NCBI GenBank assembly: GCA_965237635.1
Contig: CBDEFX010000002.1
Coordinates: 1,983,432 to 2,047,431, forward strand
Reading direction: 5' to 3'
Length of the DNA stretch: 64,000 nucleotides
DNA from: Dehalococcoidia bacterium
Lineage (GTDB): Bacteria; Chloroflexota; Dehalococcoidia; Lucifugimonadales; CAUZJF01
Shown here: one piece after another, positions 1 to 64,000 of the stretch
Position numbering within the stretch: the stretch's first letter is position 1
Layout of the letters: the number at the start of each line of letters is the position of its first letter
The notes under the pieces: generated by a model
The model's database searches: none
The model's input: the letters and a program-made list of their open reading frames with translations, nothing else
What the model was told of the DNA's origin: nothing
Program-made: the position numbers and the translations under genes

Positions 1-1203
1 GTCCGTTCCCCGCAGCACCCGGTAACCGGTGAGGCTCCCCCGACTGGGGGCCGTCCAGGTCAGGGTCACGCTGTTGTGGGCCGGCTGTGCCGCGGTGAGC
101 CCGGTGGGCGCCGCCGGCGAGTCGTCCTTGACCCGGGTGGTGACGGTGGCTGCCCACGGCCCGGCCGGTTTGCCACCGGGCCCTCCGCTGGTGTAGCGGG
201 TGCGGGCCTTGACCTTGAAGGTCTCCCCTTTGGCCAGCCCGGTGAGGGTGATGGACCGCTTCTCCCCGCTGGGGTACTCGTTCCCCCGGTCAGCCTCGTT
301 GGAGCGACTGTAGGAGAGGAAGTCCAGGCTTTCTTTCGCCCAGATGATCCGGTAGTCCGATGGCGCCGGGTCAGGTGCGTCCCAGGAAATGGTGAGCTTG
401 CCGGGGCTCGCGCTGGAGAGACGGAGGTTGGGGACAGAGCCGTTCCCTACCTCACGGTCAGGCTCGGCCGGCGTGGTGGCGCTGGCCGTTGTGGACTGCG
501 CCCCGCCTCCATCGGGGCTGAGGGCCAGCACCGCGTAGTGGTAGGCAGTCTCCGCGGCCACCGTGGAGTCCGTGTACTCCGTGCCCGTGCTCCCGGTGTC
601 CGCTGCGATGGCCGAGAGGGAGTTTGTGTCCACACCCCGCAGCACCCTGTAACCGGTGACGGTCCCCCGGCTGGGGGCCGTCCAGGTGAGGGTCACGCTG
701 TCATGGGCCACCTGGGGGGCGGTGAGCCCGGTGGGGGCCGCCGGCGGATCGTCCTTGACCCTTGTGGTCATGGTTTCCGTCCATGGACCGCTCCAGGGGC
801 CGTTGTTCTGCCCGCCGTTGGTGTACCGGGCGCGGGCCATGACCTTGAAGGTCTCGCCCTTGGTCAGCCCGGTGAGGGTGATGGACCGCTTCTCACCGCT
901 GGGGTACTCGTTCCCCCGATTGGCCTCGTTGGAGTTCTTGTAGGAGAGAAAGTCCAAGCCCTGTTCCGCCCAAATAATCCGGTAGTCTGACGGGGCCGGG
1001 TCGGGCGCATCCCAAGAGGCCGTCAGCTCACCGGGGGTGGCGCTGGAGAGGCGGAGGTTGGGGACGGCGCCGCGGTCGCTCTGGGCCTGGGCGCTCGTGC
1101 TGACGAGCAGGAGGGCCGCGATCATGGACATGGCCGCGAGGGTGGCCAGGGTTATGAGTACCCTCCCCGGGGTGGTGGCTGAATTCCTCTTGTTGGACAG
1201 CAT
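1..1203 (-). CDS. Secreted fibronectin type III (Fn3)-repeat protein, partial (3' end runs off the window)
   Basis: Absent from the ORF track because it has no stop inside the window. ATG at 1203-1201 (rc atgctgtccaacaag) gives MLSNKRNSATTPGRVLITLATLAAMSMIAALLLVSTSAQAQ, which is signal-peptide-like. Repeated modules follow: VPNLRLSSA.PG.LT.SWDAPDPAPSDYRIIWA...GEKRSITLTGL.KGETFKV.AR.RY and PTGLTA....H.SVTLTWTAPSRG..TGYRVLRG. The + strand ORF 76..990 is its GC-rich shadow. Confidence 0.75.
   Translation of the reverse strand, partial: MLSNKRNSATTPGRVLITLATLAAMSMIAALLLVSTSAQAQSDRGAVPNLRLSSATPGELTASWDAPDPAPSDYRIIWAEQGLDFLSYKNSNEANRGNEYPSGEKRSITLTGLTKGETFKVMARARYTNGGQNNGPWSGPWTETMTTRVKDDPPAAPTGLTAPQVAHDSVTLTWTAPSRGTVTGYRVLRGVDTNSLSAIAADTGSTGTEYTDSTVAAETAYHYAVLALSPDGGGAQSTTASATTPAEPDREVGNGSVPNLRLSSASPGKLTISWDAPDPAPSDYRIIWAKESLDFLSYSRSNEADRGNEYPSGEKRSITLTGLAKGETFKVKARTRYTSGGPGGKPAGPWAATVTTRVKDDSPAAPTGLTAAQPAHNSVTLTWTAPSRGSLTGYRVLRGTD
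11..935. repeat. Internal tandem duplication (~0.63-kb unit, about two Fn3 modules) within the Fn3 gene
   Basis: The sequence ccgcagcaccc(g/t)gtaaccggtga...gggggccgtccaggt.agggtcacgctgt occurs at ~11 and again at ~636. gaccttgaaggtctc.cc.ttgg.cagcccggtgagggtgatggaccgcttctc.ccgctggggtactcgttcccccg occurs at ~211 and ~841. Confidence 0.8.
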
Positions 1204-1711
1204 GACTGCTCTCTCCCCTTATGCCGTCGGATCGCACTCGTATGCGGCCACTCTTGGATGAGGATCTCCCCAGCGTCCGGGTCCGTCCCCGAGCCGCTCA
1301 GGGTCACCGGGGCCCCCTGGGCCACGTTGGGCTTGTCGGGTCTGCGTCCACCCAGGGCGCCTCATCAATCTCACCTGTTCCTGGGTTCATGTCTTCGTGG
1401 GATAGCCGGTCACCCACCTCGGCGGCCGTTGCTGAAGAGCTCTCCGTCCCGATCCCTCCCCAGCCTTTCAGCGTTAACGTGGAGGGCAGGCCCGCCCACG
1501 TTCTCGGGAACATCTATACGTCTGTTGGATGCCAAACGGACACTGCCTCCCCTATTGGCCAGGCTGCTAAAGAGTGTTGCATTTGCCTCCGGTGTTGCAA
1601 AAGATGAATATGGTAAAAATGGCCTTTGCCTTTTACCCATTTTTGATAGAGCGCTTTGCCTAGTCCCATTGGTACAAAGTGCTCTACTAGCATTTGGACA
1701 ATTGATGTAAA

Positions 1712-3037
1712 TTGTCAGTAGCAAACGCCGGGGACACCGCGGCTATAAGCGGATGTATTCAATGCGGCATGGTGAAAGCGAATCCAAGCCTGTCACTGCG
1801 GACTGGGAGCCTCGACTTGCCCAAGGCTGACATGGGAGCCATAGCGAAGCGGTTTTCGCCGGCGATATGGGCCGATCCCGATGTCGTGCCGTACGCGGCA
1901 AGGGTTTCGGTCTGGGGTCGCTGGTTCATCGCATTGGTCTCCGTCATCGAGATAGCCTACCGACCGGGCTTCTGGTACCCCGACGGCTGGGGGTACGTGC
2001 TCCTGCTGGCGCCGCTGGCGACCTTCAATGGCCTGGTCCACTTCCGGCTCTTGACGAACAGGCCGGTCACGTGGCGCTGGATGCTCCTCCTCAGCGCCAT
2101 GGACATTGCGCTGATCACGGCCAGCATCAGCATCGGCCCCGGGTTCGACAGCTTCGTCTTCGTGGCCTACTATCCGGCCCTCGCGCTGTTTGCCTTGGTC
2201 TTCACGTCCCTTTGGCTCGGCCTGGCCTGGACGACGATGACCGCCGCCGCCTATGCCCTCGTATGCTGGATGGCGGGCGCCGGTCTCGACATCGATGCGG
2301 GCGATGAGAAGGTGCTGGTGGGCAGGTTGGCGGCGATGTACGCCCTGGTGTTGTGCGTCAGCCTCATCACCCGGTTCGAACGCATCAGGAGGCAGACGGC
2401 GGTGGACAGGGAGCGGCAGGTGCAGCGGGAACGCATCGAGTTCTCCCAGGAGGTTCACGACACGACCGCGCAGACCGCCTACATGATTTCCCTGGGGATT
2501 CACAGGGCCAGGGAGTTGGCCGGCACGTCAAACGAGGCGCTGGTGGCCGCTCTGGATGCGACCTCGGCGCTGTCGAGGTCGGCTATGTGGGAGCTGAGAC
2601 GCCCCATCGACGCGGGCCACATCTTCGAGGGCAGGGAGCTGGGACGGGTGTTGTGGTCGCACTGTGCGACATTCGAGAAGATCACCGCCGTCCCTGCCAG
2701 GATGTCGCAGTCGGGGACCGAGCCCCCGCTCGCCACGGAGACCCGAGCCCGTCTCTTCTCCATAGCGCACAACGCGCTGACCAATGCATTCGTGCACGCC
2801 CGGCCCGGCAGGGTCGAGGTCAGGCTGAGCTTCGAGGCCGACCACATCCGGCTGTCCGTCTCGGACGACGGTGTGGGCCTCCCTGACGACTACGCCGAGC
2901 GCGGCCGCGGCTTCGACGGCATGAGGACGGACGCCGAGCAGATGAGAGGAAGGCTCATCGTGGAGAGTGGCAAGGGGGAAGGCGGAACGACCATTGCTTG
3001 CGTGGTCCCCTATGAGGCGGACCAAAGAGGAGGCTGA
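1712..3037 (+). CDS. Membrane sensor histidine kinase (HisKA_3-type H-box + HATPase_c), partner of the NarL-type regulator
   Basis: 441-aa ORF with a hydrophobic N-terminal half (WFIALVSVIEIAY, LLLSAMDIALITASISI, LALFALVFTSLWLGLAW). H-box EFSQEVHDTTAQTAYMISL, N-box HNALTNAFVHA, G-box SDDGVGLP...GRGFDGM. The TGA stop (3035-3037) lies 1 nt before the regulator ATG. The true start may be an internal Met. Confidence 0.85.
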   Translation: MSVANAGDTAAISGCIQCGMVKANPSLSLRTGSLDLPKADMGAIAKRFSPAIWADPDVVPYAARVSVWGRWFIALVSVIEIAYRPGFWYPDGWGYVLLLAPLATFNGLVHFRLLTNRPVTWRWMLLLSAMDIALITASISIGPGFDSFVFVAYYPALALFALVFTSLWLGLAWTTMTAAAYALVCWMAGAGLDIDAGDEKVLVGRLAAMYALVLCVSLITRFERIRRQTAVDRERQVQRERIEFSQEVHDTTAQTAYMISLGIHRARELAGTSNEALVAALDATSALSRSAMWELRRPIDAGHIFEGRELGRVLWSHCATFEKITAVPARMSQSGTEPPLATETRARLFSIAHNALTNAFVHARPGRVEVRLSFEADHIRLSVSDDGVGLPDDYAERGRGFDGMRTDAEQMRGRLIVESGKGEGGTTIACVVPYEADQRGG

Positions 3038-3038
3038 G

Positions 3039-3494
3039 ATGTCAACGGCAGATCGGATACGGGTGATGGTGGTGGACGATCATCCGATTATGCGGAGCGG
3101 CTTGCGGGATACGCTGGAAGCATCGGGCCGCTTCGAGGTGGTGGGGCAGGCCGAGGACGGAGAGGAGGCGGTGAGGACCGTCGAAGGGATCGACCCGCAG
3201 GTCATCGTCATGGATGTGATCATGCCGAACAAGGACGGCATCGATGCCTGCCGGGACATCATGGAACTTCTGCCCAACACACGGGTGCTGATGCTGACTG
3301 CCTCGACGGAGGAGGATGCGGTGATAGAGGCGGTCGCCGCCGGTGCGACGGGCTACCTTCAGAAGTACTCACGACCGGAGAAACTGGTGGAGGCCGTTCT
3401 GGATGTGGCAAGAGGTCGGCTGCGAATACCCGGCAAGGTGGTGCGGGAGGTATTCGCCATAGTCCGCGGCGACCGTGAGTTCGCCGCCCGCTAG
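3039..3494 (+). CDS. Response-regulator receiver domain (NarL/FixJ class), terminated by an in-frame TAG
   Basis: ATG 3039 (MSTADRIRVMVVDDHPIMRSGL...). Receiver motifs are VVDD, VIVMDVIMPNKDG, LMLTAS and YLQK. The track start at 2967 is an upstream extension overlapping the kinase. Confidence 0.8.
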   Translation: MSTADRIRVMVVDDHPIMRSGLRDTLEASGRFEVVGQAEDGEEAVRTVEGIDPQVIVMDVIMPNKDGIDACRDIMELLPNTRVLMLTASTEEDAVIEAVAAGATGYLQKYSRPEKLVEAVLDVARGRLRIPGKVVREVFAIVRGDREFAAR

Positions 3495-3506
3495 GCCCCG
3501 GACAAG

Positions 3507-3740
3507 TTGACGGCGCTGGAGCGGGAGACCCTGACGCTGTTCGCCAGCGGCAAGTCGTACACCGAGATCGCCGAGGCGAGGGGCAACAGCACCGTGACCA
3601 TCCGCAATACCCTCTACCGCATACAGGGGAAGCTGGGCGTCGGGAGGAAACAGGAGCTCGTGATCTGGGCCGTGCGGAACGGCCTGGTGGACGACGTGGT
3701 CGTGGGCAATGACCCCCAGCCGGAATCGGAGGGGCAATGA
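3507..3740 (+). CDS. LuxR/GerE-type HTH output domain, in the same reading frame as the receiver ORF
   Basis: LTALERETLTLFASGKSYTEIAEARGNSTVTIRNTLYRIQGKLGV..RQELVIWAVRNGL is the classic LuxR_C HTH. 3039 and 3507 are both 0 mod 3, so only TAG 3492-3494 plus 4 codons separates it from the receiver. The track start is a TTG. Confidence 0.7.
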   Translation: MTALERETLTLFASGKSYTEIAEARGNSTVTIRNTLYRIQGKLGVGRKQELVIWAVRNGLVDDVVVGNDPQPESEGQ

Positions 3741-3799
3741 CCCGCGACCCATAGCTGCGACGGGTCTGAGGCCAAGATCAATCAGGCGGCGCGGGTCCC

Positions 3800-3908
3800 G
3801 TGCGAGCCACCGTGAGGAGGCTGCGCCGCGAGCTCGGCGAGCACGCAGACGACCCCACCTACATCTTTGCCGAGCCGCGCGTCGGCTACTGGATGCCGAA
3901 GGGGAAGA
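3800..3908 (+). pseudogene. Fragment of an OmpR/PhoB-family winged-helix (Trans_reg_C) C-terminus
   Basis: RATVRRLRRELGEHADDPTYIFAEPRVGYWMPKG matches the extreme C-terminus of OmpR-family regulators. No receiver domain lies upstream. Reading continues into AT-richer foreign-looking DNA. Confidence 0.6.
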
Positions 3909-4602
3909 CGGTGGAAGAAGAAACTACATGTCCGAAGAGAGGCATACGTCAGAAGATATTGAAGACGGAGGAACTGAGTGAAACTGGTGCGAGGTTGGGA
4001 AAGCCGATATGCGCCGAACGTTACAGGCGGATTAAAGCTGAGCAAGGCAGGGCTTTACAGAGCGATTGGAGAAGAGGAAGGACTAGGAGATAGAAGGGAA
4101 GGCGAGTTCCGCATGCGCATGCAAGGAAAGGTCACCTCTACATCGGACGAGAGCGAGGACGCCCTTTTGCGCCTGTCGAAGGAGAACCAAGAATGCATAG
4201 ACGCTGAAACGGCAAAAGGGGTACGAGAGTCCTTGGCGATGGAACTGGACGACCCGGAGCTAGAAATAGAAATGGAGAACCTGGAACCGGGAGTGTGGGA
4301 GTCACGGCAAAACCTTAAGGTGGAAGATTCCGCACTCGGTAGCCCTTTCCTTTTCTGTTTACCGAGGGAGCCTGCAGGAATGTCCGACGTGTTGGAGTCC
4401 GATAGGCGACCGCTGCAGGACGCTCAAGGGCAAAGTGACAGCGGAGCATATCGGGCGGATTATCCTGCATCCACGTTCACGGGATATGGTGCGGTATCCG
4501 GCTGCTTGTCCCGTGTGCAAGCGTGGTGAGGGTATGGGCTGCGTGAGCCTGTACACCGGACGCGATGTTCACCCACACAAAGACCGGCCAGCGAGGTAGA
4601 GA

Positions 4603-6069
4603 ATGCAAACAGAATTAGAACAGCACGAAGCCAAGATGAAGAAATACGGACTGGTTCGTGTTCCTTCCCTTCCCCCTGACCCTGAGCGTGAACGTACACG
4701 CTTACGCAAGGTCGCCATTCTAGGCATGAACACCTACCGGAAACGTCTACCGAAGGAATCACCCGACGAATACAAGCCCGTCGTGGATTGGGAGGCCGAG
4801 ATAGCAAAGGCTATGCACGAAAAGATGACCGCACCGTTAGGCATTGGCGAATGGTTCCATGACGAACCTTGCGGCGTCCCTGACGGTGGCAAGGCGGGCC
4901 TCACACAGGCGTTCGAATTCCTAGGAGTGGAGGCGCGGTACAACACCCGTTCATCACGTGCGGAGATACGCCATGAGTCATTCGCGGACGGATGGCGCAC
5001 GATGCACGACCGCCTAGCGGCGGAGATTCGGGAAGTGTTGAGCAAGCGGTTTGAATATGAAAAGCGTGAGGGTGTCAAGACGCCGCTCAAGTTTGGGCGG
5101 GACGCCTGGGCGGACACCTTTAACGCCTACCTTTTCGGGCGGGAAGTTGACCCCTTCGCGGAGTGGCTTGACGCCTTGCCAAGGTGGGACAGAGTTGACC
5201 GTCTAGGCGGATGGCTTGAGCAGGTTTTCACCATCGACGACCCTAACGGACTGGTGGCATGGACAAGCCGCTTTATCCTTCTCGGCGCTGTCACGCGGGC
5301 CTATAAGCCAGGGGCGAAACTTGACGAAATGCCGGTGCTAATCGGTAGAGGCGGCATCGGAAAATCGACCGCTTTAAGGTACATCCTACCGCCTGAAATG
5401 CCAAGGCTGTTTTCGGACGGTCTACACCTTGCGGGAACACCCCAGGAACGGGCGGAGGCGCTGCAGGGCCGCGTCATTGTAGAGGCGTCGGAACTGGCCG
5501 GTGTCTCACGTGCGGACTTGGCAAGCCTCAAGGCGTTTCTATCACGGACGGACGACGGGGCGGTGAGACTGGCGTTTCGGCGTGACCCTGAATTGATGCT
5601 CAGGCGGGCTATCATCGTCGGCACCAGCGACGTTGAATCACCGTTACCCAACGACAGGAACCTTAGACGTTGGGCTCCGATCTACCTGCAGGGCGGGAAT
5701 CCGGCCAAGTTGCGCGAGTACCTTGACGCTAATCGGGTGCAATTATGGGCACAGGCTGTCCACGTGTACAAGGATGGTGCGGAGGCGCGTCTACCGGATG
5801 CACTAGTCAAGGAACAGTTTACCGCTACATCTAGGGCAAGGTCGCGTGACGTGGTGATTGAGGACGCGGTAGACCTATGGACAGCTAACCAGACGCAAGG
5901 CTTCACGATGGCCGAGTGTGCCGAGGGTATAGGGCTGACTGATGTAAGCAAGGGATCACGCCTACATATGCGCGATCAACACCGCTTAGGGGCGGCTCTT
6001 GATGGCCTTGGATACACCCGCAAGCGGGAGACAGTGGACGGTGTGCGCAAGTGGCTATGGAACAAATAG
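4603..6069 (+). CDS. VapE-like (virulence-associated protein E / phage-plasmid primase C-terminal helicase) P-loop protein
   Basis: P-loop MPVLIGRGGIGKST, then VIVEASEL, LKAFLSRTDD..VRLAFRRD, RRAIIVGTSD and NDRNLRRWAPIYL in the order I recognise for the VapE family. GC is lower than in the flanks. The true start may be internal. Confidence 0.7.
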   Translation: MQTELEQHEAKMKKYGLVRVPSLPPDPERERTRLRKVAILGMNTYRKRLPKESPDEYKPVVDWEAEIAKAMHEKMTAPLGIGEWFHDEPCGVPDGGKAGLTQAFEFLGVEARYNTRSSRAEIRHESFADGWRTMHDRLAAEIREVLSKRFEYEKREGVKTPLKFGRDAWADTFNAYLFGREVDPFAEWLDALPRWDRVDRLGGWLEQVFTIDDPNGLVAWTSRFILLGAVTRAYKPGAKLDEMPVLIGRGGIGKSTALRYILPPEMPRLFSDGLHLAGTPQERAEALQGRVIVEASELAGVSRADLASLKAFLSRTDDGAVRLAFRRDPELMLRRAIIVGTSDVESPLPNDRNLRRWAPIYLQGGNPAKLREYLDANRVQLWAQAVHVYKDGAEARLPDALVKEQFTATSRARSRDVVIEDAVDLWTANQTQGFTMAECAEGIGLTDVSKGSRLHMRDQHRLGAALDGLGYTRKRETVDGVRKWLWNK

Positions 6070-6166
6070 TGTTCCACGTGGAACAGAAATGGAACAGAAA
6101 ATGACGGCCAACGCGGACGTGTCCACCACTTTTACGGGCGCTCCGCTAGGAACGATTTATACCTGG

Positions 6167-6312
6167 GCTGCCTCCCTCTGCCTCCCTTTTTACAGGGTAG
6201 TACTGAAAACTTGGAAAAACTGTGTTGCAAGTGACATACAAGTGACATACAAACGTGTGATACGCATAGAGTTTCCAGTGTCTATAGGGATTAGGGAGGC
6301 AGAGGGAGGCAG
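6167..6312. repeat. Perfect 20-bp inverted repeat (6167-6186 / 6293-6312) enclosing an 11-bp tandem direct repeat; candidate ori, pac or regulatory site
   Basis: ctgcctccctctgcctccct at 6167-6186 is the exact reverse complement of agggaggcagagggaggcag at 6293-6312. The 106-nt spacer is AT-rich and contains aagtgacatac aagtgacatac in tandem. It lies between the VapE-like gene and the terminase gene. Confidence 0.7.
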
Positions 6313-6393
6313 GGCATGGGGACCCCTGAGACATTTTGGAAATGGGGGCACCACGCGCACAGTCGGGCCTATTCCGTGTAAAAAGAGGTCGAA

Positions 6394-7599
6394 ATGGAGA
6401 CTCTGAGGGCGTTTCAAACACGGTTCCTAGCGGGCGCTTTGGCCCCTGGGACGGACGTTGCGGCCCTTAGCATACCCAGGGGCAACGGTAAGTCATTCCT
6501 TGCGGCTCATATCCTGCATCGGTGCCTTACCCCAGGCGACCCGCTCCACGTTTCCGGTGCCGAGTACCTACTTTGTGCGGCATCCATCGAGCAAAGTAGG
6601 CTTGTCTACAGGTTCATCCGTGCGGAGCTTGAGGGTGACACGGAATACCGCCTTGTGGACAGCACAACGCGCCTCGGAATCACCCATAAACCGTCAAATA
6701 CCCGTCTCCGTGTGCTGTCTTCCAACGGTAAAACGGCGTTCGGAATCGTGAACTGTCCGATTCTAGTAGCAGACGAACCAGGCAGTTGGGAAATTGTAGG
6801 CGGAACCTTGATGTACGACGCGATTGTGACGGCTTTGGGCAAGCCTGGCTCACCGATGAAGGCGCTTTTCATTGGCACACTTGCGCCGAGCTTTGACGGA
6901 TGGTGGCACAACCTTGTCAACGACGGGAGCGGCCCGACGACCTACATTCAGGCGCTCAAGGGCGACCCGAACCGTTGGGATAAGTGGGGTGAGATTCGTA
7001 GAGTCAACCCGCTAACGGCCATCTCCCCTGAATTCAGAAAACGTCTCCTAATCGAGCGTGACGCGGCCCGTCTGGACAGTCGGTTACTGGCCCGTTTCAA
7101 GTCCTACCGTCTCAACCTGCCGTCGGGCGACGAAAGTGAGGTACTTTTGACCGTGGACGACTGGACAACGATAGAGTCCCGGCCCGTCCCTAAGCGTGTT
7201 GGAAAGCCTATCGTCGCTGTAGACCTTGGAGGCGGTCGCGCATGGAGTAGTGCGGTCGCTCTTTGGGGTAACGGTAGAGTAGAGGCGCGGGCTATTGCTC
7301 CGGGTATCCCTGACCTTGCCGAGCAGGAGCGGCGCGACCGTGCGCCTACTGGTCAGTATGCCGCCCTCTTTGATAGCGGCCAGCTTGACGTTGCGGAGGG
7401 CTTACGGGTACAGCCTCCTAAGATGCTTTGGGAGTTGATTATGTCAAGTTGGGGTAAACCGCGTGTGGTCGTCTGTGACAGATTCAGGCTCTTGGAACTT
7501 CAGGACGCAACAAGTAACGGCGTGACCGGGCGGCCTGTCCGCCCCTTGTGCTTCTTTTTGTTTTTCATGCTTCACCCATCCTGTAGGTTTGTTGAGTAG
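6394..7599 (+). pseudogene. Phage terminase large subunit (TerL), 3'-truncated
   Basis: IPRGNGKSFLAA (Walker A-like) and ILVADEPGSWE (Walker B), then VAVDLGGGRAWSS at the start of the nuclease half. The last ~20 codons (RPVRPLCFFLFFMLHPSCRFVE) look like non-homologous read-through overlapping a converging minus-strand ORF. The native 3' end after ~7535 is therefore missing. Confidence 0.65.
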
Positions 7600-7721
7600 G
7601 TCGTGCCATGCGCGCCGGGCCACTTGGTCTTGCCGCTCATCCAGCTCCGCGCCAATTGTCCGTAGAAGGTCTATGCGCCACCCATCCGCCAATAGCAGGA
7701 AGGCCGATTCCATAAAGGGGA

Positions 7722-8117
7722 CTACGTGTTCTTGCGCTTCATACTACCCTCCGTTACCGCCGGTCTTCGGATCATGGCTTCAATATCTGCAATGACTTCT
7801 TCCTCCAATTCGGTAGCTAAGTCGCGCATCTCGAATGCTCGCACGACCAATCCGCCGATCTCGTCGCGCACGCCGTGTGGGGGATCGGGAATCAAGACCT
7901 CCCTCGTGTCCTCAGCAGTCAACTCGTCAACCACGCCACCATAGATTTTAGAAGTCAGTTGGTGCCGTCCATAGGGATTCATCAGGAAGGCGGCCACGTA
8001 TCCTGCATGTGTTAGGGCAACATCTGGAATGATCCTAAGAATATGCTGGGATTGAGGTGGTACCCAAAAACTAGACAACTGGCTAAGAGAGAGTCCAGCT
8101 CCTAAAATAACCGGCAA
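7722..8117 (-). pseudogene. C-terminal fragment of an HsdS-like (R-M specificity-like) protein
   Basis: SQHILRIIPDVALTHAGYVAAFLMNPYGRHQL followed by a helical tail resembles the end of a target-recognition domain plus conserved helix. It abuts the IS3 left end, and a TAG sits immediately upstream of the TTG start. Confidence 0.4.
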
Positions 8118-8141
8118 CTAACCGACGTGGAGGAGCAGGAC

Positions 8142-8426
8142 ATGAAGCAGACGAGGAATAAGCACAGTCCGGCGTTCAAGGCCAAGGTGGCCTTGGCCGC
8201 CCTTGCGGGGGAAGAGACCATCGCCCAGCTGGCCAGCCGATTTGAGGTCCATCCCAGTCAGATTCACGCCTGGAAAAGGGCCCTGGCGGAAGGAGCCCCG
8301 GAGCTATTTGCCACCAATCAGAAATCCCAGGAGAAAGCCAAGGAAGCTCAGATTAACCACCTCTACCGGCACATCGGCCAGCTGAAGGTGGAACGCGATT
8401 TTTTGTCGGAAAGGTCCGGTCTATGA
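8142..8426 (+). CDS. IS3-family transposase OrfA (HTH)
   Basis: [48 protein letters not shown] plus a leucine-zipper-like tail ([18 protein letters not shown]). The track start at 8127 is an upstream GTG. Confidence 0.85.
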
Positions 8427-9358
8427 GTCGCAGCATACGGCGAGCCATGATAGACCGAGACCACCAGCAGCTGTCTTTGGTGCGTCAATGTATCCTGCTG
8501 GACGTCAGCCGGGCCTCGGTGTACTACCGGTCGGTACCGACCAGGGCAGAAGACCTGGAGTTGATGGCCCTGATGGACCGTCAGTATTTGAAGACCCCCT
8601 TCTACGGCTCCAGGAAGATGAAGGCCTGGCTGCTGCAACAGGGCTATCTGGTGAGCCGAAAAAGGGTTCGAAGGCTGATGCGGTTGATGGGTCTGGAAGC
8701 CATCTACCGGCGTCCCAACACCAGCAAACCAGCGCCGGGACACCGGATCTTTCCCTATCTGCTGAAGGGAGTGGAGGTTAATCGGGTCGACCAGGTCTGG
8801 GCCGCGGACATCACCTACATCCCCATGCCGAAGGGCTTCCTGTACCTGGTGGCCATCATGGACTGGCACAGCCGGCACGTGCTGGCCTGGAAGCTCTCCA
8901 ACACCATGGACACCAGCTTCTGCGTGGCGGCGTTGGAGGAAGCCCTGGGTAAGGGACGACCGGAGATATTCAACACCGACCAGGGGAGTCAGTTCACCAG
9001 TGAGGCCTTTACCCAGACGTTGCAGGAGCAGAGGGTCCAGGTCAGCATGGATGGTAAGGGTAGGTACCTGGACAACATCTTCGTGGAGCGGCTGTGGCGG
9101 AGCATCAAGTACGAGGAGGTGTATCTGAAAGCTTACCAGACCGTCGCCGAGGCCCGAACTGGGATCAATGCCTACCTGGAGTTCTACAACCGGCAGAGGC
9201 CTCACCAGGCTTTGGGCTACCGGACCCCAGCAGAGGTGTACCAACATGGCCAGGAAGAAAGGGGAGCAGCAGCTGAAGAAGCAGGGCTGCCATCGGGCTT
9301 GGTGAAACCTAGCGCAGGGGTGGGAGACTCTCTTAATTTAGCCCTCGTGCTGTCTTAA
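8423..9358 (+). CDS. IS3-family transposase OrfB (rve integrase core, DDE)
   Basis: [22 protein letters not shown] and [14 protein letters not shown]...[15 protein letters not shown] are typical DDE integrase-core motifs. Its ATG overlaps the orfA stop (ATGA). Confidence 0.9.
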
Positions 9359-9370
9359 TAATGGGGTCCA

Positions 9371-9906
9371 CCTTACTACCCCGGCCTCAAGCAGCGCTGC
9401 TGGGTACACCTGTTGCGGGACATCAATGAGCTTGAGGCGCTGTACCCTCAAGACATGGGCCTCGCCCTATGGGCTACAGCGGTGCGCCAACTCTATGACC
9501 GGGCAAAGGCGTGCACTGACGCCCGCAGCCGACCGGCGTCTGGCTCACACCCGTCAGCGTCTCCCAACCAGTTGATGCTGGAGAAACTTCTGCTGTCGCT
9601 GTGCCAGCCCTTCTCCAACGACGATACTGCGCCTCAAGCCAAGCTCTGCCGGCGCATAGAACGGTTCATCAAGGAACTGTTCGTCTTCGTTTCCCACCCG
9701 GGTGTGCCACCCGAGAACAATGCGGCTGAACGGAGCTTACGGCACCTGGCGGTCAGCCGTAAGATCAGCGGCGGCACTCGCTCTGAACGGGGCACCAACA
9801 CCAAAATGGCTCTCGCATCCCTCTTTGGCACCTGGAGGGCCAACGACCTTAACCCACTCCTCCACTGCCGCAACCTGCTCGTTTCCCCTCAACTCTGAAC
9901 AGTTAC
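9371..9906 (+). mobile_element. IS66-family element, 3' fragment (transposase C-terminus + right end); the 5' part is removed at the IS3 junction
   Basis: The open frame from 9371 reads PYYPGLKQRCWVHLLRDINEL ... FVFVSHPGVPPENNAAERSLRHLAVSRKISGGTRSERGTNTKMALASLFGTW, which are IS66 DDE C-terminal motifs. Stop at 9898. The sequence ...cagTTAC at 9903-9906 fits the GTAA(G) IS66 terminus. Confidence 0.75.
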
Positions 9907-10395
9907 GATGGGGACTGTGTCGGGCAGAATCCTGATCGCATCGTCTGAGATTGCGAACTCAGCCAAGGTACGATTTACAAGGACCGGGTATCCTGCGGTC
10001 CCGGACCTCGTCATCATGAGGGTCCCCTGCTGGGGCATCATTTCTTCGAGCTTGGGCATATCATGCGATAGGAATCGGGTTCTCTCCGGTCGGAAGAAAA
10101 ACATCTCGCTCGGCGTCATGAATGGCGGACCCTCACCCCTGTCAGCCCATATACGCTTGAAGTTGCTCCGTGCCTGATTCTGCGTCAAGTGGAACATCGC
10201 CCCAACACAGTCTCCAACGAGCGAAACCGGAAGGCCGCACGATTCGATCTCGTTTCGCGCTCGCAGTGCGCCCGCCGCATAGGCGCTTGCCTGTAATAGA
10301 TGGTCGCCCGAGAAAAGCGACTGGGAGGAAACTCCGAAGTGTTCGACCTCCTCCTGATCTGGCGTCAAGAGCGCGAGGGAGGATGAATTACGCAT
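9907..10395 (-). pseudogene. N-terminal fragment of the HsdS-like protein, translationally coupled to the methyltransferase and cut by the IS66 end
   Basis: The ATG at 10395 overlaps the methyltransferase stop (ATGCGTAA). MRNSSSLALL...TRSGTAGYPVLVNRTLAEFAISDDAIRILPDTVPI, after which the last 5 codons (VTVQS*) come from IS66 DNA. Confidence 0.45.
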
Positions 10396-12400
10396 GCATC
10401 CACCTCTGTGGCGGAATACTCCCAAGCCATTCCTTGAAGACTTCCGCCACCATCGGGAGTTGGTCGTTTCGGATTGGTTCAGCCACATCCTGAACGCTCT
10501 CTATTACATCCCCCTTCGCGTTGCGCGTCTTGACGACACGCTGCTTCGTTACCAGGATTTGTTCTCCAGACGGGGTACGCTTGAAAACGGGATTCCCCCG
10601 CAAGTCCCATCCAACCTCGTCCGCAATGGCCATGAAAACCTGATAGTCCGGTGGCTTTCCCATCTCTCTGGCACGGCGCAGTTCCTCGTCCGTGAACTTC
10701 TGGAGCACCAACACACTCGTAAGGGTGCCGGTGTCCGAGCGGGCGAACATCTGCTTCGGGAGATCGATGCTCGCCAGTACGTAAGCGTTCATGAATATCC
10801 ATTTCCGAATGAACACGAGCCCGGGGTTAGAGAGAATGCTGTCGGGCAGCACGATAGCCATCCGCCCGGCCGGCTTTAGGAAACGCAGGCACCTTTCGAT
10901 GAAAAGATGTTCAGGCGGCATTGACGCACGCACGGCGGCAGCATCGAAGACTGCCAACTCGAATTGATCCAATACATGCGGATCATCGATTGGCAATTTT
11001 GACCCGAACGGCGGATTCGTAAATACGACATTGAATCTTCCGAATCCTACCCGCTTCCTCACCGAAGGTGACCATTCGCCCGGAGGCAGAAGTGAATTCG
11101 CATGATGCACGTTTGTGGAACCGTCACCATGCATGGCGAGGTTCATTTGCGCTGCACGGACCAGTTCGAAGAGCTTGTCCACACCATGAATGTTATTGTT
11201 GCAAGCAGTCGTCAGGCGGTCTGCAACTTCTCTTCGGACGCGCCCCTCGTTGTCGCCCCACTTTCCGACAGCGCCCGCAGTGATAGCGCTCTTGATATTT
11301 AGCAAGGCGGCTCGGAGGAACCCCCCTGTACCACATGCAGGGTCTATCACTGACAGGGTGGCCCAATCGTCAGACGAGTAGGTGGCAAACACCATATCCA
11401 CCGCCATATCGCATACGTTGCGTGGAGTAAAAAACGCTCCTGAGTCCCTTCGACTCGTCACAGAAACCAACTCCTCGTATGCCTCGCCTTTGATATCGCT
11501 CTGTGTCTCCTCAAAGTTGTACTTCTCCAACTCGGAGACAACGTAAGCAAGCGAACGGTTGTCCATCTCGATACGCTCAGACGCAGCGGTAAAGATGTAC
11601 GGGTACTTCTGCATGACTTGAGCAAATAGGCTCTCAATACGACGCCGCAAACTGCGCTGGCCGAGTTCGCTTCGGCGTTCCTCCTGCGCGATACTGAATT
11701 CCATCATGCCGTCCGTGGTGTTCTCATCAAAAACCTTGCAAAAGATGAGCTTCAGAAGCTCAAAGAAGGCACGTTCCTTGCTGAGGTTGCCATTCACGTG
11801 CAGATAGTTATGACAGCGTTTGAATACGCTCCGAAGTCCGTCCGTTGCGGGCACTAACTCTGAAAATCTTTTGCGACGGGGTTCATCTTCGCCACGGAGG
11901 GGGATGTCCGTAGCCGGAACAATCTGCTTGCTAGTGGATACGGTGGAATCATGCAGGCGCTCAAATGCCTGCATCTCAGAGCCAACCCAGAGACCCCATC
12001 GGGCGTTGAGACATGCAGAGAGATACGACAGGAGTTGCTTGACGCCATCATCACGGTGTGTCGGCATCACGTCGTCGCGCTTCGTCTCAACGATCATCGC
12101 CACTGTCTCCTGGATATGCTCGGCATCCTCGGGGAAAATGACGATGCCAGCGCGCTTGCGGCTAGAGCCTATCTGTACAGGAAACTCCAAGTCGATATCG
12201 CGCTTGGAGTAGCCGTATTCCTCTACGAGGCTTCGGGCGACCCGCTGGCGGACATGCTCCTCCGGCGTGTCTTTGCGGAACTTGTCATCATAGATGTAGC
12301 AGCGAATCTTTCCACGCGGGACGAGACGGATGGGCGCATCGGGACGGCTGTCCATGCGTTCTCCCACCTCTTCCAGATCATCGGCTCCCACTTGCATCAA
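10388..12400 (-). CDS. N6-adenine DNA methyltransferase (HsdM-like, gamma class) with an N-terminal HSDR_N-like domain
   Basis: 670 aa. N-terminus IRLVPRGKIRCYIYDDKFRKDTPEEHVRQRVARSLVEEYGY. Motifs FFTPRNVCDMAVDMV, VIDPACGTGGFL (SAM motif I) and VVFTNPPFGSKL (NPPF catalytic motif). Confidence 0.85.
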   Translation of the reverse strand: MMQVGADDLEEVGERMDSRPDAPIRLVPRGKIRCYIYDDKFRKDTPEEHVRQRVARSLVEEYGYSKRDIDLEFPVQIGSSRKRAGIVIFPEDAEHIQETVAMIVETKRDDVMPTHRDDGVKQLLSYLSACLNARWGLWVGSEMQAFERLHDSTVSTSKQIVPATDIPLRGEDEPRRKRFSELVPATDGLRSVFKRCHNYLHVNGNLSKERAFFELLKLIFCKVFDENTTDGMMEFSIAQEERRSELGQRSLRRRIESLFAQVMQKYPYIFTAASERIEMDNRSLAYVVSELEKYNFEETQSDIKGEAYEELVSVTSRRDSGAFFTPRNVCDMAVDMVFATYSSDDWATLSVIDPACGTGGFLRAALLNIKSAITAGAVGKWGDNEGRVRREVADRLTTACNNNIHGVDKLFELVRAAQMNLAMHGDGSTNVHHANSLLPPGEWSPSVRKRVGFGRFNVVFTNPPFGSKLPIDDPHVLDQFELAVFDAAAVRASMPPEHLFIERCLRFLKPAGRMAIVLPDSILSNPGLVFIRKWIFMNAYVLASIDLPKQMFARSDTGTLTSVLVLQKFTDEELRRAREMGKPPDYQVFMAIADEVGWDLRGNPVFKRTPSGEQILVTKQRVVKTRNAKGDVIESVQDVAEPIRNDQLPMVAEVFKEWLGSIPPQRWMHA

Positions 12401-12414
12401 GAATCCTCCCTCCT

Positions 12415-13068
12415 CTACGCCACCAACTCCTGATAACGCAACCGCTTGCCCACCATGCCACTAGCGACACGCTGCATCTGCTGCATGGTGTCCTGCGACC
12501 GCTGGTTGTGACGACCCGCGAACTCCCCTATGTACCGGTCTAGGTGCTTGGGGCTGACGTGGTGGAAGTTGCCCATGATGCCTCGGTCGAGCATCGCCCA
12601 GAAGCTCTCTATTCCGTTGGTGTGGGCCTGCTCTCGCACGTACTCCCCTGTAAAGTGCTGGACGGTCTCATGGTGCCTTGGCATCCCGGTGTAGGCCGTT
12701 GCTTCGACCGTGTACACCTGCGCGGTCGCAATCGTAGCATCCACTACCCGGCCCTGCAATGTCGCCGCGTCCGTGCTTTCCACGACACCGGCGACAACCT
12801 GATTCGTGGCGCGGTCGAGGACGCCGTGTACGATGGTCTTGCCCACGGAGCCCCTGCCCAGACGCCGCTTCTTGCTCCCGTGCTTGTTCTTCTCCACCCC
12901 GCCGATGGCCGTCTCGTCGGCCTCCACCGGCCCCGCAAACTGCTCCACAACACCGGGGAACGCCTTGCGGATGCGGTGGGCCAAGTGCCACGAGGTCTTG
13001 TAGGTCACCGCTACGTCGCGGTGCAGCTTCATGGCGCTGTTCGGTGTGCTGTCACCCCTGGGGCGCAA
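12415..13068 (-). CDS. IS1595-family (ISXO2-like) DDE transposase, probably 5'-truncated
   Basis: VTYKTSWHLAHRIRKAF, ETAIGG..KNKH, GKTIVHGVLDR, VYTVEATAY, HTNGIESFWAMLDRGI.G.FHHVSPKHLDRYIGEFAGRHN. The N-terminal Zn-ribbon region is not present. Confidence 0.75.
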   Translation of the reverse strand: MRPRGDSTPNSAMKLHRDVAVTYKTSWHLAHRIRKAFPGVVEQFAGPVEADETAIGGVEKNKHGSKKRRLGRGSVGKTIVHGVLDRATNQVVAGVVESTDAATLQGRVVDATIATAQVYTVEATAYTGMPRHHETVQHFTGEYVREQAHTNGIESFWAMLDRGIMGNFHHVSPKHLDRYIGEFAGRHNQRSQDTMQQMQRVASGMVGKRLRYQELVA

Positions 13069-13069
13069 G

Positions 13070-13234
13070 GTGGAAAGCGAACTACGCCGGCGCTTAGGTG
13101 ACGTGTCGCTGGACTGGTCGGAACTGCGGGCCTCGGACCTATCCGGTCGGGCGCGGGCGTTCCAGTCGATGGTTGGCGGCGGTATGCCGGTTGCCGACGC
13201 CGTAGCGATTGCCGGGCTGATGGTAGACGACTAG
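13070..13234 (+). pseudogene. Possible C-terminal remnant of a phage portal protein
   Basis: LDWSELRASDLSGRARAFQSMVGGGMPVADAVAIAGLMVDD resembles the tail of Phage_portal-family proteins. It is cut upstream by the IS1595 remnant. This is a weak call based on one short motif. Confidence 0.3.
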
Positions 13235-13287
13235 TTTGCTGCCTCAGGTGAGGCGGTCAGAGGAATGCAAAGGTTGGAAGAACTAGA

Positions 13288-13599
13288 TCAATCTAGCAAT
13301 GCCGATATCACGTTGGCAGCCACTGTCACCAAACTGGTCGAGATAAGAACGGCTACAGGAAACCAATTCTTCCTGAGCCAATAGACCCGTGGCGCCTTCA
13401 GTTTCTGGTAGTAGTCGTAACCCTGTATGGTGATCCTGTAGGAGCTGGTGCTCTCTGTCTCCTCTAAGGCACCGTATTCTGTAAGCAAGTCAACGGCCTC
13501 AAAAATCAGGCCATCGTCCCCAAAATGTAGAACTAGCGGTTTTCCATTGAAACGGTCTTCCAAGGTGCGGAGCATTTCGTTACGTAATTCAGGCCGCAC
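13288..13599 (-). CDS. Hypothetical protein with a C-terminal transmembrane anchor (AT-richer than neighbours)
   Basis: 103-aa ORF with a hydrophobic tail, WFPVAVLISTSLVTVAANVISALL. I recognise no family. Confidence 0.4.
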   Translation of the reverse strand: MRPELRNEMLRTLEDRFNGKPLVLHFGDDGLIFEAVDLLTEYGALEETESTSSYRITIQGYDYYQKLKAPRVYWLRKNWFPVAVLISTSLVTVAANVISALLD

Positions 13600-13726
13600 T
13601 TACTTTCTCCCAATGCACGAAAGTAGTACCAGATACTACTTTAGCGCCATTCCATATTGAGTTACTGGCTCCCCTGGCAGGACTCGGACCGACGCGATAG
13701 CCCTTGACTCCCTCGAGAGGGAGCTG

Positions 13727-14062
13727 CTACCGCTCGCGGAAGACCTCCACGCTGGCGTGGTCCAGAACGCTACCTTTGATCGGGACCTCGGGCTTTCTCA
13801 CTCTGACCTTCACCGCCTCCACCTCAAACCCTTCCAGGACTCGCTGCGCGATCGTCTCGACAATGTTTTCCAGAAGGTTTCGGCTCGGGCCCTCCAGGAT
13901 TTCCTTGACTAGCTCGTAGAAGCGGGTATAGCTGACGGTATCGGCGAGGTCGTCGGAGAGGCCGGCGGGACGAAGGTCACGGTGGACTTCCAGGTCGACT
14001 ACGAAGCGCTGCCCGACCTCTCGCTCGGCGGGGTTCGCGCCATGAAAGCCGTAGAAGACCAT
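13727..14062 (-). CDS. folB: Dihydroneopterin aldolase
   Basis: MVFYGFHGANPAEREVGQRFVVDLEV...DDLADTVSYTRFYELVKEI...NLLENIVETIAQRVLE.F.VEAVKVRVRKPEVPI. The in-frame upstream residues DKILLEG also look FolB-like but carry no ATG or GTG, so a CTG start near 14092 is possible. Confidence 0.85.
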   Translation of the reverse strand: MVFYGFHGANPAEREVGQRFVVDLEVHRDLRPAGLSDDLADTVSYTRFYELVKEILEGPSRNLLENIVETIAQRVLEGFEVEAVKVRVRKPEVPIKGSVLDHASVEVFRER

Positions 14063-14081
14063 CCCTTCAAGCAGGATTTTG

Positions 14082-14972
14082 TCAGGAGTCAGAGCTGTCC
14101 TCAGACCGTTCGATGCTCGACGCCAGCTCCAGTAGACCCCTAGCGCGCTCGACGACCGGCTGGTCGATCACCTTTCCATCGAGCGAGGTAGCACCGCTCC
14201 CGGAGCGCTCCGCCTCGTCGTAAGCTGCCAGGACGCGGCGGGCGTTCTCGACCTCCGTCCGTGACGGAGCAAACGCCTGGTTGATGACGTCGATCTGGTC
14301 AGGGTGGATAGCGAACTTTCCACGAAAGCCGTACGTCCGCGCGGTCTGGGCGTCTCGACTCAGGCCTTCGGGGTCGCGGAACTGGAAGTAGGGGGTGTCG
14401 AGGGCAAGAACGCTGGCGGCCTTGGCGGCAACACATACCGCGCTTCTCGGATATGCGATCTGCGAGTCATCGCCCGTTCGCTCGACGGCCATATCGTTGG
14501 TGAAGTCCTCGGCGCCGAACGCCACGGCCAGAATCCTTGGGGACGCCGCACATATCTGATAAGCGTTCACGATCGCCCTGGCAGTCTCGAGCCACAGGAC
14601 GAGCTTGATGCTGCCGACGGTCAGACCTGCTCTCTTTTCATGGGCCTCAACCGCCGTCGAAATCAAGTGTACTTCGTCGGCTGAGCCCACCTTCCCTACT
14701 GAAATACCGAAGATGTGGGGGCCCACCACCGCGGCCAGGTCCTGCTCGAAGAGTCCTGTGTCCGGCGAGTTAACTCTTGGGATCACGAGGGGCCCAGCGT
14801 CCGCCAGCCTTGATAGGAACGACGCCGTAGTATTGCGGGCGTTTTCTTTCTCTTCCAGGGGGACCGAGTCCTCCAGGTCGGGAACATAGGCGTCGGGCGA
14901 GAAGCCCAACGCCTTTTCTAGCATATTGGGCCGGTTGCCGGGAACGAAAAGCGGGCTTCTGAGCAAGGTCAT
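14082..14972 (-). CDS. HpcH/HpaI aldolase / citrate lyase beta-subunit-like (CitE / acyl-CoA lyase family)
   Basis: LRSPLFVPGNRPNMLEKA..F.PDAYVPDLEDSVP..EK..AR, LWLETARAIVNAY, AVAFGAEDFTNDM, FAIHPDQI. Confidence 0.8.
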   Translation of the reverse strand: MTLLRSPLFVPGNRPNMLEKALGFSPDAYVPDLEDSVPLEEKENARNTTASFLSRLADAGPLVIPRVNSPDTGLFEQDLAAVVGPHIFGISVGKVGSADEVHLISTAVEAHEKRAGLTVGSIKLVLWLETARAIVNAYQICAASPRILAVAFGAEDFTNDMAVERTGDDSQIAYPRSAVCVAAKAASVLALDTPYFQFRDPEGLSRDAQTARTYGFRGKFAIHPDQIDVINQAFAPSRTEVENARRVLAAYDEAERSGSGATSLDGKVIDQPVVERARGLLELASSIERSEDSSDS

Positions 14973-15052
14973 GAGCGTCTTGGCTCTGCAAGCCTCTGTG
15001 GGCTGATGGTGGCGCCGCAGACTCGTGCTTAGTCACCCGTGAAATGCGGGCT

Positions 15053-15134
15053 CTCACCCCATCCTCACCTTCCCCCATCAAGGGGGAAGGGATTTGTCCT
15101 CTCCCTTGACGGGAGAGGATTGAGGTGAGGGTGA
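15053..15134. repeat. GC-rich intergenic element with nested hairpins (REP-like)
   Basis: ccttcccccatcaagggggaagg and cctctcccttgacgggagagg hairpins bracketed by ctcaccccatcctcacc / ggtgagggtga. Spurious ORFs across it read the familiar SPLMGEGEDGV-type peptide. Confidence 0.6.
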
Positions 15135-15351
15135 TCGCCCCTAAGACTACGCCGGAGAATCGGCTACCTACGGCTGCGCGGTCACAGTATATCATCGCCG
15201 GGTCTGACTCCTAGACCTATGGTTGGACGACCACGGGAAAAAGGGAGTACACTTCGTCTCGGCCAGACTCGACTTGAAAGAGGGCCACCCCTCCCCAGAC
15301 ACCTTGGGGCGGCTTCGTGTGTAAGACCCATTTCGACTACGAGGGGAGTAG

Positions 15352-16284
15352 ATGCAAGAGCTGCGGGTGTGCAAGTTTTTCCAGTCGGGGAGAGAGCGAG
15401 TAGGCAGCTATGAGAACGGTAGGATATTCGACCTGAACCTTTGTGCGGCGCGGCATCTGTCTACAAAGAATGGGGACGCCGACGCAGCGGGTCTGGCTAA
15501 CACGTCGGTGCCGCCGTACCTGGAGGATTTCATCAAAGGCGGTGATGCCACGATCGAAGCGGCGCGCGAATCCTTGGCATGGGTGCTGGAGAGTGGCGAC
15601 GAGGAGGGCTCGAACGGCGAGCCACTGTCCCGTGGTCTAGAAGAGATTAAGCTAGAGGCACCGGTCCTCGGCGACAGCAAGATCATCTGCCTGGGAGACA
15701 CCTACGAGAGCCACATGGCCGTAAAAGGCGACCCCCTTCCCGACCATTTTGGGTTGTTCTACAAGATGACTCAGGTCGTGGTCGGCCCGGACGACTTTGT
15801 CGTCATTCCCAAGCACCACGATGGCCCCGTCGTGTATGGCACCGAACTGACGCTGGTCATTGGCAAGGAGGGCCGCAGCATCCGGGAGGAAGAGGCCGAG
15901 GACCACGTCTGGGGCTATACTATCCTGAACGACGTGACGCTACGGAATATGGCGTTTCACTGGGGTCCGACTCCCAAGGTTTTCGAGACCAGCGCCCCAA
16001 TCGGACCATGGATCGTTCCAAAGGACCAGATAAAGCAGCCGAACGACCTGAAGCTGCTGTTTCGGTTGAACGGCAAGCCAGTGCAGGATGGCACGACCGG
16101 GGACATGAGGTTCCCGCTGTTCCCGATGGTCTCCGAGATATCGTGGTGGCATAAGCTGCGGCCGGGCGACATAATCGCCACTGGCGACGTCGGGGCCACG
16201 GAATCGGCAAAGCCCGGCGACGTAATGGAGGCCGAGATCCCTGAGATCGGGGTGCTCCGCAACCCGGTCAAGAGCGAGGACTAA
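15352..16284 (+). CDS. Fumarylacetoacetate hydrolase (FAH) family protein
   Basis: KIICLGDTYESH, FYKMTQVVVGPDDFVVIP, GTELTLVIGKEGRSI, VWGYTILNDVTLRN, MRFPLFPMVSEISWWHKLRPGDIIATG. Confidence 0.85.
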   Translation: MQELRVCKFFQSGRERVGSYENGRIFDLNLCAARHLSTKNGDADAAGLANTSVPPYLEDFIKGGDATIEAARESLAWVLESGDEEGSNGEPLSRGLEEIKLEAPVLGDSKIICLGDTYESHMAVKGDPLPDHFGLFYKMTQVVVGPDDFVVIPKHHDGPVVYGTELTLVIGKEGRSIREEEAEDHVWGYTILNDVTLRNMAFHWGPTPKVFETSAPIGPWIVPKDQIKQPNDLKLLFRLNGKPVQDGTTGDMRFPLFPMVSEISWWHKLRPGDIIATGDVGATESAKPGDVMEAEIPEIGVLRNPVKSED

Positions 16285-16290
16285 GTAGGC

Positions 16291-16345
16291 CTCCCTCGAT
16301 ACGTCCCGATGCCGCATCGGGAATAGTCGGGATGGCGGACCTGTG
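16291..16345. repeat. REP-like palindromic element, family A (core CCCGATGCCGCATCGGG)
   Basis: ctcgatacgtcccgatgccgcatcgggaatagtcgggat; compare the copies near 26043, 31275 and 32442. Confidence 0.7.
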
Positions 16346-16392
16346 AGTAGAATCGACGGCACGTCGAAGGTTCGATACAGGAGGTAAATCTG

Positions 16393-17301
16393 ATGATAAC
16401 TGGAATCGCTTTCGTCGAAATGCGAGTGCGCGATTTCGATGAATGCCAGGACGTCTACGGAAGGGAGCTGGGGCTGACCGAGGTGCAGGACAGAAGGGCT
16501 GAGCAAACGGAACATGGCGAGTGGGAATCTTCAGGTGCTCAGGAGGCCGGGAGCCGGGAGGCGGTCTTGCAGGTCGGCGATTCGTTCCTCATCCTACGCG
16601 AGGACGGAACGGTGGTCACCCAGGTGTTGCCCAACGGCGACGTGGACAACAAAGCACTTGGGTCGGTGCACCATTACTCCTTCTACGTCGAGAGCAATCA
16701 CCACGCCTACTCCCATTGGAAGGACTTCTTTGCCACCTACCGGTACTCGCGTACTAAGACCGGGCCGCAGGTCCAGCCGATGCAGCATTCCTATCTACAG
16801 AGGTCGCTTTTGGAGTTTGCGGATCCTAACGGGTATACCATCCAGTTCTCTGAGATCGTCGACCCCAGGCTTTCCCTTCAAGAAAGGCGGGTCGAGAAGG
16901 CCAACATCGCCAACGTGTCCACCGGCGGGCCGGTCAAAGGGTTCGATCATCTAAACATGCACTGTCCCGATCTTGCCGTGGCCAAGGAGCTGTATGCCGA
17001 CAAGCTGGGGCTGAGGACAATCGACCACTCAGATGGCGAGACGACCGAAGGCTACGTGTTTGTCGCCGGCCTATGTGACCTGGAGGTGTCCGCCAAAAAG
17101 CCCGGAATGGAGCCAGACGGACTTGGCCCGGGGATTATTGCGTCGTACGGACTCTGGTGCGACGACGTCGATTCTATTGCCAGAGATGTTGGGCACACAG
17201 GACCAATCACAGAGCGCGATCTGGCGCTCGGTGTTCCGATGAAGTCGATTACTGTGGACGTCGGTGACGGCGTGCCCGTGGAGTTGGCCCAGCGGCTATA
17301 G
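16393..17301 (+). CDS. Two-domain VOC (glyoxalase/bleomycin-resistance/dioxygenase) family protein
   Basis: Two halves each start with a VOC-like strand: ITGIAFVEMRVRDFDE...YGRELGL and GFDHLNMHCPDLAVAKELYADKLGL. Confidence 0.6.
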   Translation: MITGIAFVEMRVRDFDECQDVYGRELGLTEVQDRRAEQTEHGEWESSGAQEAGSREAVLQVGDSFLILREDGTVVTQVLPNGDVDNKALGSVHHYSFYVESNHHAYSHWKDFFATYRYSRTKTGPQVQPMQHSYLQRSLLEFADPNGYTIQFSEIVDPRLSLQERRVEKANIANVSTGGPVKGFDHLNMHCPDLAVAKELYADKLGLRTIDHSDGETTEGYVFVAGLCDLEVSAKKPGMEPDGLGPGIIASYGLWCDDVDSIARDVGHTGPITERDLALGVPMKSITVDVGDGVPVELAQRL

Positions 17302-17313
17302 ATAATCCCGCCT

Positions 17314-18228
17314 TTACTTTGCGTAGCCGTCGGGGGTGTTTCTTCGCCAGTCCGGAAGGTAACCTTCGGTTCTCGCGAACCCATGGGACGGAGCTATCTG
17401 GTTGAGGCTTTTCCAGGGCCAGGCCTGTCCTCCCATTACGCGAAACTGGTCCCCCTTTCCAGATAGCCAGTACAGCATATGCGCAACGTACCTGGCAACG
17501 CCATGGCCGCCGTAGTAGACCTTATGAAGGTCGAACTCCGGTTCGACGATCCAGTCCCCTGCTGGAGGTACCGTTCGCCAGTAGTTGAACTTCAGCATAT
17601 GCCGTACGCCTGATCCGGTGGACTCGCTCTTACGATGTAGGATGCTCTGAGAGTGGATGACGAGCGTCCCGGAGGCGCCGGCCGTTACCAGGCCTTTATC
17701 CTCCGCTTCACGTTGCATGGGACCGATATGCGACCCCGGCAATACCTCGGTTGGCCCCATCTCCACCGGGGTATCCTGAGGATAGTAGAACACCTCCAGA
17801 TAATTGACTTCGGGGCCGAATACGCAGTCGTCATCATGATGCCAGTCTCCGGCCGGACCAGGACATTCAGCCGTATGCTGACTCGTTAGAACCGGCATCC
17901 CCACGTTCTTGCCGAGCAGTGACCGTAATGCACCCGCCACTTGGGGATTGAGAATGACATTCTGGTTGAACCAGTCCTCTAGAAGTATTGTGCTGGGTTC
18001 GTTTCGAGAGTTGCGAATTCTCTCCAGGTCCTCGTTCGTAAGACCTTCCGGTATGAAGCTGGGGTTGGCGGGACTTTCTCCACCCAGATAGTCGAGCGTA
18101 CGCCGATTAGTCTCGTCATCGACGGCTCCATCCAAGACCAGAAACCCGTTTTTGCAGAAATCCAGGACCTGGGTGTCGGTCAGCGTAGGGTCGCAGTCAA
18201 ATGTTCTGGTTGCCTGGTCGTATTTCAT
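17314..18228 (-). CDS. Phytanoyl-CoA dioxygenase (PhyH)-family Fe(II)/2-oxoglutarate oxygenase
   Basis: FCKNGFLVLDGAVDDETN at the N-terminus, a WHHDDD (HxD) iron motif and a late GTLVIHSQSILHR segment. Confidence 0.7.
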   Translation of the reverse strand: MKYDQATRTFDCDPTLTDTQVLDFCKNGFLVLDGAVDDETNRRTLDYLGGESPANPSFIPEGLTNEDLERIRNSRNEPSTILLEDWFNQNVILNPQVAGALRSLLGKNVGMPVLTSQHTAECPGPAGDWHHDDDCVFGPEVNYLEVFYYPQDTPVEMGPTEVLPGSHIGPMQREAEDKGLVTAGASGTLVIHSQSILHRKSESTGSGVRHMLKFNYWRTVPPAGDWIVEPEFDLHKVYYGGHGVARYVAHMLYWLSGKGDQFRVMGGQAWPWKSLNQIAPSHGFARTEGYLPDWRRNTPDGYAK

Positions 18229-18349
18229 CGGGGATTACCTCAATCTTTGATTTGCATACCACAGCCGGGGGGTTCAACTTCTGGCCTGCTATTGTCCACC
18301 TTTTTTACCGAGGGTGCCACTAGCAGGCGCTAGAAACCCTTCGAGCATC

Positions 18350-18445
18350 CCCCTGACCCCCTTCCTGCCAGGAAGGGGGAAGAAAAACATATCTGAGGGA
18401 CACCCTCAGACTCCCGGCAAAGGGGCTTCGCCCCTCTGCACTCCC
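18350..18445. repeat. GC-rich intergenic multi-hairpin element (REP-like)
   Basis: cccccttcctgccaggaaggggg, tgagggacaccctca and ggggcttcgcccc hairpins in series. Confidence 0.55.
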
Positions 18446-18548
18446 CATCTATCATCGGCCTGCTTGCCCCTGTCGCCGATACGAATGTCGAAGGCTTTTA
18501 TCAACCGCGTTGACACCGCGAAAAGGCCCATGCTATAACCGGTCCACA

Positions 18549-19334
18549 ATGAAGCCAAGAAATCGCAGGAAGGACCCGCGAGTCGAGGTAATGGGGGTGA
18601 CGGGCCTGCCCGAGATCCAGGCCGGAGCGAGGCTTGGCGAACTAATCTCGGATGCAGCGAGAGCGCATGGCACCCCGATCGAGGACCGAGACATCCTCGT
18701 GGTTACTCAGAAGATAGTGTCCAAGGCCGAGGGTCGGCTGGTCCAACTCAGGACGGTGGACCCTTCACCACAAGCGACACAGCTTGCAGAGGAAACATCG
18801 CGCGACCCGCGGATCGTAGAGCTGATACTGAAGGAGAGCCGGTCAATCGTTAGAACGGACCCAGAGCGCGGCATCCTGATAACCGAGACCAGGCATGGCT
18901 TTGTCTGCGCCAACGCCGGCATCGATACGTCCAACGTACCCGGCGACGGGGTGGTGTCTCTCCTACCGGAAGACCCCGATCAGTCTGCCCGCAGGATTCA
19001 GGAAGAGGTGCTCAGCGCGGGCCCCGAGCTCTCGATAGCCGTGATTGTCTCCGATACATTCGGGCGGGCGTGGCGGGAGGGGCACGTTAATTTCGCGATC
19101 GGCGTCGCCGGCATGGACCCGATCAAGGACTACCGAGGAAGCGTCGACTCGTCCGGCAAGGTCCTCAGCGTGACCAGGATTGCAGTGGCCGATGAGCTGG
19201 CGTCGGCGGCCGAGCTCGTTATGGCTAAAGCAGACGGCGTACCGGTGGCGATCGTCAGAGGCTACCCCTACCCGCCTGGACTAGGCGATACTAAGGCCTT
19301 GATACGCGATCGGGCCACGGACCTGTTTCGCTAG
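18549..19334 (+). CDS. cofE: Coenzyme F420-0:L-glutamate ligase
   Basis: VEVMGVTGLPEIQAGARLGELI, DRDILVVTQKIVSKAEGRLV, ETRHGFVCANAGIDTSNVPG, VIVSDTFGRAWREGHVNFAIGVAGM, ADELASAAELVMAKADGVPVAIVRG. Start chosen at MKPRN; the track start is 18510. Confidence 0.85.
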   Translation: MKPRNRRKDPRVEVMGVTGLPEIQAGARLGELISDAARAHGTPIEDRDILVVTQKIVSKAEGRLVQLRTVDPSPQATQLAEETSRDPRIVELILKESRSIVRTDPERGILITETRHGFVCANAGIDTSNVPGDGVVSLLPEDPDQSARRIQEEVLSAGPELSIAVIVSDTFGRAWREGHVNFAIGVAGMDPIKDYRGSVDSSGKVLSVTRIAVADELASAAELVMAKADGVPVAIVRGYPYPPGLGDTKALIRDRATDLFR

Positions 19335-19365
19335 CGCTCTGTCAAAGCACCGCATCCTTACGCGC

Positions 19366-19399
19366 AAAAAATCACGGCCGCCAGGAAGACGGTCGTGAT
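19366..19399 (-). terminator. Candidate intrinsic terminator (hairpin + U-tract) after the 19428..19724 ORF
   Basis: The minus strand reads atcacgaccgtcttcctggcggccgtgat followed by tttttt. The stem has one mismatch. Confidence 0.45.
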
Positions 19400-19427
19400 C
19401 GAGAACCCAAGAATCTGTGTGACGAGG

Positions 19428-19724
19428 CTATTCGGCCTCCTCTTCGTCGAGGTCTCTTTGACTCTGGACCTCTTTCTTCGGGAAGCGACTGCCACCTGCC
19501 AACTGCTCCAGAGACACATCATAGCCCCAGGACGAGCCTTCAATGTAGTTCTGGAAGTCCCGCTCCTCGCCGCACCGTCGGCATACGCCCTTGCTCGTAC
19601 GACCAGCCGGCGCTTCTACCAGCCACTGATGCAGGCAAGCCGGGATTTCCAGAGCTTCTGGCCCTAGGTACGACCCTTGAACTGATGCTGACGAATCCAC
19701 TATCCCTAATACCTCCGAAGCCAC
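19428..19724 (-). CDS. Small hypothetical protein with one CxxC pair plus an upstream Cys (possible Zn-ribbon)
   Basis: 98 aa containing CLHQWLVEAPAGRTSKGVCRRCGEERDFQNY and an acidic tail. Confidence 0.4.
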   Translation of the reverse strand: MASEVLGIVDSSASVQGSYLGPEALEIPACLHQWLVEAPAGRTSKGVCRRCGEERDFQNYIEGSSWGYDVSLEQLAGGSRFPKKEVQSQRDLDEEEAE

Positions 19725-19828
19725 AATAATTAGAACGGTTGTATCACTAACTTAGATGCAAACTCTAGCAAAGGGGTTCGAGGGGTGTCAAGGAGTTTTG
19801 GTATCTCAAACCCTCGGGACGGAAGCAA

Positions 19829-20077
19829 CTATCGCGCGAGGGCGTCGAACGAAGCGACCACCGACTGAGGTTGGACCAAAGGACTATCGGCGTTGGAGCT
19901 CGCGCTTCGCTTCTTCGGCCTGCCGGCTTTCTGCTTCCCCTTTGGCCAATCGACGACGGTCTCGACCTTAACGTCTGATACGTGCCCACACTGGAGACAG
20001 GCGACGTATTCGCCAAACCTATCCTGTACCGCATATAGGTCTCCATGGCACCTTTGACAGCCTTTGATATCAAGCAT
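19829..20077 (-). CDS. Small Zn-ribbon protein (two CxxC pairs)
   Basis: MLDIKGCQRCHGDLYAVQDRFGEYVACLQCGHV followed by a basic tail. Confidence 0.45.
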   Translation of the reverse strand: MLDIKGCQRCHGDLYAVQDRFGEYVACLQCGHVSDVKVETVVDWPKGKQKAGRPKKRSASSNADSPLVQPQSVVASFDALAR

Positions 20078-20205
20078 CCAATTTCACCACAATATTCAAG
20101 CTGCCGCTGACACTCAGGATATTAGCAACAGGAGCGCGGAGCTGTCAAGCTTTTCATGCAATAATACAAAGAAAGGCTAACAAGGTCTTTTGTTGACAGT
20201 TCAAG

Positions 20206-20901
20206 GTGGCCCAACCTATACTACAGACCATGGAAGGCACTCGCCTACGTATTCTGCAACTATTGCAGAGAAATCAGAGCGATACCGTAGAGGGGCTGGC
20301 GAAGGCTATCGGCTTGGCCCCGGCTACCATACGGCGACACCTGGATATCCTGCAGCGTGACTCGCTGGTGGCGTTCCAGGAGGTGCGGAAGCGGACTGGG
20401 CGCCCCGAGTACTCGTTCTACTTGACGGAGAGTGGGCAAGAGGCGCTGCCGAAGGGGTACGATCAGCTCTTAGGCATGACCGTCCAGGCAATCTCGACGT
20501 TGACCGCAGAGGACACGAAGTCCAAGAACGGCCAGCAGGTCCTTGACCTCGTCTTCGGACGCCTAGCTCACCTCTTGGCCTCGACCTACGAGGGTGATCT
20601 GAAAGGCAGGGACCTATCCCAGCGGTTGTCCGCCTTGATGGGCCACCTGGGACAGGAGCACTTCCTGCCGGAGGCAGACGTCGCCGAAGGAACTCTTCGG
20701 ATCAAGCTTATCAACTGCCCGTTCAGATCGGTTGCTCTCCAGAACAAGGCAGTCTGCACATTTGATCTTAACCTCATCTCCTCGGTGCTCGACCTGGACG
20801 TGGAACGGGCCGAGTGCATCCACGACGGCGACGGTAGCTGCATGTATACCGCACCCCTTGGCCGGAAAGACCAGCAACTCCTCTCTGTCGCCACCTCGTG
20901 A
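20206..20901 (+). CDS. ArsR-like winged-HTH transcriptional regulator with a Cys/His-rich C-terminal domain
   Basis: TRLRILQLLQRNQSDTVEGLAKAIGLAPATIRRHLDILQRDSLV; C-terminal NCPF...C...CIHDGDGSC. Confidence 0.7.
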   Translation: MAQPILQTMEGTRLRILQLLQRNQSDTVEGLAKAIGLAPATIRRHLDILQRDSLVAFQEVRKRTGRPEYSFYLTESGQEALPKGYDQLLGMTVQAISTLTAEDTKSKNGQQVLDLVFGRLAHLLASTYEGDLKGRDLSQRLSALMGHLGQEHFLPEADVAEGTLRIKLINCPFRSVALQNKAVCTFDLNLISSVLDLDVERAECIHDGDGSCMYTAPLGRKDQQLLSVATS

Positions 20902-20930
20902 CCGGCTAGCGCTTTCAAGACTGCCCTCGC

Positions 20931-21305
20931 CTACGCTCGCTCTACGACTACTCGTTCTCCGGCTCGGACTTCCCTCAAAACCGTGGGGTCACCCTCTATC
21001 CTGCCGAGCACGTTAACCGGGCTCGCCGGTCTGATCTCGTCGCCGCTGCTGGCCGGGGTTGGCCCGAAAAACAGGCAGAAGGCCTGTCCCGGCGGCCAGT
21101 ATCCCAGGTCGCCCATCTCGACGACCTCACGAGCGTCGTCCTCCTCGGCCTGGACGGGCGTCCTGAAGTAGATCTCGTCTCCCCAGGTGCTTCCGGAGGC
21201 CTCGATCGGCAGCTCTGCCCATACGAGGTCAGCGGTGCGACTGTCGTTCAGGAGCGCCGTTACCTCTACGTCACCGGTGGAAATCTTTATGCTGCGCTCC
21301 TTCAT
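20931..21305 (-). CDS. Cyclophilin-like fold protein (TM1367-like family)
   Basis: MKERSIKISTGDVEVTALLNDSRTADLVWAELPIEASGSTWGDEIYF...DLGYWPPGQAFCLFFGPTPAS...RPASPVNVLGRIEGD. The track start at 21338 is an extension. Confidence 0.55.
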   Translation of the reverse strand: MKERSIKISTGDVEVTALLNDSRTADLVWAELPIEASGSTWGDEIYFRTPVQAEEDDAREVVEMGDLGYWPPGQAFCLFFGPTPASSGDEIRPASPVNVLGRIEGDPTVLREVRAGERVVVERA

Positions 21306-21371
21306 ATTTTTCCCCTCCAACGCGACCCTGTGTTGCATGAGACGAGGTCTTGTGGAATATGTCTAGTGGTT

Positions 21372-21395
21372 AGGGGCACGGCATGCCGTGCCCCT
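21372..21395. repeat. Perfect GC-rich palindrome (REP-like), AGGGGCACGGCATGCCGTGCCCCT
   Basis: 24-nt perfect palindrome followed by AC, the same ...GCCCCTAC ending as the element at 22120-22140. Confidence 0.7.
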
Positions 21396-21445
21396 ACGTC
21401 AACCGATGTCACCCTTCCCAAAGATTCGTGCGTTAACTGCCGGGC

Positions 21446-21955
21446 CTACATGCACTCCTCGAGCCGCCCCGGGTAATCACCTACCCGTTGCCCTAACCGA
21501 TCGCGCTTAGTCGCAATCTCACCGATGTGATAGTAATGGTGAGCACAGCCCCGTAGAATGGCGTACCGAAGGCTCAGACCCGTCTCACGTAAACGAGATT
21601 TGGAGCCATCATAGGGGACCGTAAGATCGAGATCGCTTTCGCTGAACACCTCCAGGTAGCTCCGAATGGTCTGCCGGACCTCGAGAACGCCGTCCTTGAT
21701 CGACTGCCAGTCGTCGGCTACGCCAGTGCCGCCGAAGCGGAATCGCTCCTGGCCAATGAAGGAGTGAGGAGCAAGTTGTTGGAACCTGAAGTTAATGAAG
21801 TTATCTACCTGATTCGTCACATGGGCCAACGTCCAGCCGAATGAGCTTCCACCGTCGAAGTTCTGAATAGCTTGGGCATCATCAAGATTGTCTAATACGC
21901 GGTCGGAGTCGTTCCACGCCTCGAAAAGCAGTCCGACGATCTTGCTCTTGGCCAC
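21446..21955 (-). CDS. DinB-family (DinB_2) four-helix-bundle protein
   Basis: WTLAHVTNQVDNFINFRF and CAHHYYHIGEIATKRD are the His-containing helices typical of DinB. The start is proposed at GTG 21955, preceded by GGGGAAAGG; the track start is 22027. Confidence 0.65.
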   Translation of the reverse strand: MAKSKIVGLLFEAWNDSDRVLDNLDDAQAIQNFDGGSSFGWTLAHVTNQVDNFINFRFQQLAPHSFIGQERFRFGGTGVADDWQSIKDGVLEVRQTIRSYLEVFSESDLDLTVPYDGSKSRLRETGLSLRYAILRGCAHHYYHIGEIATKRDRLGQRVGDYPGRLEECM

Positions 21956-22119
21956 GGCCTTTCCCCTCTGTGAATCTATTTGGGCAATGTTACCACGCGC
22001 ACGAAGGCAACGAGCACGGCTATCCACCCGAGGTGTTGACAGGACTCAGGGGGCGTGGCTTAGTATCAAGCCTTGACCCAGTGGAGCATGAGAGGGCTAA
22101 GGCAGATCGGGTCGCGATA

Positions 22120-22140
22120 GGGCAGGTTTGAAACCTGCCC
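22120..22140. repeat. REP-like hairpin GGGCAGGTTTGAAACCTGCCC
   Basis: Seen directly. It has the same CCCCTAC 3' flank as the 21372 element. Confidence 0.65.
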
Positions 22141-22205
22141 CTACAGTACTGGAACGTGCGGTGTTAGCATTGAGTACGCCAAAGCAAACCGAGTGAGAGA
22201 CGAAG

Positions 22206-22299
22206 ACTATTCCGTCGGCGACATGGCGGACCTAAGTGCTTTCGAGGAAGCGGGGTTTGACATGGCCGTTTCATACCTCACACTGGTGGACGTACTTAG
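22206..22299 (+). pseudogene. Class I SAM-methyltransferase remnant, upstream piece (split by IS1380 copy 1)
   Basis: DYSVGDMADLSAFEEAGFDMAVSYLTLVDVL is the region following the SAM-binding motif in class I methyltransferases. No motif I is found upstream; a REP element lies there instead. Confidence 0.6.
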
Positions 22300-24017
22300 C
22301 CCGAATCCACCGAAGGAGGGCGTCGGGTTAGCGTCCTGAGGCGGCAAGAAGGCGCTCCTGTGCTTCTGGGATAATGGTTTTGTAGCAAAAAAACGGCCCC
22401 GGAAAAGGAGCACCCAGTAGATGCTGCCACGCAACCACCCCGACCGGATCCAAATCACCTTCGACGACCGCCGCTTGGTGGCCAATGCCGGGCTGCTCCT
22501 TCCGGCCACCCTGGCGCGGCACCTCGGCCTGCCCGAACTCGTCCGGCAGCGCCTCGACCTGGGCGATGCCCCGGGGCGGGCGAACACGAGCGACAAGATG
22601 ATGACGCTGATGGCGTCTGCGCTGGCTGGGGGCGACTGCATTGACGACGCCGATGTGTTGCGCACCGAGGGGACGGCCTGCACCCTGGGCGGCACGGTCA
22701 AGGCGCCATCCACCCTGGGCACCTTCCTGCGCAGCTTCCGGTGGGGCCACGTCCGTCAACTCGACCGGGTGAGCCGCGAGTTGCTGGCCCGGGCTTGGCA
22801 GGCCGGGGCGGGACCCGGCGACGGGCCCCTGACCATTGACCTGGACTCCACCATCTGCGAGACCTACGGACTGGCCAAGGAGGGCGCCCACCACCACGGC
22901 TATACCGGCAAGCGGGGCTACCACCCGCTGCCGGCCATCGCCGCCGGCACCGGAGACGTACTGATGTCCCGGCTGCGCGAGGGCCGGGCCAACACCGCCC
23001 GCGGCGCCGCCCACTTCCTGCGGGAGACGGTGGGACGGGTGCGCTACGCCGGGGCCGACGGACGACTCACGCTACGGGCCGACAGCGGGTTCTACACTCA
23101 TGGCGTGGTATCCGTCTGCCGCAAGATGGATGTCCGCTTCTCCATCACCATCCGCCAGCACAAAAGCCTGCACAATCTCATCGAGGCGATACCCGAAGAT
23201 GCCTGGACGCCGATTCCTTACTGGATGGACGGTGCCGCCGATGTGGCCGAGACCACCTGCACCCCCTTCCAGGCCGAGGCGGACGCCGCGCCGGTACGGC
23301 TCATCGTCCGGCGGGTGAAGCCGACGCCTGGTTCCCAACTGGCCCTCTTCGCCAAATACAGCTATCATGGCTTCATCACCGACCGGGACGGGGAGTTGCT
23401 CGAACTGGAGGCTGACCATCGCCGCCACGCCGAGATCGAGAATGCCATACGCGACCTCAAGTACGGCGTCGGGCTGAACCATCTCCCCTCGGGCCGCTTC
23501 GCCGCCAACGGCGCCTGGCTGGCCGTCCAGACGATGGCCCACAACCTGGCCCGCTGGACGGCGCGGATCGGTCTGGGAGAGCGGATAGCCACCACCAAGA
23601 CCCTCCGGCGGCGGTTCTTCTCCCTGGCCGGACGGCTCACCCGCTCGGCACGCCGGTTGACCCTGCATCTTCCGGATCGCTGGCCTTGGGCTGAGAAGTT
23701 CAGCCGCGCCTTGGCCCGGCTGCGAGCCATTCCACTCCCGGCCTGACGGCACCGTCGGCGACCGACCCACCCACCGGACAACCGAAGATCCCCGCAGACT
23801 CGTGCCAGCCCGGTCCGAGAGAGTTCCCTGCTGCGTATTCTCTCGCCTCCCGCGCATCGCAGCTCCCGCAGACGGCCATAGGGGCCCCTGTGCGGCGATG
23901 AAGACCGTCCGCCGACCTCCCTACCCCAAATGGAACCCAGGCTATTTCCCCTGTAGCTCCCTCACCCCCCTTCCGCTTTCCTCACGCCGTCCATCGGTGT
24001 CCTTCGGTGGATTCGGG
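22300..24017 (+). mobile_element. IS1380-family insertion sequence, copy 1 (IR to IR)
   Basis: 18-bp terminal inverted repeats CCCGAATCCACCGAAGGA (22300-22317; reverse complement at 24000-24017) around a 441-aa transposase. It is near-identical to copy 2 at 57275-58993. The flanking pentamers are CTTAG and GTAAG. Confidence 0.85.
22421..23746 (+). CDS. IS1380-family DDE transposase
   Basis: 441 aa, MLPRNHPDRIQITFDDRRLVANAGLLLPATLARHLGL... The long opposite-strand ORFs are GC shadows. It differs from copy 2 at only a few residues. Confidence 0.85.
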   Translation: MLPRNHPDRIQITFDDRRLVANAGLLLPATLARHLGLPELVRQRLDLGDAPGRANTSDKMMTLMASALAGGDCIDDADVLRTEGTACTLGGTVKAPSTLGTFLRSFRWGHVRQLDRVSRELLARAWQAGAGPGDGPLTIDLDSTICETYGLAKEGAHHHGYTGKRGYHPLPAIAAGTGDVLMSRLREGRANTARGAAHFLRETVGRVRYAGADGRLTLRADSGFYTHGVVSVCRKMDVRFSITIRQHKSLHNLIEAIPEDAWTPIPYWMDGAADVAETTCTPFQAEADAAPVRLIVRRVKPTPGSQLALFAKYSYHGFITDRDGELLELEADHRRHAEIENAIRDLKYGVGLNHLPSGRFAANGAWLAVQTMAHNLARWTARIGLGERIATTKTLRRRFFSLAGRLTRSARRLTLHLPDRWPWAEKFSRALARLRAIPLPA

Positions 24018-24022
24018 GTAAG

Positions 24023-24394
24023 GCTGGAGTCGGCCGTCGGCGAGGCATACCGTGTGTTGCGGCCCGGCGGGCGGTTCATCGTCTGCAACCTCCATCCGAT
24101 GGTCAGTGCGGGAAACGGCTGGATCCGACACGGTACGACAAAGTTGCACTTCAAGCTGGACGACTACTTCGACGAGGGAACTCGAGAGATGAGGTGGAGG
24201 GGTAAGACGTTGACTAACTTTCACCGCAGCCTGTCCAGCTATGTGAGCTCCTTTCTCGAAACCGGGTTCATTTTGGACGGCACATAAGGGAACCGATGCC
24301 TTCCCCGGAGCAGGCTGTGGAGTATCCATACATCGCGGACAACCTTCGAGTGCCCGAATTCATAATCTATCTGCTGCGCAAGCCGTTTAAATAG
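24023..24394 (+). pseudogene. Class I SAM-methyltransferase remnant, downstream piece (with an additional frameshift near 24283)
   Basis: LESAVGEAYRVLRPGGRFIVCNLHP...SSFLETGFILDGT*, then in the +1 frame REPMPSPEQAVEYPYIADNLRVPEFIIYLLRKPFK*. Joining 22299 to 24023 restores the frame (gac gta ctt agg ctg gag). Confidence 0.65.
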
Positions 24395-24420
24395 AGGCGG
24401 CCAGCAAACAGGAGACAGAA

Positions 24421-25473
24421 ATGCAGACATTGCCTGCCGATAGGCTTGAAAATATCGCAGTGAGGTTGCTTGAAGGCGCGGGCGCCAGCGAGGATGAGGC
24501 CGCTACCGTATCGAGGCACAGTATCGGTGCCAACCTTGCCGGGCACGACTCCCACGGCATCATCCAGATTCCGAGATACATCGATCGCATGAAGCAGGGC
24601 GACATCGTGCCCGGCGCGGCATGGGAGATCGTGAGCGAGACGGCTACGACGACTGTGGTTGACGGCAACTGGGGGTTTGGATACGTAGTCTCAGAAAGGG
24701 CGATGCAGGCAACGATCGACAAAGCCAGGCGGAGCAACGTCGCCACGGCGACCGTGTTTGCGCAGAGCCACGTCGGACGGGTAACGGACTACCCCTTGAT
24801 GGCTGCCGAGGCAGGCATGATCGGCATGATGACGGCCGATTCGGGCAAGTCCGCCAAGCAGGTGGCGCCGTTCGGGGGCCGCGAGCCGCGACTCGGGACC
24901 AATCCTATCTGTATGGCAGTCCCCAGCAACCTGGACGGGCCCCTTTTCATCGACATCGCCACCAGCGCGGCGGCCGAAGGCAAGGTCCGTGTCGCCGCCG
25001 CCAGGGGCTCGGCCATTCCTGAGAGCTGGGTCCTGGACAGCAACGGGAACCCTACCACCGACCCGGAGGCCTACTTCCAGGGCGGCACCCTGCTGCCACT
25101 TGGAGGCGCCGAGGGACACAAGGGCTACGGCCTCGGCGTTATGGTCGAGATCCTCTCCTGCCTCCTGACGGGGCTGGGGTTCGGAATCGACCCGTCCGGG
25201 CGTCACAACGACGGCTGCTTCATGGCGGCGTTCAACGTCGAGGCGTTCCGTCCGCTTGACCAGTTCAAACAAGAGGTCACCGACTTTGCCCACTACCTGA
25301 AGTCCTCACCTCCGGCCGCCGGCTTCGACGAGGTCTACTACCCTGGGGAGCTCGAGCACCTCGGCACCCAGCGGAGGCTGAAAGACGGCATCGAGGTCGA
25401 GGACGCCACCTGGCAGCAGTTAGTCGAGCTCGCTGAGGAGTACGGATTGGCCGATGAGTTGGGGATGAACTAG
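24421..25473 (+). CDS. Ldh_2 family (malate/L-lactate/sulfolactate dehydrogenase-like) oxidoreductase
   Basis: 350 aa with GHDSHGI, SHVGRV, FGG.EPRLGTNPI and GHKGYGLG motifs. Confidence 0.8.
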   Translation: MQTLPADRLENIAVRLLEGAGASEDEAATVSRHSIGANLAGHDSHGIIQIPRYIDRMKQGDIVPGAAWEIVSETATTTVVDGNWGFGYVVSERAMQATIDKARRSNVATATVFAQSHVGRVTDYPLMAAEAGMIGMMTADSGKSAKQVAPFGGREPRLGTNPICMAVPSNLDGPLFIDIATSAAAEGKVRVAAARGSAIPESWVLDSNGNPTTDPEAYFQGGTLLPLGGAEGHKGYGLGVMVEILSCLLTGLGFGIDPSGRHNDGCFMAAFNVEAFRPLDQFKQEVTDFAHYLKSSPPAAGFDEVYYPGELEHLGTQRRLKDGIEVEDATWQQLVELAEEYGLADELGMN

Positions 25474-25516
25474 CAGCTAGAGACGCAGTCCCAGACCTTT
25501 TTTGGAGGAATACTCA

Positions 25517-25993
25517 ATGGCAGAACGGAGATACTGGCTTTTCAAGTCCGAGCCCACATCCTACTCGTTCGCGGACCTCATGAGTGAGCCTGACTAGACA
25601 GCAGAGTGGGACGGCGTTCGCAATTACCAAGCCCGGAACTTCCTTCGCGACGAGGTCAAGGTCGGAGACGGCGTGCTCTTCTATCACTCGAGCGCCGATC
25701 CGACGGCCGTCGTGGGTACGGCGGTCGTCGTCCGTGACGGCTATCCCGACGACACCGCCTGGGACCCGGACTCCGACCACCCAGACCCCAAGAGCACACC
25801 CGAAAAACCGGTCTGGTACATGGTGGACATCAAAGGGGAGATGGAACTTGCTAGGGCGGTGACGCTCGCCGAGATCAAGACTCACCCCGACCTGGCCGAT
25901 ATCTCGCTGTTCAAGAGGCCGCGGATCTCTTTCCACCCCATCACGAAGGCCGAGTGGGACATCATCCTCGAGATGGGTGGGGAGACAGCGTAG
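25517..25993 (+). pseudogene. EVE (PUA-like) domain protein interrupted by an in-frame TAG at 25595-25597
   Basis: MAERRYWLFKSEPTSYSFADLMSEPD * TAEWDGVRNYQARNFLRDEVKVGDGVLFYHSSADPTAVVGTAVVV...VDIK...L..IK......L.L.KR.RISFHPIT..EW. Both sides are in one frame (25517 and 25673 are congruent mod 3). Confidence 0.7.
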
Positions 25994-26004
25994 CAGGGCT
26001 GAGC

Positions 26005-26095
26005 GCTGGTGCTCCGTTCGTGGTGAGCTCCGACAGGAGTCGCCCCGATGCCCGCATCGGGGGACTTGTCGAACCACGGAGCCGCAAGCGTCCTT
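26005..26095. repeat. REP-like palindromic element, family A
   Basis: ctccgttcgtggtgagctccgacaggagtcgccccgatgcccgcatcgggggacttgtcgaacc; compare 32385-32500. Confidence 0.7.
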
Positions 26096-26100
26096 GCTTC

Positions 26101-27210
26101 CTACACCCTGCCTGCGATCACGTCGCCCATTTCGACCGTCTTGACCAGGTCACCACCGTCGGCCGCGATATCCGGGGTCCGGTAGCCCTCGGCGAGTACG
26201 CCTTCCACCGACCGCTCGACCGCAAGGGCCTCTTCCTCTAGCCCGAAAGAGTAGCGCAGCATCATCGCCATACTTAGGATGGACCCGATCGGGTTGGCTA
26301 TTCCCTGGCCGGCGATGTCCGGAGCGGTGCCGTGGATCGGCTCGTAGAGAGCTCTTGTCGAGGCTGACGCGGACCGCCGTCTGGCTCCCGCCGCCGGAAG
26401 CCCAGCGAGGCTGGCCGATGGCAACATGCCCAGCGATCCAGTGAGCACGGCGGCTTCGTCCGAGAGTATGTCACCGAAGGTGTTCTCGGCCACGATAACG
26501 TCGAATCGCGCGGGACTTGTGACCAGTTGCATCGAAAGGTTATCGACCAGTATGTGCTCGATCTCGACGTCCGGATATTCCTCCGACATCTCGACGGCTA
26601 TCTCTCGCCACAGCCTAGAGGACTCCAAAACGTTGGCCTTGTCAGCGGATACCAGGTGCTTGCGTCGCTGTCGGGCTAACTCAAAGGCAACGCGCAGAAT
26701 GCGCTCGATCTCGCGTTCTGAGTACCGGAGGGTGTCCACTCCTCGGCGGCCACGTGACGTCTGCCAGCGCCTCTTGGGCCGTGCGAAATACAGCCCACCG
26801 GTCAGCTCCCGGACGATAAGCACGTCTACACCCTTGAGAAGATGCGGTTTGATCGGGCTCGAATTGATGAGGGACGGGTAGACCTTGACCGGCCTAAGGT
26901 TCGCGAACACTTTCATGCCCTTCCGAAGCGCCAACATGCCATCTTCGGGCCTGGTCTTGGCGTCCGGGCTGTCCCACTTTGGCCCACCGACCGCCCCGAA
27001 CAGCACGGCATCCGTGCTCTCGGACATGGCGGCCGTCTCATCAGGCAGGGCTGTGCCAAAGTCGTCTATGGCGTTGCCCCCTACCCTGCCATAACTGAGA
27101 TCGAAGACGTGGCCGAACCTCGAGCTCACGGCGTCCAGAACCTTCAGGGCCTCAGCCGTAACCTCCGGCCCAACGCCGTCTCCGGGCATCACGGCGATCG
27201 AGAATTTCAT
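26101..27210 (-). CDS. leuB: 3-isopropylmalate dehydrogenase
   Basis: MKFSIAVMPGDGVGPEV, LRKGMKVFANLRP, VDVLIVRELTGGLYF, NTFGDILSDEAAVLTGSLGMLPSASL, YEPIHGTAPDIAGQGIANP. Confidence 0.95.
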   Translation of the reverse strand: MKFSIAVMPGDGVGPEVTAEALKVLDAVSSRFGHVFDLSYGRVGGNAIDDFGTALPDETAAMSESTDAVLFGAVGGPKWDSPDAKTRPEDGMLALRKGMKVFANLRPVKVYPSLINSSPIKPHLLKGVDVLIVRELTGGLYFARPKRRWQTSRGRRGVDTLRYSEREIERILRVAFELARQRRKHLVSADKANVLESSRLWREIAVEMSEEYPDVEIEHILVDNLSMQLVTSPARFDVIVAENTFGDILSDEAAVLTGSLGMLPSASLAGLPAAGARRRSASASTRALYEPIHGTAPDIAGQGIANPIGSILSMAMMLRYSFGLEEEALAVERSVEGVLAEGYRTPDIAADGGDLVKTVEMGDVIAGRV

Positions 27211-27329
27211 CCATCCCTCTTTCTAGCAGGCTCGCTGACGTCACGGCACTGGAGTATTATATGCGAAACGCCGCCGCCGCGAGGGCATGCCACTTCACGA
27301 CGAAGTCGATGATATCATTGAGAGCAGCA

Positions 27330-27545
27330 ATGAAGTTTCACTACTACCCTGAGACGGACTCCCTCTACATAGACCTATCTGAGAGGGTAGGTACGGACGC
27401 CCGCGAGGTAGCGCGCGGTGTGGCGCTCGACTTCGACACCGACGGGCAGCTTGTAGGCATCGACAACGCCAGCAAGATAGTCGACCTCTCGCGCCTAGAG
27501 GCCGAGGCCCTGCCGGTGAGCAACCTGTCGGTATCCCAACGGTAA
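27330..27545 (+). CDS. DUF2283-family small protein
   Basis: MKFHYYPETDSLYIDLSERVGTDAREVARGVALDFDTDGQLVGIDNASK is the typical DUF2283 pattern. The track start at 27261 is an extension. Confidence 0.7.
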   Translation: MKFHYYPETDSLYIDLSERVGTDAREVARGVALDFDTDGQLVGIDNASKIVDLSRLEAEALPVSNLSVSQR

Positions 27546-27628
27546 CGCTGCCTGCATGGTCGATATCTCGTCTATAGGCATGGGCAGTTTTGAGGTAAGT
27601 CATTTCAGGCGCCGGTGGGACCCAGAAC

Positions 27629-28393
27629 CTAGTGAGCTTCACCATGAAACCTCAGATCCGGGAACTCTTGCTTGATGAGTTCCATCTGCCTTGCCGCGTC
27701 CCACATCGCGCCAAAATCTATTGACGCTGACAACCGGTCCTCGAACGATTCGTAAAGGAATTGCTGTGTTCCCAGCAATGGCATGATCAGGTGATGGGCC
27801 ACCCGCTCTAGGGACTCGGAGTCGTATCTATGCGTGGTGAATCCCAGGAACTCTTCCATTTCGCCTCTGACCGCCCATGTCCTAATGCGGCTGATGATAT
27901 TCGAATGCGCTGAATCGTGAAACCTGGCGATTACTTTCTCAGGATCTCCCCGTGGAAAGTGGCCCGACTGCTCCAGGAATCTGTACACACGTTTTCTGTT
28001 CGGTGCCCCTTTACGGGACGAAAAGAAGGCCATGCATTCCTCCTTGTTCAGATGGAAGTACTCTGCGAACGCTACTGTTTCAAGCAACGAGCGCATCAGG
28101 GACTCACTTTCCACATAGTGGCCCCGAACCGCGAGGTCGAAAGACGACAGGCCGTACTGAAATGCACTTGAGGAGTAGAAGAGTATCAAAAGCCGTTGTA
28201 CTCTCTCGTCGTTTGAGGCCGGGAACACTTCGGGAAGCTCGCCTTCGATCAGCGCTAACTCCTCATACAACAGAGCAGTCAATCCCGTACAAAGTCTAAC
28301 CTTCACCTCATTTTTCTTCAGCGTTTCCTCGAAGATCGCGTACTCTGACTCCATGACGTCCGGAGTCAGATTCCAGGGCTTCGGCAGGTACAT
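27629..28393 (-). CDS. Hypothetical protein (AT-richer orphan between leuB and leuS)
   Basis: 254 aa from MYLPKPWNLTPDV. It looks helical and I recognise no family. The track N-terminal extension to 28636 overlaps the 3' end of leuS and is Arg/Gly-rich shadow sequence. Confidence 0.5.
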   Translation of the reverse strand: MYLPKPWNLTPDVMESEYAIFEETLKKNEVKVRLCTGLTALLYEELALIEGELPEVFPASNDERVQRLLILFYSSSAFQYGLSSFDLAVRGHYVESESLMRSLLETVAFAEYFHLNKEECMAFFSSRKGAPNRKRVYRFLEQSGHFPRGDPEKVIARFHDSAHSNIISRIRTWAVRGEMEEFLGFTTHRYDSESLERVAHHLIMPLLGTQQFLYESFEDRLSASIDFGAMWDAARQMELIKQEFPDLRFHGEAH

Positions 28394-28419
28394 AGTCGGA
28401 CTCAACTTCTGGCTCGTCC

Positions 28420-30888
28420 CTACCGCACCACGATATTGACGAGCTTGCCGGGGACGTAGATGACCTTGGCGACCTCCTTGCCGGCGATGTGAGGCTGCGC
28501 CCCCTGGCTGTCGAGGGCTAGCTGCTTGGCATCGTCTTCGGCGATCGACACCGGCGCTTCGATTCTGTCCCGGAGTCGGCCGTTGACCTGTATTACCAGC
28601 GTGAAGGTCTCGTCGGCGGCGCGCGTTGGGTCCCATTCAGGTAGCCGTTGGCTGTGGATGCTTTCGTTGTGGCCAGTGCGCTCCCACAACTCTTCGGTGA
28701 CCTGCGGTGCCAATGGGGCCATCAGCAACAGCAGCTTTTCGATGCCGTCGTCCCAGCTTTCGGAGTCGATCTCCTTTTTCTCCCACGCTTGATTCAGCGA
28801 GTTGCTGTACTCCATCAGGGCCGCTAGCGCCGTGTTGAACTTGAACCGCTCCACGTCATCAATTACCCGCCGGACGGTCTGGTGTGCCGTCCGGGTCAGG
28901 TCGCGTACGGCCTGCCCGTCGGGACTGTCCATCTCGCGGGAGTCCCGTTGCGCGAGCTCCCAGACGCGGTTCATCCAGCGGGTCATGCCGTTGAGGCCGG
29001 TGTCGCTCCAGTCGCCTCCCTGGTCCCAGGGCCCCAGGAACATGAGGTAGCATCTGACGACGTCGGCGCCGACCTCGGCGACGTAGTCGTCGGGCGCGAT
29101 GACGTTGCCCCGAGACTTGCTCATCTTCTTGTGGTCGGCGATGATTTGCCCCTGGTTGAACAGCCGGACGAAGGGCTCGTCGAAGTTGACCAAACCAAGG
29201 TCCCGCAGGGCCTTGGTAAAGAACCGGGCATACAGGAGGTGCATAACGGCGTGCTCCACTCCTCCGGTGTACTGGTCTACGGGGTTCCACTGGGCCACGG
29301 CATCGGGATCGAACGGCCCATCGGCGTAATGTGGGCTGGCGTACCGGAGGAAGTACCATGACGAGTCCACAAACGTGTCCATGGTGTCGGTCTCGCGCTG
29401 CGCCGGCCGTGCGCAGTTCGGGCAGGGCACGTTCAAGAAGCCCTGGTGAAGTGCGAGCGGAGATTCCCCAGTCGGCTTGAACTCGGCATCCTCCGGCAAC
29501 AAGACCGGCAGGTCTTCCTCTGGGACCGGTACCTCGCCACACTCTTCGCAATGGATGATGGGAATCGGTGTGCCCCAGTAACGCTGGCGGGATATCAGCC
29601 AGTCTCTCATGCGGTAGGTGACGGTCCGCCGTCCCCACCCCTGCTCCTGGATGTAGTCGGCCATTCGCTGCCATCCGTCACTACTAGGCAACCCGTCGAA
29701 CTTGCCGGAGTTGACCTGGACCCCTTCCTCTAAATAGGCCTCTGCCAGCTCTTCACCCTCCCAACCCGGGGGCGCCACGACCACTCTGATCGGCAGGTCG
29801 TACTTTTCGGCGAACTCGAAGTCCCGTTGGTCATGGGCGGGCACGCCCATGACGCCGCCGGTGCCGTAGGTCAGCAGAACATAGTCGGCGACCAAGACCG
29901 GGACCCGCTCGCCGTTCAACCGGTTGACGCAGTAGGCGCCTGTGAAGACGCCGGTCTTCTCTTTCTCGGTGGAGAGCCTCTCGACCTCGGTCTCTAGCCT
30001 CGCGCGCTCGACATAGGCCTCGACCTCGTCGCGGTGCTCAGCGGTCGTCAGCTTGTCCACCAACGGGTGCTCGGGGGCCAGGACAACGAACGTCACGCCG
30101 AAAATAGTGTCTATGCGGGTGGTGAACGTCCTGAAGGCGCTCTCTTCGAGCCCGTACTCCGAGATGTCGAACTCGATCTCGACGCCGTCGCTGCGTCCAA
30201 TCCAGTTGGTCTGCATGACGTTGATTTTCTCGGGCCAGTCGATCTTCGACTGGTCGAGCAGCTCGTCGGCGTACTTCGTGATACGGAAGAACCACTGGAC
30301 CATATCCCGGTGTGTGACAGGGGTATCGCACCGCTCACATAAACCGTCGATCACCTGCTCGTTGGCGAGGACGGTATTGTCCGTCGGGCACCAGTTCACG
30401 GGGGCGTTGGCACGATATGCCAGGCCGGCCTTGTAGAACTGCAGGAATATCCATTGGTTCCACTTGTAGTACTCGGGCGTGCAGGTGACGATCTCCCTAT
30501 CCCAATCGTACATAGTGCCCATAGAGCGAAGCTGCTTACGCATGTTCGCCATGTTGGCCTCGGTGTAGGCCTTGGGGTGGATCCCATCTTTGATGGCGGC
30601 GTTTTCTGCGTTCAGGCCGAACGCGTCGAAGCCCATGGGGTGGAGAACGTTGTATCCCTGCATGCGCTTGAGCCGAGCATGGATGTCGGCACCCGACATC
30701 GCGTACCAGTGGCCTATGTGGAGGTTCCCCGACGGGTACGGGTACATATGCAGCTCGTACAGCTTTGGCCGGGGGTCGTCGTCCCGGACCTCATATAGCT
30801 TGTCCGCGGCCCACCGTGCCTGCCATTTGGTCTCTATCTCGCGAGGGTCGTAGTGTAGCTCCGCTCTTCGTGTAGTTGTCGTCACCAT
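28420..30888 (-). CDS. leuS: Leucine--tRNA ligase
   Basis: HMYPYPSGNLHIGH (HIGH) and HKKMSKSRGN (KMSKS), with a length of ~822 aa. ATG 30888 (MVTTTTRR) is preceded by GGTGGGGGAG 7 nt upstream; the track GTG at 30903 is an alternative start. Confidence 0.95.
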   Translation of the reverse strand: MVTTTTRRAELHYDPREIETKWQARWAADKLYEVRDDDPRPKLYELHMYPYPSGNLHIGHWYAMSGADIHARLKRMQGYNVLHPMGFDAFGLNAENAAIKDGIHPKAYTEANMANMRKQLRSMGTMYDWDREIVTCTPEYYKWNQWIFLQFYKAGLAYRANAPVNWCPTDNTVLANEQVIDGLCERCDTPVTHRDMVQWFFRITKYADELLDQSKIDWPEKINVMQTNWIGRSDGVEIEFDISEYGLEESAFRTFTTRIDTIFGVTFVVLAPEHPLVDKLTTAEHRDEVEAYVERARLETEVERLSTEKEKTGVFTGAYCVNRLNGERVPVLVADYVLLTYGTGGVMGVPAHDQRDFEFAEKYDLPIRVVVAPPGWEGEELAEAYLEEGVQVNSGKFDGLPSSDGWQRMADYIQEQGWGRRTVTYRMRDWLISRQRYWGTPIPIIHCEECGEVPVPEEDLPVLLPEDAEFKPTGESPLALHQGFLNVPCPNCARPAQRETDTMDTFVDSSWYFLRYASPHYADGPFDPDAVAQWNPVDQYTGGVEHAVMHLLYARFFTKALRDLGLVNFDEPFVRLFNQGQIIADHKKMSKSRGNVIAPDDYVAEVGADVVRCYLMFLGPWDQGGDWSDTGLNGMTRWMNRVWELAQRDSREMDSPDGQAVRDLTRTAHQTVRRVIDDVERFKFNTALAALMEYSNSLNQAWEKKEIDSESWDDGIEKLLLLMAPLAPQVTEELWERTGHNESIHSQRLPEWDPTRAADETFTLVIQVNGRLRDRIEAPVSIAEDDAKQLALDSQGAQPHIAGKEVAKVIYVPGKLVNIVVR

Positions 30889-30960
30889 ATGTGACTCCCC
30901 CACCGTCTTCCGTTTTGGCTACTCTGGCTGCGCCGTGTGGGTGTACCGCACGGCCCAGAC

Positions 30961-30990
30961 AAAAAAATCCCGTCCCCTGAAGGGACGGGA
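30961..30990 (-). terminator. T-box leader terminator hairpin + U7 tract
   Basis: The minus strand reads tcccgtcccttcaggggacggga followed by ttttttt, immediately 3' of the T-box sequence. Confidence 0.8.
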
Positions 30991-31190
30991 CAAACCGGTA
31001 TTCCCGCGGTACCACCCTGATTGCCCCCCGATGACTCGGGGGACCTCTCTTTAGCGTTAACGGCGCTACCGTCTGGCCCTACTTTAGTTCAGGCCGAAAG
31101 CTCCAGGGCGAGTTCGCGGTCGCGGCCGGGGTTCCACGCTCCCCGGCTCTCTGTGACGCCCTACCCGCTACTACTCCCCTTCAAAGCTTG
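30961..31190 (-). promoter_or_regulatory. T-box riboswitch leader (Leu specifier CUC) upstream of leuS
   Basis: The minus strand contains AGAGAG (stem I), a distal GGAGCGUGGAACCCC motif and a specifier context GAA-CUC-G (CUC at 31112-31110). The conserved T-box AAUCAGGGUGGUACCGCGGGAA lies at 31022-31001 and a terminator follows. UGGU would pair with the ACCA tRNA end. Confidence 0.8.
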
Positions 31191-31254
31191 TTCGACTACA
31201 TACAACCTTAGCAATTTGAAGGTAGCACGAACACCCATGCCAGTCAAGGCACGA

Positions 31255-31315
31255 AAGCGGGTCCCTCGATACGTCCCCCGATGCGGCATCGGGGGCGATC
31301 GGGACTACTCGTGTT
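31255..31315. repeat. REP-like palindromic element, family A
   Basis: ctcgatacgtcccccgatgcggcatcgggggcgatcgggac; same left arm as the 16291 copy. Confidence 0.7.
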
Positions 31316-31383
31316 GAACGGGTGTGCAGCTTCCATCGGGACTCGGCTCAGGGAAAGGAGACCCTATCGACCGGCGACCGTTG

Positions 31384-31704
31384 CTACTGGCCCGGTGGCG
31401 TATAGTCGACGCTCTTTCTGGCGGCCTCGTCGACAGTCTCTGGGCTTATGAGAACCGTGGTATTGAGGCCCACCGCGCCACCGGCGCTGGCGGCCAGAGA
31501 GACTGCGGTCGCGCTGGCGTCGTCAGGCAGATCTGCGATGGCGACCACGTCGTCGTCTCCGAAGGCGAAATAGAACGCCTCGAGACTGCCACCCATCTCC
31601 CGTACCATCTGATCGACGACCGCTTTCCGTTTGGTACCGCCTTCCTTGAGCAATCCTTTGACACCCTCAGTGGTGTATGACGCACGAATGAGGTATTTCG
31701 GCAT
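31384..31704 (-). CDS. GYD-domain protein
   Basis: MPKYLIRASYTTEGVKGLLKEGGTKRKAVVDQMVREMGGSLEAFYFAFGDDDVVAIADLPDD. Confidence 0.8.
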   Translation of the reverse strand: MPKYLIRASYTTEGVKGLLKEGGTKRKAVVDQMVREMGGSLEAFYFAFGDDDVVAIADLPDDASATAVSLAASAGGAVGLNTTVLISPETVDEAARKSVDYTPPGQ

Positions 31705-31824
31705 ACGATTCCTCCTTGAGAAGTCCGTCGCCGTGACCGGCCCATAAAAGGGCGCGGCTGACGACCGATGTATCTTATCGGGGCGAGCGGTCCCCAGTCA
31801 ACGCGGTAGGGCGCACGGGGACCG

Positions 31825-32313
31825 CTAGATGCCAGGTGAGTCCTCAACGACCCGAAACGCGTGGTGCGCCAGCTCGCGGACGTCGTCCGGTGGTGGGACC
31901 TGGGCCCCGTCCCCACCCTTTAGCGGGGTCCGGCTTGCGAGATCGTGTTCGCTGACCCAGATCCAGCCATCACTGAGCCGCGCGGGCATGCCGATAGGAC
32001 GGCAAAAATAGATCATGTCGATGTGCTGGTGATGCCCCCGGTCAGGGTCGTCGATGTCCTCGACCATTATGGTAAAGGGGGGCGGCACCTGGCTTGGGTA
32101 CGTCAGTGAGAGGCGCGGCCCAGCCTCGACTACCTCGATCCTGAGCCCTGTCTCCTCTTCGGTCTCCCGCACCACCGCCTGGACCGGGTCCTCGTTCTCG
32201 TCGATGTGGCCCCCGGGAGGTAGCCAGGCCTTGACCTTCGGATGCCAGTGCAGCGCCACGTGTCCTTCGTGTACCACGAACCCGGTAGCCGTGAAGTGTC
32301 TGACGAGGGGCAC
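31825..32313 (-). CDS. NUDIX hydrolase
   Basis: Nudix box GGHIDENEDPVQAVVRETEEETGL. Confidence 0.85.
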   Translation of the reverse strand: MPLVRHFTATGFVVHEGHVALHWHPKVKAWLPPGGHIDENEDPVQAVVRETEEETGLRIEVVEAGPRLSLTYPSQVPPPFTIMVEDIDDPDRGHHQHIDMIYFCRPIGMPARLSDGWIWVSEHDLASRTPLKGGDGAQVPPPDDVRELAHHAFRVVEDSPGI

Positions 32314-32384
32314 AGTCGAAACCCTCTAGTCTCCTGATTCGTAGGTTCGTTGCATAATCACGTTCACTGTTGCAACGGCTTCAT

Positions 32385-32500
32385 GGTTCGACGAGCTCAC
32401 CACGAACGTGCATAAGCCAGTCCTCCGTTCGGCCTGAGCTCCGACAGGTCCCCCGATGCCGCATCGGGGGACCTGTCGAAGGCCCTCGGTTAGGCTAACT
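32385..32500. repeat. REP-like palindromic element, family A (longest palindrome)
   Basis: cgacaggtcccccgatgccgcatcgggggacctgtcg at 32442-32478, with the left flank ctccgttcggcctgagctc shared with the 26005 copy. Confidence 0.75.
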
Positions 32501-32513
32501 TCTGACTCAGACA

Positions 32514-34145
32514 TTAGGGTGTTGCCGTTGCTGATTCGCGCCGGTGACTTCTGGCAGTTCGCAGGCGCCGCCATCCCAGGAATCCGCCCACTCCCACGAG
32601 CCCCCAGATCGGGCTAAATATGGCTGCCCAGATCAGGACGCTTACTGCCACCTGCCCGACGCCGGAGAGCGCCCTGACGGCGGTCTTCCCCTGGTCACTT
32701 GCGCTCCAGCCCGCGATCGCCCAACCTCTGACTTCAGTCACCTGTACCTGGACGGTGCTGAATCCTTCGACTTCGCCCGCCTCACTCTGAGCGGTGATGG
32801 TGAGCGTTGCGGTGAATGAGAAAGGACGATGGTCGGGATATACGTGAGTGGTGACGGCGTTCGTGACGCCTTCGGCGATCTCCCCGGTTACGGCAGGGGT
32901 GCCATCTCCGAAGTCCCACTTGAACCTTACTTCGGAGAGTCCCTCCGGCCGCGTAAACGAGCCGGTCAGCTGGACCTCCTGGTCCTCCTCCACCGTGGCG
33001 TTCTCGCCGGCGAAGATCTCGATTGTCGGTATCTTGCTGACCGTGACGGTTAGAGTGTCCTCCCCTTCTGCTAGTCCCGCGTCGCCTGTCCCTGTAATCG
33101 TGACTTTGGCAAAGAACGGTGAGTCTCGTTCGTCATGGTACTGGTGGGTTTGAGTAGCTGTGACCCTCGTATCCTCGTCTTCGGTCGGAGCCGTACGATC
33201 GCTCGTGACGACACGGGAGCCATCGCCGAAGTCCCACATAAAGACGAAGTCCTCAATTCCCTCGGGAGGCTTAAAGAAGGCGCGGAACCTCACAACCTGT
33301 CCGACGCCCGCGGTCTGGTCGGTCCCGGCATCGACCGTCATCTCAGCCGGCTCCAGACTGAGGCTTACATTGATCAATGAGGAGCTGGAGCTAAGGTCAA
33401 GTCGGTTGATGCGGCCCTGGAGACTCTCGACGTCGCCCTGAATTCTCGTCAGGGCCTCCCGTACCTGAAGCGCATCTTCGACCTTCTCGGCGTCCTCAAA
33501 CAGCTTGGTGTAGACATCCCTCTCCGCTAGAAGGCTGTCGAGGCGGGCTGTGATGTCGAAGTACTCCTCAGTCACATCCTGGCTGTTCGAGCGCTCTGAC
33601 TCGACCTCGACGGCCATCTCCCGCATCCGCCCCACAGCTTCATCAAGCCGCTCGGCCGGTACTCGTATAGAGATAGACCCCGCATGCTTCTGGAAGCGGT
33701 CCGACGACACCTTCCATCCCCCCAGCTCGACTGCCAGCTTTTCGATGTTGTCCAGAGACAACGAGATGTCCGCGACCACAAGGCCCATGTTGACCGTGCG
33801 GATTATGATGCGCTGCTGCAAAGCCAGCGCGGCGGCCGCTTCATCGGACACCACGGCAATGTCACCCAGCTCCCCACCGGCCACCAGCTTGGGTGGGGCA
33901 AGCGCGGCAGCCGGTGCGGCGGGTCGAGGGGCAGGCGCGGCAGGCGGCGCCGGGACACCGGCGGCGCTCCCGACATCGAAGGCCTCCTCTCGAGTCGGCG
34001 CGGCGGCGGGCGCCGGCGCCGCGGGAGGCGGTGGGGCGAAGCCCCCGAACGCAGAGGACTCGTCTGCGCCTCCACCGCAGGCGGCAAATAGCACAGCAGC
34101 CGCGGCAAGCAAAAGAACCAGTTGAAATCGCATGTTCGAAATCAT
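32514..34145 (-). CDS. Lipoprotein with a DUF4349-like coiled region, two PKD-like repeats and a C-terminal TM anchor
   Basis: Lipobox LLLAAAAVLFAACGGG and an Ala/Pro-rich linker. RIIIRTVNMGLVVADI...GSISIRVPAERLDEA...YFDITARL is DUF4349-like. Duplicated F(M/K)WDFGDG(S/T) PKD motifs. Hydrophobic tail VAVSVLIWAAIFSPIWGLVGVGGFLGW. Confidence 0.65.
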   Translation of the reverse strand: MISNMRFQLVLLLAAAAVLFAACGGGADESSAFGGFAPPPPAAPAPAAAPTREEAFDVGSAAGVPAPPAAPAPRPAAPAAALAPPKLVAGGELGDIAVVSDEAAAALALQQRIIIRTVNMGLVVADISLSLDNIEKLAVELGGWKVSSDRFQKHAGSISIRVPAERLDEAVGRMREMAVEVESERSNSQDVTEEYFDITARLDSLLAERDVYTKLFEDAEKVEDALQVREALTRIQGDVESLQGRINRLDLSSSSSLINVSLSLEPAEMTVDAGTDQTAGVGQVVRFRAFFKPPEGIEDFVFMWDFGDGSRVVTSDRTAPTEDEDTRVTATQTHQYHDERDSPFFAKVTITGTGDAGLAEGEDTLTVTVSKIPTIEIFAGENATVEEDQEVQLTGSFTRPEGLSEVRFKWDFGDGTPAVTGEIAEGVTNAVTTHVYPDHRPFSFTATLTITAQSEAGEVEGFSTVQVQVTEVRGWAIAGWSASDQGKTAVRALSGVGQVAVSVLIWAAIFSPIWGLVGVGGFLGWRRLRTARSHRRESATATP

Positions 34146-34313
34146 AGTGCAGTCACCTCCGTATGGCAACGATAAGGCTCAGCGGGCGGAGAGAGCAGTG
34201 TCCTTTAGTCAGACCGCTCGTATTTCGCCCCTTTTCATAGATAGAGACGAAACGTGATGGCCATTTGTTCCCCCGGGCCGGACCGCGAGGGGTTCGATGA
34301 GAGCGAAATCGAC

Positions 34314-35135
34314 CTAGGAAATATCGATAGGGCCGCCTTTGATGGCAGCAGTGCATCGGTCACATTGAGAAACGCCACAGCGGGTCAGCTCGGGACGATC
34401 TCGGATCGCGTCCCTCGCAGCTTCGAGGGTGGCTTTGGCTGGATAGACGAGCCAGACGCTCTCACCGACTTGACTTTGTTTCATTAAAGAGGATAAGGCT
34501 GGCTCAAGCTTCCCGAACCCGCGCGAGCAACCGCCCACTTTGACAGCCGTCGGCCGGCCATCGGGGCCGTTCGCCCACCGGATAAACAAGTTCCGGCCTG
34601 CCATCTCCTCTGCCAGGTGCACCATGGTCATCCTGTCGAGTCCGACTCCCGCGAGCACGACATAGCCATCTGTCCGCGCCAGAGCTTTAAGAGGGGCGTA
34701 GACGTCTAGGGACGCCTGGCTGGAAACCAGATCGGCGGCCAACGGGCCGACTGCGGCAAACGAGTTCAGGGGGTGGTTACCGCGCATCCGTTCGGGCGTT
34801 AGGACAATCGTCGCCGGAATTACGCCCATTTCGGAGTCCACATCCGTGCTCGCGGAGTCGTAGACACGCCCGATTCCCGACTTTGGGTCATCGAACGAGT
34901 CATAGCTCCAGGCGTTCCTAGCCGGTCGGCTATCAGGCGGCAGGGGCACAGCGAAAAACGAATACGAAAAGGCCGGGACGACCACGGTGCAGCCCTCTTG
35001 CAGGAAGCCATCCACGATGGTGGCCGGTCCTCCAACCACATGGCCAAACGAACGTAATGACGAATGAAGGCAAACTGGGCGTCTAGCCAGACCCAGGTCT
35101 CGAACCGTCTTTCGGATATCGTCTGTGACGACCAT
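34314..35135 (-). CDS. AAC(3)-family aminoglycoside N-acetyltransferase-like protein
   Basis: VCLHSSLRSFGHVVGGPATIVDGFL..GCTVVVPAFSY and MTMVHLAEE fit the Antibiotic_NAT pattern. Length 273 aa. Confidence 0.7.
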   Translation of the reverse strand: MVVTDDIRKTVRDLGLARRPVCLHSSLRSFGHVVGGPATIVDGFLQEGCTVVVPAFSYSFFAVPLPPDSRPARNAWSYDSFDDPKSGIGRVYDSASTDVDSEMGVIPATIVLTPERMRGNHPLNSFAAVGPLAADLVSSQASLDVYAPLKALARTDGYVVLAGVGLDRMTMVHLAEEMAGRNLFIRWANGPDGRPTAVKVGGCSRGFGKLEPALSSLMKQSQVGESVWLVYPAKATLEAARDAIRDRPELTRCGVSQCDRCTAAIKGGPIDIS

Positions 35136-35244
35136 GTACTTTGAAGGGACAAGTTAAGGAGCCGCCGAGAACGAGCTCGGCGGAGTTGCAACCGGCAAGC
35201 GGGTGTTTCCCGCTAGAGGTGTCCGGTTAGCTAGAAGCGGAGAA

Positions 35245-35317
35245 TGCCCCCAACGGAATTCGAATCCGTGTCTGCGGCTTGAAAGGCCGCTGTCCTAGTC
35301 CACTAGACGATGGGGGC
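35245..35317 (-). tRNA. tRNA-Glu (anticodon UUC)
   Basis: The minus strand reads GCCCCCATCGTCTAGTGGACTAGGACAGCGGCCTTTCAAGCCGCAGACACGGATTCGAATTCCGTTGGGGGCA. There is a 7-bp acceptor stem, an anticodon stem GCGGC/GCCGC with loop CTTTCAA, and a T-arm GGATTCGAATCC-like segment. No CCA is encoded. Confidence 0.9.
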
Positions 35318-35436
35318 AGGCTGTTGCCGAGCTCACGGTAGCGACGTTAGCATGCATCCGGCGGGCCGAACGGTCGCCACCACGAAGATCGGCGCTCGTA
35401 TTCTAGCCTGCTGGCGGCCGGGCCCGCAACGGGCGA

Positions 35437-36375
35437 CTACGGTGTTGTCTGCCCTTCAGTCTTCTCCCGATTGGTGAGTCCTTCCGCGAAACAGCGGCTG
35501 ACATCGACCTCACCCTCAGCTACCAGCCAGCTCATGCACTGCGACGGAGTTAGTAGCACCGGGTCCGGCTCATCCACCAGGACACCGTCTAGCTTCCACT
35601 CCGGATGTTGCCAGTTGAATCGGAATCTGAAATGAACGGGAAGCGGAGTGATCGGATAGTAGCCATCTATAAGCAAGAGGTTGCCCAGTACCGCATTGGG
35701 TTCAAACGCCTGTACCCCGTCTAACACCGCGTCGACGTCCTTGACGGCCGAGATATCTATCTCCTTATCGACAAAGTGCCGGTAACCCCTCTGAAGATCG
35801 AATAGAGGGCGTCGAATGTGGAAGGCCTTAGACATGATGTCGTTGTAGAACGCCGTGAAGTCCCCGTCCTCGACACCCTGGATGAATTCGATAAAGACTT
35901 CTTTTAACATCCTTTGCAACTCCGGCTCGTTCGGGATCGTCTGAAACCATGCTCCCGGTCCGAGGCCGGTTCGGACAGGACCTGTCAGCGACAGCACACG
36001 CCACTCGCCGCCGTCCTTCGCCATGTCAATTGAGATCGGAATATTGATACCGAAGTCGTCCTTCATTGTGCCTCGCAACTGCGATGCGTCGCCACGCTCC
36101 AACGTTCGGTCCCTCCAGGACTGTAGCTCGTAGTCAAGGAAAAGTACCGTTTCGATCACTTCGGTGAACCTCTCCTCTGTCTGCTCGGCCCTGAACAGAG
36201 CGGAGGTGAGGGCGTAGGCTTCATGAGGTTGCCGCAATGCTAAATGAGCGAGGAACTCCTCGGCTGTTTCGGCAGATTCAGTGGTATCGGCGGCGACCCA
36301 CATCATGAGCCCGCCGATGCAGGCACTGAAGAGCATGAACATCGCGATGACTAGCCGCAGGATGTATCTCTTCAC
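35437..36375 (-). CDS. Hypothetical membrane-anchored protein
   Basis: 312 aa with an N-terminal TM or signal segment, MKRYILRLVIAMFMLFSACIGGLMMWV. I recognise no family. Confidence 0.5.
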   Translation of the reverse strand: MKRYILRLVIAMFMLFSACIGGLMMWVAADTTESAETAEEFLAHLALRQPHEAYALTSALFRAEQTEERFTEVIETVLFLDYELQSWRDRTLERGDASQLRGTMKDDFGINIPISIDMAKDGGEWRVLSLTGPVRTGLGPGAWFQTIPNEPELQRMLKEVFIEFIQGVEDGDFTAFYNDIMSKAFHIRRPLFDLQRGYRHFVDKEIDISAVKDVDAVLDGVQAFEPNAVLGNLLLIDGYYPITPLPVHFRFRFNWQHPEWKLDGVLVDEPDPVLLTPSQCMSWLVAEGEVDVSRCFAEGLTNREKTEGQTTP

Positions 36376-36387
36376 GTGATCATCTCT

Positions 36388-37416
36388 CTATGGGTAGAGC
36401 GCCGGTTGCCCCAGGCCCTCTTCCTCGGGAAGCGCGAACATCAAGTTCATGTTCTGCACTGCCTGGCCCGCCGCGCCCTTGACCAGGTTGTCGATACAGC
36501 TTACCACGACGAGCCGCCCGGCACGTTCGTCCACCGTGGGGTAAACCAAGCACATATTAGAACCAGTGGTCTGCTTGGTCTGGGGTGGAGTGTCTGAAAC
36601 GTGCACAAAGGGCTCGCCGGCGTAGAACTCCCGGTAGATTTCTCTGACATTCTGGGTGCGCATCGTTTCGTCTTGCAACGGCGCATAGCATGTTGCCAGA
36701 ATGCCCCTGGCCATGGGAACGCGATGTGGAATGAAGGTGACCCTGGCGTCCTCGGCCTCCCTTAGCGCTGCCAATTCTTGGGCGATCTCCGGCTGGTGGC
36801 CGTGGCCGTCCAGACCATACGCGACAACGTTCTCATTGGCCTCGGCAAAATGGTCCTTCGAGTTGGTCGCCAGTCCTCCCCTGCCGGCGCCCGAAATACC
36901 GGTCTTGGCGTCTACGACAACGTCGTCGACTATCAGTCCTTCTCGCACCGCCGGGGCCAACGCCAGAATAGCCGCCTCAGGGAAGCAGCCCGGGTTGGCC
37001 ACCAGCGTGGCCCGCCTGACTTTATCCCTGTGGACCTCCGGCAGCCCATAGACAGCCCGCTCCAGCAAGTGAGGAGCGGGATGGTCAACGTTGTACGCGC
37101 GCTTGAACTCCGCCGGATTATGCAGGCGGAAGTCAGCCGCGATATCGACAACCTTCACACCGTCATCTACGACCGACGCGATCGTCTCCGCGCTGGCACC
37201 GCTGGGCAGGGCTGAGAAGACAACGTCCACAGAGTCCTCGATCGACTTTGTGATGGGAAGGTCCAGCTGCCACAAGTGGGGAAAGACCTCAGGCAGACGC
37301 TTACCGGCCGCGCTCCGACCGGTCACGGAGGTAACCTCAGCTTCCTGGTGTCGATGTAAGATGCGAGCAAGCTCCGCGCCGGCGTAGCCTGTCACGTTTA
37401 TGATACCGACCTTCAC
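36388..37416 (-). CDS. argC: N-acetyl-gamma-glutamyl-phosphate reductase
   Basis: MKVGIINVTGYAGAEL and the active-site segment LVANPGCFPEAAIL. Length 342 aa. Confidence 0.9.
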   Translation of the reverse strand: MKVGIINVTGYAGAELARILHRHQEAEVTSVTGRSAAGKRLPEVFPHLWQLDLPITKSIEDSVDVVFSALPSGASAETIASVVDDGVKVVDIAADFRLHNPAEFKRAYNVDHPAPHLLERAVYGLPEVHRDKVRRATLVANPGCFPEAAILALAPAVREGLIVDDVVVDAKTGISGAGRGGLATNSKDHFAEANENVVAYGLDGHGHQPEIAQELAALREAEDARVTFIPHRVPMARGILATCYAPLQDETMRTQNVREIYREFYAGEPFVHVSDTPPQTKQTTGSNMCLVYPTVDERAGRLVVVSCIDNLVKGAAGQAVQNMNLMFALPEEEGLGQPALYP

Positions 37417-37551
37417 GTTTGAACCCTACCTTGGCCCGAGACTCGTTTGCAGATATGTCGGCCTGAACCAGACCGTAAGCCGACGTCGCCCTGCGGTGGT
37501 TCGCACAAGTATAACTCTCCTCTCGGCCGCCCAACAAGGACGATGCTACAC

Positions 37552-38277
37552 TCACTGATTCTGGCGTGGAGCCAAAAAGCGGTCACGCGACGGGCAGCCC
37601 CAAGCCAGCACGCAGCGGTCACACCTGGGGCGCAAGGCCTTGCAGACGCGCCGTCCGTGATGGATGAGGCACAGGTGGAAGGAGAAGACATCCTCTGGGG
37701 CCACCGTCTGTTCGAGTATGTCATGGGCCTTGTCGGCGCTGACCTTGTCACCTATGAACTTAAGCCGCTTGGCGACCCGGTAGATGTGTGTGTCTACCGG
37801 CATCGCAGGCATCCCCAGAGAGAAGCAAAGGATAACCGCCGCGGTCTTTGGACCAACCCCGTCGAGTTTCTTGAGCCATGACTTAGCCTCGTCGAGTGGC
37901 ATCTCGGCCAGGAATGAGAGATCGAAGGAGCCGACCTCTTCCAGGACCTGGTTGAGGACCGTTTTGATCCGTACCGCCTTGATCCTGAAGAGACCCGCCG
38001 AGCGAATTGCGCTCTCTATCTGATCAGTCTCGGCTGCTGCAATGGCTTCGAGGGAGCCGAAGCTCTCCATCAGATGCTGAAAGGCCCGTCCTGAATTGAT
38101 GTCAGAGGTGTGCTGGGACAGGATCGTGTAGACTAGCTCAGAGGCGGGATCGTATCTCGGGCTCCACTCGAACGGCCCGTACTCCTTGCCGAGCAGACCG
38201 AGAACGTCCTTCGGCGAGATGCGCGACTTTCGGCCACGGGACCCGGATTTCGCCATAGGCAGTCCCTGATCGGTCAT
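37552..38277 (-). CDS. nth: Endonuclease III (HhH-GPD DNA glycosylase with a 4Fe-4S cluster)
   Basis: HhH segment LDGVGPKTAAVILCFSLGMPAMPVDTHIYRV. C-terminal CKALRPRCDRCVLAWGC fits C-x6-C-x2-C-x5-C. Confidence 0.85.
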   Translation of the reverse strand: MTDQGLPMAKSGSRGRKSRISPKDVLGLLGKEYGPFEWSPRYDPASELVYTILSQHTSDINSGRAFQHLMESFGSLEAIAAAETDQIESAIRSAGLFRIKAVRIKTVLNQVLEEVGSFDLSFLAEMPLDEAKSWLKKLDGVGPKTAAVILCFSLGMPAMPVDTHIYRVAKRLKFIGDKVSADKAHDILEQTVAPEDVFSFHLCLIHHGRRVCKALRPRCDRCVLAWGCPSRDRFLAPRQNQ

Positions 38278-38470
38278 TCAGTTAGTCTTGCGGCCGCGCC
38301 AGAATGTCCACCAGTCCAACCGGCCCAAAAAGATTATCACACATCAAGTCCGCCACTCACTGTAAAATGTTTATAGACCTGGACTGCCGGACGGCTTGCG
38401 ATGTGCTAGAATCGCGAGCCACACCAGCCCAGCCGCGATGACCCACTGACCAGCCAAAAGGTGACTGGCT

Positions 38471-39394
38471 TTGGTATCCAACGACATCCTAAAGGAGCTA
38501 GCGGACACGGAGGAGCCGCTGAAGTACTCAAGGCTGCTCCAGCTTTCCGGCCTGTCCTCGGAGGAGCTGGCTGATTTCAAGCCAGAATGGTCCTCGGTCC
38601 CCGGGACTAGAAAGCACGAGATCCTTGCGAAGCTCGTGGAGCTCTCTGAGAACAACCTGGGGTTCGATTTTAGCGGCGTGTTCAGAGTTTCGCTAGACGA
38701 CACCGATGAGCATGTCAGGGAGAAGGCCACCCTTGGCCTTTGGGAGAGCGATGACAGGGCTGTCATCCGCCCGCTAATCAGCCTACTGAACGACGACCCC
38801 TCGGCCAAGGTGAGGGCGGCAGCCGGCTTAACCCTGAGAAAGTTCGCGGCTTTGGCCCAGAGCCGCAAGCTCCTTCCACGCGACGCCGAAAGAGTCCAGC
38901 AAGCGTTGATGGCCGCCATCAGCCGAGACGCCGAGGACCTGGAGGTCAGGAGACGCGCCATAGAGGCGGTAGCGTACTTCGAGCACCCTGAGATCGACGA
39001 CATAATTCGGGAAGCCTACGCCAGTGACAACCCGAGACTGAAACAAAGCTCACTGTATGCGATGGGACAGAGCTCCAATGCTGAGTGGCTGACCATCGTG
39101 ATTGAAGAAACGAAGAACGAGGACCCCGCCATTCGTTACGAGGCGGTCACCGCATGCGGACTATTGGGCGAGGAGTCCAATGTTCCACACCTGGTCCATC
39201 TCATCCAAGACGAGGACCTGCAGGTCCAGCTAGCGGCACTTAAGGCGCTCGGGGAAATCGGTGGGCCTCTTGCTAAACGCGCCCTTCAGCAGTCCATCAA
39301 GATGGGCGAAGAAGCACTGAACGAAGTAGCGCGGGACGCCCTCACCAGCATCGAGTTCGACGAAGACCCTCTGGGCTTCAAGTCCAAGGAGTGA
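38471..39394 (+). CDS. HEAT-repeat protein
   Basis: Repeated D..(V/I)R..A...LG modules (DEHVREKATLGLW, DPSAKVRAAAGLTL, DLEVRRRAIEAVAY, DPAIRYEAVTACGLLG, DLQVQLAALKALGEIG). TTG start. Confidence 0.7.
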   Translation: MVSNDILKELADTEEPLKYSRLLQLSGLSSEELADFKPEWSSVPGTRKHEILAKLVELSENNLGFDFSGVFRVSLDDTDEHVREKATLGLWESDDRAVIRPLISLLNDDPSAKVRAAAGLTLRKFAALAQSRKLLPRDAERVQQALMAAISRDAEDLEVRRRAIEAVAYFEHPEIDDIIREAYASDNPRLKQSSLYAMGQSSNAEWLTIVIEETKNEDPAIRYEAVTACGLLGEESNVPHLVHLIQDEDLQVQLAALKALGEIGGPLAKRALQQSIKMGEEALNEVARDALTSIEFDEDPLGFKSKE

Positions 39395-39447
39395 CAGTGG
39401 CAGACCAGCCTCGACTGGGACCAAGAACCGCTGCATAACCAGGATGG

Positions 39448-39693
39448 TCAGGGCGGTGTGGCGGTCGGTTTCCGCACAGTCAAGGTTGGCAGCAAGTCCC
39501 TCACGGCTTCGCTTGAGATGGCTAGCCCGACTCCTTCGATGTCCCTGCCGCTCTGTTGGTTCACTCTGATCGTGTTGATTCCCACGACGTTCCCTGAAAC
39601 GTCTATCAACGGGCCGCCTGTCAAGGGCGGAGGGATATTAGGCCATGCGGCGGAGTAAAAGTGTACCACCGGGACGTTGGTGTTCAGCATAAA
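39448..39693 (-). pseudogene. C-terminal fragment of a trypsin-like (HtrA/S1C-like) protease, cut by the IS21 end
   Basis: TGGPLIDVSGNVVGINTIRV......GVGLAISSEAVRDLLPTL resembles the region around and after the catalytic Ser of S1C proteases. The GNSGG Ser box itself reads PLTGG. The ORF's first 3 codons lie in IS21 DNA. Confidence 0.5.
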
Positions 39694-39749
39694 TGTCACC
39701 ATGCGGCGGGCGTCAGGAGGATCCGTTAGCTGGAGTGAATGCGGCGGGT

Positions 39750-40532
39750 CTATGCGTCAGCAGGGTCGCTGGCAGCGCGCACGGGAGCGGCTTGCCTACT
39801 CTGTTTGAGGCGGTAGCTCTCCCCGTTCATCTCCAGGATGTGAACGCGGTGAGTGAGACGGTCCAGCAGGGCGCCGGTCAGCCTCTCAGAGCCGAAGACC
39901 TCGGTCCACTCGTCAAAGGGCAGGTTGGTGGTGACCAGAACCGAACCTCTCTCGTATCTCTGACTGAAGACCTCGAAGAGGAGCTCCGCGCCGGTCTTGG
40001 AGAGTGGGACGAAGCCAAGCTCGTCGATGATGAGCAGCTTGAGGCGGGCCAGCTTCTTCTGAAGGTTGAGTAGTCGTCGCTCGTCCCTGGCCTCGATCAG
40101 CTCGTGGACCAGCGAGGCGGCGGTGGTGAAGCCGACCGACAGCCCCCTCTGGCAGGCGGCGAGCCCCAGGCCGAGGGCGACATGGGTCTTGCCGGTGCCG
40201 CTGTTGCCGATAGCGATGACGTTCTCCCGCCGGTCTACGTACTCGCAGCGTGCAAGCTGCATGACCAGGTGCTTGTTCACCGACGGCATGGCCAGGAAGT
40301 CGAAGGTGTCGAGGCTCTTGGTGGCAGGGAAGCGTGCAGCCTTGATCCTGCGGTCCACCATGCGGTGATGGCGGTCTATCATCTCAAGCTCAGAGAGCCT
40401 CAGCAGGTAGCCTGGATGGTCGACGCCCTCGGCAGCGCACTGGCCGGCCACCTTGCCGTACTCTCTCAGGAAGGTAGGCAGCTTCAGCTCCTTGAGGTGG
40501 TGCTCCAACAGCACCGTCGATCGCTCGCTCAC
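39750..40532 (-). CDS. istB: IS21-family helper ATPase IstB
   Basis: Walker A NVIAIGNSGTGKTHVALGLG and Walker B LLIIDELGF. The GTG start overlaps the istA stop (GTGA). The track start at 40652 is an extension. Confidence 0.9.
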   Translation of the reverse strand: MSERSTVLLEHHLKELKLPTFLREYGKVAGQCAAEGVDHPGYLLRLSELEMIDRHHRMVDRRIKAARFPATKSLDTFDFLAMPSVNKHLVMQLARCEYVDRRENVIAIGNSGTGKTHVALGLGLAACQRGLSVGFTTAASLVHELIEARDERRLLNLQKKLARLKLLIIDELGFVPLSKTGAELLFEVFSQRYERGSVLVTTNLPFDEWTEVFGSERLTGALLDRLTHRVHILEMNGESYRLKQSRQAAPVRAASDPADA

Positions 40533-41554
40533 CGCCTGCTCCCAGACATGAGCGCCATGTAGTCGCTGGCCGACGTCTTCGTCACGGTAACCCTGGGCAG
40601 GTAGGGGTACAGCTCCAGGTCGAGTCTCTGGGGACGACCCTCTATCCTGCACAGCACCAGGTGTTTGATGGCGTCGAAGCTTATGGCCCCGAGCCTGAGG
40701 GCATCGCGCACACCCTCGTACACCTCCTGCGTCCGGAAGTTCTCCATCAGCCGCAGCACCTGTACGAACTCCCGCTTGCCGCGCCTGCCCATCCTCGACT
40801 CCAGCAGACGCCTCAGCACTCCGAACTCATCCGGCAACTCCCACCCGGCCAAAGGAGCAGCCTGGTCCAGCGCTCCCGTCTTGCGCTCCAGCAGCGGCAG
40901 GTAGTGGATGGGGTCGAACACGAAGTCGTCGCGTTCGTATGAGCGAGGATGCCGGGCTATCACCTCTGCCCCGTTGCTGATCACCACCTCGCCCACATAG
41001 CCGCGCACCACCACCTCCCTGTGACCGTAGGCCACGGGCACCGAGTAGTCGTTGGTCCGGTACCGCACCAGGGACAGGGAGCTGACACGGCTCACGTGCT
41101 TGTCGCTGGCATCGTAGGGCACGGCGGGGAGCGCCAGCAGGGTCTCCAGGTCACGCTCCATCCGCTGGCCTATCGTCTCGTTGTGTCCACGCAGCTGTCT
41201 CCCCAGCCGTTCCAGGCACCGCTCCTCCAGGTAGGCGTTGAGGGCATCGAAGCTCGGGAACGACGGCACAGGCACCAGGAAGTTCCGGCGAGCATATCCC
41301 ACCAGCCCCTCGACCTTGCCCTTGTCGTTACCCTTGCCGGGCCGGCCGAACCGATCCTCGAACAGGTAGTGCGACACCAGCTCCGAGAAGACGCGGGTAC
41401 GCTTCCTTCGACCGTCTCCCAGGATCCTGGCCACCGCCAGTCTCATGTTGTCGTACAGGATGCTCCGGGGCACGCCGCCCAGGAATGAGAACGCCGAGAC
41501 GTGACCGTCGCAGAACGCCTCGGTCGTCTCTGCGGGGTAGACTTTGACGAAGCA
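40529..41554 (-). pseudogene. istA: IS21-family transposase IstA, C-terminal part
   Basis: CFVKVYPAETTEAFCDGHVSAFSFLGGVPRSILYDNMRLAV...GKGNDKGKVEGLVGYARRNF continues the N-terminal part at 43539-44016. Confidence 0.85.
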
Positions 41555-43538
41555 TGATTCCCTCGCAAAAAGGCCTGTTTGAGATGAACCCTGACGTGCG
41601 AAGGGGCCTGGAAGGGAGGAGGCCACGGGATGCCGGCTGCTGGCCTCACCGCACCATCTGCCGCGCTCAGGACAAGCGTGATCCCGTTGCGGTACCCCTT
41701 CCGTGGCTCAGGGCACCCGGTGGAAGCTGTGGAGCGGCGCCCTCATGCGGCCGCGACCGCAGGTACCGTCCCGACCGCCCGCTGAGCCGTGTTCTCCATC
41801 TCCACCAGGCGTGCATGGACCATCCGCTTGAAGTTACACGCCAACGCCTTCAGGTAGACGGCAAGCCGCACCCGACGGCCCCCTCGCACCCGCAAGCGCC
41901 CAAGCCCGTGGGCGCGCTTCAGCTCGGAGTTCGTTCCCTCGATACCAGCCCTTATGGCATACCGCTTGCGCCACTCCTCGGTGGCCTCGGCCCTCCGGCG
42001 CCGCTCGATGTTCACCTTCACCAGGTCCGCCTTGAGAACGTAGTCCCCCGCACGCCGGTCCAGCTTCACTGGGCAACGGGACCGCAAGGGGCAGGGCTCG
42101 CATGTTGTCCCGGCAAAGTGGACCTCTACCCGCTCCGGCGCATCCTCCAACTCGTACTCCTCGATGGACGGGTAGCCGGCGGGGCACACCGTGGCCTGCT
42201 CCCCTATGACGTCGATCTGGAAGTCCGCGGCGGTGAGCGGCGGTGGTCCGTCACGCTCTCCTTCGTGCGAGTTCCCCGGCGCCGACCCCGCCACCGGGCT
42301 CACCAGTTCCGTTCCCCGGCGCGAGGCTTCGAAGGCATTGCGGCCCGACCCATACGCCGTGTCGACGAAGAGCTCGTCCGGTCGGACCTTCCGCTCCGCG
42401 AGCTCGTCAACGACCGGCACGCTCACGTCGGTGTCGCTCCCACTCGAGGGGGTCACCTCCACGTGGGTGATGAGCTGGGTGACGTTCTCCTCGTGGCAGG
42501 TCTCCGCCACCTGCACCTCGTACCCCTTCCCCTTGTGGCCGCTGTAGGTCACATCCGGGTCGTGGGGCGATTGCAGCGAGTCGGCGGACACCTGCTTCGG
42601 GTCCTTCAAGGCCACGGGCACCTTGCATTCCCCAGCATCGTCGTCATCGTCCCCCGGGCGCCCGTCCCGGTGTTTGCCCACATGGCACTGCTCCCGCAGC
42701 AGCCGCTCCAGCAGCCGGTACTCCTCCAGCTGGGCAGCAGTCGTGCCACGGAACCGGTCCACCAGCCGGTAGAGGTCCCAGGCACAGACCGAAAAGCGTC
42801 GCCGACCCTCCCCCGTGTGGGCGTCCTCGTAGTGGGTCGCCTCGTCTTCTTCCTTCAAATAGCGCCCCAGGAGGCCCTCCGGAACCACAGGGCGAAGCTC
42901 TGGGTGCTCCCAGCGCAAGGCCCGCAGGAACAACCGCATCGTCTCACAGAACAGGCCCAGCCGGGTGAGTGTGGCGATGTTGCTCATGATGTGGGTGGAG
43001 TCCAGCCGTTGCTTTCCGGTGCGTATGCCCAGCGCCTGGATGATCCGGTCCGTGGTCTCCTGGAAAGCCAGCCGGCCACCATCGTGCTGCATCAGGCGAA
43101 CTCGGAAGTTGTGGAGGGTCTTCTGGGGCAGGTGGGTCTCCTCGATGTCCAGCCGCAGGGCGTGGTGCCAGAGCAGGTTGAACTCTAGCTGCTCCAGGGC
43201 TTCACCGTCGGTGAGGTTGAACATCTCTTTGAGAAGGTGGACCCCGAGGACGGTCTGCACCGCTCGGTTGGGACGGCCGTTGTCCGCGCAGTACATCGGA
43301 GCAAAGAGCTCCTCGTCAATCAGGGGGAGCGCCTCGTTTCGGAAAACCTCGGCCCAACTCCCCTCCAGGCGCTTAGCCTTCTTCGGCGTCACCAGGAACT
43401 GGGACTGCCAGAGGCTCTCTTGCGGGTCTCGCGCTCGGAACATGCTCCCCTCCCTCGCCCGGGCGCTGCCCCAACGCCCCTTCCCCACATTATCCTCCCA
43501 TTGCCCCCGGAGGACGAGGGGTTTTTACGAGGGAATCA
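41555..43538 (-). mobile_element. IS1182/IS5-like insertion sequence nested in istA
   Basis: Terminal inverted repeats TGATTCCCTCG(C/T)AAAAA (41555-; reverse complement ending at 43538). Flanking tetramers are AGCA (41551-54) and AGCT (43539-42). Removing the element and one tetramer restores istA as ...HSDASFVKVYP. Confidence 0.8.
41743..43488 (-). CDS. DDE transposase (DUF772-type N-terminus; IS1182/IS5 superfamily)
   Basis: FAPMYCADNGRPNRAVQTVLGVHLLKEMFNLTDGEALEQLEFNLLWHHALRLD is a DUF772-like N-terminal domain, and the C-terminal RYAIRAGIEGTNSELKRAHGLGRLRVRG is typical of this superfamily. The probable start is MFRARDPQ at 43443. Confidence 0.75.
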   Translation of the reverse strand: MGKGRWGSARAREGSMFRARDPQESLWQSQFLVTPKKAKRLEGSWAEVFRNEALPLIDEELFAPMYCADNGRPNRAVQTVLGVHLLKEMFNLTDGEALEQLEFNLLWHHALRLDIEETHLPQKTLHNFRVRLMQHDGGRLAFQETTDRIIQALGIRTGKQRLDSTHIMSNIATLTRLGLFCETMRLFLRALRWEHPELRPVVPEGLLGRYLKEEDEATHYEDAHTGEGRRRFSVCAWDLYRLVDRFRGTTAAQLEEYRLLERLLREQCHVGKHRDGRPGDDDDDAGECKVPVALKDPKQVSADSLQSPHDPDVTYSGHKGKGYEVQVAETCHEENVTQLITHVEVTPSSGSDTDVSVPVVDELAERKVRPDELFVDTAYGSGRNAFEASRRGTELVSPVAGSAPGNSHEGERDGPPPLTAADFQIDVIGEQATVCPAGYPSIEEYELEDAPERVEVHFAGTTCEPCPLRSRCPVKLDRRAGDYVLKADLVKVNIERRRRAEATEEWRKRYAIRAGIEGTNSELKRAHGLGRLRVRGGRRVRLAVYLKALACNFKRMVHARLVEMENTAQRAVGTVPAVAAA

Positions 43539-44016
43539 AGCTTGCGTCGCTGTGGGGAAGGTCCAGCACGAAGTAGTGGATGGTCTGCTCCACTCCGCCG
43601 ATCACCGCCTTGGCCTGGCCGAAGTCGCACTGGGCGTGACCGGGAGGGTGAGACAGCGGAACGTACATCTCACGCGTCCGCCGCCGCCGCTCGCGCACGT
43701 AGTCTTTGACTATCGTGTACTTGCCACTGAACCTGTGCTCAGCTCTCAGACGCTCGTAGATCCGCTTCGCGGTGTGGCGCTGCTTCTTCGGAAGACTGCG
43801 GTCATCCTCCAGTATCCGGTCGATCACCCCGCGGTACGGGTCCAGCTTGGGGCGGCGGGGCGGTGACTCCCGACGGTAACCGGGAGGCACCGAGTACTCC
43901 AGCATCTTGCGCACCGTATCCCGGTGCAGACCGAACACTCGGGCAGCCTCCCGCGTGCTCATCCCCTCCACCATGCAGACCCGGCGCACTCGCACGTACA
44001 GATCCACCTTGTACAT
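43539..44016 (-). pseudogene. istA: IS21-family transposase IstA, N-terminal part (HTH)
   Basis: MYKVDLYVRVRRVCMVEGMSTREAARVFGLHRDTVRKML...HAQCDFGQAKAVIGGVEQTIHYFVLDLPHSDA, then the junction. Confidence 0.85.
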
Positions 44017-44160
44017 CCTTCACACCTTCCATCGAGTTGCCTCCAACTCTATAGAAGGCGGCGGGTGGTCCAGTTTTCAAGCGCCACTCCTCAACGCTCG
44101 ACTCCGCCTCACCGGTCCATTATTACTCCGCCCTTTACACGCAGGAGCGGCACCGTCCTG

Positions 44161-44592
44161 ATGAAGGCATACACAACCCACAAAGAGGAATCCGAGGTGT
44201 TCTTGTCCTACAAGCGCGCCGACCAAGCCACTGCATTGATCTTGGCCAAGGGCCTTGATCAAAAGGGAAGACGGGTATTCATAGATGTCCACGACGACAC
44301 GCTGGCGCCGGGCCAGGAGGACTTGGACGACGCACTGTTGACTGCTATATCCAAGTCAGACACGATGGTAGTGATCGTCTCGGACGAAACCCAATGGTCA
44401 TGGTGGGTGCCTTGGGAGATTGGTGTCTCGACGCCCTTCCGCAAACCGAAGGCCATGTACAAGCCACAGACCGACAAACCATTGCCGACCTATCTTAAGA
44501 AGTTGCGGAGGTTGCGGAATTCATCGGAGGCCAATTTGTTGGTGTTCGCCCACAGTAAGCTCCGGTTGCCCGGTTCGGGGCACAGTCGGTGA
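44161..44592 (+). CDS. TIR-domain protein (short, stand-alone)
   Basis: 143 aa from ATG 44161. EVFLSYKRAD (beta-A FxSY), DTMVVIVSDETQWSWWVPWEIG (W..E with a candidate catalytic Glu). The track N-terminal extension to 43924 lies in IS21 DNA. Confidence 0.75.
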   Translation: MKAYTTHKEESEVFLSYKRADQATALILAKGLDQKGRRVFIDVHDDTLAPGQEDLDDALLTAISKSDTMVVIVSDETQWSWWVPWEIGVSTPFRKPKAMYKPQTDKPLPTYLKKLRRLRNSSEANLLVFAHSKLRLPGSGHSR

Positions 44593-44654
44593 CCGGATGC
44601 GTCGCGGCCGTCGGACCGCCAGACTTCAGATAGCAGCACTTCTATGAGAGGCGC

Positions 44655-45185
44655 ATGACAATGCCAAAGCTGGTCAACGTAAAGCTAGATCTGAAGTTGC
44701 CGGGAATCGGAGGGGTTGCCGGAACGTGGGAACCGGACGAATCCGAAGTGAGGGCAGCCTGGGAGCTGTATGTGGAAATGGCGACTCGGACTCCACTCGG
44801 TAGCTTCTCAACCCAAGAGGGGTCTCTGCGAGAAGCCCTGAACTCCATCTACTCGTTGTTCGACACCACAAGAGGCATCTTGAGGAAGTATGGACCAGGC
44901 GTGGCGCGGCCAAAGAGCGGCCATGAGATGTCCTTTGGGTACCTGGCTGTCTCGATGCTTAATCTGGTACTCCGTCCGCTTCTCACGGAGTGGCACCCCA
45001 AGCTTCGGAGCTGGGAACGAGACAATTCACACCTAGACGAAATCGAATGGGAGGAACGCAACGATTTCCTCAACGCGCTCAATGAAATCAGCGGTCAGCT
45101 TCGTCAGTACGCTGGTCTGTTCGCCGAAGTCGCAGATGTACCCGAACTGACAGAGAGTGGAGATGCGACGACAACAACGACATAA
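44655..45185 (+). CDS. Hypothetical helical protein between two TIR-type genes
   Basis: 176 aa with no TM segment. AAWELYVEMATRTPLG...LREALNSIYSLFDTTRGILRKYG... I recognise no family. Its 3' end overlaps the next ORF. Confidence 0.55.
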   Translation: MTMPKLVNVKLDLKLPGIGGVAGTWEPDESEVRAAWELYVEMATRTPLGSFSTQEGSLREALNSIYSLFDTTRGILRKYGPGVARPKSGHEMSFGYLAVSMLNLVLRPLLTEWHPKLRSWERDNSHLDEIEWEERNDFLNALNEISGQLRQYAGLFAEVADVPELTESGDATTTTT

Positions 45186-45717
45186 GGTATTCGTTAGCTA
45201 CCATCACGAGAACGACCAAGGGAGTCGTAACCGGTTCGAGAGACTGTTCGCCGAGGTATACGACATAACGGATTCGCGATCAGTAAAGATAGGCGCCATC
45301 CCCAACGGATTGACCCTCGATGAAATCAGCCGCCGTATCCGCGACGACTACCTAAGTGACTCTACAGTGACCGTGGTTCTCATAGGGAAAGATACATGGC
45401 GGAGGAAGCACGTCGACTGGGGAATCGCCGCAACGCTTCGCGGCACCGACGCCAATCCGAGATCAGGTCTGCTTGGCATTCTCCTGCCTACACACGCTTC
45501 CTACAATAGAGAAGACTACGATCCGTACACGATTCCACCACGACTCCACTACAACGTAGAATGTGGCTTTGCCGATTTGTATTCTTGGAGCGAATCGCCC
45601 GACGATGTGGCCGGCTGGGTACACAGGGCCTACAGGCGCAGAAGCACAGTCATTCCGGATAACTCCTCCGTCAGGTTCGCAAAGAACAGGAAGGGTCCAC
45701 GGTGGTACCTTCATTAA
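45163..45717 (+). CDS. DUF1863 / ThsB-type TIR-like domain protein
   Basis: HKVFVSYHHENDQ and TVTVVLIGKDTWRRKHVDWGIAATL fit the MTH538/ThsB-like pattern. The usual W-x-E glutamate position reads W-G-I. The start is ATG 45163 or GTG 45157. Confidence 0.65.
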   Translation: MRRQQRHKVFVSYHHENDQGSRNRFERLFAEVYDITDSRSVKIGAIPNGLTLDEISRRIRDDYLSDSTVTVVLIGKDTWRRKHVDWGIAATLRGTDANPRSGLLGILLPTHASYNREDYDPYTIPPRLHYNVECGFADLYSWSESPDDVAGWVHRAYRRRSTVIPDNSSVRFAKNRKGPRWYLH

Positions 45718-45785
45718 GGATGCGGTCGAACGTCGATAGTGCCGACAAACGATAGGTGCCCTCAATTTGAGGCTGGTCCCGAGAT

Positions 45786-46454
45786 TTATCCCCAGTCCAG
45801 GGGAGCACCAGAATAACCGCCCTCCTGAAGACTTCTGAGCCACTCGACGAACTGAACGATAGTTCCTCCTGAGAAGCTATTGCGGTGTCCAATTCCCGCA
45901 TGAACGATGTTCGTCCCACCGAATGTAGGGATCTTCTGTCCCTGACCGCCGAAATAGACGAAGTCGTCACTGACGAGAACGCGGTTCACGGACGTATCGC
46001 GGCGGACGTTGTGAATATTGAGCGCGCCATCATGCAAGCTGTGGTGCGAGTCGGCCTGAAGCCATGAGCCACTGATCTCGTCCCACTGGTATATGTTGTC
46101 TCCAAAGGCTCGCATCTTGCTCGCGTGTAGGTTGGGACGCTTGTTGTTGAAACGAGGGTCATTCCAATAGTCATTAAACGACACGGCCTCACTGACCCGC
46201 ATGGCATAGACAAGGTGTCCGTCTCGCTGCCTAGTTTTTGAACCCGTGCCAACCACCCAGTCTCCAATCGTGGCTGCTTGCCTGATTTTTGGCTTACAGG
46301 TAGCTAGTGTGCACAAGCCGTAGAAGGGATTCGGAGCGAATCCAAAATCCCTGGCTACTACGTATGAGTGCAGTCTCGTCACTGGGGAGTCTATCCACAG
46401 GAGTGTCTCGGGATAGGCCGACGATCCCGGCTGGATCCATCCTGGTTGAACCAA
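45786..46454 (-). CDS. Nmad2-like (nucleotide-modification-associated domain 2) protein
   Basis: LHSYVVARDFGFAPNPFYGLCTLATCKPKIRQAATIGDWVVGTGS matches my memory of the Nmad2 N-terminal signature. The ATG at 46454 overlaps the upstream TIR gene by 64 nt. An alternative GTG at 46382 lies 9 nt after that gene's stop. Confidence 0.55.
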   Translation of the reverse strand: MVQPGWIQPGSSAYPETLLWIDSPVTRLHSYVVARDFGFAPNPFYGLCTLATCKPKIRQAATIGDWVVGTGSKTRQRDGHLVYAMRVSEAVSFNDYWNDPRFNNKRPNLHASKMRAFGDNIYQWDEISGSWLQADSHHSLHDGALNIHNVRRDTSVNRVLVSDDFVYFGGQGQKIPTFGGTNIVHAGIGHRNSFSGGTIVQFVEWLRSLQEGGYSGAPLDWG

Positions 46455-46867
46455 CCATCAGAGTCGCCGTTTATGGTATCAATGATGCTCTCACCATGCC
46501 AACCAACAATTGCGTCACCATATCGGTCAAGTGCCTCTGGCAGTTCACAGTCCTTGGAACCCCATTCCCATACGCCTACAATCCTCTTCCCAAGTTTGTG
46601 GGCCTGCTCGATTTCCCAGTCCACCCAATCGCTATCCTTAGTGTCTGGGGACACATACACGACGAGCACACCGGCCCACCTGATATGAGGTGCCAGTATC
46701 TGGCTCTTGATGTAGTCCGGGTTGCTGGCTGCGTTCGGTTTGTCCGAAGTAATGGATGAGTCACGCAATGTCATGCCATGCTTCTGGGTTAAGTCCTTAA
46801 TGCGAGTAAGGCCCTCATCATCCTCATGTATGTGACTGATAAAGACATTCCGCGTATCGTCCTCCAT
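46391..46867 (-). CDS. TIR-domain protein embedded in the nucleotide-modification operon
   Basis: RNVFISHIHEDDEGLTRIKDL, VLVVYVSPDTKDSDWVDWEIEQAHKLGKRIVGV (W..E Glu present). The ATG lies 3 nt after the ThyA-like stop and AAGGAG lies upstream. Confidence 0.7.
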   Translation of the reverse strand: MEDDTRNVFISHIHEDDEGLTRIKDLTQKHGMTLRDSSITSDKPNAASNPDYIKSQILAPHIRWAGVLVVYVSPDTKDSDWVDWEIEQAHKLGKRIVGVWEWGSKDCELPEALDRYGDAIVGWHGESIIDTINGDSDGWFNQDGSSRDRRPIPRHSCG

Positions 46868-46870
46868 CGT

Positions 46871-47948
46871 CTACCACTCCTTTCCCAGACGTTGTCGACG
46901 TCTACTAGCTTGACTAGGGCTGTCACTGGATCTACTCGTCTGCCTCTGTCTGCTCGAGCACCATCTGGACCAAAGCTGTTGATAAACGGGATTGGTGCAG
47001 CGAGACATGATGCGGGCTGCGGAGTCCGTCAGCCCACGGCGGCGTAGAGCTTCTGCCGTGAGGACCGCCGCCATGTTCCTGTAAGCCTGGGGTGCGCTGT
47101 CCCAGGAGGCCAACCCTTCGAGCGTATCCGGATCGGCCTTCGGGTCGATCATTTGCTCAACGCGGCTCTCCAGCTCCTTGAATACCCGATCTGACACCTG
47201 CCTAGTCAGGGTCAGGCAGTCGTCATTCGGCGAAACACTCGGCAGACCCCTTGAAGCCATCACGTTCTCCCAGCGACGGTCGTACACGTGCAGGCTGTCG
47301 CTTATCTGGGTGTACGAACCGCACTCGACTCCCAGCCACCCTGCCAGTATCTCCTGCATGGCTGTGAATTGAACAAAGTTGTGAGGAACTCCCAGGAACA
47401 TGTCATTGCTGCGGATGACCTGAAGCCACTCCAGCTTTCCGTCACGAAGCTTCGGCATCGCAACTACGTTGCACGGGGTGTCACAATCAGCTGGAGTCCC
47501 GTCATATGCAGGCAGGTCTAGTCGGGAATCCCAAATCTGCAGAACCACCTGCCTCGTGTTCGGATCGTGTTCAAGTACCTGGTAGGCCCGCTCAAGCTGG
47601 TCGATGCCAAGGTGGTGACGCAGGCGATTAGCCATAGGCTCCATGAAGCTCCGGGCCGGGCCCAACGAAGTCGTGATACCGGCTGTTCCAATATTCCAAG
47701 AATGCCAGGTCACGTCGTCCGGTCATAATCCAGACGACCTCCGCCAACGCAAAGGCCAAGTTCAACGGTGGCTCCCTGGAAACGACCCACCGCTGGCGCG
47801 GGTCTGCGATTGAGATTGCGACATGAAGAATTTCTCTGGTCGGACCTCCTCTGCTGCTTTGGCTGCCCACCCCTTCCGACCGTCGAAATGCGTCAGCCGC
47901 CTGCTGCCACACGTCATCGGCCGATTGCCCCTGAAAGGCCGAAATCAC
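46871..47948 (-). pseudogene. Thymidylate synthase (ThyA)-family pyrimidine methylase/hydroxymethylase homologue with a 1-nt frameshift near 47630
   Basis: N-terminal ORF (47948-47628): TREILHVAISIADPRQRW...LNLAFALAEVVWIMTGRRDL..LEYW......GPGPELHGAYG*. The second frame reads NRLRHHLGIDQLERAYQVLEHDPNTRQVVLQIWD....DTPCNVVAM.KLRDGKLEWLQVIRSNDMFLGVPHNFVQFTAMQEILAGWLG...G.Y.QISDSLHVY. Deleting one T in ggc-t-aat gives GAYGNRLR, the family consensus. Confidence 0.75.
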
Positions 47949-49642
47949 TCTGACCCTCCTTGAAGAGGAAGCAGATGGTTAATGCCCCACTTGGGAGGGT
48001 ACCAATACCCTATGGGTTTCGGTGAGGGACGATACAGCTGCTTGATACGAGTGCGCTTGCTGAGCCCCTTGATCTCTGGATGTTTCACACGCGCGTACTT
48101 TGACACCTCGCAGAAGAGGTTTTGGCAGTCAATAAGCTGTAGCCGCCGCCCTCCCAGCGTACGGAACTTCAGTCCCAGCCTCTCGAACTCACGCTCTTGG
48201 CTCTCCGTAACCAATTTGATGATATCGGCATCGTTCAGGCCGCTCTGATCTGTGAAACACTTGCGAATGCCATCCAGGGCTCCTGGCCCGGGCACAACGA
48301 ACTCCATCTCGGAGAAATCGGTAAATTCGCTGTAGTTGAGGTCCGTAGCGAACTGATAAGCAAGGAAGTTACCTATGGTCGGGTATGACCGGAGCACATC
48401 GAAGGCCTCGGCCATGGTCGACGCCTCAGTGATCCTTTGCGGCACCTCATCCTCCATCATCCGTTCCAGTAGCATCAGGTGATTGCGATGCTTCTGAGAT
48501 TGGCCGAACGAACTCCTGCCTGACGGCATCATGTAGGCCGCCGAGTAGATTCTTGTGCCGGCCGCAAGAGCCTCCGTCAGCACACGGTCGTACTTCTGGA
48601 AGGAGTAGTCGGCATGACTGATCGTCGTCAGCTGACCGCGCAACATCTCCCACGTATCGATTTTGTTGAAAAGCTTGAAGAGGATGGTGCGGAAGAACAC
48701 TTCCTCCGGCGACGGGTCCCCATCGTATATAACGTGCCTGATGAGGTACTGGCTCACGCGATCCGATGCCCGATAGGCATTGGTGAACTTATGCTTGGCG
48801 AGGATAGGGTCGGTCGTCCACGGAGCGGGAAGTCCTTCGAGCTTGCGGAAGAACACCTCCTGACGCTCGACAGCAAAGCGCCAGTAGCTCTCATACACGA
48901 CCGTGGTTCCAGCCGACGCTAGCGTTGTGAAGGCCGATGTAGCCTTTGTGGGAGGAGGGAGAAGGGGCAACTGGTCACTAGGTCCCCGCAGCGGGCTGGC
49001 CAAGTCGGCAGGAGCGTCATGTCGCACGTCAGGAATTAGGCCTTGGAGACAGGCGAGTAGCTGACTGAGAGAGTCTTCCACCGCTGAATCATTCTGTATT
49101 CGGTGGATAGGGTACTGGCCCTTCTCGTTGTCTGAAAGTATCTGGTAGCCCTCTCGCAGCGGTGTGCAGTCCTCACCATCAAATGCCTCCCCGGACCGGT
49201 CGACCAAGAAGAGGGCATCGGGCTTGATGCCACGCCAATGTAGACGCTCTGCCTGAATCAAGGCGTCCAAAGTGGGGCTCTCGACCGACGCTGCCCGACC
49301 GTAGACCCAGGTCGACCACCAAAAGCGGTCGAGGATCACCCAACGACCTTCACGGAGCGCCGGTAGGATACGCTGTTCTATCTCATCCAGATGTGCGGCG
49401 ATGTGTAGGGCTTGCAGGCTCGTGCCTGTTATCGCCTTTAGCCCATACGAAGCCGGGGCGTGATGCACGTCATAGACCAGTCGGCCAACGGTCCCCTCAT
49501 CCTTACCTGGAAACGATAGGTGGTCGCATATGAGGCCCATTGCCTTGAGCTTGTCGGCGAGGGCTCGTGAAAGCGTGGACTTTCCGACGCCGTCAGGTCC
49601 CTCAAAGACGATTAGCCTTCTTGAATTCATCACCTCAGGCAT
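47945..49642 (-). CDS. Fusion of a dNMP (thymidylate)-kinase-like P-loop domain and an aGPT-pyrophosphorylase-like (DNA base hypermodification) domain
   Basis: N-terminus LIVFEGPDGVGKSTLSRALADKL...VILDRFWWSTWVYG is Tmk-like. C-terminal ~350 aa: FTNAYRASDRVSQYLIRHVIY, FRTILFKLFNKIDTWE, YPTIGNFLAYQFATDLNY, QNLFCEVSKY. I recognise these as the alpha-glutamyl/putrescinyl-thymine pyrophosphorylase family, with moderate certainty. The stop overlaps the ThyA-like GTG (GTGA). The start is chosen at ATG 49642, after GGGAGAG. Confidence 0.6.
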   Translation of the reverse strand: MPEVMNSRRLIVFEGPDGVGKSTLSRALADKLKAMGLICDHLSFPGKDEGTVGRLVYDVHHAPASYGLKAITGTSLQALHIAAHLDEIEQRILPALREGRWVILDRFWWSTWVYGRAASVESPTLDALIQAERLHWRGIKPDALFLVDRSGEAFDGEDCTPLREGYQILSDNEKGQYPIHRIQNDSAVEDSLSQLLACLQGLIPDVRHDAPADLASPLRGPSDQLPLLPPPTKATSAFTTLASAGTTVVYESYWRFAVERQEVFFRKLEGLPAPWTTDPILAKHKFTNAYRASDRVSQYLIRHVIYDGDPSPEEVFFRTILFKLFNKIDTWEMLRGQLTTISHADYSFQKYDRVLTEALAAGTRIYSAAYMMPSGRSSFGQSQKHRNHLMLLERMMEDEVPQRITEASTMAEAFDVLRSYPTIGNFLAYQFATDLNYSEFTDFSEMEFVVPGPGALDGIRKCFTDQSGLNDADIIKLVTESQEREFERLGLKFRTLGGRRLQLIDCQNLFCEVSKYARVKHPEIKGLSKRTRIKQLYRPSPKPIGYWYPPKWGINHLLPLQGGSE

Positions 49643-49840
49643 GCACGCTCTCCCTTGAATCAGTTCCTGCCTGATCCTCAAAGTCCAATAGGTCCGACTC
49701 CACCCGGCGGGCCGGTCTAGCCGAGTCCCTCTTGGCTTTGCGCTGAGTTCCTACCTGCAGGGCGACTCCGGTGAGGTTTGCGATACAGAAGGAGGAGTTG
49801 CCTAACTCGACAGCACACCACCCGACTCGCCCCGGCACAG

Positions 49841-51214
49841 CTACCTCGAGGCTCCAAGATATCGCTGCACATCTGCTTCATCCCCTCTGCCTCTTATCCC
49901 TGAGCAGTGGTAGCAGTCAGGGTCGGGGTTTTTGGTTGGAATGGTGACGACGCCTCTCTCACCATAGTATTTCAGGACGTTCTTTGGTTGCCGCGGTACG
50001 CCGGTAGTCGCCAGCATGAACTCCGTCACTCCGAGAGAGGCGATTACGCCATTGATGGACACCACTGAAGGACCAGCTTCCCCCAAGTCATCAATGGGAA
50101 CCCCGTAAATGGCCGCGTGGTCCTTTCTCTGTTCGTCGCTCATCAAATCGATTCGGGCCGCTTGAAGGTCGAGTTCGTCGTAACAGACCAGGCAACCGGT
50201 GTCGTCGCCTACTACACACACCCTACCTCCATACTTTGTACCCCCCTCGACGATATCTGACGCCAGGTCAAAGTAGGGCTTGGCATAGGCCAGACATAGT
50301 TCATTTAGAATCAGACGTGACCCATCGTTGTCCATACACCCGAACACATAGTCAGCCTCCATGATGGCATCAAAGGCAGGTTGACCTCGCAGGCATTCAG
50401 CAATGGTGACGACCTCTACCTCCGGATTGATTTCACCAGCAAGCCGTCTCCCGAGATCAACCTTTGGCATGCCAGGAACGAGATCGTCATGCCTTAGACC
50501 AACGTAACGATTGCGATTTGTCTCGTCGACCTCTTCGGAGTCGATCAAAACCAGCCTCCCCATGCCGAGGAGGGCAAGCTGCTGAACGACGTGAGTCCCC
50601 AGGCCACCAACTCCAACAACCGCAACGCTGGCGGCCCTTAGAGAATCCTGCCCACTCTGACCGAAGAAGCGAACGTTGCGATCGTACCTCTCGCTATCCA
50701 CGACAAGGGATGACAGCCTGGTGGGCTGGAACGCTCTGTCTCCCACGACGATGCCGTCCAGGTGCTGAGGTTTCTCGGGATCCATCATCCACGCAAGGGC
50801 ATCGAAGTCGGTGTGCGTGACCACCACGGCGAAATAGGGTCTCTTCCTGAGACGCCACCGAACATGAGGAACGAACTCCCGTAGCCCGCGCCGGTCCAAT
50901 GGGGAGAATCTTACTGGCTGGGGACCTAAGTGGGAGTGGAATTCGACTATCGAAGCGCCAAGGTCGTGAGCTCGCTTGATGACACTGGCCCGGAATTCGT
51001 CATTAAGCTCTAGGTGGTACCAACTATTCTCAACTAAGCCGTCTGGAGGGACGGGATACCATTCGACATGCTCGTAGACTTGGGTATCGTCGGTGTGAAA
51101 CCCTGGCACGACAAACATGAACCCCGCAGACTCTGACTCCTCGTTGTTCTCAAGGAGATGTGCCAAGACCTCCTCGTAGACGCTCCTAGGGACATGGAGA
51201 AGAACTCGGCCCAT
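49841..51214 (-). CDS. JAB/MPN (JAMM) peptidase fused to a ThiF/E1-like adenylyltransferase
   Basis: N-terminus ESAGFMF ... EFHSHLGPQPVRFSPLDRR is a JAMM-like E...HxH...S..D. C-terminus VAVVGVGGLGTHVVQQLALLGMGRLVLIDSEEVDETNRNRY, FGCMDNDGSR, plus CLVC and CYHC pairs. The ATG lies 1 nt after the E2 stop (TAGCATG). Confidence 0.8.
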   Translation of the reverse strand: MGRVLLHVPRSVYEEVLAHLLENNEESESAGFMFVVPGFHTDDTQVYEHVEWYPVPPDGLVENSWYHLELNDEFRASVIKRAHDLGASIVEFHSHLGPQPVRFSPLDRRGLREFVPHVRWRLRKRPYFAVVVTHTDFDALAWMMDPEKPQHLDGIVVGDRAFQPTRLSSLVVDSERYDRNVRFFGQSGQDSLRAASVAVVGVGGLGTHVVQQLALLGMGRLVLIDSEEVDETNRNRYVGLRHDDLVPGMPKVDLGRRLAGEINPEVEVVTIAECLRGQPAFDAIMEADYVFGCMDNDGSRLILNELCLAYAKPYFDLASDIVEGGTKYGGRVCVVGDDTGCLVCYDELDLQAARIDLMSDEQRKDHAAIYGVPIDDLGEAGPSVVSINGVIASLGVTEFMLATTGVPRQPKNVLKYYGERGVVTIPTKNPDPDCYHCSGIRGRGDEADVQRYLGASR

Positions 51215-51215
51215 G

Positions 51216-51605
51216 CTAAGCCCCCTCCTGGAACCTGTCGGCGAAGCCTCTTGCCCACTGAAGAAGATTGGATCCCCTTGGGGTGTCCGCCGTTGGTTTC
51301 CATACTATCGGGGTCCACGAAAAGAAGCCCCACGTTTCTCCGAATGGAGGTTGATTGGAGGCCGGGTCCGTGTAGTTGTTTGGAGTAGCTCCTTCGAACT
51401 GTATCCCCGACGGAACGAAGAATCCGTACAGTGGTGCCGCGGGATACCCATCACTGACTTGGAACGCCACATCAGTTGCCGCTCTGTTCCATCCTTCGGG
51501 AAGTGGATACGACGGCAGGCATACCCAGCGCCCGTCCTCTTGGTACACGACGTCTGGGAATACCTGCCGGATGAGCGTCAGCTCGGCCTCAATACGCTCC
51601 GTCAC
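51216..51605 (-). CDS. Prokaryotic E2/UBC-like protein (Prok-E2_E-like)
   Basis: 130 aa from GTG 51605. TERIEAELTLIRQVFPDVVYQEDGRWVCLPSYPLPEGWNRAATDVAFQVSDGYPAAPLYGFFVP matches the pattern of E2/UBC proteins that accompany multiubiquitin + E1 + JAB genes. The long track extension to 51938 overlaps the Ubl gene in another frame. Confidence 0.6.
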   Translation of the reverse strand: MTERIEAELTLIRQVFPDVVYQEDGRWVCLPSYPLPEGWNRAATDVAFQVSDGYPAAPLYGFFVPSGIQFEGATPNNYTDPASNQPPFGETWGFFSWTPIVWKPTADTPRGSNLLQWARGFADRFQEGA

Positions 51606-51610
51606 GACGC

Positions 51611-51853
51611 CTAGCCCCGCTGGAATCTGATCTTCTTCGAGAAGCCTATTCCCGGCCTCAGCTTTACTACCTCGCCTGGCTCCAAGTTTCGTTCGGTGCC
51701 GTCCTCCAGATCTATCAGTACCACGCCTGCTGAGACATCCCAGCCGCCGAGTGCGGCTACCTCTTCCGTGGTAATAGTGTCCTTCTCCCAGGGCTTGAAC
51801 GCACCCTCGATGTCTACTTCGTACTTGGCGTCGCGTACGGTCTGCTCGCTCAT
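51611..51853 (-). CDS. Ubiquitin-like (single multiubiquitin/beta-grasp-type domain) protein ending in Gly
   Basis: 80 aa, YEVDIEGAFKPWEKDTITTEEVAALGGWD...VVLIDLEDGTERNLEPGEVVKLRPGIGFSKKIRFQRG*. A strong RBS (AAGGAGA) lies 9 nt upstream. The C-terminal residue before the stop is Gly. Confidence 0.6.
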   Translation of the reverse strand: MSEQTVRDAKYEVDIEGAFKPWEKDTITTEEVAALGGWDVSAGVVLIDLEDGTERNLEPGEVVKLRPGIGFSKKIRFQRG

Positions 51854-51963
51854 GATTAGCTATCTCCTTCTGCCCTAGATCGGGGCCATGACTTGGGATC
51901 CTTGTGGTAAGGATACGAAGGGGCGCTCGCGATGTCAAGCGGTACTGCTCTAGAGCTTAAACG

Positions 51964-51992
51964 TTGACAAATGGACACTCGGCCATTACTCT
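51964..51992 (+). promoter_or_regulatory. Candidate sigma-70-type promoter of the XRE/ImmA operon (TTGACA-17-TACTCT), with an upstream palindrome
   Basis: TTGACA at 51964-51969, a 17-nt spacer, then TACTCT at 51987-51992, ~35 nt before ATG 52027. A perfect 10-bp palindrome GCTCTAGAGC lies at 51947-51956 and an ATCCTT-N5-AAGGAT repeat at 51898-51914 in the divergent intergenic region. Confidence 0.4.
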
Positions 51993-52026
51993 CACCTACA
52001 GATAGCTCAGAAGAGGTGACGCAAGA

Positions 52027-52422
52027 ATGAACCTTGGCACGTACCTAAGGCAGGTAAGGGAAGAGCGTCAACTCTCTCTCAGAGACGTAGAGCGCCTTGC
52101 CAAAGAGAGGGAACTCAGCGCAGACGTGAGTAGTGGATATCTCAGCATGTTGGAGCGAGATGCAGTTAAGCAGCCGGCACCTAGGGTCCTGCACACCCTT
52201 GCTGAGATCTATGAAGTCGACTACATCGATCTGATGCGTAAGGCAACTTACATTCCCGACGATGCCGATGTGAAGGGCGCCTCAGCAACTAAGGCCGCAT
52301 TCCGGGGTGTTTCTCAACTTTCAGAGGAACAACGCCAGCGCGTTCAGCGCATGATCGATTTTGAGCTGAGTGAGGGACGTGCCGCCAGGCACCGGCGCGG
52401 TTCAAGGGATGCTAATGGGTAG
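52027..52422 (+). CDS. XRE-family HTH transcriptional regulator
   Basis: LGTYLRQVREERQLSLRDVERLAKE....VSSGYLSMLERD. RBS AGAGGTGA. Divergent from the Ubl operon. Confidence 0.8.
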   Translation: MNLGTYLRQVREERQLSLRDVERLAKERELSADVSSGYLSMLERDAVKQPAPRVLHTLAEIYEVDYIDLMRKATYIPDDADVKGASATKAAFRGVSQLSEEQRQRVQRMIDFELSEGRAARHRRGSRDANG

Positions 52423-53293
52423 CACAGAAGAATCTAGTCGCCTATCAATCAGAAGCGAAGCCGAGCGTTTCCTTGCGATGCACGGATTTTCCGCGCCTCC
52501 GCTACCTTCAGATCAAGCTCTGGCTGCACGAAAGCTGGCCGTGTCTCAATTCTCCCTCGACGATTTGCTGCTGAAGGCCAATCTGCCACCCGAGGACAAC
52601 AAGAAGATTCAGGCCATGCTTGACGCCGACGCAAGAACCGTCGCATTCAAGAGAGACCTCCCTGAGAAAAAGAAGGATTGGGGTTCACTTCACGAGGTCG
52701 CTCACGAGTTCATCCCGTGGCAGAGAGATCTCCTGTACTACTGTCCTCTCCTTTGGCTTCCGGTGCACTTACAAGCCCAATTGGAAGCTGAGGCCGACCT
52801 TTTCGCCGCAGAGGCCTTCTTCTTTGGCAGCCAGTTTCACAAGCAAGCCTATTCCGGTGACCTCAGCCTCAGCACCGCCATTGAACTAGCGGCTGATGTT
52901 TACGGAACCTCTTTCCATGCAACGTTTGCGCATTACGTGGAAGAGAGCCCTTTGCCCCGCTGTCTACTAGTCTGGAAACCAAAGGGTGGGAACGGGTCAC
53001 TAGGATTAGCTGTAGGGCTTGAGTTGCATTACTACATTAAGTCCAAAAGCTTTCTCTGGCATATCGAACCTGGACAGATAGCGGACCCAGATGATGCTGT
53101 GAGTAAAGTGTTCATGGAGTCAGATCTCGGGGTCGTTAAGCACGAAATGGTGTTTCAGAGCGAGTCTGGTGAAGAGAACGTGACGGACGCTGAATCCTTC
53201 TCAAATTCATACAACACGTTTACGCTGATATCGCAGCCCGTGCGCAGACGTACGCAATTGGCCCTCGCGAAAGCCGCCAAAGCTGGACGCTAG
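52409..53293 (+). CDS. ImmA/IrrE-family (DUF955) zinc metallopeptidase
   Basis: HExxH motif in GSLHEVAHEFIPWQ. Its start overlaps the XRE stop. Length ~294 aa. Confidence 0.7.
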   Translation: MLMGSTEESSRLSIRSEAERFLAMHGFSAPPLPSDQALAARKLAVSQFSLDDLLLKANLPPEDNKKIQAMLDADARTVAFKRDLPEKKKDWGSLHEVAHEFIPWQRDLLYYCPLLWLPVHLQAQLEAEADLFAAEAFFFGSQFHKQAYSGDLSLSTAIELAADVYGTSFHATFAHYVEESPLPRCLLVWKPKGGNGSLGLAVGLELHYYIKSKSFLWHIEPGQIADPDDAVSKVFMESDLGVVKHEMVFQSESGEENVTDAESFSNSYNTFTLISQPVRRRTQLALAKAAKAGR

Positions 53294-53697
53294 AGAGCCA
53301 GGCAATCCACATCAGAGGGTAGCCTCATTGGCATGGAGGCCGGTATGGACGCCCTGCAGACTCTGTCTTTCGACAGTGCTACGTGAACAGAGCCGTCACA
53401 CTCACCACGACCGTCGCTCAGTCGGTAACCACGCCAGGTCGCTGCCGGCCCAGATCTGAAAGATGGCACTTCCTATTGTCCAAAGCCGGTTTCTGTAGTA
53501 CTGCCTACTGTCCAAGGCAGATTTGCAGAATCCCAAGCCATAATTCGAAGACGGTTCTGTCTATCGTCACAAAAGGCCCACCTGGGAAGGTTGGAATCGA
53601 TACCAGGGCTGCCGTGGCGAAACCACTTATCGATCCGCCCGACCTTTCGCTGTTGTATCCGAATCGCCCGCCCACGAGTATCGGGTCTTGGCAAGCT

Positions 53698-53860
53698 TGA
53701 TTCTCTCGTAAAAAGTCTGTGCAGGTCGAATTAGAACAACCGTACCCTTGCCTGGGTACAATATACAGTCTCTGTTCCGTGTCCTACCCCAACATACGGT
53801 AGCGCTCACATGTGCTAAAGCGCTGGAACTTCCTCAAAACGGGTTTTTACGAGGGAATCA
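53698..53860. mobile_element. MITE copy 1 (163 bp) with termini matching the nested IS1182/IS5-like element
   Basis: TGATTCTCTCGTAAAAAGTCTGT...GGGTTTTTACGAGGGAATCA. The right 20 nt are identical to the IS end at 43519-43538. It is flanked by AGCT (53694-97) and AGGT (53861-64). Confidence 0.8.
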
Positions 53861-53864
53861 AGGT

Positions 53865-54027
53865 TGATTCTCCCGTAAAAAGTCTGTGCAGGCCGAATTA
53901 GAACAAACGTACCCACGCCTGGGTACAATATATAGTCTCTGTTCCGTATACTACCCCAACATACGGCAGCGCTCAAATGTGCTAAATCGCTGGAACTTCC
54001 TCAAAGCGGGTTTTTGCGAGGGAATCA
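53865..54027. mobile_element. MITE copy 2 (163 bp), in direct tandem with copy 1
   Basis: TGATTCTCCCGTAAAAAGTCTGT...GGGTTTTTGCGAGGGAATCA. It is flanked by AGGT and AGCT (54028-31) and its interior is collinear with copy 1 apart from scattered substitutions. Confidence 0.8.
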
Positions 54028-54078
54028 AGCTTCTGAATCAGGGCCTCATAGTGGTCTAGGGAAGGAGGAAGTAGGTCG

Positions 54079-54345
54079 ATGGACTCACGTAGACGGACGG
54101 AGGACTCTTACCCGGAGCTCTTCCCGAAGGACTATCCGGAGCGGCTGGAGAGGCTCGTAGAAGTCGCAGGGCTGACATGGGGGGAGTTCGCGGAGCGCCT
54201 CGGCGTCGAGAACGACCGCGTGACGTCATGGCGCAACGGTACGATCCCGACTGGCGGAGAGGTCTGGCACATCATGCGGCTGGCCTACTCCGTTCCCGGC
54301 GGCATGGAAGTGATGCTTCCAGAGGCCGCCGGGGGTGCGGAGTAG
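54079..54345 (+). CDS. Small HTH-like protein (XRE/antitoxin-like)
   Basis: 88 aa; LVEVAGLTWGEFAERLGVENDRVTSWRNGTIPTGGEVWHIMRLA looks like a helix-turn-helix. Confidence 0.45.
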   Translation: MDSRRRTEDSYPELFPKDYPERLERLVEVAGLTWGEFAERLGVENDRVTSWRNGTIPTGGEVWHIMRLAYSVPGGMEVMLPEAAGGAE

Positions 54346-54766
54346 CGATGTGAGCCGTACCTATTCCACTCTGGTCGCATCCAAATCGACGGCCCATGAG
54401 AACCGTACTTTTTTGTGTTGATTGGAAGACGGAGAACTCTACCTCGGTGCACAGTATGCGGATGGAATCGCCATTGAATCAACGGCTGAGATGGTCGCCG
54501 CCTGATGTCGTTTACACACCTATTGACGTAACCTCACTGATGCGGGTGAAGGATTGCTCGTGATTTCTGGAGTATGACGCTGGCGCGAGAGCTTCACCCG
54601 GCACTGTGGCCGGTCGGCGGAAGCCGTAAGAGTAACGGGATAGGAATGTATGCGACGTATGCGGGGCTGGTTTATTGCCGGAGACCGCCGCGAAGCGGCA
54701 AAATATAGGTTCAGAAGTATGTCTAGAGTAGTGCAACCGGTGAGAGATGATGAGAAGTGAAGTGAA

Positions 54767-55072
54767 GTGACCCCGGCGCAATCACAGGGAGAGGGAATCG
54801 TGGCGAGTCCACGCCGACCACGCGAAGAGACGGCGCGCCTCGGCAAGGAGCTGTACGAGCAGGTCATCCGCAGTCAGGTCGAAGCCGACCACCACGGGGA
54901 GATCGTCGCGATCGACGTGGACAGCGGGGGCTGGGCAGTCGCTGGCGGTAAGATTGCTGCGGTGGAGAGGCTGCGGGAGATGAGACCAGATGCCGTCAAC
55001 GTGTTGTGTGAGCGCGTGGTGTATAGGGCGCTTCGCAGCTTCGGGGCACGTTCCTTGCGGAGGACGGATTGA
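54767..55072 (+). CDS. Small hypothetical protein of the type found upstream of retropepsin-like proteases
   Basis: 101 aa with a GTG start. HHGEIVAIDVDSGGWAVAG....AVERLREMRPDAVNVLCERVVY. Its stop overlaps the next ORF's start (ATGA-type coupling). Confidence 0.4.
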   Translation: MTPAQSQGEGIVASPRRPREETARLGKELYEQVIRSQVEADHHGEIVAIDVDSGGWAVAGGKIAAVERLREMRPDAVNVLCERVVYRALRSFGARSLRRTD

Positions 55073-55305
55073 TTGAGGGTGAGGTGAACAACGCCTATGA
55101 GGCGGTCGTGGCCCTTTCCCTGCAAGGCCCCGAGCGGCAAGCCCAGAACATCGAGGCCGTCATAGACATCGGCTACAGTGGCTTCCTGACCTTGCCAACT
55201 GCGCTGGTGACGGAGTTGGGGCTGATGGATTGCAGCCCCACACTGCTCGCACTACAGTCAACTTCAGAGAGCAAGCATCTACTGACAGGGGTGACTGGTG
55301 GCTAG
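55069..55305 (+). pseudogene. Retropepsin-like (clan AA) aspartyl protease homologue, apparently truncated and degenerate
   Basis: AVVALSLQGPERQAQNIEAVIDIGYSGFLTLPTALVTELGL fits the bacterial clan AA family up to the flap region, but the DTG reads DIG and homology ends ~50 residues early. It overlaps the next gene's start. Confidence 0.4.
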
Positions 55306-57151
55306 TTTTCTTTCGAGCCTGTTTGGCAACAAGAAAGATGCGATACCCTCGGAGGTCGCTGGGTTGCAGCAACTATCTCCGGAATCGCGCGAGAAGTCAG
55401 GGCGGCGAGAACCGCCAGCGCAACTCGACTGGTCGCGCGCCGAGTACGTCCCAATGCCGCCTTCTCCCCCGACGTGGGAAGTGGATGGTCGCGACGAGTT
55501 TCACCGTGAGTACAACGATCCGACGATTGGACCGGTGTTTCAAGCAGGATTCAACAACCAGCACAGCAAAGTCTTGAGGCTGGCAGCTAGTCTTTCTGCT
55601 GAGCAACGACGGGGCAGCGTCGGAGATGTGATCGCGAAGGCGTACCGCAAGCAAATCATCCAGCGCATGAAGGCTGGTCAGTTGGCAGCAGCGGCGAAGC
55701 AGTGTGATGACATGCTTGAGATGGTTCCCAGGCATGTCCGAGATGTCGACCGGCGACGGTTCAACCGCATCCTCAAGCAGATGGACAAGGAGGGTAAGAA
55801 ACACAACTACACCCCTGCTGATGTGGCCAGCGCGTCCTCGCAGGCTTTGTTCACGGTCGCGGACGGGTACGGATGGGTCGTCTCGGGAGAGCGAAAGCTG
55901 GAGGGTGAACAGCGACCCAATCCGGCTTTCGAGACCGCTGCTATGGATGGATCAGGATCGTGGCTCCTTGACCGCTCCGGGTCTAGCGTTGGCCAGCTAG
56001 AAGTCAAAAGCGTGCTTCGGCGGCTGGACCTACTCGACCGCACCGTTGGCGAGAAGCCTCTCAACCACGATGTTTACCGGACTGGCGCTGGCTCCACCGG
56101 GTCCCACATCGCGATCATGGACTCGACCGGGATACTGCACATCTACGACGCAGGGTTGAACGTCGTCGCTGAAACGAATCTCCAAGGGGATCCACGCGTA
56201 GTGGATCACTTCCGGACCATCGACACAAACTATTGGGGCGAGTTCATGACGCAGGTTCGAGCCGTGGACGTTGCGTCCGAAGGGGACCGATACGTCTTCA
56301 CGCTCGCGGATGAGGCATGGTGCTGCACGACATCTGGCCGCACCCTATGGGGCGTGGCAATGCCCCTCAAGGAAGGTTGGAAGCGGGTCGTAGGTAGGAC
56401 CGAACGCTTTGGTGTAGGACGTGAGGTTGAGGAGGCCTTGCGTCTCTTTGGACTTTCCCTTCCGGTAAGTCCAGCCGACATCAAGAAAAAGTACCGGGTG
56501 CTGGCGATGGCCCATCATCCTGACCGCGATGCAGACAATCTCAGAGCAGAAGAGACGATGAAGGCGTTGAACGGGGCCTTCGAGGTCCTCACCGGCGTTG
56601 ATCCGAACACTCTCGGACTCGAGGAATCCGACATCACTTACTTCGCTCGCACGGCCCCCGATCACGTTGTCGAAGTGGACGGATTACGGCTGGAAATTAC
56701 CATGACAGGTGGTACACCTCAGGACTGGGTCTACGCCGCCAGCTTCGCCGCTGCCGACGGCTGCGCTTACGTGGCGACATACTCTGGCAAGGTCATTCTC
56801 CTTTCTCGGGAGGGCCAGCCGCTCATTGTCTACGACATCGGAACCTGTCCGACTGAGATCGTTGACGTCGATCAATACACGTACTTTCTGACACCCACGA
56901 GGCTCTACGTCGTTGAGGAAAGGACGAAGCTAGCAGCCTTCCTCGACGTCTTCCAGCAAGGACGACTTCTCGTGTCGCAACCGGGTTTCGGATTGCTCAC
57001 GAGCAAAAGGCTCCAGTGGTTCACTGCTTCGGGCACGAAAGTGGGCGAAGTGCTAACTCGTGATCCCATCCGAACATTTCGTAAGGTCAAGGGCGGCGCA
57101 GTTTTGCAGACGCGTCAACATCAGGCAGAGCTACAGGGTCCAGGGCTTTAG
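55298..57151 (+). CDS. Large J-domain (DnaJ-like, HPD) protein with beta-propeller-like repeats on both sides
   Basis: J domain PADIKKKYRVLAMAHHPDRDADNLRAEETMKALNGAFEVLTG near residue ~420. The flanking strands look blade-like (HIAIMDSTGILHIYDAG, RYVFTLADEAWCCTTSGRTLWGV, CAYVATYSGKVILLSREGQP, YTYFLTPTRLYVVEE, GFGLLTSKRLQWFTASG). GTG start. Confidence 0.6.
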   Translation: MASFLSSLFGNKKDAIPSEVAGLQQLSPESREKSGRREPPAQLDWSRAEYVPMPPSPPTWEVDGRDEFHREYNDPTIGPVFQAGFNNQHSKVLRLAASLSAEQRRGSVGDVIAKAYRKQIIQRMKAGQLAAAAKQCDDMLEMVPRHVRDVDRRRFNRILKQMDKEGKKHNYTPADVASASSQALFTVADGYGWVVSGERKLEGEQRPNPAFETAAMDGSGSWLLDRSGSSVGQLEVKSVLRRLDLLDRTVGEKPLNHDVYRTGAGSTGSHIAIMDSTGILHIYDAGLNVVAETNLQGDPRVVDHFRTIDTNYWGEFMTQVRAVDVASEGDRYVFTLADEAWCCTTSGRTLWGVAMPLKEGWKRVVGRTERFGVGREVEEALRLFGLSLPVSPADIKKKYRVLAMAHHPDRDADNLRAEETMKALNGAFEVLTGVDPNTLGLEESDITYFARTAPDHVVEVDGLRLEITMTGGTPQDWVYAASFAAADGCAYVATYSGKVILLSREGQPLIVYDIGTCPTEIVDVDQYTYFLTPTRLYVVEERTKLAAFLDVFQQGRLLVSQPGFGLLTSKRLQWFTASGTKVGEVLTRDPIRTFRKVKGGAVLQTRQHQAELQGPGL

Positions 57152-57274
57152 CGGTCAACTCGCGCTCTAGAGGCAGTGTGAGCAGCTGCGGTCGGACGGA
57201 ATGATGTGGACGTCAGCTCGCTCTCGGAGTCGTTCATTTGCCTCAACGCCCTATCTGAGCGTCGGTCTCCTTAC

Positions 57275-58993
57275 CCCGAATCCACCGAAGGACACCGATG
57301 GACGGCGTGAGGAAAGCGGAAGGGGGGTGAGGGAGCTACAGGGGAAATAGCCTGGGTTCCATTTGGGGTAGGGAGGTCGGCGGACGGTCTTCATCGCCGC
57401 ACAGGGGCCCCTATGGCCGTCTGCGGGAGCTGCGATGCGCGGGATGGCGAGAGAATACGCAGCAGGGAACTCTCTCGGACCGGGCTGGCACGAGTCTGCG
57501 GGGATCTTCGGTTGTCCGGTGGGTGGGTCGGTCGCCGACGGTGCCGTCAGGCCGGGAGTGGAATGGCTCGCAGCCGGGCCAAGGCGCGGCTGAACTTCTC
57601 AGCCCAAGGCCAGCGATCCGGAAGATGCAGGGTCAACCGGCGTGCCGAGCGGGTGAGCCGTCCGGCCAGGGAGAAGAGCCGCCGCCGGAGGGACTTGGTG
57701 GTGGCTATCCGCTCTCCCAGACCGATCCGCGCCGTCCAGCGGGCCAGGTTGTGGGCCATCGTCTGGACGGCCAGCCAGGCGCCGTTGGCGGCGAAGCGGC
57801 CCGAGGGGAGATGGTTCAGCCCGACGCCGTACTTGAGGTCGCGTATGGCATTCTCGATCTCGGCGTGGCGGCGATGGTCAGCCTCCAGTTCGAGCAACTC
57901 CCCGTCCCGGTCGGTGATGAAGCCATGATAGCTGTATTTGGCGAAGAGGGCCAGTTGAGAACCGGGCGTCGGCTTCACCCGCCGGACGATGAGCCGTACC
58001 GGCGCGGCGTCCGCCTCGGCCTGGAAGGGGGTGCAGGTGGTCTCGGCCACATCGGCGGCACCGTCCATCCAGTAAGGAATCGGCCTCCAGGCATCTTCGG
58101 GTATCGCCTCGATGAGATTGTGCAGGCTTTTGTGCTGGCGGATGGTGATGGAGAAGCGGACATCCATCTTGCGGCAGACGGATACCACGCCATGAGTGTA
58201 GAACCCGCTGTCGGCCCGTAGCGTGAGTCGTCCCCTGGCCCCGGCGTAGCGCACCCGTCCCACCGTCTCCCGCAGGAAGTGGGCGGCGCCGCGGGCGGTG
58301 TTGGCCCGGCCCTCGCGCAGCCGGGACATCAGCACGTCTCCGGTGCCGGCGGCGATGGCCGGCAGCGGGTGGTAGCCCCGCTTGCCGGTATAGCCGTGGT
58401 GGCGGGCGCCCTCCTTGGCCAGTCCGTAGGTCTCGCAGATGGTGGAGTCCAGGTCAATGGTCAGGGGCCCGTCGCCGGGTCCCGCCCCGGCCTGCCAAGC
58501 CCGGGCCAGCAACTCGCGGCTCACCCGGTCGAGTTGACGGACGTGGCCCCACCGGAAGCTGCGCAGGAAGGTGCCCAGGGTGGATGGCGCCTTGAGAGTG
58601 CCGCCCAGGGTGCAGGCCGTCCCCCCGGTGCGCAACACATCGGCGTCGTCAATGCAGTCGCCCCCAGCCAGCGCAGACGCCACCAGCGTCATCATCTTGT
58701 CGCTCGTGTTCGCCCGCCCCGGGGCATCGCCCAGGTCGAGGCGCTGCCGGACGAGTTCGGGCAGGCCGAGGTGCCGCGCCAGGGTGGCCGGAAGGAGCAG
58801 CCCGGCATTGGCCACCAAGCGGCGGTCGTCGAAGGTGATTTGGATCCGGTCGGGGTGGTTGCGTGGCAGCATCTACTGGGTGCTCCTTTTCCGGGGCCGT
58901 TTTTTTGCTACAAAACCATTATCCCAGAAGCACAGGAGCACCTTCTTGCCGCCTCAGGACGCTAACCCGACGCCCTCCTTCGGTGGATTCGGG
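57275..58993 (-). mobile_element. IS1380-family insertion sequence, copy 2 (inverted relative to copy 1)
   Basis: Same 18-bp terminal repeats as copy 1. It is flanked by a perfect direct pentamer CTTAC (57270-74 and 58994-98). Confidence 0.85.
57547..58872 (-). CDS. IS1380-family DDE transposase (copy 2)
   Basis: 441 aa, differing from copy 1 at a handful of positions (for example M/V, E/G, V/L, H/R, D/R, T/R, T/S, F/L). Confidence 0.85.
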   Translation of the reverse strand: MLPRNHPDRIQITFDDRRLVANAGLLLPATLARHLGLPELVRQRLDLGDAPGRANTSDKMMTLVASALAGGDCIDDADVLRTGGTACTLGGTLKAPSTLGTFLRSFRWGHVRQLDRVSRELLARAWQAGAGPGDGPLTIDLDSTICETYGLAKEGARHHGYTGKRGYHPLPAIAAGTGDVLMSRLREGRANTARGAAHFLRETVGRVRYAGARGRLTLRADSGFYTHGVVSVCRKMDVRFSITIRQHKSLHNLIEAIPEDAWRPIPYWMDGAADVAETTCTPFQAEADAAPVRLIVRRVKPTPGSQLALFAKYSYHGFITDRDGELLELEADHRRHAEIENAIRDLKYGVGLNHLPSGRFAANGAWLAVQTMAHNLARWTARIGLGERIATTKSLRRRLFSLAGRLTRSARRLTLHLPDRWPWAEKFSRALARLRAIPLPA

Positions 58994-59226
58994 CTTACGC
59001 GAGGCCGGCGACCATGCGCCGAAGACGTGACCGAGCCGCTGAAGTGACCTTCCTTGAGTCCGCTCCGGGCATTTGCCTGTCGCCAGGCATGGTGCGTCGT
59101 AGCGGATCACTGCTTTGCCGCCCCTGCCGCAGCAGACCTACAACCGGGTCAGACCCCTCGGTTGGCCTAGAGGCCCCCGGCGCGGAGAGTCCCATTGCTG
59201 CTGACCCTGTTCCCACGCTCATCGGC

Positions 59227-59947
59227 CTAACGCCTATGCGCTTCCAGCCCATCACCAGGCCGTTCGTAGTACAAGTAATAGAGACTGAACCTGCAACCCA
59301 GTTGCGTAGCCAGCCCAAGGGCATGTTTGAGCAGCTGCCGCGCGTTCAAGTACTCGAACCGTGGCTGACCGCCACAAAGTTCTTCGGCCCACGGTTCTTC
59401 GGCGAGCGATTGGCAGGCGGGCAGGTCCTTTCTGGTCCAACGGCCAGTGGACTTTGGGAAATACGCCTTCGTGAATTTGGACTTGCCCGTGGTGGAACGC
59501 TTCAGGTGCTCGGTAAACTTGCTCTCGATCGCGACGACGAATTCAGTGCTGCAGGTTATGGCCACGTCGAGATGCGGTGGAGTGCCTCCTAGCTCCGTGT
59601 GGAACTGCGCTTCGAAGTCCAGGGAATTCGCTCCTCCTATATCAAATGCCTAACGCCGTCAGAAGGGGGCCCTTATCCCTGTTGGTCCAGTAGTCGAAGA
59701 AGTCTACGGCGAGCCCCGACGACGAGTGCAGCGCCCTCATGTGCCCATTGAGTTCCGAGCCAGCCCCTCTCTCAAAGGCTTGCCGAGCGCGAGTCGAAAG
59801 AGGTGTCCATAGGTTGGCCTCAACCTCCCGAACGTAGGCGCGGGAGTTGAACGGGATTCCTCTCGACCTTGCCCAATTCTGCTGTGCATCTCTAGTATCT
59901 TGTTCGGCGTTCATCTGGTTCCCGCCCGTACTTGCTTCCCTTACCAC
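59227..59947 (-). pseudogene. PD-(D/E)XK-type nuclease-like gene with a frameshift near 59642
   Basis: First ORF: HMRALHSSSGLAVDFFDYW...PLLTALGI*. In the +1 frame, just after a TAG: AFDIGGANSLDFEAQFHTELGGTPPHLDVAITCSTEFVVAIESKFTE, a D...E.K nuclease motif. Confidence 0.5.
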
Positions 59948-60120
59948 CGCCAGTCTTGTACCTCTGCCATCTTAGCCAGCCAAGCACCAGGGCAAACTCC
60001 TTTAGGAGCCCCCAACATGTGGAGCTAACCGGGTGATTGCACCCTACACGGGCGGTTACGTGGCCGGCGGCTCCTCGTACAGTGTGTGCCCCAGCGAGTC
60101 GGATCGGATAGTATGAACCC

Positions 60121-63100
60121 ATGCAAACGATCCATGATCGCCTAGTATACTCAGCGACTGACCTCGTCGGGTTCCTTGAGTGTGGGCACCTGGCAAGCCT
60201 TGAGCGGGCTGCCGTATCGGGCCATGTTGACAGACCAATGCGCACCGACCCGGTACTGGACCGAATAGCATTGAAAGGTCAACTTCACGAAGCACGCTTC
60301 CTCGACTCCCTTCGCTCCGAATCAGTTGCTGTTGTAGAGATCGATTCATTCGATGAATTGCCACTTGACCAGCGCTTGGCCCCTGGGCGAGATGCCACCC
60401 TGTCCGCGATGCGTGACGGGGCACATGTCATCTACCAGGCAGTGCTATTCGACGGCCGCCGCTTGGGCTACGCTGGTTTTCTGAGGCGCGTTGAGCAGAA
60501 CAGCAAACCTAGGCTCGTGGAGTTACGAGGTCTGGGATACCAAACTCGCCCGGCATGCGAAGGCCTCCGCCGTCCTGCAGCTGTGCATGTACACGGACAT
60601 GCTGGGTGAGATTCAGGGCCGGACACCTGAGGAGATGCACCTCGCGCTCGGAGGTGCGCAGGGTGAGAGGGTATCGTTTCGCGTCTCCGACTATGCAGCA
60701 TACTACCGGCTAGTGGCGCGCGAATTCGAAGCCTACCTGGGCAGTACTCCGGTCTATCCACTGGCGACGCGCCCAGAGCCGGTCGAACATTGCGACATGT
60801 GTCGGTGGAATGTTCAGTGTCGCGCTCAGTGGCGTGCGGAGGACGACCTTTCGCTTGTCGCGAATCTCGCATCCACACAGCGACGAGCACTGCACGGGGT
60901 TGGTGTGACCACGCGCACGGGACTCGCTGAACCTAGGGAATCATTGCCTGAACGGCTGGACGGCGCCGGGCGAGACGCTCTGAAGAGAATTCATGCCCAG
61001 GCAAGCATCCAGGTACGCGGCCAGCGTGCCGGCAAGGTGATCTCTGAACGCGTCTCGCCCCCGCGCGACCGCGAGGGGGTGCTCGTTCCGAACCACGGTC
61101 TGCTCATGCTTCCGGAACCCTCTGGTGGCGACCTGTTCCTCGACCTAGAGGGCGACCCATTCTTCAGCTCGGACGAGGTAGATGGAATCGAATATCTGTT
61201 TGGGGTCATCGAACCGGGACGCACGGATGCCGCCGGCCAACCAGCATTCCACACGTTCTGGTCAATCCAGAGCGGCACCGTCACGGTCCAAGGAGAACGA
61301 CGAGCATTCGAAGCGCTAATCGATCTCATCATGGACCGGCTTGCAGCCAATCCGAGGCTGCACATCTACCACTACGCCCCATATGAGCCGACTGCCATCA
61401 AGCGCCTAGCTGGCCGCCACGGTACTCGCGAAGAGGAAGTCGATCGTCTTCTGCGCGGAGAGGTATTCGTCGATCTGCACAGAGCGGTGCGTCAGGGCGT
61501 TCGTGCCTCCGTCGAGAGCTACTCCATCAAGAGGCTAGAGCCGCTCTACGACTTCAGACGCGAGATCGATCTCCGCGATGCTGGCACGAGCATCGTCGAG
61601 TTCGAAACGTGGCTCGAACTGGGGCAGGGAGACGAGTGAGACGAGCTCCTGGGCCAGATTGAAGCCTACAACCGTGACGACTGCCTCTCAACCCTGCACT
61701 TGCGGGACTGGCTTGAAGGACAGCGGGTTGAGTTGTCGGATGAACTCGGTGCCACCCTGCTTCGGCCAGTCGTGCCGGAGCCGCATGAGACGGAGGACAG
61801 TGAGGCGCAGAAGGCGGTGAATGAACTGGTCCAATGTTTGACGGAAGGACTACCTGAGGCTGTCGAGCAGATGACCGACGACGAGCGCGGACGCTGGCTG
61901 CTGGCGCAGTTGCTTAATTGGCATCGGCGGGAATCGAAATCGTTCTGGTGGCGCTACTTCTACCTCGCCAATGAGCTCACGGACGAGGAACGCCGGGAAG
62001 AGCCTGATGCATTGGGTGAGTTGACCTATGATCGTTCGTGGGCGGACCCGGCACCACGTGCCCGCTCAACTATCTACCGCTTTCATTTCCCGGCCCAGGA
62101 GCATGCCATCACGGTTGACAGTACGCCGCACGATCCAGAGACGCAGGAGGCCGTTGGGACTGTTGTCTACCTCGACGATGACAACGGCGTGATCGATATC
62201 AAGCGCGGCAACACGCGCTCTGCTCCAACAGCCACATCGCTGATCCCCTACGACTTCGTGAACCCCCGACCTAAACCTGAGAGACTGCAGCGCCTCGCCC
62301 GGTTGGTGCTTGCGCAGGGCCTATCCGTACCAGGGGAGTTTCGCGCGACTCGGGACCTCTTAGCGCGCCGTCTCCCACGATTCGCAGGCACTGGAGGACA
62401 GACGCTTCGAGTTGATGGGGAGGGACCACAAGATGCCGCGCGGCGTCTTGCAGCGTCAATGGAAGAGACCTATCTCGCGATCCAGGGACCGCCGGGTTCA
62501 GGAAAGAGCACGGTTGGAGCAGAGATGATCGTCGATCTGGCGACCACGGGGCGGCGTATCGGCGTGACGGCCAACAGCCACAAGGTGATAGGCGGGTTGC
62601 TGGAGAAAGTTGCGACCGTGGCGGACGAGCGTGGTGTGGCTGTGGACATAGGTCAGCGGTCCACCAACAACCCGCCTTCGCAGATGCCATCCATCTAGAG
62701 ACGAACGACGCGGCGCATGGCGCCCTCGCCGACGGCTCTGTTGACGTCGTTGGAGCGACGACGTGGCTCTGGTCCCGAGAGGACATGATCGGCGGCGCCG
62801 TCGATGTGCTTTTCATCGACGAAGCCGGACAGATGTCCCTGGCGGATGCGCTCGCTGCGTCCCTCTGTGCGAGTAGCCTTGTCCTTCTCGGCGACCCCCA
62901 GCAGTTGGATCAACCGCTTCAGGGTACGCATCCGCCGGGGGCGGAGCGGTCCGTCTTGGCACATGTGCTGGATGGTGATCGAGTGATGCCGGATCAACTC
63001 GGCCTTTTCCTCGATGGAAGCTGGAGACTCCATCCTGACATCAGTGCGTACACATCCGAAGTCTTCTATGAGGGGCGCCTTCACTCGCAGCCTGGCCGGG

Positions 63101-63624
63101 AGTTGCTCGCCCTTGCTGGCATACCGCCGCTGTCCGGGACTGGGATCCGATTTCTTCCCGTGTCCCACAAGGGCCAATCGAACGAGTCGCCTGAGGAGGC
63201 GGCCAGGGTCGCCGAGCTGGTGCGAAGCCTGCTGGAATCAGCCCCTACCTACACAGGCGAAGCGGGAGAGGCACACCCGCTAGCCGAGGATGATGTGCTC
63301 CTCATTACGCCATATGACGCTCAGGTCAGGGCGCTGGGCGAAGCTCTACCTAGCTTTCGTATTGGTACGGTGGATAAGTTCCAGGGGCAGGAGGCCCCGG
63401 TCTCGATCTACTCGATGGCGACGAGTTCTCTGGATGAGGCTCCGCACGGGATGGAGTTCCTGTACAGCCTCAACCGGCTGAACGTCGCAACGAGCAGGGC
63501 GCGATGCCTTGCCTTGGTGGTTGCCAGCCCTGAGCTGCTGAGAGTGCGCTGCCGGACTCCCCGCCAAATGCGACTTGCAAATGCGATAGCGCGGCTTGTG
63601 GAGATGACTGAGCGGGGAGCATAG
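60121..63624 (+). pseudogene. RecB-like nuclease (TM0106-type) + RNase-H-like + SF1 (DNA2/NAM7-like) helicase gene, broken by 2 frameshifts and 1 in-frame TGA
   Basis: Four consecutive ORFs. (1) SATDLVGFLECGHLASL...VIYQAVLFDGRRLGYAGFLRRVEQ. (2) LGSWSYEVWDTKLARHAKASAVLQLCMYTDML...HIYHYAPYE. (3) After TGA 61637-39, in frame: DELLGQIEAYNRDDCLSTLHLRDWL...IQGPPGSGKST. (4) VDVLFIDEAGQMSLAD...LLGDPQQL...TVDKFQGQEAPVSIYS...LNVATSRAR. The frameshifts are near 60500 and 62665. Confidence 0.75.
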
Positions 63625-63801
63625 GAAGGGCACTACTAATAGCTGAACGAGTCTCCAGATGAATTCACCGATCTTCCCCTTCCTCGAACGCCCACAATGG
63701 AGGCTGCTCTTGTGGAAGGTTGAACGTGGTCGATTACTTCGTACGTCCCCACGGTGAGCTCCAACTTGACACTCATTCTCAGGCCTGCGCATGATGCTCA
63801 G

Positions 63802-64000
63802 ATGGAACTTTCGTCGCAATTCGAACGCTTCCTCGGGAACATCAGCGTCGATCAGCCCAAGTTCAACCGGATCAAGTCAGTCCACTCCACACTCCGCAGA
63901 GCACTGGAGTCTGATGATTATGTCGGGCCGGCTCTGCTGGAGACGTTCCTGCAGGGCTCATACGTCCACGGAACAGCCGTCCGTCCGCTGGGAGAGAGCG
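63802..64000 (+). CDS. Nucleotidyltransferase-fold protein, N-terminus only (SMODS/CD-NTase-like or MNT-like), partial at the window edge
   Basis: MELSSQFERFLGNISVDQPKFNRIKSVHSTLRRALESDDYVGPALLETFLQGSYVHGTAVRPLGES has the N-terminal helix plus the GSY..GT..RP motif typical of pol-beta-fold NTases. Not in the track because it has no stop. Confidence 0.5.
   Translation, partial: MELSSQFERFLGNISVDQPKFNRIKSVHSTLRRALESDDYVGPALLETFLQGSYVHGTAVRPLGES

What the first reader, a model, noticed from the sequence alone, without database searches (positions are those of the whole stretch)
44161..53293. Composite island hypothesis: TIR signalling, pyrimidine modification and Ubl conjugation genes clustered as one regulated unit
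Within 9 kb there are three TIR-type genes, a nucleotide-kinase/pyrophosphorylase/ThyA/Nmad2 cassette, a Ubl-E2-JAB-E1 cassette and a damage-responsive-type regulator pair. All eight genes from 51853 down to 45786 are on the same strand. Their junctions are very short or overlapping except for one ~200-bp gap (49643-49840).

The island is visibly less GC-rich than the core. It is bounded by an IS21 on one side and by MITEs on the other. I know of no described system that couples Ubl conjugation with base-hypermodification enzymes and a TIR. The genes may be two or three adjacent independent defence systems, as is typical of defence islands. Alternatively they may form one multi-module system. 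One possibility is Ubl tagging of phage or host proteins together with modification or depletion of pyrimidine nucleotides. The frameshift in the ThyA-like gene warns that part of it may be inactive in this strain.
Basis: inference. Interest (0 to 1): 0.85.

Follow-up and report, generated by a model that had tools for sequence, protein, structure and literature searches.

The report
Two defence modules side by side
The 9-kb island is real, but it is two self-contained bacterial defence-type gene sets that sit next to each other (a TIR/pyrimidine-modifying set related to the recently validated E. coli system DS-4, and a damage-regulated ubiquitin-like conjugation operon), not one new composite machine.

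Summary
Comparative evidence splits them into two autonomous units.

Unit 1 (44655-49642) has six genes: a dTMP-kinase-like domain fused to HMUDK_hel (formerly aGPT-Pplase1), a MilA-like pyrimidine hydroxymethylase ("ThyA-like"), a ThsB-type TIR, Nmad2, and an accessory orf176-TIR pair. It is a homologue of DS-4, a five-gene E. coli anti-phage system validated in the DefensePredictor paper. The cassette recurs in 22 of 80 related genome loci across several phyla. Only one of those 80 has any Ubl/E1 gene nearby, and that one is a distant homologue.

Unit 2 (49841-53293) is CapH/CapP plus Ubl-E2-JAB/E1. It is Bub-like, with an invariant E1 Tyr370 and E2 Ser96. It differs from described Bub in having separate Ubl and E2 genes and no BubE. 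Of 92 loci with JAB-E1 homologues, only one carries the pyrimidine cassette. That locus is a close relative sharing the same 9.2-kb block at about 89% nucleotide identity.

Homology to each module stops at the ~130-nt junction. The only link left open is transcriptional read-through, since no terminator was predicted.

This copy also carries a 1-nt frameshift in the hydroxymethylase and a Glu-to-Gly change in one TIR.

Verdict: ordinary adjacency of two variant systems, of moderate interest.

The parts
44161..44592 (+). TIR1: a small ThsB-like TIR protein of 143 aa. It is a sporadic neighbour of the cassette and lies inside the 9.2-kb block shared with L081.
   Evidence: Pfam TIR_2 8e-12 and PADLOC ThsB 1e-13. 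Homologues lie next to the cassette only in L081 and L009.
44655..45185 (+). orf176: conserved accessory protein of unknown function, always paired with TIR2.
   Evidence: No Pfam, PADLOC or NCBIfam hit. Found with TIR2 in 16 of 80 loci. In L004-L011 it lies between the ThyA-like gene and TIR3 on the same strand. The single-sequence model is a low-confidence helical bundle, pLDDT 60.
45157..45717 (+). TIR2: accessory ThsB-type TIR. In this copy the conserved Glu of the VDWEI motif is Gly (codon GGA at 45421-45423).
   Evidence: ThsB_TIR 2e-16. Glu is present in 17 of 19 orthologues, including L081.
45786..46454 (-). Nmad2, a core gene of the DS-4-like system. The likely true start is GTG 46382, giving 198 aa.
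   Evidence: Pfam Nmad2 9e-71. 50% identical to E. coli DS-4 Nmad2, E 9e-54. Homologues are typically about 198 aa. AF2 model has pLDDT 89. Only weak PUA-like (ASCH/EVE/YTH) fold hits were found.
46391..46867 (-). TIR3: the core ThsB-type TIR of the DS-4-like system, with the WVDWEIE motif intact.
   Evidence: ThsB_TIR 6e-23 and PADLOC ThsB PDLC00418 5e-68. 38% identical to the DS-4 TIR, E 4e-32. Always co-occurs with Nmad2, 22 of 22 loci.
46871..47948 (-). ThyA-superfamily enzyme closest to MilA CMP 5-hydroxymethylase. It is interrupted by a 1-nt insertion near 47629-47631 that creates a TAA stop.
   Evidence: Thymidylat_synt 2e-17. The best PDB hit is MilA at 2e-14, ahead of ThyA at 2e-10. 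The intact orthologue in L002 hits MilA at 8e-30. The frameshift was located by alignment to L081, L002 and L003. The L081 orthologue is an intact 342 aa.
47945..49642 (-). Fusion of a dTMP-kinase-like P-loop domain with an HMUDK_hel (aGPT-Pplase1) domain, 565 aa. The start is ATG 49642, preceded by a GGGAGAG ribosome-binding site.
   Evidence: Pfam HMUDK_hel 2.5e-112 and Thymidylate_kin 8e-16. 29% identical to the DS-4 HMUDK_hel protein, E 7e-32. Thousands of homologues exist, mostly 565 aa. Phage homologues are annotated aGPT-Pplase1.
49643..49840 (-). Junction between the two modules. The proximal ~70-100 nt are the cassette's own conserved upstream region. About 130 nt (49713-49840) are shared only with L081. 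No terminator was predicted.
   Evidence: blastn boundaries, alignment, terminator scan and fold with z = -0.4. The 67-aa ORF at 49635-49838 has no family hit.
49841..51214 (-). JAB/JAMM peptidase fused to an E1 adenylation domain (BubCD-like).
   Evidence: ThiF 6e-39 and Prok-JAB 2e-3. Matches Citrobacter BubCD at 3e-12 and is the same length. Across 26 homologues the invariant residues are E28, H93, H95, S104, D107 (the JAMM motif), two CxxC motifs, and Y370 in the crossover loop.
51216..51605 (-). E2-like protein (Prok-E2_E / BubB-like) with an invariant Ser96. It is a separate gene starting at GTG 51605.
   Evidence: Prok-E2_E 5e-5. The best PDB hit is Citrobacter BubB at 3e-4. The family has 347 representative clusters. 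S96 is the only invariant residue in 42 sequences, and there is no conserved Cys.
51611..51853 (-). Ubiquitin-like protein with a single beta-grasp domain. It ends in ...FQRG followed by a stop, so it is already mature.
   Evidence: Multi_ubiq 5e-8. Sequence read directly. Fused relatives have the junction ...KRG|E2.
51854..52026 (.). Divergent control region. It has a sigma-70-like promoter for the Ubl operon (51938-51910) and a conserved block containing the palindrome GCTCTAGAGC (51947-51956), the putative CapH operator.
   Evidence: Promoter scan scored 10 of 12. The block is invariant in the window, L081 and L086 while the flanking sequence varies. It is a single copy in the window.
52027..52422 (+). 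CapH-like XRE-family HTH repressor.
   Evidence: HTH_31 1e-7. PADLOC capH 1e-8.
52370..53293 (+). CapP-like metallopeptidase with a HEVAH motif.
   Evidence: PADLOC capP 2e-9. No Pfam or PDB hit. A 304-aa orthologue occupies the same position in L081 and L086.

Best explanation
The interval holds two autonomous, horizontally mobile defence-type systems that lie head-to-tail.

System B (44655-49642, with TIR1 as a loose neighbour) is a homologue of the validated E. coli anti-phage system DS-4.
- A MilA-like pyrimidine 5-hydroxymethylase would make a 5-hydroxymethyl-pyrimidine nucleotide.
- The dTMP-kinase-like domain, fused to an HMUDK_hel/aGPT-Pplase1 domain, would phosphorylate it. Alternatively it would phosphorylate hydroxymethyl-pyrimidine residues in DNA.
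- The ThsB-type TIR proteins would act either as infection sensors/NADases or as N-glycosidases on the modified nucleotide.
- Nmad2, possibly a PUA-like modified-base binder, would complete the pathway.
- The proposed net effect is poisoning or marking of replicating phage DNA or of the nucleotide pool.
The homology and the conserved gene set are shown. The chemistry is inferred.

System A (49841-53293) is a CapH/CapP-controlled Bub-like conjugation operon.
- CapH represses the divergent promoter until CapP, activated by DNA damage or ssDNA, cleaves it.
- The E1 domain adenylates the C-terminal Gly of the Ubl and passes it via Tyr370 to E2 Ser96 (oxyester chemistry, as in Bub), and then to unknown targets.
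- The JAB domain trims or recycles conjugates.
- No fourth gene is required.

The two systems share a 9.2-kb block with one related genome, but they are otherwise found apart. Their adjacency is therefore defence-island juxtaposition, with at most read-through transcription linking them. In this copy System B may be crippled by a frameshift and a TIR2 Glu-to-Gly change.
For: Forward test:
- 80 genome loci carry the kinase-HMUDK_hel gene. Of these, 44 have the ThyA-like gene adjacent, 22 have TIR3 and Nmad2 (always together), and 16 have orf176 and TIR2 (always together).
- Only 1 of the 80 has any E1, and it is a 28%-identity homologue in a different arrangement.

Reverse test:
- 92 loci carry JAB-E1 homologues, of which 49 have at least 2 kb downstream. 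Only L081 has the cassette.
- The ORFs downstream of E1 form no recurrent family.

Module boundaries:
- Ubl-module homology ends at 49841-49857. Cassette homology spans 49712/49653 to 44621.
- The cassette keeps its own conserved upstream ~80-100 nt.
- The putative operator occurs only once in the window.

DS-4 homology:
- HMUDK_hel 29% (E 7e-32), TIR 38% (E 4e-32), Nmad2 50% (E 9e-54). The sequences came from the supplementary tables of PMC13092281.
- The TS-like proteins of both systems hit MilA best.

Bub-like features:
- Invariant Y370 and the JAMM motif.
- Invariant S96 in the E2.
- BubB and BubCD are the closest solved bacterial relatives.
- The regulators match capH and capP.
- Bub chemistry and its CapH/CapP association are described in PMC11601596. 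The CapP mechanism is described in PMC13373217.
Against: - The two modules are co-linear on one strand, and no intrinsic terminator was predicted in the 198-nt junction.
- The whole 9.2-kb block is conserved as a unit at ~89% nucleotide identity in L081, where the flanks are unrelated.
- A second, independent juxtaposition exists in L056, where a distant CapH/CapP-Ubl-E2-JAB/E1 module lies next to the cassette.
- HMUDK-ThyA cores elsewhere are often directly preceded by an HTH/M78 pair, in 23 loci. DNA-damage control of such systems is therefore common and could be supplied here by the neighbouring operon.
- The sampled loci are limited to what pattern scans recover.
- No function was tested. 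Bub operons have not been shown to be anti-phage (PMC13373217).
Confidence: 0.78

Rival explanations
1. Transcriptional coupling only. In this lineage the CapH/CapP-controlled promoter reads through the junction, so the DS-4-like cassette becomes DNA-damage-inducible even though the two systems are biochemically independent.
For: - The genes are on the same strand with a 198-nt gap and no predicted terminator.
- The block is conserved as a unit in L081.
- 23 other HMUDK-ThyA loci have their own HTH/Peptidase_M78 pair immediately upstream. Damage-responsive control therefore suits this kind of system.
Against: - The cassette retains its own conserved upstream region.
- There is no second copy of the putative operator.
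- The terminator scan is a crude consensus method for a Chloroflexota-like genome.
- No expression data are available.
Confidence: 0.2
2. A true composite system. Ubl conjugation acts on, or is required for, the pyrimidine/TIR module, for example by tagging phage or cassette proteins while nucleotides are modified.
For: - The genes are adjacent and co-oriented.
- The block is shared with L081.
- L056 provides a second juxtaposition with a distant Ubl module.
Against: - Co-occurrence is 1 in 80 in the forward test and 1 in 92 in the reverse test.
- In L056 the Ubl module is on the opposite side of the cassette and is transcribed away from it.
- Each module is complete and widespread on its own.
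- E. coli DS-4 protects without any Ubl genes (PMC13092281).
Confidence: 0.05
3. The kinase/hydroxymethylase cassette is not a defence system here. Instead it is a self-DNA (or prophage-derived) base-hypermodification pathway, as in ViI-, M6- and SP10-type phages.
For: - The HMUDK_hel domain has homologues in 494 phage records from thymidine-hypermodifying groups.
- The Pfam names derive from that pathway (PMC8989533).
Against: - There are no phage structural genes nearby.
- Only one viral contig was recovered in IMG/VR.
- There is no aGPT-Pplase2 transferase, PLP or radical-SAM partner.
- The cassette is tightly linked to ThsB-type TIR genes.
- Its E. coli homologue DS-4 was validated as anti-phage.
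Confidence: 0.07
4. System B is a decaying, non-functional copy in this genome.
For: - A 1-nt insertion truncates the hydroxymethylase.
- The conserved Glu of TIR2 is Gly here, whereas 17 of 19 orthologues have Glu.
- The island is surrounded by IS elements.
Against: - The other five genes are intact and 73-93% identical to orthologues.
- The closest relatives come from long-read metagenome assemblies, in which single-base indels are a common error. The frameshift may therefore be an artefact (inference).
Confidence: 0.35

Closest known systems
DS-4 (working id NTTI), E. coli anti-phage system from DefensePredictor (PMC13092281; NZ_QOYB01000018.1:32107-36002)
   Same: The component set is the same: a TS-like enzyme, a P-loop nucleotide kinase, HMUDK_hel, a ThsB-type TIR and Nmad2. 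Three proteins show direct sequence homology (29-50% identity, E 1e-32 to 1e-54). The TS-like proteins of both systems are closest to MilA.
   Different: Here the kinase is fused to HMUDK_hel and is dTMP-kinase-like, with no BLAST match to the DS-4 kinase. The gene order is kinase-hel, then TS, then TIR, then Nmad2, rather than TS first. An extra orf176-TIR2 pair and TIR1 are attached. The host is a Chloroflexota-like genome. The TS-like gene is frameshifted. The mechanism of DS-4 itself is unpublished.
Type I Bub (6E.1) operons, BubAB-BubCD-BubE (PMC11601596)
   Same: Both have a JAB-E1 fusion of the same size with a crossover-loop Tyr (Y370). Both have an E2 with an invariant Ser in place of Cys. 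Both have a Multi_ubiq-type Ubl ending in Gly. Both are frequently associated with CapH/CapP.
   Different: Here the Ubl and E2 are separate genes. There is no DUF6527/BubE in the window or in 10 inspected relatives. The His and Asp that accompany the catalytic Ser in Citrobacter BubB are not conserved. The published Bub catalogue was built from DUF6527-containing operons (PMC11601603), so this BubE-less group was not covered.
Thoeris (ThsA/ThsB)
   Same: Several ThsB-type TIR genes are clustered at one locus. PADLOC ThsB models match, up to 5e-68.
   Different: There is no ThsA-type effector (SIR2/SLOG or Macro) among the island's ORFs. The conserved partners are nucleotide-modifying enzymes instead.
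Phage thymidine-hypermodification clusters: 5-HMUDK plus aGPT-Pplase (PMC8989533, PMC5889632)
   Same: Both have an HMUDK_hel/aGPT-Pplase1 domain next to a P-loop kinase and a pyrimidine hydroxymethylase.
   Different: This locus is cellular, not viral. It has no aGPT-Pplase2 amino-acid transferase, PLP or radical-SAM enzymes. It is linked to TIR and Nmad2. The kinase domain belongs to a different P-loop family (Thymidylate_kin, not HMUDK_HMUD1).
MilA/MilB-type nucleoside-antibiotic steps (CMP 5-hydroxymethylase followed by an N-glycosidase). This rests on my own knowledge of the mildiomycin and bacimethrin pathways.
   Same: The hydroxymethylase is closest to MilA. A TIR-fold protein could play the N-glycosidase role, with a kinase acting on the hydroxymethyl-pyrimidine.
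   Different: This is analogy only. No MilB/BlsM homologue was detected and no product is known.
CapH/CapP regulators (Lau et al. 2022, as summarised in PMC13373217)
   Same: Both have an XRE HTH and a HExxH peptidase encoded divergently from the controlled operon. PADLOC capH and capP models match.
   Different: The peptidase scores below Pfam Peptidase_M78 detection. Cleavage and ssDNA activation were not tested.

Membership tests
DS-4 (DefensePredictor) | HMUDK_hel (PF18723) protein | tested here: met
   Pfam 2.5e-112. BLASTP to WP_087900470.1 gives 29% identity, E 7e-32.
DS-4 (DefensePredictor) | ThsB-type TIR protein | tested here: met
   TIR3 against WP_072044445.1 gives 38% identity, E 4e-32.
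DS-4 (DefensePredictor) | Nmad2 protein | tested here: met
   50% identity to WP_047174762.1, E 9e-54.
DS-4 (DefensePredictor) | Thymidylate-synthase-like enzyme | tested here: met
   Present but frameshifted. There is no direct BLAST hit to the DS-4 TS, but both have MilA as their best solved relative.
DS-4 (DefensePredictor) | dNMP kinase | tested here: inconclusive
   A P-loop Thymidylate_kin domain is fused N-terminally. There is no BLAST similarity to the 185-aa DS-4 kinase.
DS-4 (DefensePredictor) | Protection against phage | not testable with these tools
   Shown for the E. coli system only (PMC13092281).
Type I Bub | JAB/JAMM-E1 fusion with a catalytic Tyr in the crossover loop | tested here: met
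   Y370 and the JAMM residues are invariant in 26 homologues. BubCD hit at 3e-12.
Type I Bub | E2 with an invariant Ser instead of Cys | tested here: met
   S96 is the only invariant column in 42 sequences. BubB is the best PDB hit.
Type I Bub | His and Asp accompanying the catalytic Ser | tested here: not met
   The E2 in the window contains no His at all. The +2 position is variable across the family.
Type I Bub | Ubl-E2 fusion (BubAB) | tested here: not met
   The Ubl stop is TAG 51613-51611. The E2 starts at GTG 51605 in another frame. Fused forms do exist among relatives.
Type I Bub | DUF6527 serine protease BubE in the operon | tested here: not met
   No PF20137 hit in the island ORFs or in the precomputed Pfam of neighbours in L081-L091. 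No recurrent downstream gene appears in 52 loci.
Bil (Type I/II) | [quoted passage not shown] | tested here: not met
   There is a single ThiF domain fused to JAB in 457 aa. The only conserved Cys residues are in the Zn CxxC motifs.
Thoeris | ThsB TIR sensor | tested here: met
   PADLOC ThsB hits for TIR1, TIR2 and TIR3.
Thoeris | ThsA-type effector (SIR2/SLOG or Macro/TM) | tested here: not met
   No such hit in any ORF between 44 and 57 kb.
CapH/CapP | HTH repressor plus metallopeptidase pair adjacent to the controlled operon | tested here: met
   PADLOC capH 1e-8 and capP 2e-9. HEVAH motif present. Conserved palindrome in the shared promoter region.
CapH/CapP | ssDNA-activated cleavage of CapH | not testable with these tools
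   Biochemical property (PMC13373217).

The most novel reading that the evidence does not exclude
In this lineage the two modules have been welded into one DNA-damage-inducible block of 9.2 kb, conserved in two genomes with unrelated flanks. The CapH/CapP promoter would drive both Ubl conjugation and the TIR/hydroxymethyl-pyrimidine system by read-through. This would be an early stage in the evolution of a composite system. It would mirror the HTH/M78-controlled HMUDK-ThyA operons seen in 23 other loci.
Probability: 0.15. Interest if true: 0.5.

Novelty: new variant of a known kind. Interest (0 to 1): 0.35.

Why it matters
The composite-system idea would have been a new class of defence, but the data do not support it. 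Three useful points remain.

1. The DS-4 family has a validated phenotype but an unknown mechanism. It is shown here to be very widespread, with thousands of kinase-HMUDK_hel homologues across Chloroflexota, Acidobacteriota, Planctomycetota, Verrucomicrobiota and others. It has a stable core (kinase-HMUDK_hel plus a MilA-like hydroxymethylase) and at least two alternative accessory sets: TIR plus Nmad2, with or without orf176-TIR, or HTH/M78 plus a ~280-aa protein. The MilA-like identity of the 'thymidylate synthase' points to hydroxymethyl-pyrimidine chemistry and gives a testable mechanism.

2. A minimal three-gene Bub-like operon keeps the Tyr/Ser oxyester signature but has no BubE. BubE may therefore not be essential to this chemistry, and this group lay outside the published Bub catalogue.

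3. The case shows that tight, same-strand packing in a defence island does not by itself indicate a functional unit.

Tried and rejected
- Exact look-up of the kinase protein with the TTG start found nothing on record.
- The first metagenome scan, using single-sequence patterns for JAB-E1, found no relatives. It was repeated with alignment A1.
- PDB searches with the isolated JAB domain and with the E1 C-terminal part gave only noise. The active-site question was answered by family alignments instead.
- The PDB search with CapP found nothing. PADLOC did detect it.
- The Nmad2 fold search gave no significant match, best E 0.08. The PUA-like hint is therefore weak.
- The orf176 single-sequence model was too poor (pLDDT 60) to use for a fold search.
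- A 'variable fourth effector gene' downstream of E1 was considered and rejected. Downstream ORFs in 52 loci form no family, and many neighbours are on the opposite strand.
- A second CapH operator in the junction was sought and not found.
- Terminal repeats bounding the 9.2-kb block were sought and not found.
- The 67-aa ORF in the junction (49635-49838) was rejected as a gene. It spans the module boundary and has no family hit.
- By eye, the ~280-aa protein in the alternative cassette type looked ThyA-like. Neither BLASTP nor Pfam supported this.
- Viral-contig scans recovered only one locus per module.

Full report
OBSERVATION. Every gene in the finding is present.
- Pfam, PADLOC and NCBIfam scans identify three TIR proteins: TIR1 at 44161-44592(+), TIR2 at 45157-45717(+) and TIR3 at 46391-46867(-).
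- They also identify Nmad2 (45786-46454, -) and a ThyA-superfamily gene split into two ORFs (46871-47713 and 47628-47948, -).
- There is a 565-aa fusion of a dTMP-kinase-like P-loop domain with HMUDK_hel (47945-49642, -).
- The Ubl module comprises a JAB-E1 fusion (49841-51214, -), a Prok-E2_E protein (51216-51605, -) and a Multi_ubiq Ubl (51611-51853, -).
- A divergent HTH/HExxH-peptidase pair (52027-52422 and 52370-53293, +) matches PADLOC capH and capP.
tblastn finds it in 494 phage records of the ViI, M6 and SP10 groups, some annotated aGPT-Pplase1.
- The minus-strand genes are packed with junctions ranging from a 4-nt overlap to an 8-nt gap, except for the 198-nt gap at 49643-49840.
- IS21 (IstB, plus an IstA split by a nested DDE transposase) bounds one side.
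- The other side has a 174-bp unit repeated in tandem, not a demonstrated MITE.
- GC content is 0.557 against 0.597 for the window.

THE PYRIMIDINE/TIR CASSETTE IS ONE CONSERVED SYSTEM, AND IT IS KNOWN.
- The kinase-HMUDK_hel protein has thousands of homologues, mostly exactly 565 aa.
- A scan of one genome per species returned 80 loci. The closest are in Dehalococcoidia MAGs at up to 80% identity.
- tblastn of all island proteins against these loci gave these counts: the ThyA-like gene adjacent in 44, TIR3 and Nmad2 in 22 (always together), and orf176 and TIR2 in 16 (always together).
- In L004-L011 all six genes lie on one strand, in the order kinase-hel, ThyA-like, orf176, TIR2, TIR3, Nmad2.
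- The set also occurs in Acidobacteriota, Verrucomicrobiota, Myxococcota and Planctomycetota contigs.
- A literature search found that the DefensePredictor paper (PMC13092281) validated an E. coli system, DS-4. It is made of TS, dNMP kinase, HMUDK_hel, TIR and Nmad2.
- BLASTP of those published sequences against the window gives 29% identity (E 7e-32) for HMUDK_hel, 38% (E 4e-32) for TIR3 and 50% (E 9e-54) for Nmad2.
- The 'thymidylate synthase' of both systems is closest to MilA, a CMP 5-hydroxymethylase. The intact orthologue in L002 scores 8e-30, the window fragment 2e-14 and the DS-4 TS 7e-16. Each scores better against MilA than against true ThyA.
- Among the 25 loci with the kinase-hel/ThyA-like pair but no TIR/Nmad2, 23 instead carry an XRE HTH, a Peptidase_M78 protein and a ~280-aa unknown protein immediately upstream. 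Eight carry a dCTP-deaminase-like gene.

THE UBL MODULE IS A BUB-LIKE OPERON WITHOUT BubE.
- The best solved relative of the E2 is Citrobacter BubB. The JAB-E1 has the architecture and length of BubCD.
- In an alignment of 26 JAB-E1 homologues down to 47% identity, the JAMM residues, two CxxC motifs and Tyr370 in the crossover loop are invariant. Tyr370 corresponds to the oxyester-forming Tyr of BubCD described in PMC11601596.
- An exhaustive search found 347 representative E2 clusters. In 42 aligned members the only invariant residue is Ser96, and no Cys is conserved. This again matches the Bub signature.
- The His/Asp partners of the catalytic Ser in Citrobacter BubB are absent.
- The family mixes standalone E2s with Ubl-E2 fusions whose junction is ...KRG|E2.
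- In the window the Ubl ends ...QRG-stop, and the E2 starts 5 nt later in another frame.
- No DUF6527/BubE is present in the island or in ten inspected relatives.
- The published Bub catalogue was built from DUF6527 operons (PMC11601603), so this group was outside it.
- The divergent control region has a good sigma-70-like promoter. It also has a block containing the palindrome GCTCTAGAGC that is invariant across the window, L081 and L086.

DO THE TWO MODULES BELONG TOGETHER?
- Forward test: of 80 cassette-type loci with 10-kb flanks, none has a close Ubl, E2, E1, CapH or CapP homologue.
- One locus, L056, has a distant (28% identity) HTH-M78-Ubl-E2-JAB/E1 set. It lies on the orf176 side of the cassette and is transcribed away from it.
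- Reverse test: 92 loci carry JAB-E1 homologues, drawn from 10 genome or assembly contexts plus 80 metagenome contigs. Only L081 contains the cassette, and 49 of the 92 have at least 2 kb downstream.
- The ORFs following E1 in 52 loci form no recurrent family, and many neighbours are on the opposite strand.
- Relatives at 85-86% identity (L090, L091) lack the cassette.
- blastn shows that Ubl-module homology stops at the E1 stop codon (49841-49857). Cassette homology runs from 49712/49653 to 44621.
- The last ~80-100 nt before the kinase gene are conserved with cassette-only loci, which implies the cassette has its own upstream region.
- The putative operator is not repeated in the junction.
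- L081 shares the whole 44140-53343 block at 88.6-89.6% identity. Its flanks are unrelated and no terminal repeats bound the block.
- The juxtaposition therefore arose once and has been inherited or moved as a block.
- No terminator was predicted in the junction, so read-through remains possible.

MECHANISM (inferred).
- System A: CapH represses the promoter. CapP, activated by ssDNA, cleaves CapH (mechanism as summarised in PMC13373217). E1 adenylates the Ubl C-terminal Gly and transfers it through Tyr370 to E2 Ser96 and then to targets. JAB recycles conjugates. Targets and phenotype are unknown, and Bub has not been shown to be anti-phage (PMC13373217).
- System B: a MilA-like enzyme makes a 5-hydroxymethyl-pyrimidine nucleotide. 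The kinase-HMUDK_hel protein phosphorylates either that nucleotide or hydroxymethyl-pyrimidine residues in DNA.
- The TIR proteins act as sensors/NADases or as N-glycosidases.
- Nmad2 has a confident model (pLDDT 89). It gives only weak but consistent ASCH/EVE/YTH hits, so it may bind the modified base.
- Only the homology and the conserved gene set are shown. The chemistry is a hypothesis.

LESIONS IN THIS COPY.
- A 1-nt insertion near 47629-47631 truncates the hydroxymethylase. The L081 orthologue is an intact 342 aa.
- The conserved Glu in the VDWEI motif of TIR2 is Gly here (GGA at 45421-45423), whereas 17 of 19 orthologues have Glu.
- These may be real decay or assembly errors.

VERDICT. 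The composite-system interpretation is not supported, and the fallback of adjacent independent systems is. Each module is a new variant of a recently described kind: DS-4 and Type I Bub.

Noticed in passing
window 45421-45423: TIR2 has Gly (GGA) where 17 of 19 orthologues, including the 93%-identical L081 copy, have the conserved Glu of the VDWEI motif. This is the position of the catalytic Glu in TIR NADases, by general knowledge. L056 shows the same Gly.
   Followed up: partly
L010, L012, L016, L017, L019-L021, L024-L028 and others (23 loci), about 2 kb upstream of the kinase-HMUDK_hel gene: There is an alternative cassette type: XRE HTH (~117 aa), Peptidase_M78 (~291 aa), an unknown ~280-aa protein, kinase-HMUDK_hel and the ThyA-like gene, with no TIR or Nmad2. 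Eight loci also have a dCTP-deaminase-like gene nearby.
   Followed up: partly
L056 5982-9065: A distant (28% identity) HTH-Peptidase_M78-Multi_ubiq-E2-JAB/E1 module lies beside an orf176-TIR2-TIR3-Nmad2 cassette in a Chloroflexi MAG. It is on the opposite side of the cassette compared with the window. This is a second, independent juxtaposition.
   Followed up: partly
L084 9365-14289: Two Ubl-E2-E1 modules sit in tandem on an ICE-like element, separated by a 251-aa unknown protein. The Ubl modules in L082-L088 lie among serine recombinases, relaxase and T4SS genes.
   Followed up: no
window 51934-51958: A 25-nt block, TTGTCAACGTTTAAGCTCTAGAGCA, contains a perfect 10-bp palindrome. It is invariant in three diverged loci and lies just upstream of the -35 box. 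It is a candidate CapH operator.
   Followed up: partly
window 53692-54032: A 174-bp unit is repeated in tandem at 91% identity. Each copy carries a GC-rich hairpin followed by a T-run. A separate 86-nt stretch just upstream (window 53497-53582) matches L009 at 78%. A 26-nt stretch of the repeat matches 43519-43544, near the IS boundary.
   Followed up: partly
window 39750-44016: IS21-family element. IstB is at 39750-40652. IstA (40529-41626 plus 43525-44016) is interrupted by a nested DDE_Tnp_1_6 transposase at 41743-43488.
   Followed up: partly
proteins P0011 and P0012: Two close homologues of the kinase-HMUDK_hel protein are 846 aa rather than 565 aa. They probably carry an extra fused domain, possibly the hydroxymethylase.
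   Followed up: no
window 4603-12400: Further mobile or defence-type genes lie upstream: a VapE-like protein (4603-6069), an IS3-type integrase (8423-9358) and a 670-aa N6_Mtase/HSDR_N/Eco57I-type restriction-modification fusion (10388-12400). Housekeeping genes (LeuRS, isocitrate/isopropylmalate dehydrogenase, semialdehyde dehydrogenase) occupy 24-38 kb.
   Followed up: no
window 54079-57151: To the right of the island there are three small ORFs with no family hits, apart from a weak RmrA-like HTH match. There is also a 617-aa protein whose only recognisable part is a DnaJ domain (residues 385-432).
   Followed up: no
L081 13502-13642: The relative has a ~140-nt insertion between the ThyA-like gene and TIR3 that is absent from the window, L002 and L003. 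It also has a 4-nt indel that changes the C-terminus of the ThyA-like protein.
   Followed up: no

Follow-up and report, generated by a model that had tools for sequence, protein, structure and literature searches.

A described counterpart of the locus analyzed here is DS-4 of Escherichia coli, which was validated as an anti-phage system by DefensePredictor and is listed there as validated and replicated (Science 2026, PMC13092281). According to one row of Table S7 of that study, its phenotype is weak, with only Lambda affected, by ~8.5-fold and with small plaques. Related enzymes are found in phages, where the M6-like phage PAC6 carries, in this order, a kinase, aGPT-Pplase1, Nmad5, and a ThyA-like gene. 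We compared these systems with the window, a 64,000-nucleotide stretch of a Dehalococcoidia bacterium contig (CBDEFX010000002.1), in which a sequence-only reading had noticed a chromosomal operon akin to phage thymidine-hypermodification genes. The gene order of PAC6 bears out this kinship, although PAC6 has Nmad5 and lacks a TIR gene, while the window has Nmad2 and a TIR.

Relationship to DS-4 and organization of the locus

Four coupled minus-strand genes encode a kinase–aGPT-Pplase clade 1 fusion protein, an enzyme of the ThyA family, a TIR protein of the ThsB type, and Nmad2, and Pfam HMM searches upheld all four of the domain calls made earlier. When the DS-4 protein sequences (Table S8 of PMC13092281) were used in BLASTP, 4 out of 5 were detectably homologous to window proteins. 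DS-4E is 50% identical to the window Nmad2 (E 2e-54), DS-4D is 38% identical to the core TIR (E 1.5e-32), and DS-4C is 29% identical to the kinase::aGPT-Pplase protein (E 5e-32), while DS-4A matches the ThyA-like gene with E values of 9e-8 and 3e-4 for its two parts. In DS-4, too, the TIR lies directly upstream of Nmad2. The kinases differ, being of the T4-gp1-type DNMK in DS-4 and of the TMPK type in the window; this nonorthologous replacement points to a dNMP-kinase role. [quoted passage not shown] It is not a novel kind of locus: the gene set that had seemed unusual for its embedded TIR is the five-domain set of the validated DS-4, and the TIR is half of a TIR-Nmad2 core found in all 79 genome loci that we surveyed. 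With high confidence, the present copy consists of this core, a “hydroxymethylase cassette” (a ThyA/MilA-like enzyme, a dTMP-type kinase, and aGPT-Pplase clade 1), and an accessory module of two further TIR proteins and a conserved helical protein.

Most of the gene junctions are as the sequence-only reading had described them. The intact kinase::aGPT-Pplase gene (47945 to 49642) overlaps the ThyA-like gene by GTGA at 47945 to 47948, with AGGAGG ahead of the overlap. Between the ThyA-like gene and the TIR gene, the TAG stop (46871 to 46873) is separated by 3 nt (ACG) from the ATG at 46867, and AAGGAG is present at 46877 to 46882. For the TIR/Nmad2 junction a 9-nt gap or an overlap had been proposed; there is a gap, of 8 nt, between the TIR stop (46391 to 46393) and a GTG at 46382. 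Homologues open with M(T/P)RLHSY, which makes this GTG a likelier start for Nmad2 than the overlapping TTG at 46454. The span of 45786 to 49642 stands for the operon and falls short for the system, which also includes three convergent plus-strand genes at 44161 to 45717 encoding a TIR protein, the helical protein UNK176, and another TIR protein.

The putative hydroxymethylase cassette

The ThyA-like gene (minus strand, 46871 to 47948) belongs to the thymidylate synthase family (Thymidylat_synt, 2e-17) and has the predicted catalytic Cys, in “DTPCN,” although it is not an intact single gene. It is split into two ORFs (47628 to 47948 and 46871 to 47713) by one extra A at 47628 to 47629, seen as a 1-nt insertion in a DNA alignment with two related loci (L001 and L002), which creates a TAA stop and a frameshift. 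Removing one A restores GAYGYRLRHH, the same as in relatives, within a single, fully conserved frame of 358 codons. The gene is broken in 3 out of 12 loci, the window included, with neighboring genes intact.

The best solved-structure match of the repaired protein is the CMP hydroxymethylase MilA (4e-25, versus 8e-13 for canonical ThyA), and its E value against the PAC6 homologue is 9e-27. By sequence, the enzyme thus appears closest to MilA and phage dUMP hydroxymethylases, which agrees with the earlier description of it as hydroxymethylase-like, with a hydroxymethyl or a methyl product both fitting the sequence. The catalytic Cys, Glu, His, and Tyr are all kept. At three specificity residues (deoxyribose and uracil positions), MilA has Lys/Ala/Asp, whereas the window enzyme has Arg/Ser/Asn, the dUMP type.

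The kinase::aGPT-Pplase protein combines an N-terminal P-loop domain (residues ~5 to 150; Thymidylate_kin, 8e-16) with a C-terminal PF18723 HMUDK_hel domain (residues ~248 to 526; 2.4e-112). The former matches thymidylate kinases in the PDB at 1e-6 and carries the motifs FEGPDGVGKST and ILDRF; membership in the phage 5-HMUDK P-loop family was considered and rejected in favor of a dTMP-kinase type. PF18723 is the former aGPT-Pplase1 and matches 494 phage records (ViI-like and M6/PaMx11-like), one of which is annotated as “aGPT-Pplase1 domain-containing protein.” Its Cys511-Glu512 pair is invariant in 35 out of 35 homologues, and in a visual alignment Cys511 coincides with the Cys that is essential in the clade 2 transferases; aGPT-Pplase clade 2 is sufficient in vitro.

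Upstream of this gene, a tblastn search of the 10-kb region with L001 residues 227 to 249 revealed a remnant of ~23 codons (minus strand, 49671 to 49739; 61% identity, E 0.003), which corresponds to the C-terminal end of a domain that we call KHN and for which Pfam has no family. The KHN domain is fused to the N terminus of the kinase in L001 and is a separate gene of ~260 amino acids in other loci; KHN-like ORFs occur in 10 out of 79 loci. Because the ThyA-like gene is frameshifted, the catalytic Glu of an accessory TIR (see below) is lost, and the upstream domain is a remnant, the copy in the present genome is probably impaired, although a sequencing error, instead of decay, could explain the frameshift.

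An invariant TIR-Nmad2 core with swappable partners

The core TIR protein (minus strand, 46391 to 46867; 158 amino acids) matches ThsB_TIR (5.5e-23) and, over its whole length, the PADLOC ThsB model PDLC00418 (5e-68). At least 95% of 82 sequences share F9, S11, H12, W84, and E85, and the catalytic residue, Glu85, is present. Nmad2 (minus strand, 45786 to 46382; 198 amino acids; Pfam Nmad2, 9e-71) has conserved Cys, His-His, and Asp/Asn residues. Its fold is probably of the PUA-like/ASCH type, judging from an AF2 model (pLDDT 75) whose Foldseek matches are weak yet consistently ASCH/YTH/EVE (best E 0.05 in PDB and 2.7e-3 in BFVD).

The accessory TIRb (plus strand, 45157 to 45717; 186 amino acids; ThsB_TIR, 2.4e-16) has lost its catalytic Glu to Gly (E89G, codon GGA at 45421 to 45423), a residue that is Glu in 40 out of 40 relatives. 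TIRb occurs in 37 out of 79 loci and lies in line with the operon in four of them (L004, L005, L008, and L011). UNK176 (plus strand, 44655 to 45185), which has no match in Pfam, PADLOC, or NCBIfam, is present in 43 out of 79 loci, mostly directly upstream of TIRb or TIR. Its motif N..RPxxxxWH is invariant (alignment A2), it is modeled as a helical bundle (AF2 pLDDT 78) with only weak Foldseek matches, to HEPN toxins (E 0.3), and a UNK176-like domain is found N-terminal to Patatin in two loci (L037 and L068). Upstream of UNK176, TIRc (plus strand, 44161 to 44592; 143 amino acids) is of the TIR_2 type (8e-12), with matches to PADLOC ThsB models down to 1e-13; its relatives adjoin the core in 6 out of 79 loci.

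In all 79 loci, as well as in 4 out of 5 divergent IMG/VR loci, Nmad2 is immediately preceded by a TIR gene of the same strand, and both TIR::Nmad2 and Nmad2::MazG::MazG_C fusion proteins occur. Constant throughout is the TIR-Nmad2 pair, the core of the system, around which the pyrimidine enzymes are exchanged as cassettes. A glycosylase-like gene accompanied by nucleotide-pool enzymes is present in 62 out of 79 loci. UDG-family genes (29 loci) and HMUDK_hel/aGPT-Pplase1 (33 loci) never occur together (p = 5.5e-10), and the ThyA-like gene is always accompanied by the kinase and HMUDK_hel (11/11 loci). That cassette is found in 14% of loci, leaving 68 out of 79 with TIR-Nmad2 and no ThyA-like gene. 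Beside the core there is only MazG::MazG_C in 13 loci, only TIRb and UNK176 in 7 loci, and nothing in 2 loci. It follows that the core has to be capable of action in the absence of a hydroxymethylase and that the general effector has to be something other than DNA poisoning.

A candidate mechanism and its rivals

At a probability of about 55%, we favor an explanation that joins DS-4 family identity, loading of DNA with 5-hydroxymethyluracil (5-hmU), and impairment of the present copy. The TIR paralogues would be Thoeris-like infection sensors and generators of NAD-derived signals, or NADases, working together with Nmad2, a putative PUA/ASCH-like nucleotide-binding enzyme. The ThyA-like enzyme would convert dUMP to 5-hydroxymethyl-dUMP, the kinase domain would produce 5-hm-dUDP, and host NDP kinase would produce 5-hm-dUTP. 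Replicating DNA, mainly that of phage, would take up 5-hmU, with loading under TIR control, and the glycosylase-like aGPT-Pplase1 domain would attack the base via its invariant Cys-Glu, the resulting lesions or adducts blocking the phage. The glycosylase-like step draws support from the invariance of this pair and from the mutual exclusion of HMUDK_hel and UDG-family genes. Sister loci may follow the same logic with MazG::MazG_C, with or without DCD, and a UDG-family enzyme replacing aGPT-Pplase1. The earlier suggestion that the operon makes or destroys a modified pyrimidine nucleotide as an antiviral agent is compatible with the evidence and forms the basis of this model.

A purely Thoeris-like system, in which TIRs sense infection and either use up NAD+ or produce a signal derived from ADPR, Nmad2, UNK176, or both serve as effector, and the pyrimidine enzymes are mere auxiliaries (for instance, against modified-nucleotide phages or phage anti-defense) that poison no DNA, is rather unlikely. 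It would account for the catalytic Glu and full-length ThsB match of the core TIR, the several TIR paralogues per locus, reminiscent of Thoeris arrays, the minimal loci, the loss of the ThyA-like gene beside intact neighbors, and the invariant R-x6-H, HEPN-toxin resemblance, and Patatin fusions of UNK176. Nevertheless, no ThsA (SIR2-SLOG or Macro-TM) was found in the window by Pfam or PADLOC, the HEPN assignment is not significant, Nmad2 has a link to nucleotide metabolism through its fusions with MazG::MazG_C, and glycosylase-like and nucleotide-pool genes in most loci, with their tight mutual exclusivity, are hard to square with dispensable extras.

It is improbable that the operon follows a small-molecule route of the MilA/MilB type, in which the ThyA-like enzyme would hydroxymethylate a pyrimidine nucleotide and the TIR, as an N-glycosidase, together with Nmad2 would turn it into a free modified base or sugar-phosphate as an antiviral metabolite or signal, leaving DNA unmodified. 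TIR chemistry is the cleavage of N-glycosidic bonds, MilA is the best structural match, the ThyA-like and TIR genes are tightly coupled in this order, and Nmad2 is similar to ASCH/PUA-like domains with binding or hydrolytic activity toward modified nucleosides. The 5-hydroxymethylcytosine logic invoked earlier is, however, not supported by the dUMP-type residues, and the TIR, a member of the ThsB rather than the MilB/NDT family, cannot generally be the glycosidase for the ThyA-like product, because 86% of loci have TIR-Nmad2 without that enzyme. Furthermore, a dNMP kinase would be senseless for a nucleotide destined for hydrolysis, the cassette partners are DNA-glycosylase-like (UDG and HhH-type aGPT-Pplase1), and their phage relatives act on DNA.

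Self-modification of DNA by the operon is unlikely, and it is very hard to maintain that the operon supplies the “M” function of an R-M-like system, with the host replacing or decorating its own thymidines and a partner nuclease killing unmodified invaders. The enzymes are homologous to those of phage thymidine hypermodification, and Type I R-M genes lie within 10 kb in 20 out of 79 loci; these are ordinary N6-adenine systems, typical of defense islands, and the 79-locus survey revealed no conserved nuclease in the neighborhood. There is also neither a clade 2 transferase nor a 5-HMUDK-family kinase, the cassette is confined to a minority of loci, and a true R-M pair would make the repeated inactivation of the ThyA-like gene lethal or self-restricting.

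Least credible is a prophage operon serving the phage's own DNA hypermodification: phages hold the closest characterized relatives of the ThyA-like enzyme and of the aGPT-Pplase1 domain, and mobile elements abound in the region, but Nmad2 loci number 5 in 2.9 million IMG/VR contigs versus >572 species genomes, so that the operon type is not restricted to prophages, TIR and Nmad2 are absent from phage hypermodification clusters, and among the adjoining genes that were scanned, none bears a structural, terminase, or integrase-att signature of a phage.

The flanks consist of IS elements and defense genes, in agreement with the defense-island setting recognized earlier, and the chromosomal housekeeping genes for LeuRS, ArgC, and Iso_dh are 8 to 20 kb away. 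Among the neighbors are a CapH/CapP-like pair, a Ubl-E2-E1/JAB operon, a Mokosh-like helicase fragment, and IS elements.

Operon structure and kinship with DS-4

The minus-strand operon at 45786-49642 comprises four genes, and Pfam searches bore out every domain that a sequence-only reading had given them, including the aGPT-Pplase and Nmad2 assignments. Gene 1 (47945-49642, minus strand, 565 aa from its ATG) encodes an N-terminal Thymidylate_kin P-loop domain (8e-16) and a C-terminal HMUDK_hel domain (PF18723, 2.4e-112), matched across its full length; PF18723 was formerly known as aGPT-Pplase clade 1 (aGPT-Pplase1). It is followed by gene 2 (46871-47948, minus strand), a ThyA-family enzyme, here TS (Thymidylat_synt, 2e-17), by gene 3 (46391-46867, minus strand), a ThsB-type TIR (ThsB_TIR, 5.5e-23; full-length match to the PADLOC ThsB model PDLC00418 at 5e-68), and by gene 4 (45786-46382, minus strand), an Nmad2 protein (PF18753, 9e-71). 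The family and the catalytic Cys of TS (“DTPCN” nucleophile) had been recognized correctly, but the gene is split into two ORFs by an extra A. Likewise, the GTGA overlap of genes 1 and 2 (47945-47948) and the AAGGAG at 46877-46882, followed by TAG, 3 nt, and the ATG of the TIR gene, are as first described, while the spacing between the TIR and Nmad2 genes is 8 nt rather than 9 if Nmad2 starts at the GTG at 46382, a start supported by its homologues. Promoter and terminator scans returned chance-level results only.

The first reading considered this gene set unusual. The same five domains, however, already constitute the validated E. coli system DS-4 (working id NTTI; Tables S6/S8 of the DefensePredictor study, DeWeirdt/Mahoney/Laub, Science 2026, PMC13092281), and the family is large (>572 species genomes). 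DS-4 consists of a TS (WP_087900468.1, DS-4A), a dNMP kinase (WP_087900469.1, DS-4B), HMUDK_hel (WP_087900470.1, DS-4C), a TIR (WP_072044445.1), and Nmad2 (WP_047174762.1). It was validated as an anti-phage system without being dissected (PMC13092281); in one row of the screen, Lambda was the sole phage affected, and modestly so (-log EOP of 0.93 and smaller plaques). Phage protection is a result for the E. coli system alone (PMC13092281). Several of these domains were predicted in defence by Burroughs et al. 2015, as cited in PMC13092281, and a full-text literature search found no paper besides PMC13092281 that ties them to defence.

Four proteins of the two systems are detectably homologous by BLASTP: Nmad2 (50% identity, 2e-54), TIR (38%, 1.5e-32), HMUDK_hel (29%, 5e-32), and TS (26 to 28%, 9e-8 and 3e-4 for its two parts); the window kinase has no similarity to DS-4B. 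Both systems are a single co-directional operon of five domains ending in TIR and Nmad2, share dUMP-type TS residues and a Cys-Glu pair in HMUDK_hel, and lack a clade 2 transferase. They differ in that the order is TS-kinase-HMUDK_hel in DS-4 and kinase::HMUDK_hel-TS in the window, where the fused kinase is of the TMPK type and not orthologous to the T4-gp1-type DNMK of DS-4. The window has three additional genes (TIRc-UNK176-TIRb), its TS is frameshifted and its TIRb carries E89G, and its closest relatives are Dehalococcoidia MAGs, whereas the DS-4 host belongs to the Enterobacteriaceae. The window locus is a variant within the known and validated DS-4, or TIR-Nmad2, defence family.

The TIR-Nmad2 core and its exchangeable partners

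A word-indexed search found Nmad2 in 6,519 clusters at 90% identity, and there were 2,774 representatives at 50% identity (E<=1e-3). When one genome per species was scanned by pattern, >572 Nmad2 loci were found, of which the 79 nearest to the window (L002-L080) were analyzed by searching all of their ORFs with the window, DS-4, and L001 (a relative's locus) proteins and by clustering flanking ORFs de novo. The closest loci are from Dehalococcoidia MAGs (82% identity); others come from Poribacteria, Latescibacterota, Binatia, Acidobacteriota, Proteobacteria, Streptomyces, Bacteroidota, and Planctomycetia, among others. Only five Nmad2 loci were found among 2.9 million IMG/VR contigs, against >572 species genomes, which shows that operons of this type are not confined to prophages.

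In each of the 79 loci, the gene immediately upstream of Nmad2, and on its strand, is a TIR of one subfamily, and a TIR takes this position also in DS-4 and in four of the five divergent IMG/VR loci. The two domains also occur as fused proteins (ThsB_TIR::Nmad2, TIR_2::Nmad2, and Nmad2::TIR::TIR). Therefore, TIR-Nmad2 is the invariant core of the family and not an insertion, contrary to the earlier view of a TIR embedded in the middle of a hypermodification operon. The Nmad2 fusions (P0325, P0294, P0277, P0289, P0257) also include the types Nmad2::MazG::MazG_C and Nmad2::NOV_C, and some of the predicted fusions are possibly gene-calling artefacts.

All genes beyond this core are modular. MazG::MazG_C was found in 54 of the 79 loci, UNK176 in 43, TIRb in 37, HMUDK_hel in 33, a UDG-superfamily protein in 29, a DCD protein (dCTP-deaminase/dUTPase fold) in 17, the kinase in 14, and TS in 11, and the TS-bearing loci have both kinase and HMUDK_hel in all 11 cases. 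The UDG-family protein (~219 aa) is encoded directly after MazG::MazG_C, with which it occurs in 28/29 loci. It never co-occurs with HMUDK_hel: among the 79 loci, 29 have the former, 33 the latter, none both, and 17, some of them on truncated contigs, neither (Fisher p = 5.5e-10). Both are DNA-glycosylase-like proteins, aGPT-Pplases having a predicted helix-hairpin-helix glycosylase-like fold (PMC8989533), and their mutual exclusion suggests that they occupy one slot. No remnants of MazG, DCD, or UDG genes were detected within 43-53 kb of the window. Type I R-M genes, which are typical of defence islands, lie within 10 kb in 20/79 loci.

The system in the window is larger than 45786-49642. Three plus-strand genes, TIRc (44161-44592), UNK176 (44655-45185), and TIRb (45157-45717), are members of it, because relatives carry the UNK176-TIRb pair beside the core either in line or inverted. 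In four relatives (L004, L005, L008, and L011) the order on one strand is kinase::HMUDK_hel-TS-UNK176-TIRb-TIR-Nmad2, while in the window and four others (L001-L003 and L022) the pair has the opposite orientation and runs toward the Nmad2 end. Pfam (also at relaxed thresholds), NCBIfam, and PADLOC offer no family for UNK176, and neither it nor Nmad2 has a sequence match in the PDB. The AF2 model of UNK176 is a helical bundle (pLDDT 78), and its alignment contains the invariant motif N103...R107-P108-x4-W113-H114. Foldseek ranks HEPN toxins on top without significance (E of at least 0.3), and the R-x6-H of the motif is reminiscent of the HEPN Rx4-6H, so that HEPN is only a lead. A UNK176-like domain is also found N-terminal to a Patatin phospholipase in two loci (L037:12612-15338 and L068:4595-7147). 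UNK176 may serve as a sensor or as an effector.

The TIRs of the window recall Thoeris, in that they are of the ThsB family, the core TIR retains its catalytic Glu (Glu85), several TIR paralogues are present per locus, and the setting is a defence island. Unlike Thoeris, the window locus has Nmad2 as a fixed partner and attached pyrimidine-nucleotide enzymes. Pfam and PADLOC gave no match to ThsA, SIR2, SLOG, or Macro among 20 window proteins, and the annotated recurrent neighbor families of the relatives' loci include no ThsA-type effector.

Predicted activities of the pyrimidine enzymes

To judge from its motifs (FEGPDGVGKST and ILDRF) and its matches to thymidylate kinases in the PDB (1e-6), the window kinase is of the nucleotide (dTMP) kinase type. 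Pfam gives it only Thymidylate_kin and AAA_28/33; the 5-hmdU DNA kinase families PF18748/PF18747 are absent, and BLASTP detected no similarity to the 5-hmdU DNA kinase of Pseudomonas phage PAC6. DS-4B is a T4-gp1-type dNMP kinase (DNMK, 4e-7). That two unrelated dNMP kinases fill one slot speaks for phosphorylation of a pyrimidine dNMP as the activity needed there.

Among solved structures, the repaired TS is best matched by the CMP 5-hydroxymethylase MilA of mildiomycin biosynthesis (4e-25; ordinary ThyA, 8e-13), and it also matches the TS of PAC6, a thymidine-hypermodifying phage, at 9e-27. In MilA, Lys133'/Ala176 select ribose where Arg/Ser select deoxyribose, and Asp186 selects cytosine where Asn selects uracil (PMC5175136). 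At the specificity positions, the window TS shares Arg (“TRQ”), Ser (“RSND”), and Asn (“GVPHN”) with its 11 relatives and with DS-4A, and the catalytic Cys, Glu, His, and Tyr are retained. Its substrate is predicted to be dUMP. The product is likely to be hydroxymethyl rather than methyl, given the affinity to hydroxymethylases and the long non-ThyA C-terminal extension, which MilA shares. The first reading had also invoked a 5-hydroxymethylcytosine pathway of the MilA/MilB kind. Such pathways, BcmA-type ones included, pair a CMP hydroxymethylase with an N-glycosidase. Instead of MilA's Lys133/Ala176/Asp186, the window TS has the dUMP-type residues, and its partner is a ThsB-family TIR, with no match to the nucleoside 2-deoxyribosyltransferase family of MilB; moreover, the context is defence and not antibiotic biosynthesis. 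The broader idea of a modified pyrimidine nucleotide, also from the first reading, fits the data.

The HMUDK_hel domain has tblastn matches in 494 phage records, including Vi01-like Salmonella and M6/PaMx11-like Pseudomonas phages, which are known thymidine hypermodifiers; the PAC6 match is annotated as “aGPT-Pplase1 domain-containing protein.” Cys511-Glu512 is invariant in 35/35 sequences (“FCEVSKY”; “ACEIDK” in DS-4C and “LCEFDKY” in phage), and Cys511, aligned by eye, takes the position of the essential Cys in the “VLCKWK” motif of clade 2 transferases (PMC8989533). The domain is therefore probably an enzyme attacking pyrimidine C6 rather than a passive helical element.

The invariant residues of Nmad2 are Cys24, Cys29, Asp95-Asn96, Ser112-His113-His114, Asn122, and Asp129-Thr130. 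The Nmad2 model (pLDDT 75) gives weak fold matches, consistently to PUA-like domains of the ASCH, YTH, EVE, and McrB-N types, which read or hydrolyse modified bases. An HNH/His-Me nuclease, considered on account of DSHH...N..N...DT after a beta-hairpin, was dropped because no match supported it.

The kinship with phage thymidine-hypermodification genes seen in the first reading holds, as the TS and HMUDK_hel matches attest. The phage pathway comprises a dUMP hydroxymethylase, a 5-HMUDK, the amino-acid:DNA transferase aGPT-Pplase2, and tailoring enzymes (Lee 2018, PMC5889632; Lee 2021, PMC8989533). TS and the dNMP kinase would correspond, by their predicted activities, to the pre-replicative half of this 5-hmdU pathway. 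The PAC6 cluster (PP408253.1, 29243-42148) has the order aGPT-Pplase2, PLP enzyme, rSAM enzyme, kinase, aGPT-Pplase1, Nmad5, TS. Its kinase-Pplase1-Nmad-TS block parallels the bacterial cassette, which suggests a shared origin. In contrast to the phage clusters, the window operon is chromosomal, with chromosomal and not viral flanks, contains a TIR, has Nmad2 in place of Nmad5, and lacks the clade 2 transferase as well as PLP, rSAM, and FAD tailoring enzymes. No clade 2/3 aGPT-Pplase was matched by Pfam at E<0.01 among the window proteins searched or found among the partners in the relatives' loci, and PAC6 Pplase2 has no BLASTP match among the window proteins.

Gene damage, candidate mechanism, and neighboring elements

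DNA alignment with the two closest loci places the TS lesion at a single extra A at 47628-47629 (GGCTAATCGC in the window versus GGGTA-CCGC in the relatives), which yields a TAA stop and a frameshift. Deleting one A restores GAYGYRLRHH, the same as in L001, and a single 358-codon frame with no further defect and with all family-conserved residues, so the lesion must be very recent if it is not an assembly error. In the window TIRb, Gly (GGA, 45421-45423; E89G) replaces the catalytic Glu that is present in 40/40 relatives; the remaining system proteins agree with the family consensus. The surroundings are IS-rich and contain further broken genes, and the window locus is probably a partly inactivated family member. 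TS is disrupted independently in 3/12 loci while the flanking system genes are intact: by the extra A in the window (46871-47948), by an extra T in L004 (7280-8384), and by a nonsense mutation at codon 136 in L011 (7282-8385). This repeated loss may reflect a hydroxymethylase that is costly or toxic, or one that is dispensable. KHN, a recurrent ~260-aa domain or gene without a Pfam family, lies beside HMUDK_hel in 10/79 loci. It was located at L029:15359-16135, at L045:13621-14409, and at L001:5922-8393, where it is fused to the kinase. A short remnant is left in L002 and in the window, where only the last ~23 codons survive (49671-49739). Its resemblance to ThyA, an impression by eye, was rejected since BLASTP against the TS set gave no match.

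The analysis shows the domain identities, the homology to DS-4, the adjacency of the core genes, the mutual exclusion of UDG and HMUDK_hel, and the TS specificity residues; in the favored candidate mechanism, each catalytic step is inferred, as are the way control runs and DNA as the target. Thoeris-like TIR paralogues and the PUA-like enzyme Nmad2 would detect infection and govern the system. The ThyA-like enzyme and the dNMP kinase would produce 5-hm-dUMP, 5-hm-dUDP, and then 5-hm-dUTP, the 5-hm base would be incorporated into replicating DNA, and the glycosylase-like aGPT-Pplase1 would turn it into lesions. In sister loci, dUTP-favoring enzymes (DCD and MazG::MazG_C) could supply U by an equivalent route, with a UDG-family protein at the mutually exclusive lesion step. 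The TIR-Nmad2 family may be a modular “pyrimidine-poisoning” immunity, in which swappable cassettes place a non-canonical pyrimidine in DNA and exclusive glycosylase-like enzymes make the lethal lesions; we give this reading roughly one chance in four.

Beside the core, 7 of the 79 loci have TIRb and UNK176 alone, and 2 have nothing. These loci count against DNA poisoning as a universal effector, and the core must be capable of acting alone, e.g., by NAD+ depletion. An R-M-like self-modification of host DNA, one of the two functions first suggested, is unlikely: a conserved nuclease and a clade 2 transferase are both lacking, and TS is recurrently disrupted. Nucleotide-metabolizing enzymes are antiviral effectors in nucleotide-pool defences (dCTP deaminase, dGTPase, and viperin-type chain terminators), which the DCD-family and MazG enzymes of the sister loci resemble; the difference here is a biosynthetic cassette, of a putative hydroxymethylase and a kinase, that is linked with a glycosylase-like domain and the TIR-Nmad2 core.

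If pyrimidine poisoning were true, aGPT-Pplase clade 1 would have a function for the first time, and bacteria would have turned the phage hypermodification toolkit against phages. One family member, DS-4, is defensive by experiment, and Nmad2 is large and spread across many phyla. The comparison turns a five-gene hit into testable hypotheses (the core, the swappable cassettes, the UDG/aGPT-Pplase1 exclusivity, a predicted hydroxymethylase of the dUMP type, and dNMP kinases that are not orthologous), links Thoeris-type TIR immunity with phage thymidine-hypermodification chemistry, and opens a possible route to the function of aGPT-Pplase clade 1, Nmad2, and MazG_C. Its value lies in these family-level regularities more than in the window locus, which is a damaged copy; the intact relatives L002, L008, and L010 are better material.

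Several other elements surround the operon. A separate defence module at 49841-53293 contains a CapH-like HTH protein (52027-52422) and a CapP-like protein (52370-53293) and, in a divergently transcribed operon, a small Ubl-like ORF with a terminal Gly (51611-51853), a JAB+ThiF E1 fusion (49841-51214), and, within 51216-51938, a Prok-E2_E protein. The E1/JAB-E2 module was rejected as a part of the system, as it has no homologue near Nmad2 in the 79 loci. An IS21-like element (40529-44016) appears to be interrupted, with an N-terminal transposase fragment at 43525-44016, a Mu-transposase C-terminal fragment at 40529-41626, and another IS with a DDE_Tnp_1_6 transposase (41743-43488) between them. 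Two inverted IS copies with a DDE_Tnp_1_4 transposase (22298-24023 and 57269-58995; 99.1% identical over 1,727 bp) enclose ~33 kb with the housekeeping genes LeuRS and ArgC and the entire defence island. At 61700-63624, an SF1 helicase like Mokosh MkoA/MkoC (PADLOC, 5.5e-30) is divided into two ORFs (61700-62698 and 62785-63624) and is probably a broken defence gene. A second mobile and defence patch (4603-12400) encodes a VapE-like primase-type protein (4603-6069), an IS3-type integrase (8423-9358), and a fused HSDR_N and N6_Mtase/Eco57I-type (Type IIG-like) R-M protein (10388-12400).

What the first reader, a model, noticed from the sequence alone, without database searches (positions are those of the whole stretch)
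49841..51853. Complete bacterial ubiquitin-like conjugation module: Ubl ending in Gly, E2-like, fused JAB-E1
The module has an 80-aa beta-grasp/multiubiquitin-type protein whose last residue is Gly (...RFQRG-stop), so it needs no processing. A 130-aa E2/UBC-like protein follows 5 nt downstream. A 457-aa protein carries an N-terminal JAMM peptidase (E..., HSH...S..D) and a C-terminal ThiF/E1 domain (GVGGLG, DNDGSR, two CxxC pairs) and starts 1 nt after the E2 stop. All catalytic signatures I can read are intact.

This resembles the E1/E2/JAB/Ubl operons predicted by comparative genomics and the experimentally shown Bil-type anti-phage systems. It differs in having JAB and E1 in one polypeptide and a minimal single-domain Ubl. 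The E2 contains only one Cys (RWVCLP), and its position should be checked against the UBC active site.
Basis: partly seen in the sequence, partly recalled or inferred. Interest (0 to 1): 0.7.

Follow-up and report, generated by a model that had tools for sequence, protein, structure and literature searches.

The report
Cysteine-free bacterial ubiquitin-like (Bub-type) conjugation operon
This three-gene operon is a real bacterial ubiquitin-like tagging system, but it belongs to the already described "Bub/6E" family, which works without catalytic cysteines, and it is a variant that lacks that family's usual extra protease.

Summary
The three minus-strand ORFs exist exactly as described. They are an 80-aa Ubl ending in Arg-Gly-stop, a 129-aa E2-like protein and a 457-aa JAB-E1 fusion.

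The interpretation needs correcting. For each protein, the best match among solved structures (by sequence profile or by predicted fold) is a Citrobacter Bub protein (BubA, BubB, BubCD). Bub is the 6E operon class predicted in 2006 and characterised biochemically in 2024. The JAB-E1 fusion is a hallmark of that family, not a novelty.

The E2's single Cys29 is not conserved and lies in a beta-strand. The E1 has no cysteine in its crossover loop. The family's invariant residues are E2 Ser96, which aligns with the BubB catalytic Ser, and E1 Tyr370 in the crossover loop. This fits Bub's oxyester relay.

A divergent pair of regulator genes resembling CapH and CapP sits upstream, and insertion sequences flank the island.

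Differences from published Type I Bub:
- The Ubl and E2 are separate genes.
- No BubE/DUF6527 protease is found in the window or in about 35 related loci.
- The E2 has an invariant Tyr60 where BubB has Asp, and no accessory His.
- The E1 keeps two Zn-type CxxC pairs.

Verdict: a new variant of a known kind. Its biological role and targets are unknown. Interest is moderate.

The parts
51611..51853 (-). BubA-like ubiquitin-like protein. 80 aa with a single beta-grasp (Multi_ubiq) domain, made in mature form ending R79-G80-stop (Gly80 codon 51616-51614).
   Evidence: Pfam Multi_ubiq 33.5 bits, above the cut-off. AF2 model pLDDT 79. Its top 9 Foldseek PDB hits are all bacterial multi-ubiquitin/BubA structures, including BubA(155-229) in 9ea8_B, TM 0.65-0.69. 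111 of 120 homologues end ...RG-stop and 9 carry 2-3 extra residues.
51216..51605 (-). BubB-like E2 with no catalytic cysteine, 129 aa. Candidate nucleophile is Ser96 (codon 51320-51318). Invariant Tyr60 (51428-51426) occupies the position of BubB Asp299. Cys29 (51521-51519) is not conserved.
   Evidence: Pfam Prok-E2_E 25.6 bits, marginal. The family profile's best PDB hit is Citrobacter BubB, E 1.8e-6. AF2 model pLDDT 88; its only significant Foldseek hit is 9eae_C BubB, TM 0.67. Conservation is shown. hhalign against the D-S-x-H class gives probability 100% and aligns S96 with that class's invariant Ser.
49841..51214 (-). BubCD-like JAB/JAMM peptidase fused to a ThiF-type E1, 457 aa.

- JAB domain, about aa 1-165 (51214-50720): E28, H93, H95, S104, D107.
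- E1 domain, about aa 170-457: GxGxxG at 201-206, R236, D316.
- Zn-type cysteine pairs: C341/C344 and C434/C437.
- Crossover-loop Tyr370 (codon 50107-50105).
   Evidence: ThiF 134 bits. The family profile's best PDB hit is Citrobacter BubCD, E 4e-30, covering both domains. Y370-G371 are invariant and there is no conserved Cys in the crossover loop across 23 homologues.
51910..51938 (-). Promoter-like site for the Ubl operon: TTGACA, 17-nt spacer, TATCCT.
   Evidence: Consensus scan, 10 of 12 matches. TTGACA and the core of the -10 element are conserved in four related loci, including the divergent L007. Function is inferred, not shown.
51947..51956 (.). Perfect 10-bp palindrome GCTCTAGAGC just upstream of the -35 element. 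Candidate operator for the CapH-like repressor.
   Evidence: Read from the sequence. Conserved in the window, L001 and L002. Inference only.
52027..52422 (+). CapH-like XRE-family HTH regulator, 131 aa, transcribed divergently from the Ubl operon.
   Evidence: Pfam HTH_31/HTH_19. PADLOC capH E 1.1e-8. An HTH gene lies upstream in 16 of 35 related loci by BLAST clustering.
52370..53293 (+). CapP-like metallopeptidase, about 304-307 aa, with an HEVAH zinc motif. Overlaps the end of the HTH gene.
   Evidence: PADLOC capP E 2.1e-9. The HExxH motif is read from the translation. Orthologues sit in the same position in L001, L002 and L007. M78-type peptidases sit upstream in L040/L041, and farther upstream in L003.

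Best explanation
This is a Bub-type ('6E') bacterial ubiquitination-like operon on an IS-flanked island, probably in a Dehalococcoidia (Chloroflexota) genome.

**Proposed mechanism**
1. The divergent CapH-like repressor keeps the operon off. On DNA damage or phage infection the CapP-like metallopeptidase inactivates it. This step is inferred from what is published for CapH/CapP.
2. The E1 domain of the JAB-E1 protein adenylates the exposed C-terminal Gly80 of the 80-aa Ubl.
3. The Ubl is passed to the invariant crossover-loop Tyr370 as an oxyester.
4. It then moves to the invariant Ser96 of the cysteine-free E2, again as an oxyester.
5. Finally it is attached to a lysine of a still unknown target.

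**Role of the JAB domain**
The Ubl needs no processing here and no BubE protease is present. The catalytically intact JAB domain therefore most likely removes Ubl from conjugates. In relatives it would also trim short C-terminal tails or Ubl-E2 fusions.

**Biological role**
Presumed to be anti-phage defence or a stress response. This is not demonstrated even for the characterised Bub systems.
For: **Best PDB match is a Citrobacter Bub protein for all three proteins**
- Ubl to BubA and other multi-ubiquitin structures.
- E2 to BubB, by sequence profile (E 1.8e-6) and by fold (the only significant hit, TM 0.67).
- JAB-E1 profile to BubCD, E 4e-30, over both domains. E28, H93, H95 and D107 align to BubCD E28, H91, H93 and D104, and R236 aligns to R227.

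**Catalytic residues**
- E1: Y370-G371 are invariant and no Cys is conserved in the crossover loop.
- E2: no conserved Cys.
- S96 is nearly invariant (139 of 151 sequences). It aligns with the invariant Ser of the D...S-x-H class, which matches the BubB D299/S333/H335 pattern.

**Ubl C-terminus**
- R79-G80 are invariant. 111 of 120 homologues stop right after Gly.
- In Ubl-E2 fusions the junction is ...KRG followed directly by the E2 domain.

**Context**
- CapH/CapP-like pair upstream. The Bub paper reports that 31% of Bub operons carry this pair.
- Gene order Ubl-E2-JAB-E1 is conserved in 35 loci, many in mobile contexts such as T4SS genes, integrases and transposases.
Against: - No biochemistry exists for this clade.
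- The accessory residues thought to activate the BubB serine are absent. Asp299 is replaced by an invariant Tyr60, and His335 by a variable residue.
- Our Tyr370 sits two residues C-terminal to the column of BubCD Tyr370 in the profile alignment: AIYGV versus GYITGV.
- HMMER's local alignment placed BubB S333 on our G93 rather than S96. L-INS-i and hhalign resolve this in favour of S96.
- BubE, stated to be present in all published Bub operons, is missing.
- The Bub authors found no phage protection for any Bub operon, so the defence role is conjecture.
Confidence: 0.7

Rival explanations
1. Canonical cysteine-thioester cascade of the Bil or eukaryotic type. Ubl~Cys(E1) would pass to Ubl~Cys29(E2) and then to a target lysine.
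For: Overall Ubl/E2/JAB/E1 gene content. The E2 does contain one Cys.
Against: - Cys29 is R or L in most relatives.
- It lies in predicted beta-strand 27-34.
- No Cys is conserved in the E1 crossover loop. The conserved cysteines are two CxxC pairs typical of the ThiF/MoeB zinc site.
- The best structural relatives are the cysteine-free Bub proteins.
Confidence: 0.03
2. The E2-like protein is a non-catalytic UEV/RWD-like adaptor, as Iyer et al. predicted in 2006. The E1 would transfer the Ubl directly to targets or to itself from the adenylate or the Tyr370 ester. The E2-like protein would only bind the Ubl or choose substrates.
For: - There is no catalytic Cys.
- The Asp and His that accompany the BubB serine are missing in this clade.
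- The 2006 analysis called these domains inactive.
- A UEV-like structure (VPS37A) appears among weak Foldseek hits.
Against: - S96 is nearly invariant across 151 sequences from both catalytic classes, and it aligns with the serine shown to be required in Citrobacter BubB.
- Other residues around it are equally invariant (W92, W97, Y60), which suggests an active site rather than only a binding surface.
Confidence: 0.17
3. A sulfur-carrier or peptide-modification system of the ThiS/ThiF, MoaD/MoeB or MccB type rather than protein conjugation.
For: By single-sequence search the E1 domain scores slightly higher against ThiF/MoeB than against BubCD. It also retains the ThiF/MoeB-type CxxC zinc site.
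Against: - No ThiG/ThiH/MoaE, rhodanese or cysteine desulfurase genes occur in the window or in related loci.
- All NCBIfam ThiF/MoeB equivalog scores are far below their cut-offs.
- The operon always includes an E2-fold protein and a JAB peptidase.
- With a family profile, BubCD outranks ThiF/MoeB.
Confidence: 0.03
4. The Ubl module is functionally coupled to the adjacent DNA thymidine-hypermodification-like and TIR genes. For example, it might tag or regulate those enzymes as one larger system.
For: The 5-hmdU DNA kinase gene follows on the same strand only about 160 nt downstream. The same neighbours occur in the closest relative, L001.
Against: The neighbours are found only in the window and in L001, whose E2 is 91% identical. 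All other related loci have unrelated downstream genes, and clustering found no conserved downstream partner.
Confidence: 0.05

Closest known systems
Type I Bub operon (BubAB + BubCD + BubE; Citrobacter sp. RHBSTW-00271; Ye, Gong, Chambers & Corbett, bioRxiv 10.1101/2024.11.21.623953; PDB 9ea4, 9ea8, 9eae, 9eav)
   Same: - Multi-ubiquitin-type beta-grasp Ubl with a reactive C-terminal Gly.
- Diverged UBC-fold E2 without Cys but with an invariant Ser at the same alignment column.
- JAB/JAMM-E1 fusion of the same length (457 vs 458 aa), with the same JAMM residues and adenylation Arg.
- No crossover-loop Cys, and an invariant crossover-loop Tyr.
- Frequent CapH+CapP regulators and mobile-element context.
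   Different: - The Ubl and E2 are separate genes, so no JAB processing is needed.
- There is no BubE/DUF6527 serine protease.
- The E2 has an invariant Tyr where BubB has Asp299, and no His at +2 from the Ser.
- The Tyr lies directly before the conserved Gly (IYG), not two residues earlier (YITG).
- The E1 has two CxxC pairs that Citrobacter BubCD lacks in the alignment.
- The Ubl has one beta-grasp domain instead of three.
'6e' operon class of Iyer, Burroughs & Aravind 2006 (PMC1779556): polyUbl, Cys-less E2/RWD-like domain, JAB-E1 fusion, metal-binding protein Y
   Same: Same domain set and order. That paper already notes standalone E2-like genes lying between the Ubl and JAB-E1 genes, a solo Ubl in one species, and frequent carriage on mobile elements.
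   Different: The metal-binding protein Y (now called BubE/DUF6527) is absent. The 2006 prediction that the E2 is inactive has since been overturned for Bub.
Deinococcus sp. AB2017081 plasmid operon (NZ_CP140099.1, locus L043)
   Same: Separate multiubiquitin, E2/UBC and JAB-ThiF genes in the same order, with an upstream XRE regulator. The RefSeq names show how such genes are routinely annotated.
   Different: It carries a DUF6527 gene and a phosphotransferase downstream. Its E2 has the D...S-W-H triad, and its E1 loop reads PYIVG as in Citrobacter. It is only 30% identical to the window's E2.
Bil (BilABCD) anti-phage system
   Same: Ubl + E2 + JAB + E1 gene content. Conjugation of a Ubl is itself the presumed effector step.
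   Different: Bil uses catalytic cysteines in E1 and E2. [quoted passage not shown] None of the three proteins here has a Bil protein among its listed PDB matches.

Membership tests
Type I Bub (Ye et al. 2024) | Beta-grasp (multi-ubiquitin) Ubl with a conserved C-terminal Gly | tested here: met
   Pfam Multi_ubiq is above its cut-off. The fold model matches BubA structures. R79-G80 are invariant.
Type I Bub (Ye et al. 2024) | Ubl encoded as a fusion to the E2 (BubAB), cleaved by the JAB domain | tested here: not met
   A stop codon and a 5-nt spacer lie between the Ubl and E2 genes. The genes are fused in only 7 of 35 related loci.
Type I Bub (Ye et al. 2024) | JAB/JAMM peptidase fused N-terminally to a homodimeric-type E1 (BubCD) | tested here: met
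   A single 457-aa ORF. The profile aligns to BubCD residues 10-411 with the JAMM residues in register. Dimerisation was not tested.
Type I Bub (Ye et al. 2024) | E1 crossover loop lacks Cys and carries an invariant Tyr | tested here: met
   Y370 is invariant in 23 homologues and there is no conserved Cys between C344 and G381. The Tyr is offset by 2 residues from the BubCD Y370 column.
Type I Bub (Ye et al. 2024) | E2 lacks Cys and has an invariant Ser at the catalytic position | tested here: met
   S96 is present in 139 of 151 sequences. It aligns with the invariant Ser of the D-S-x-H class at hhalign probability 100% and with BubB S333 in the L-INS-i alignment. HMMER's local alignment differed.
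Type I Bub (Ye et al. 2024) | E2 Ser accompanied by an invariant His (+2) and Asp (D299) | tested here: not met
   Tyr60 replaces the Asp in 123 of 151 sequences. The +2 position is variable (S/H/A/Q/T).
Type I Bub (Ye et al. 2024) | BubE (DUF6527/PF20137) serine protease in the operon | tested here: not met
   - No Pfam hit among the neighbouring window ORFs tested.
- None in the precomputed Pfam annotation of 12 related loci.
- No conserved downstream gene in 35 loci.
- tblastn with a Deinococcus DUF6527 protein finds nothing in the window or loci.
Type I Bub (Ye et al. 2024) | Ubl~Tyr and Ubl~Ser oxyester intermediates | not testable with these tools
   Requires biochemistry.
6e operon class (Iyer et al. 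2006) | Ubl + Cys-less E2/RWD-like domain + JAB-E1 fusion | tested here: met
6e operon class (Iyer et al. 2006) | Associated metal-binding protein 'Y' | tested here: not met
   Same evidence as for BubE.
Bil (BilABCD) | Catalytic Cys in the E2 and a Cys-bearing mobile domain in a tandem-adenylation-domain E1 | tested here: not met
   There is no conserved Cys in the E2. The E1 has a single adenylation domain with no inserted Cys domain.
Type II CBASS Cap2/Cap3 | E2-E1 fusion acting on a CD-NTase, with a separate JAB (Cap3) | tested here: not met
   PADLOC E1-E2 models hit only the adenylation domain. No CD-NTase was found in the neighbourhood.
ThiF/MoeB sulfur-carrier activation | Partner biosynthetic genes (ThiG/ThiH, MoaE) or a rhodanese domain, and equivalog-level similarity | tested here: not met
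   NCBIfam ThiF/MoeB scores of 78-90 bits fall far below cut-offs of 266-450. No partner genes occur in the window or loci.
CapH/CapP regulatory pair | Small XRE HTH repressor next to a Zn-metallopeptidase, divergent from the regulated operon | tested here: met
   PADLOC capH 1.1e-8 and capP 2.1e-9. HEVAH motif. Conserved position in L001, L002 and L007. Cleavage and DNA-damage sensing were not tested.

The most novel reading that the evidence does not exclude
This clade may be a third, BubE-less type of Bub pathway.
- It has at least 35 loci across Chloroflexota, Acidobacteriota, Proteobacteria, Nitrospirota and others.
- The E2 active site would use a Tyr60/Ser96 pair instead of Asp/Ser/His.
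- The JAB domain would have taken over deconjugation from BubE.

If Tyr60 activates Ser96, or itself carries the Ubl, this would be a further chemical solution for cysteine-free ubiquitin-like transfer. It would also show that the published DUF6527-anchored definition captures only part of the family.
Probability: 0.4. Interest if true: 0.55.

Novelty: new variant of a known kind. Interest (0 to 1): 0.4.

Why it matters
Bub systems are the only ubiquitin-like conjugation pathways known to run on oxyester (Tyr/Ser) rather than thioester intermediates. Their targets and biological role are still unknown.

This minimal variant has a single-domain, pre-matured Ubl and a standalone E2. It lacks BubE and has a different set of residues around the catalytic serine.
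- It would be a convenient system for reconstitution.
- It could be used to test which active-site features are really required for oxyester transfer.
- It shows that DUF6527-anchored searches miss a large share of the family.

It does not by itself open a new kind of biology.

Tried and rejected
- **Window protein look-up.** The window's JAB-E1 protein is not on record in the contig index, so homologues were used for context instead.
- **Source gene call.** The source genome's own gene call appears to be only the 290-aa E1 part (P0160). I kept the 457-aa reading for three reasons: the ORF is continuous, it has a strong Shine-Dalgarno, and many homologues are full-length fusions.
- **Genome scan.** The scan with the broad E2 alignment A1 failed because no stretch was conserved enough. 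A tighter alignment, A5, worked.
- **Conflicting E2 alignments.**
  - HMMER's local alignment of the E2 profile to BubB put the catalytic S333 on our G93. I rejected this after L-INS-i and hhalign.
  - Both were run with bridging D...S-x-H sequences, including a BubB from a DUF6527-bearing operon. Both placed the invariant Ser on S96.
- **Other libraries.** PADLOC has no models that hit the Ubl or E2. NCBIfam has none for the Ubl, E2, CapH-like or CapP-like proteins.
- **Phage and plasmid records.** No phage record encodes a relative of the E2. Only 3 plasmids do.
- **Possible fourth gene.** The 67-aa ORF between the E1 and the kinase (49838..49635), called as a gene in L001, was considered as a fourth component. 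Window-versus-L001 differences fall 12/15/5 by codon position, against 26/32/78 for the E1 gene, so it is probably not coding.
- **Possible BubE substitute.** The 162-aa gene downstream of the E1 in L002 has no Pfam hit and is not conserved elsewhere.
- **Model coordinates.** AF2 coordinates are not exposed, so the Tyr60-Ser96 distance could not be measured.
Full report
**1. The observation**

The three ORFs are on the minus strand, exactly as reported.
- The Ubl gene runs from ATG 51853 to TAG 51613-51611. It encodes 80 aa ending RFQRG.
- A GTG at 51605, five bases after that stop, opens a 129-aa ORF that ends at 51216.
- One base later, ATG 51214 opens a 457-aa ORF that ends at 49841.

Pfam gives the following:
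- Multi_ubiq 33.5 bits (cut-off 24.5).
- Prok-E2_E 25.6 bits (cut-off 25, marginal).
- ThiF 134 bits.
- Prok-JAB 18.4 bits (below the cut-off).

**2. What the proteins are**

*E2-like protein*
- It has 114 close homologues. A profile search of 1.84 billion representative proteins finds 583 clusters at E <= 0.001.
- Cys29 is not conserved. It is R or L in most relatives, and no cysteine is conserved anywhere in the family.
- The conserved positions include R4, E8, W27, W39, P55, Y60, P87, F88, W92, S96, W97, W102, G111, N113 and R124.
- An AF2 model (pLDDT 88, pTM 0.83) places C29 inside strand 27-34. S96 lies in the long segment between the fourth core strand and the C-terminal helix, which is where UBC enzymes carry their active site.
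- Foldseek against the PDB gives one significant hit, Citrobacter BubB (9eae_C, E 5.8e-4, TM 0.67). Canonical E2s appear only as weak partial hits.
- The sequence profile also hits BubB best (E 1.8e-6).

*JAB-E1 protein*
- In 23 homologues, Y370-G371 in the crossover loop are invariant, and no cysteine is conserved there.
- The invariant cysteines are the pairs C341/C344 and C434/C437, arranged as in the ThiF/MoeB zinc site.
- The family profile's best PDB hit is Citrobacter BubCD (E 4e-30). The alignment runs from residue 7 to 410 across both domains. E28, H93, H95 and D107 align to BubCD E28, H91, H93 and D104, and R236 aligns to the adenylation residue R227.

*Ubl*
- The AF2 model (pLDDT 79) has its nine best PDB hits among bacterial multi-ubiquitin/BubA structures. 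These include the BubA domain bound to BubCD.
- R79-G80 are invariant.
- 111 of 120 homologues stop immediately after the Gly. Nine have 2-3 extra residues.

**3. Literature**

- Ye, Gong, Chambers and Corbett (bioRxiv 10.1101/2024.11.21.623953) describe 'Bub' operons, formerly called '6E/DUF6527'.
- Neither the Bub E1 nor the Bub E2 has a catalytic cysteine.
- The Ubl is adenylated, passed to crossover-loop Tyr370 of BubCD, and then to Ser333 of BubB. Ser333 is accompanied by His335 and Asp299. The Ubl then goes to lysines.
- 31% of Bub operons carry CapH+CapP. No phage protection has been shown.
- Iyer, Burroughs and Aravind (2006, PMC1779556) had already listed class '6e': polyUbl, a Cys-less E2/RWD-like domain, a JAB-E1 fusion and a metal-binding protein. 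They noted that the E2-like domain sometimes occurs as a standalone gene between the Ubl and JAB-E1 genes, and that one species has a solo Ubl.
- The JAB-E1 fusion and the minimal Ubl are therefore not new.

**4. Mapping the catalytic residues**

Among the 150 best representative E2 relatives there are two classes.
- 123 of the 151 aligned sequences, including the window's protein, have Tyr at position 60, a Ser at 96 and a variable residue at 98.
- 23 have Asp at 60. In those sequences the motif reads S-x-H at 96-98, which is the pattern of BubB D299/S333/H335.

Three alignments bear on the Ser assignment.
- An L-INS-i alignment including the Citrobacter BubB fragment puts S333 on our S96, H335 on T98 and D299 on Y60.
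- hhalign between our clade and the D-S-x-H class gives probability 100% and E 2e-46, with Y60 on D, S96 on the invariant S and T98 on the invariant H. That class included a Deinococcus BubB from an operon annotated with a DUF6527 gene.
- HMMER's earlier local alignment placed S333 on G93. I consider that a local misalignment driven by the flanking tryptophans.

For the E1, our invariant Tyr lies in the same loop segment but two residues C-terminal to the BubCD Y370 column: AIYGV versus GYITGV. The Deinococcus protein reads PYIVG, like Citrobacter.

**5. Context and family architecture**

- Eight metagenomic loci and 29 genome loci were compared. After removing duplicates, that left 35 loci.
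- The order is always Ubl, E2, JAB, E1.
- The Ubl and E2 are fused in 7 loci, with the junction ...KRG followed directly by the E2 domain.
- The JAB and E1 are fused mainly in the Dehalococcoidia clade closest to the window.
- The JAMM motif and the YG...GPSV loop are present in nearly all loci.
- Clustering of all neighbouring ORFs finds only upstream partners. These are an HTH gene in 16 loci, with metallopeptidase-like partners next to it. No downstream gene is conserved.
- DUF6527 was not found by any test:
  - Pfam scans of window neighbours.
  - Precomputed Pfam annotation of related loci.
  - tblastn with a bona fide DUF6527 protein.
- In the window, the divergent genes at 52027-52422 and 52370-53293 match PADLOC capH and capP. 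The second carries HEVAH.
- The intergenic region has a conserved TTGACA-17-TATCCT promoter-like site and a perfect palindrome, GCTCTAGAGC, just upstream.
- The closest relatives are Dehalococcoidia MAGs (79% E2 identity). Source names for homologues are Chloroflexota and Caldilineaceae.
- The island at 44-57 kb has lower GC than its flanks. It lies between a nested IS21/DDE insertion and a DDE_Tnp_1_4 transposase.

**6. Mechanism**

The best-supported reading is a Bub-type, cysteine-free Ubl conjugation pathway under CapH/CapP-like control.
- Shown here: the fold and profile relationships, the conservation of Gly80, Tyr370 and Ser96, intact JAMM and adenylation residues, and the conserved regulator pair.
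- Inferred from Citrobacter biochemistry: adenylation, Tyr and Ser oxyesters, and transfer to lysine.
- Inferred from context: the JAB domain acts as a deconjugase. The Ubl needs no maturation in 111 of 120 homologues, yet the JAMM site is kept and BubE is missing.
- In relatives with short tails or Ubl-E2 fusions, the JAB domain would also mature the Ubl, as shown for BubCD.
- The target and the biological role are unknown.

**7. Rivals**

- The canonical thioester cascade is effectively excluded by the non-conservation and position of Cys29 and by the Cys-free crossover loop.
- A non-catalytic, UEV-like E2 remains possible because the Asp/His pair is missing. The near-invariance of S96 argues against it.
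- Sulfur-carrier chemistry has no support from gene context or from NCBIfam cut-offs.
- Coupling to the neighbouring 5-hmdU-kinase and TIR genes is unlikely. That neighbourhood is shared only with the nearest relative.

**8. Novelty and score**

- The system belongs to a known kind (6E/Bub), but it fails three features of published Type I Bub: the BubAB fusion, BubE, and the Asp/His accessory residues.
- It also adds a ThiF-like zinc site to the E1.
- I classify it as a new variant of a known kind.
- A specialist would find it useful rather than surprising, so I score interest at 0.4.

Noticed in passing
window 45786-49681 (minus strand) and 43924-45717 (plus strand): Next to the Ubl operon lies a cluster of genes.
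- A 5-hmdU DNA kinase (HMUDK_hel, 375 bits) fused to a dTMP-kinase-like P-loop.
- A thymidylate-synthase-like gene.
- Nmad2.
- Three TIR/ThsB-like proteins.
- A 176-aa unknown.

This gene set is known to me mainly from phage thymidine hypermodification, yet here it sits in a cellular genome beside TIR proteins. The same set occurs in L001 only.
   Followed up: partly
window about 47629 (gene 47948..46871, minus strand): The thymidylate-synthase-like gene is split into 106-aa and 280-aa ORFs by a 1-nt insertion, relative to the intact 342-aa orthologue in L001:11658-12686 (84% DNA identity). This is either a frameshift pseudogene or an assembly error.
   Followed up: yes
window 53692-54025: Two tandem copies of a 167-nt unit (92% identical), each bounded by 22-23-nt inverted repeats. 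They lie in the gap between the CapP-like gene and the next ORF. No Rfam family matches at gathering score. Nature unknown; possibly a MITE-like element or a structured RNA.
   Followed up: partly
window 39753-44016 and 57547-58872: A nested insertion: an IS21-type element (istB at 39753-40652, istA in two pieces at 40532-41626 and 43525-44016) is interrupted by a DDE_Tnp_1_6 transposase gene (41746-43488). A DDE_Tnp_1_4 transposase lies on the other side of the island. The flanks are 65-67% GC and the island 53-59%.
   Followed up: partly
window 49635-49838 (minus strand): A 67-aa ORF between the E1 stop and the kinase gene is called as a gene in the related contig L001. Window-versus-L001 differences fall 12/15/5 by codon position, against 26/32/78 for the E1 gene, so it is probably not protein-coding.
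   Followed up: yes
window 49841-51214; protein P0160: The protein collection holds a 290-aa product that is 100% identical to the E1 part only, and it is flagged as the window's own. The source annotation therefore seems to miss the JAB domain, although the ORF is continuous and has a strong Shine-Dalgarno at 51214.
   Followed up: partly
window 30978-31193 and 35245-35317 (minus strand): A T-box leader (118 bits) and a tRNA gene, both passing Rfam gathering thresholds. These look like ordinary chromosomal features upstream of the island.
   Followed up: no
window 55298-57151 (plus strand): A 617-aa protein whose only recognisable part is a DnaJ (J) domain at residues 385-432. It is preceded by three small unannotated ORFs (54079-55305).
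   Followed up: no
L043 (Deinococcus sp. AB2017081 plasmid NZ_CP140099.1, 91550-95444): An annotated Bub-like operon with separate multiubiquitin and E2 genes, a JAB-ThiF gene, a 482-aa 'phosphotransferase' and a DUF6527 gene. The Bub paper states that Type I operons always fuse the Ubl to the E2, so this arrangement is not covered there, and it carries an extra kinase-like gene.
   Followed up: partly
L038/L039 and L040/L041: Other relatives without BubE. One has a Ubl-E2 fusion of the D-S-x-H class plus a JAB-E1 fusion (L038). Another has a 367-aa multi-Ubl-E2 fusion of the Tyr class with separate JAB and E1 genes and an M78 peptidase + HTH pair (L040). The absence of BubE therefore does not track the E2 active-site class strictly.
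   Followed up: partly
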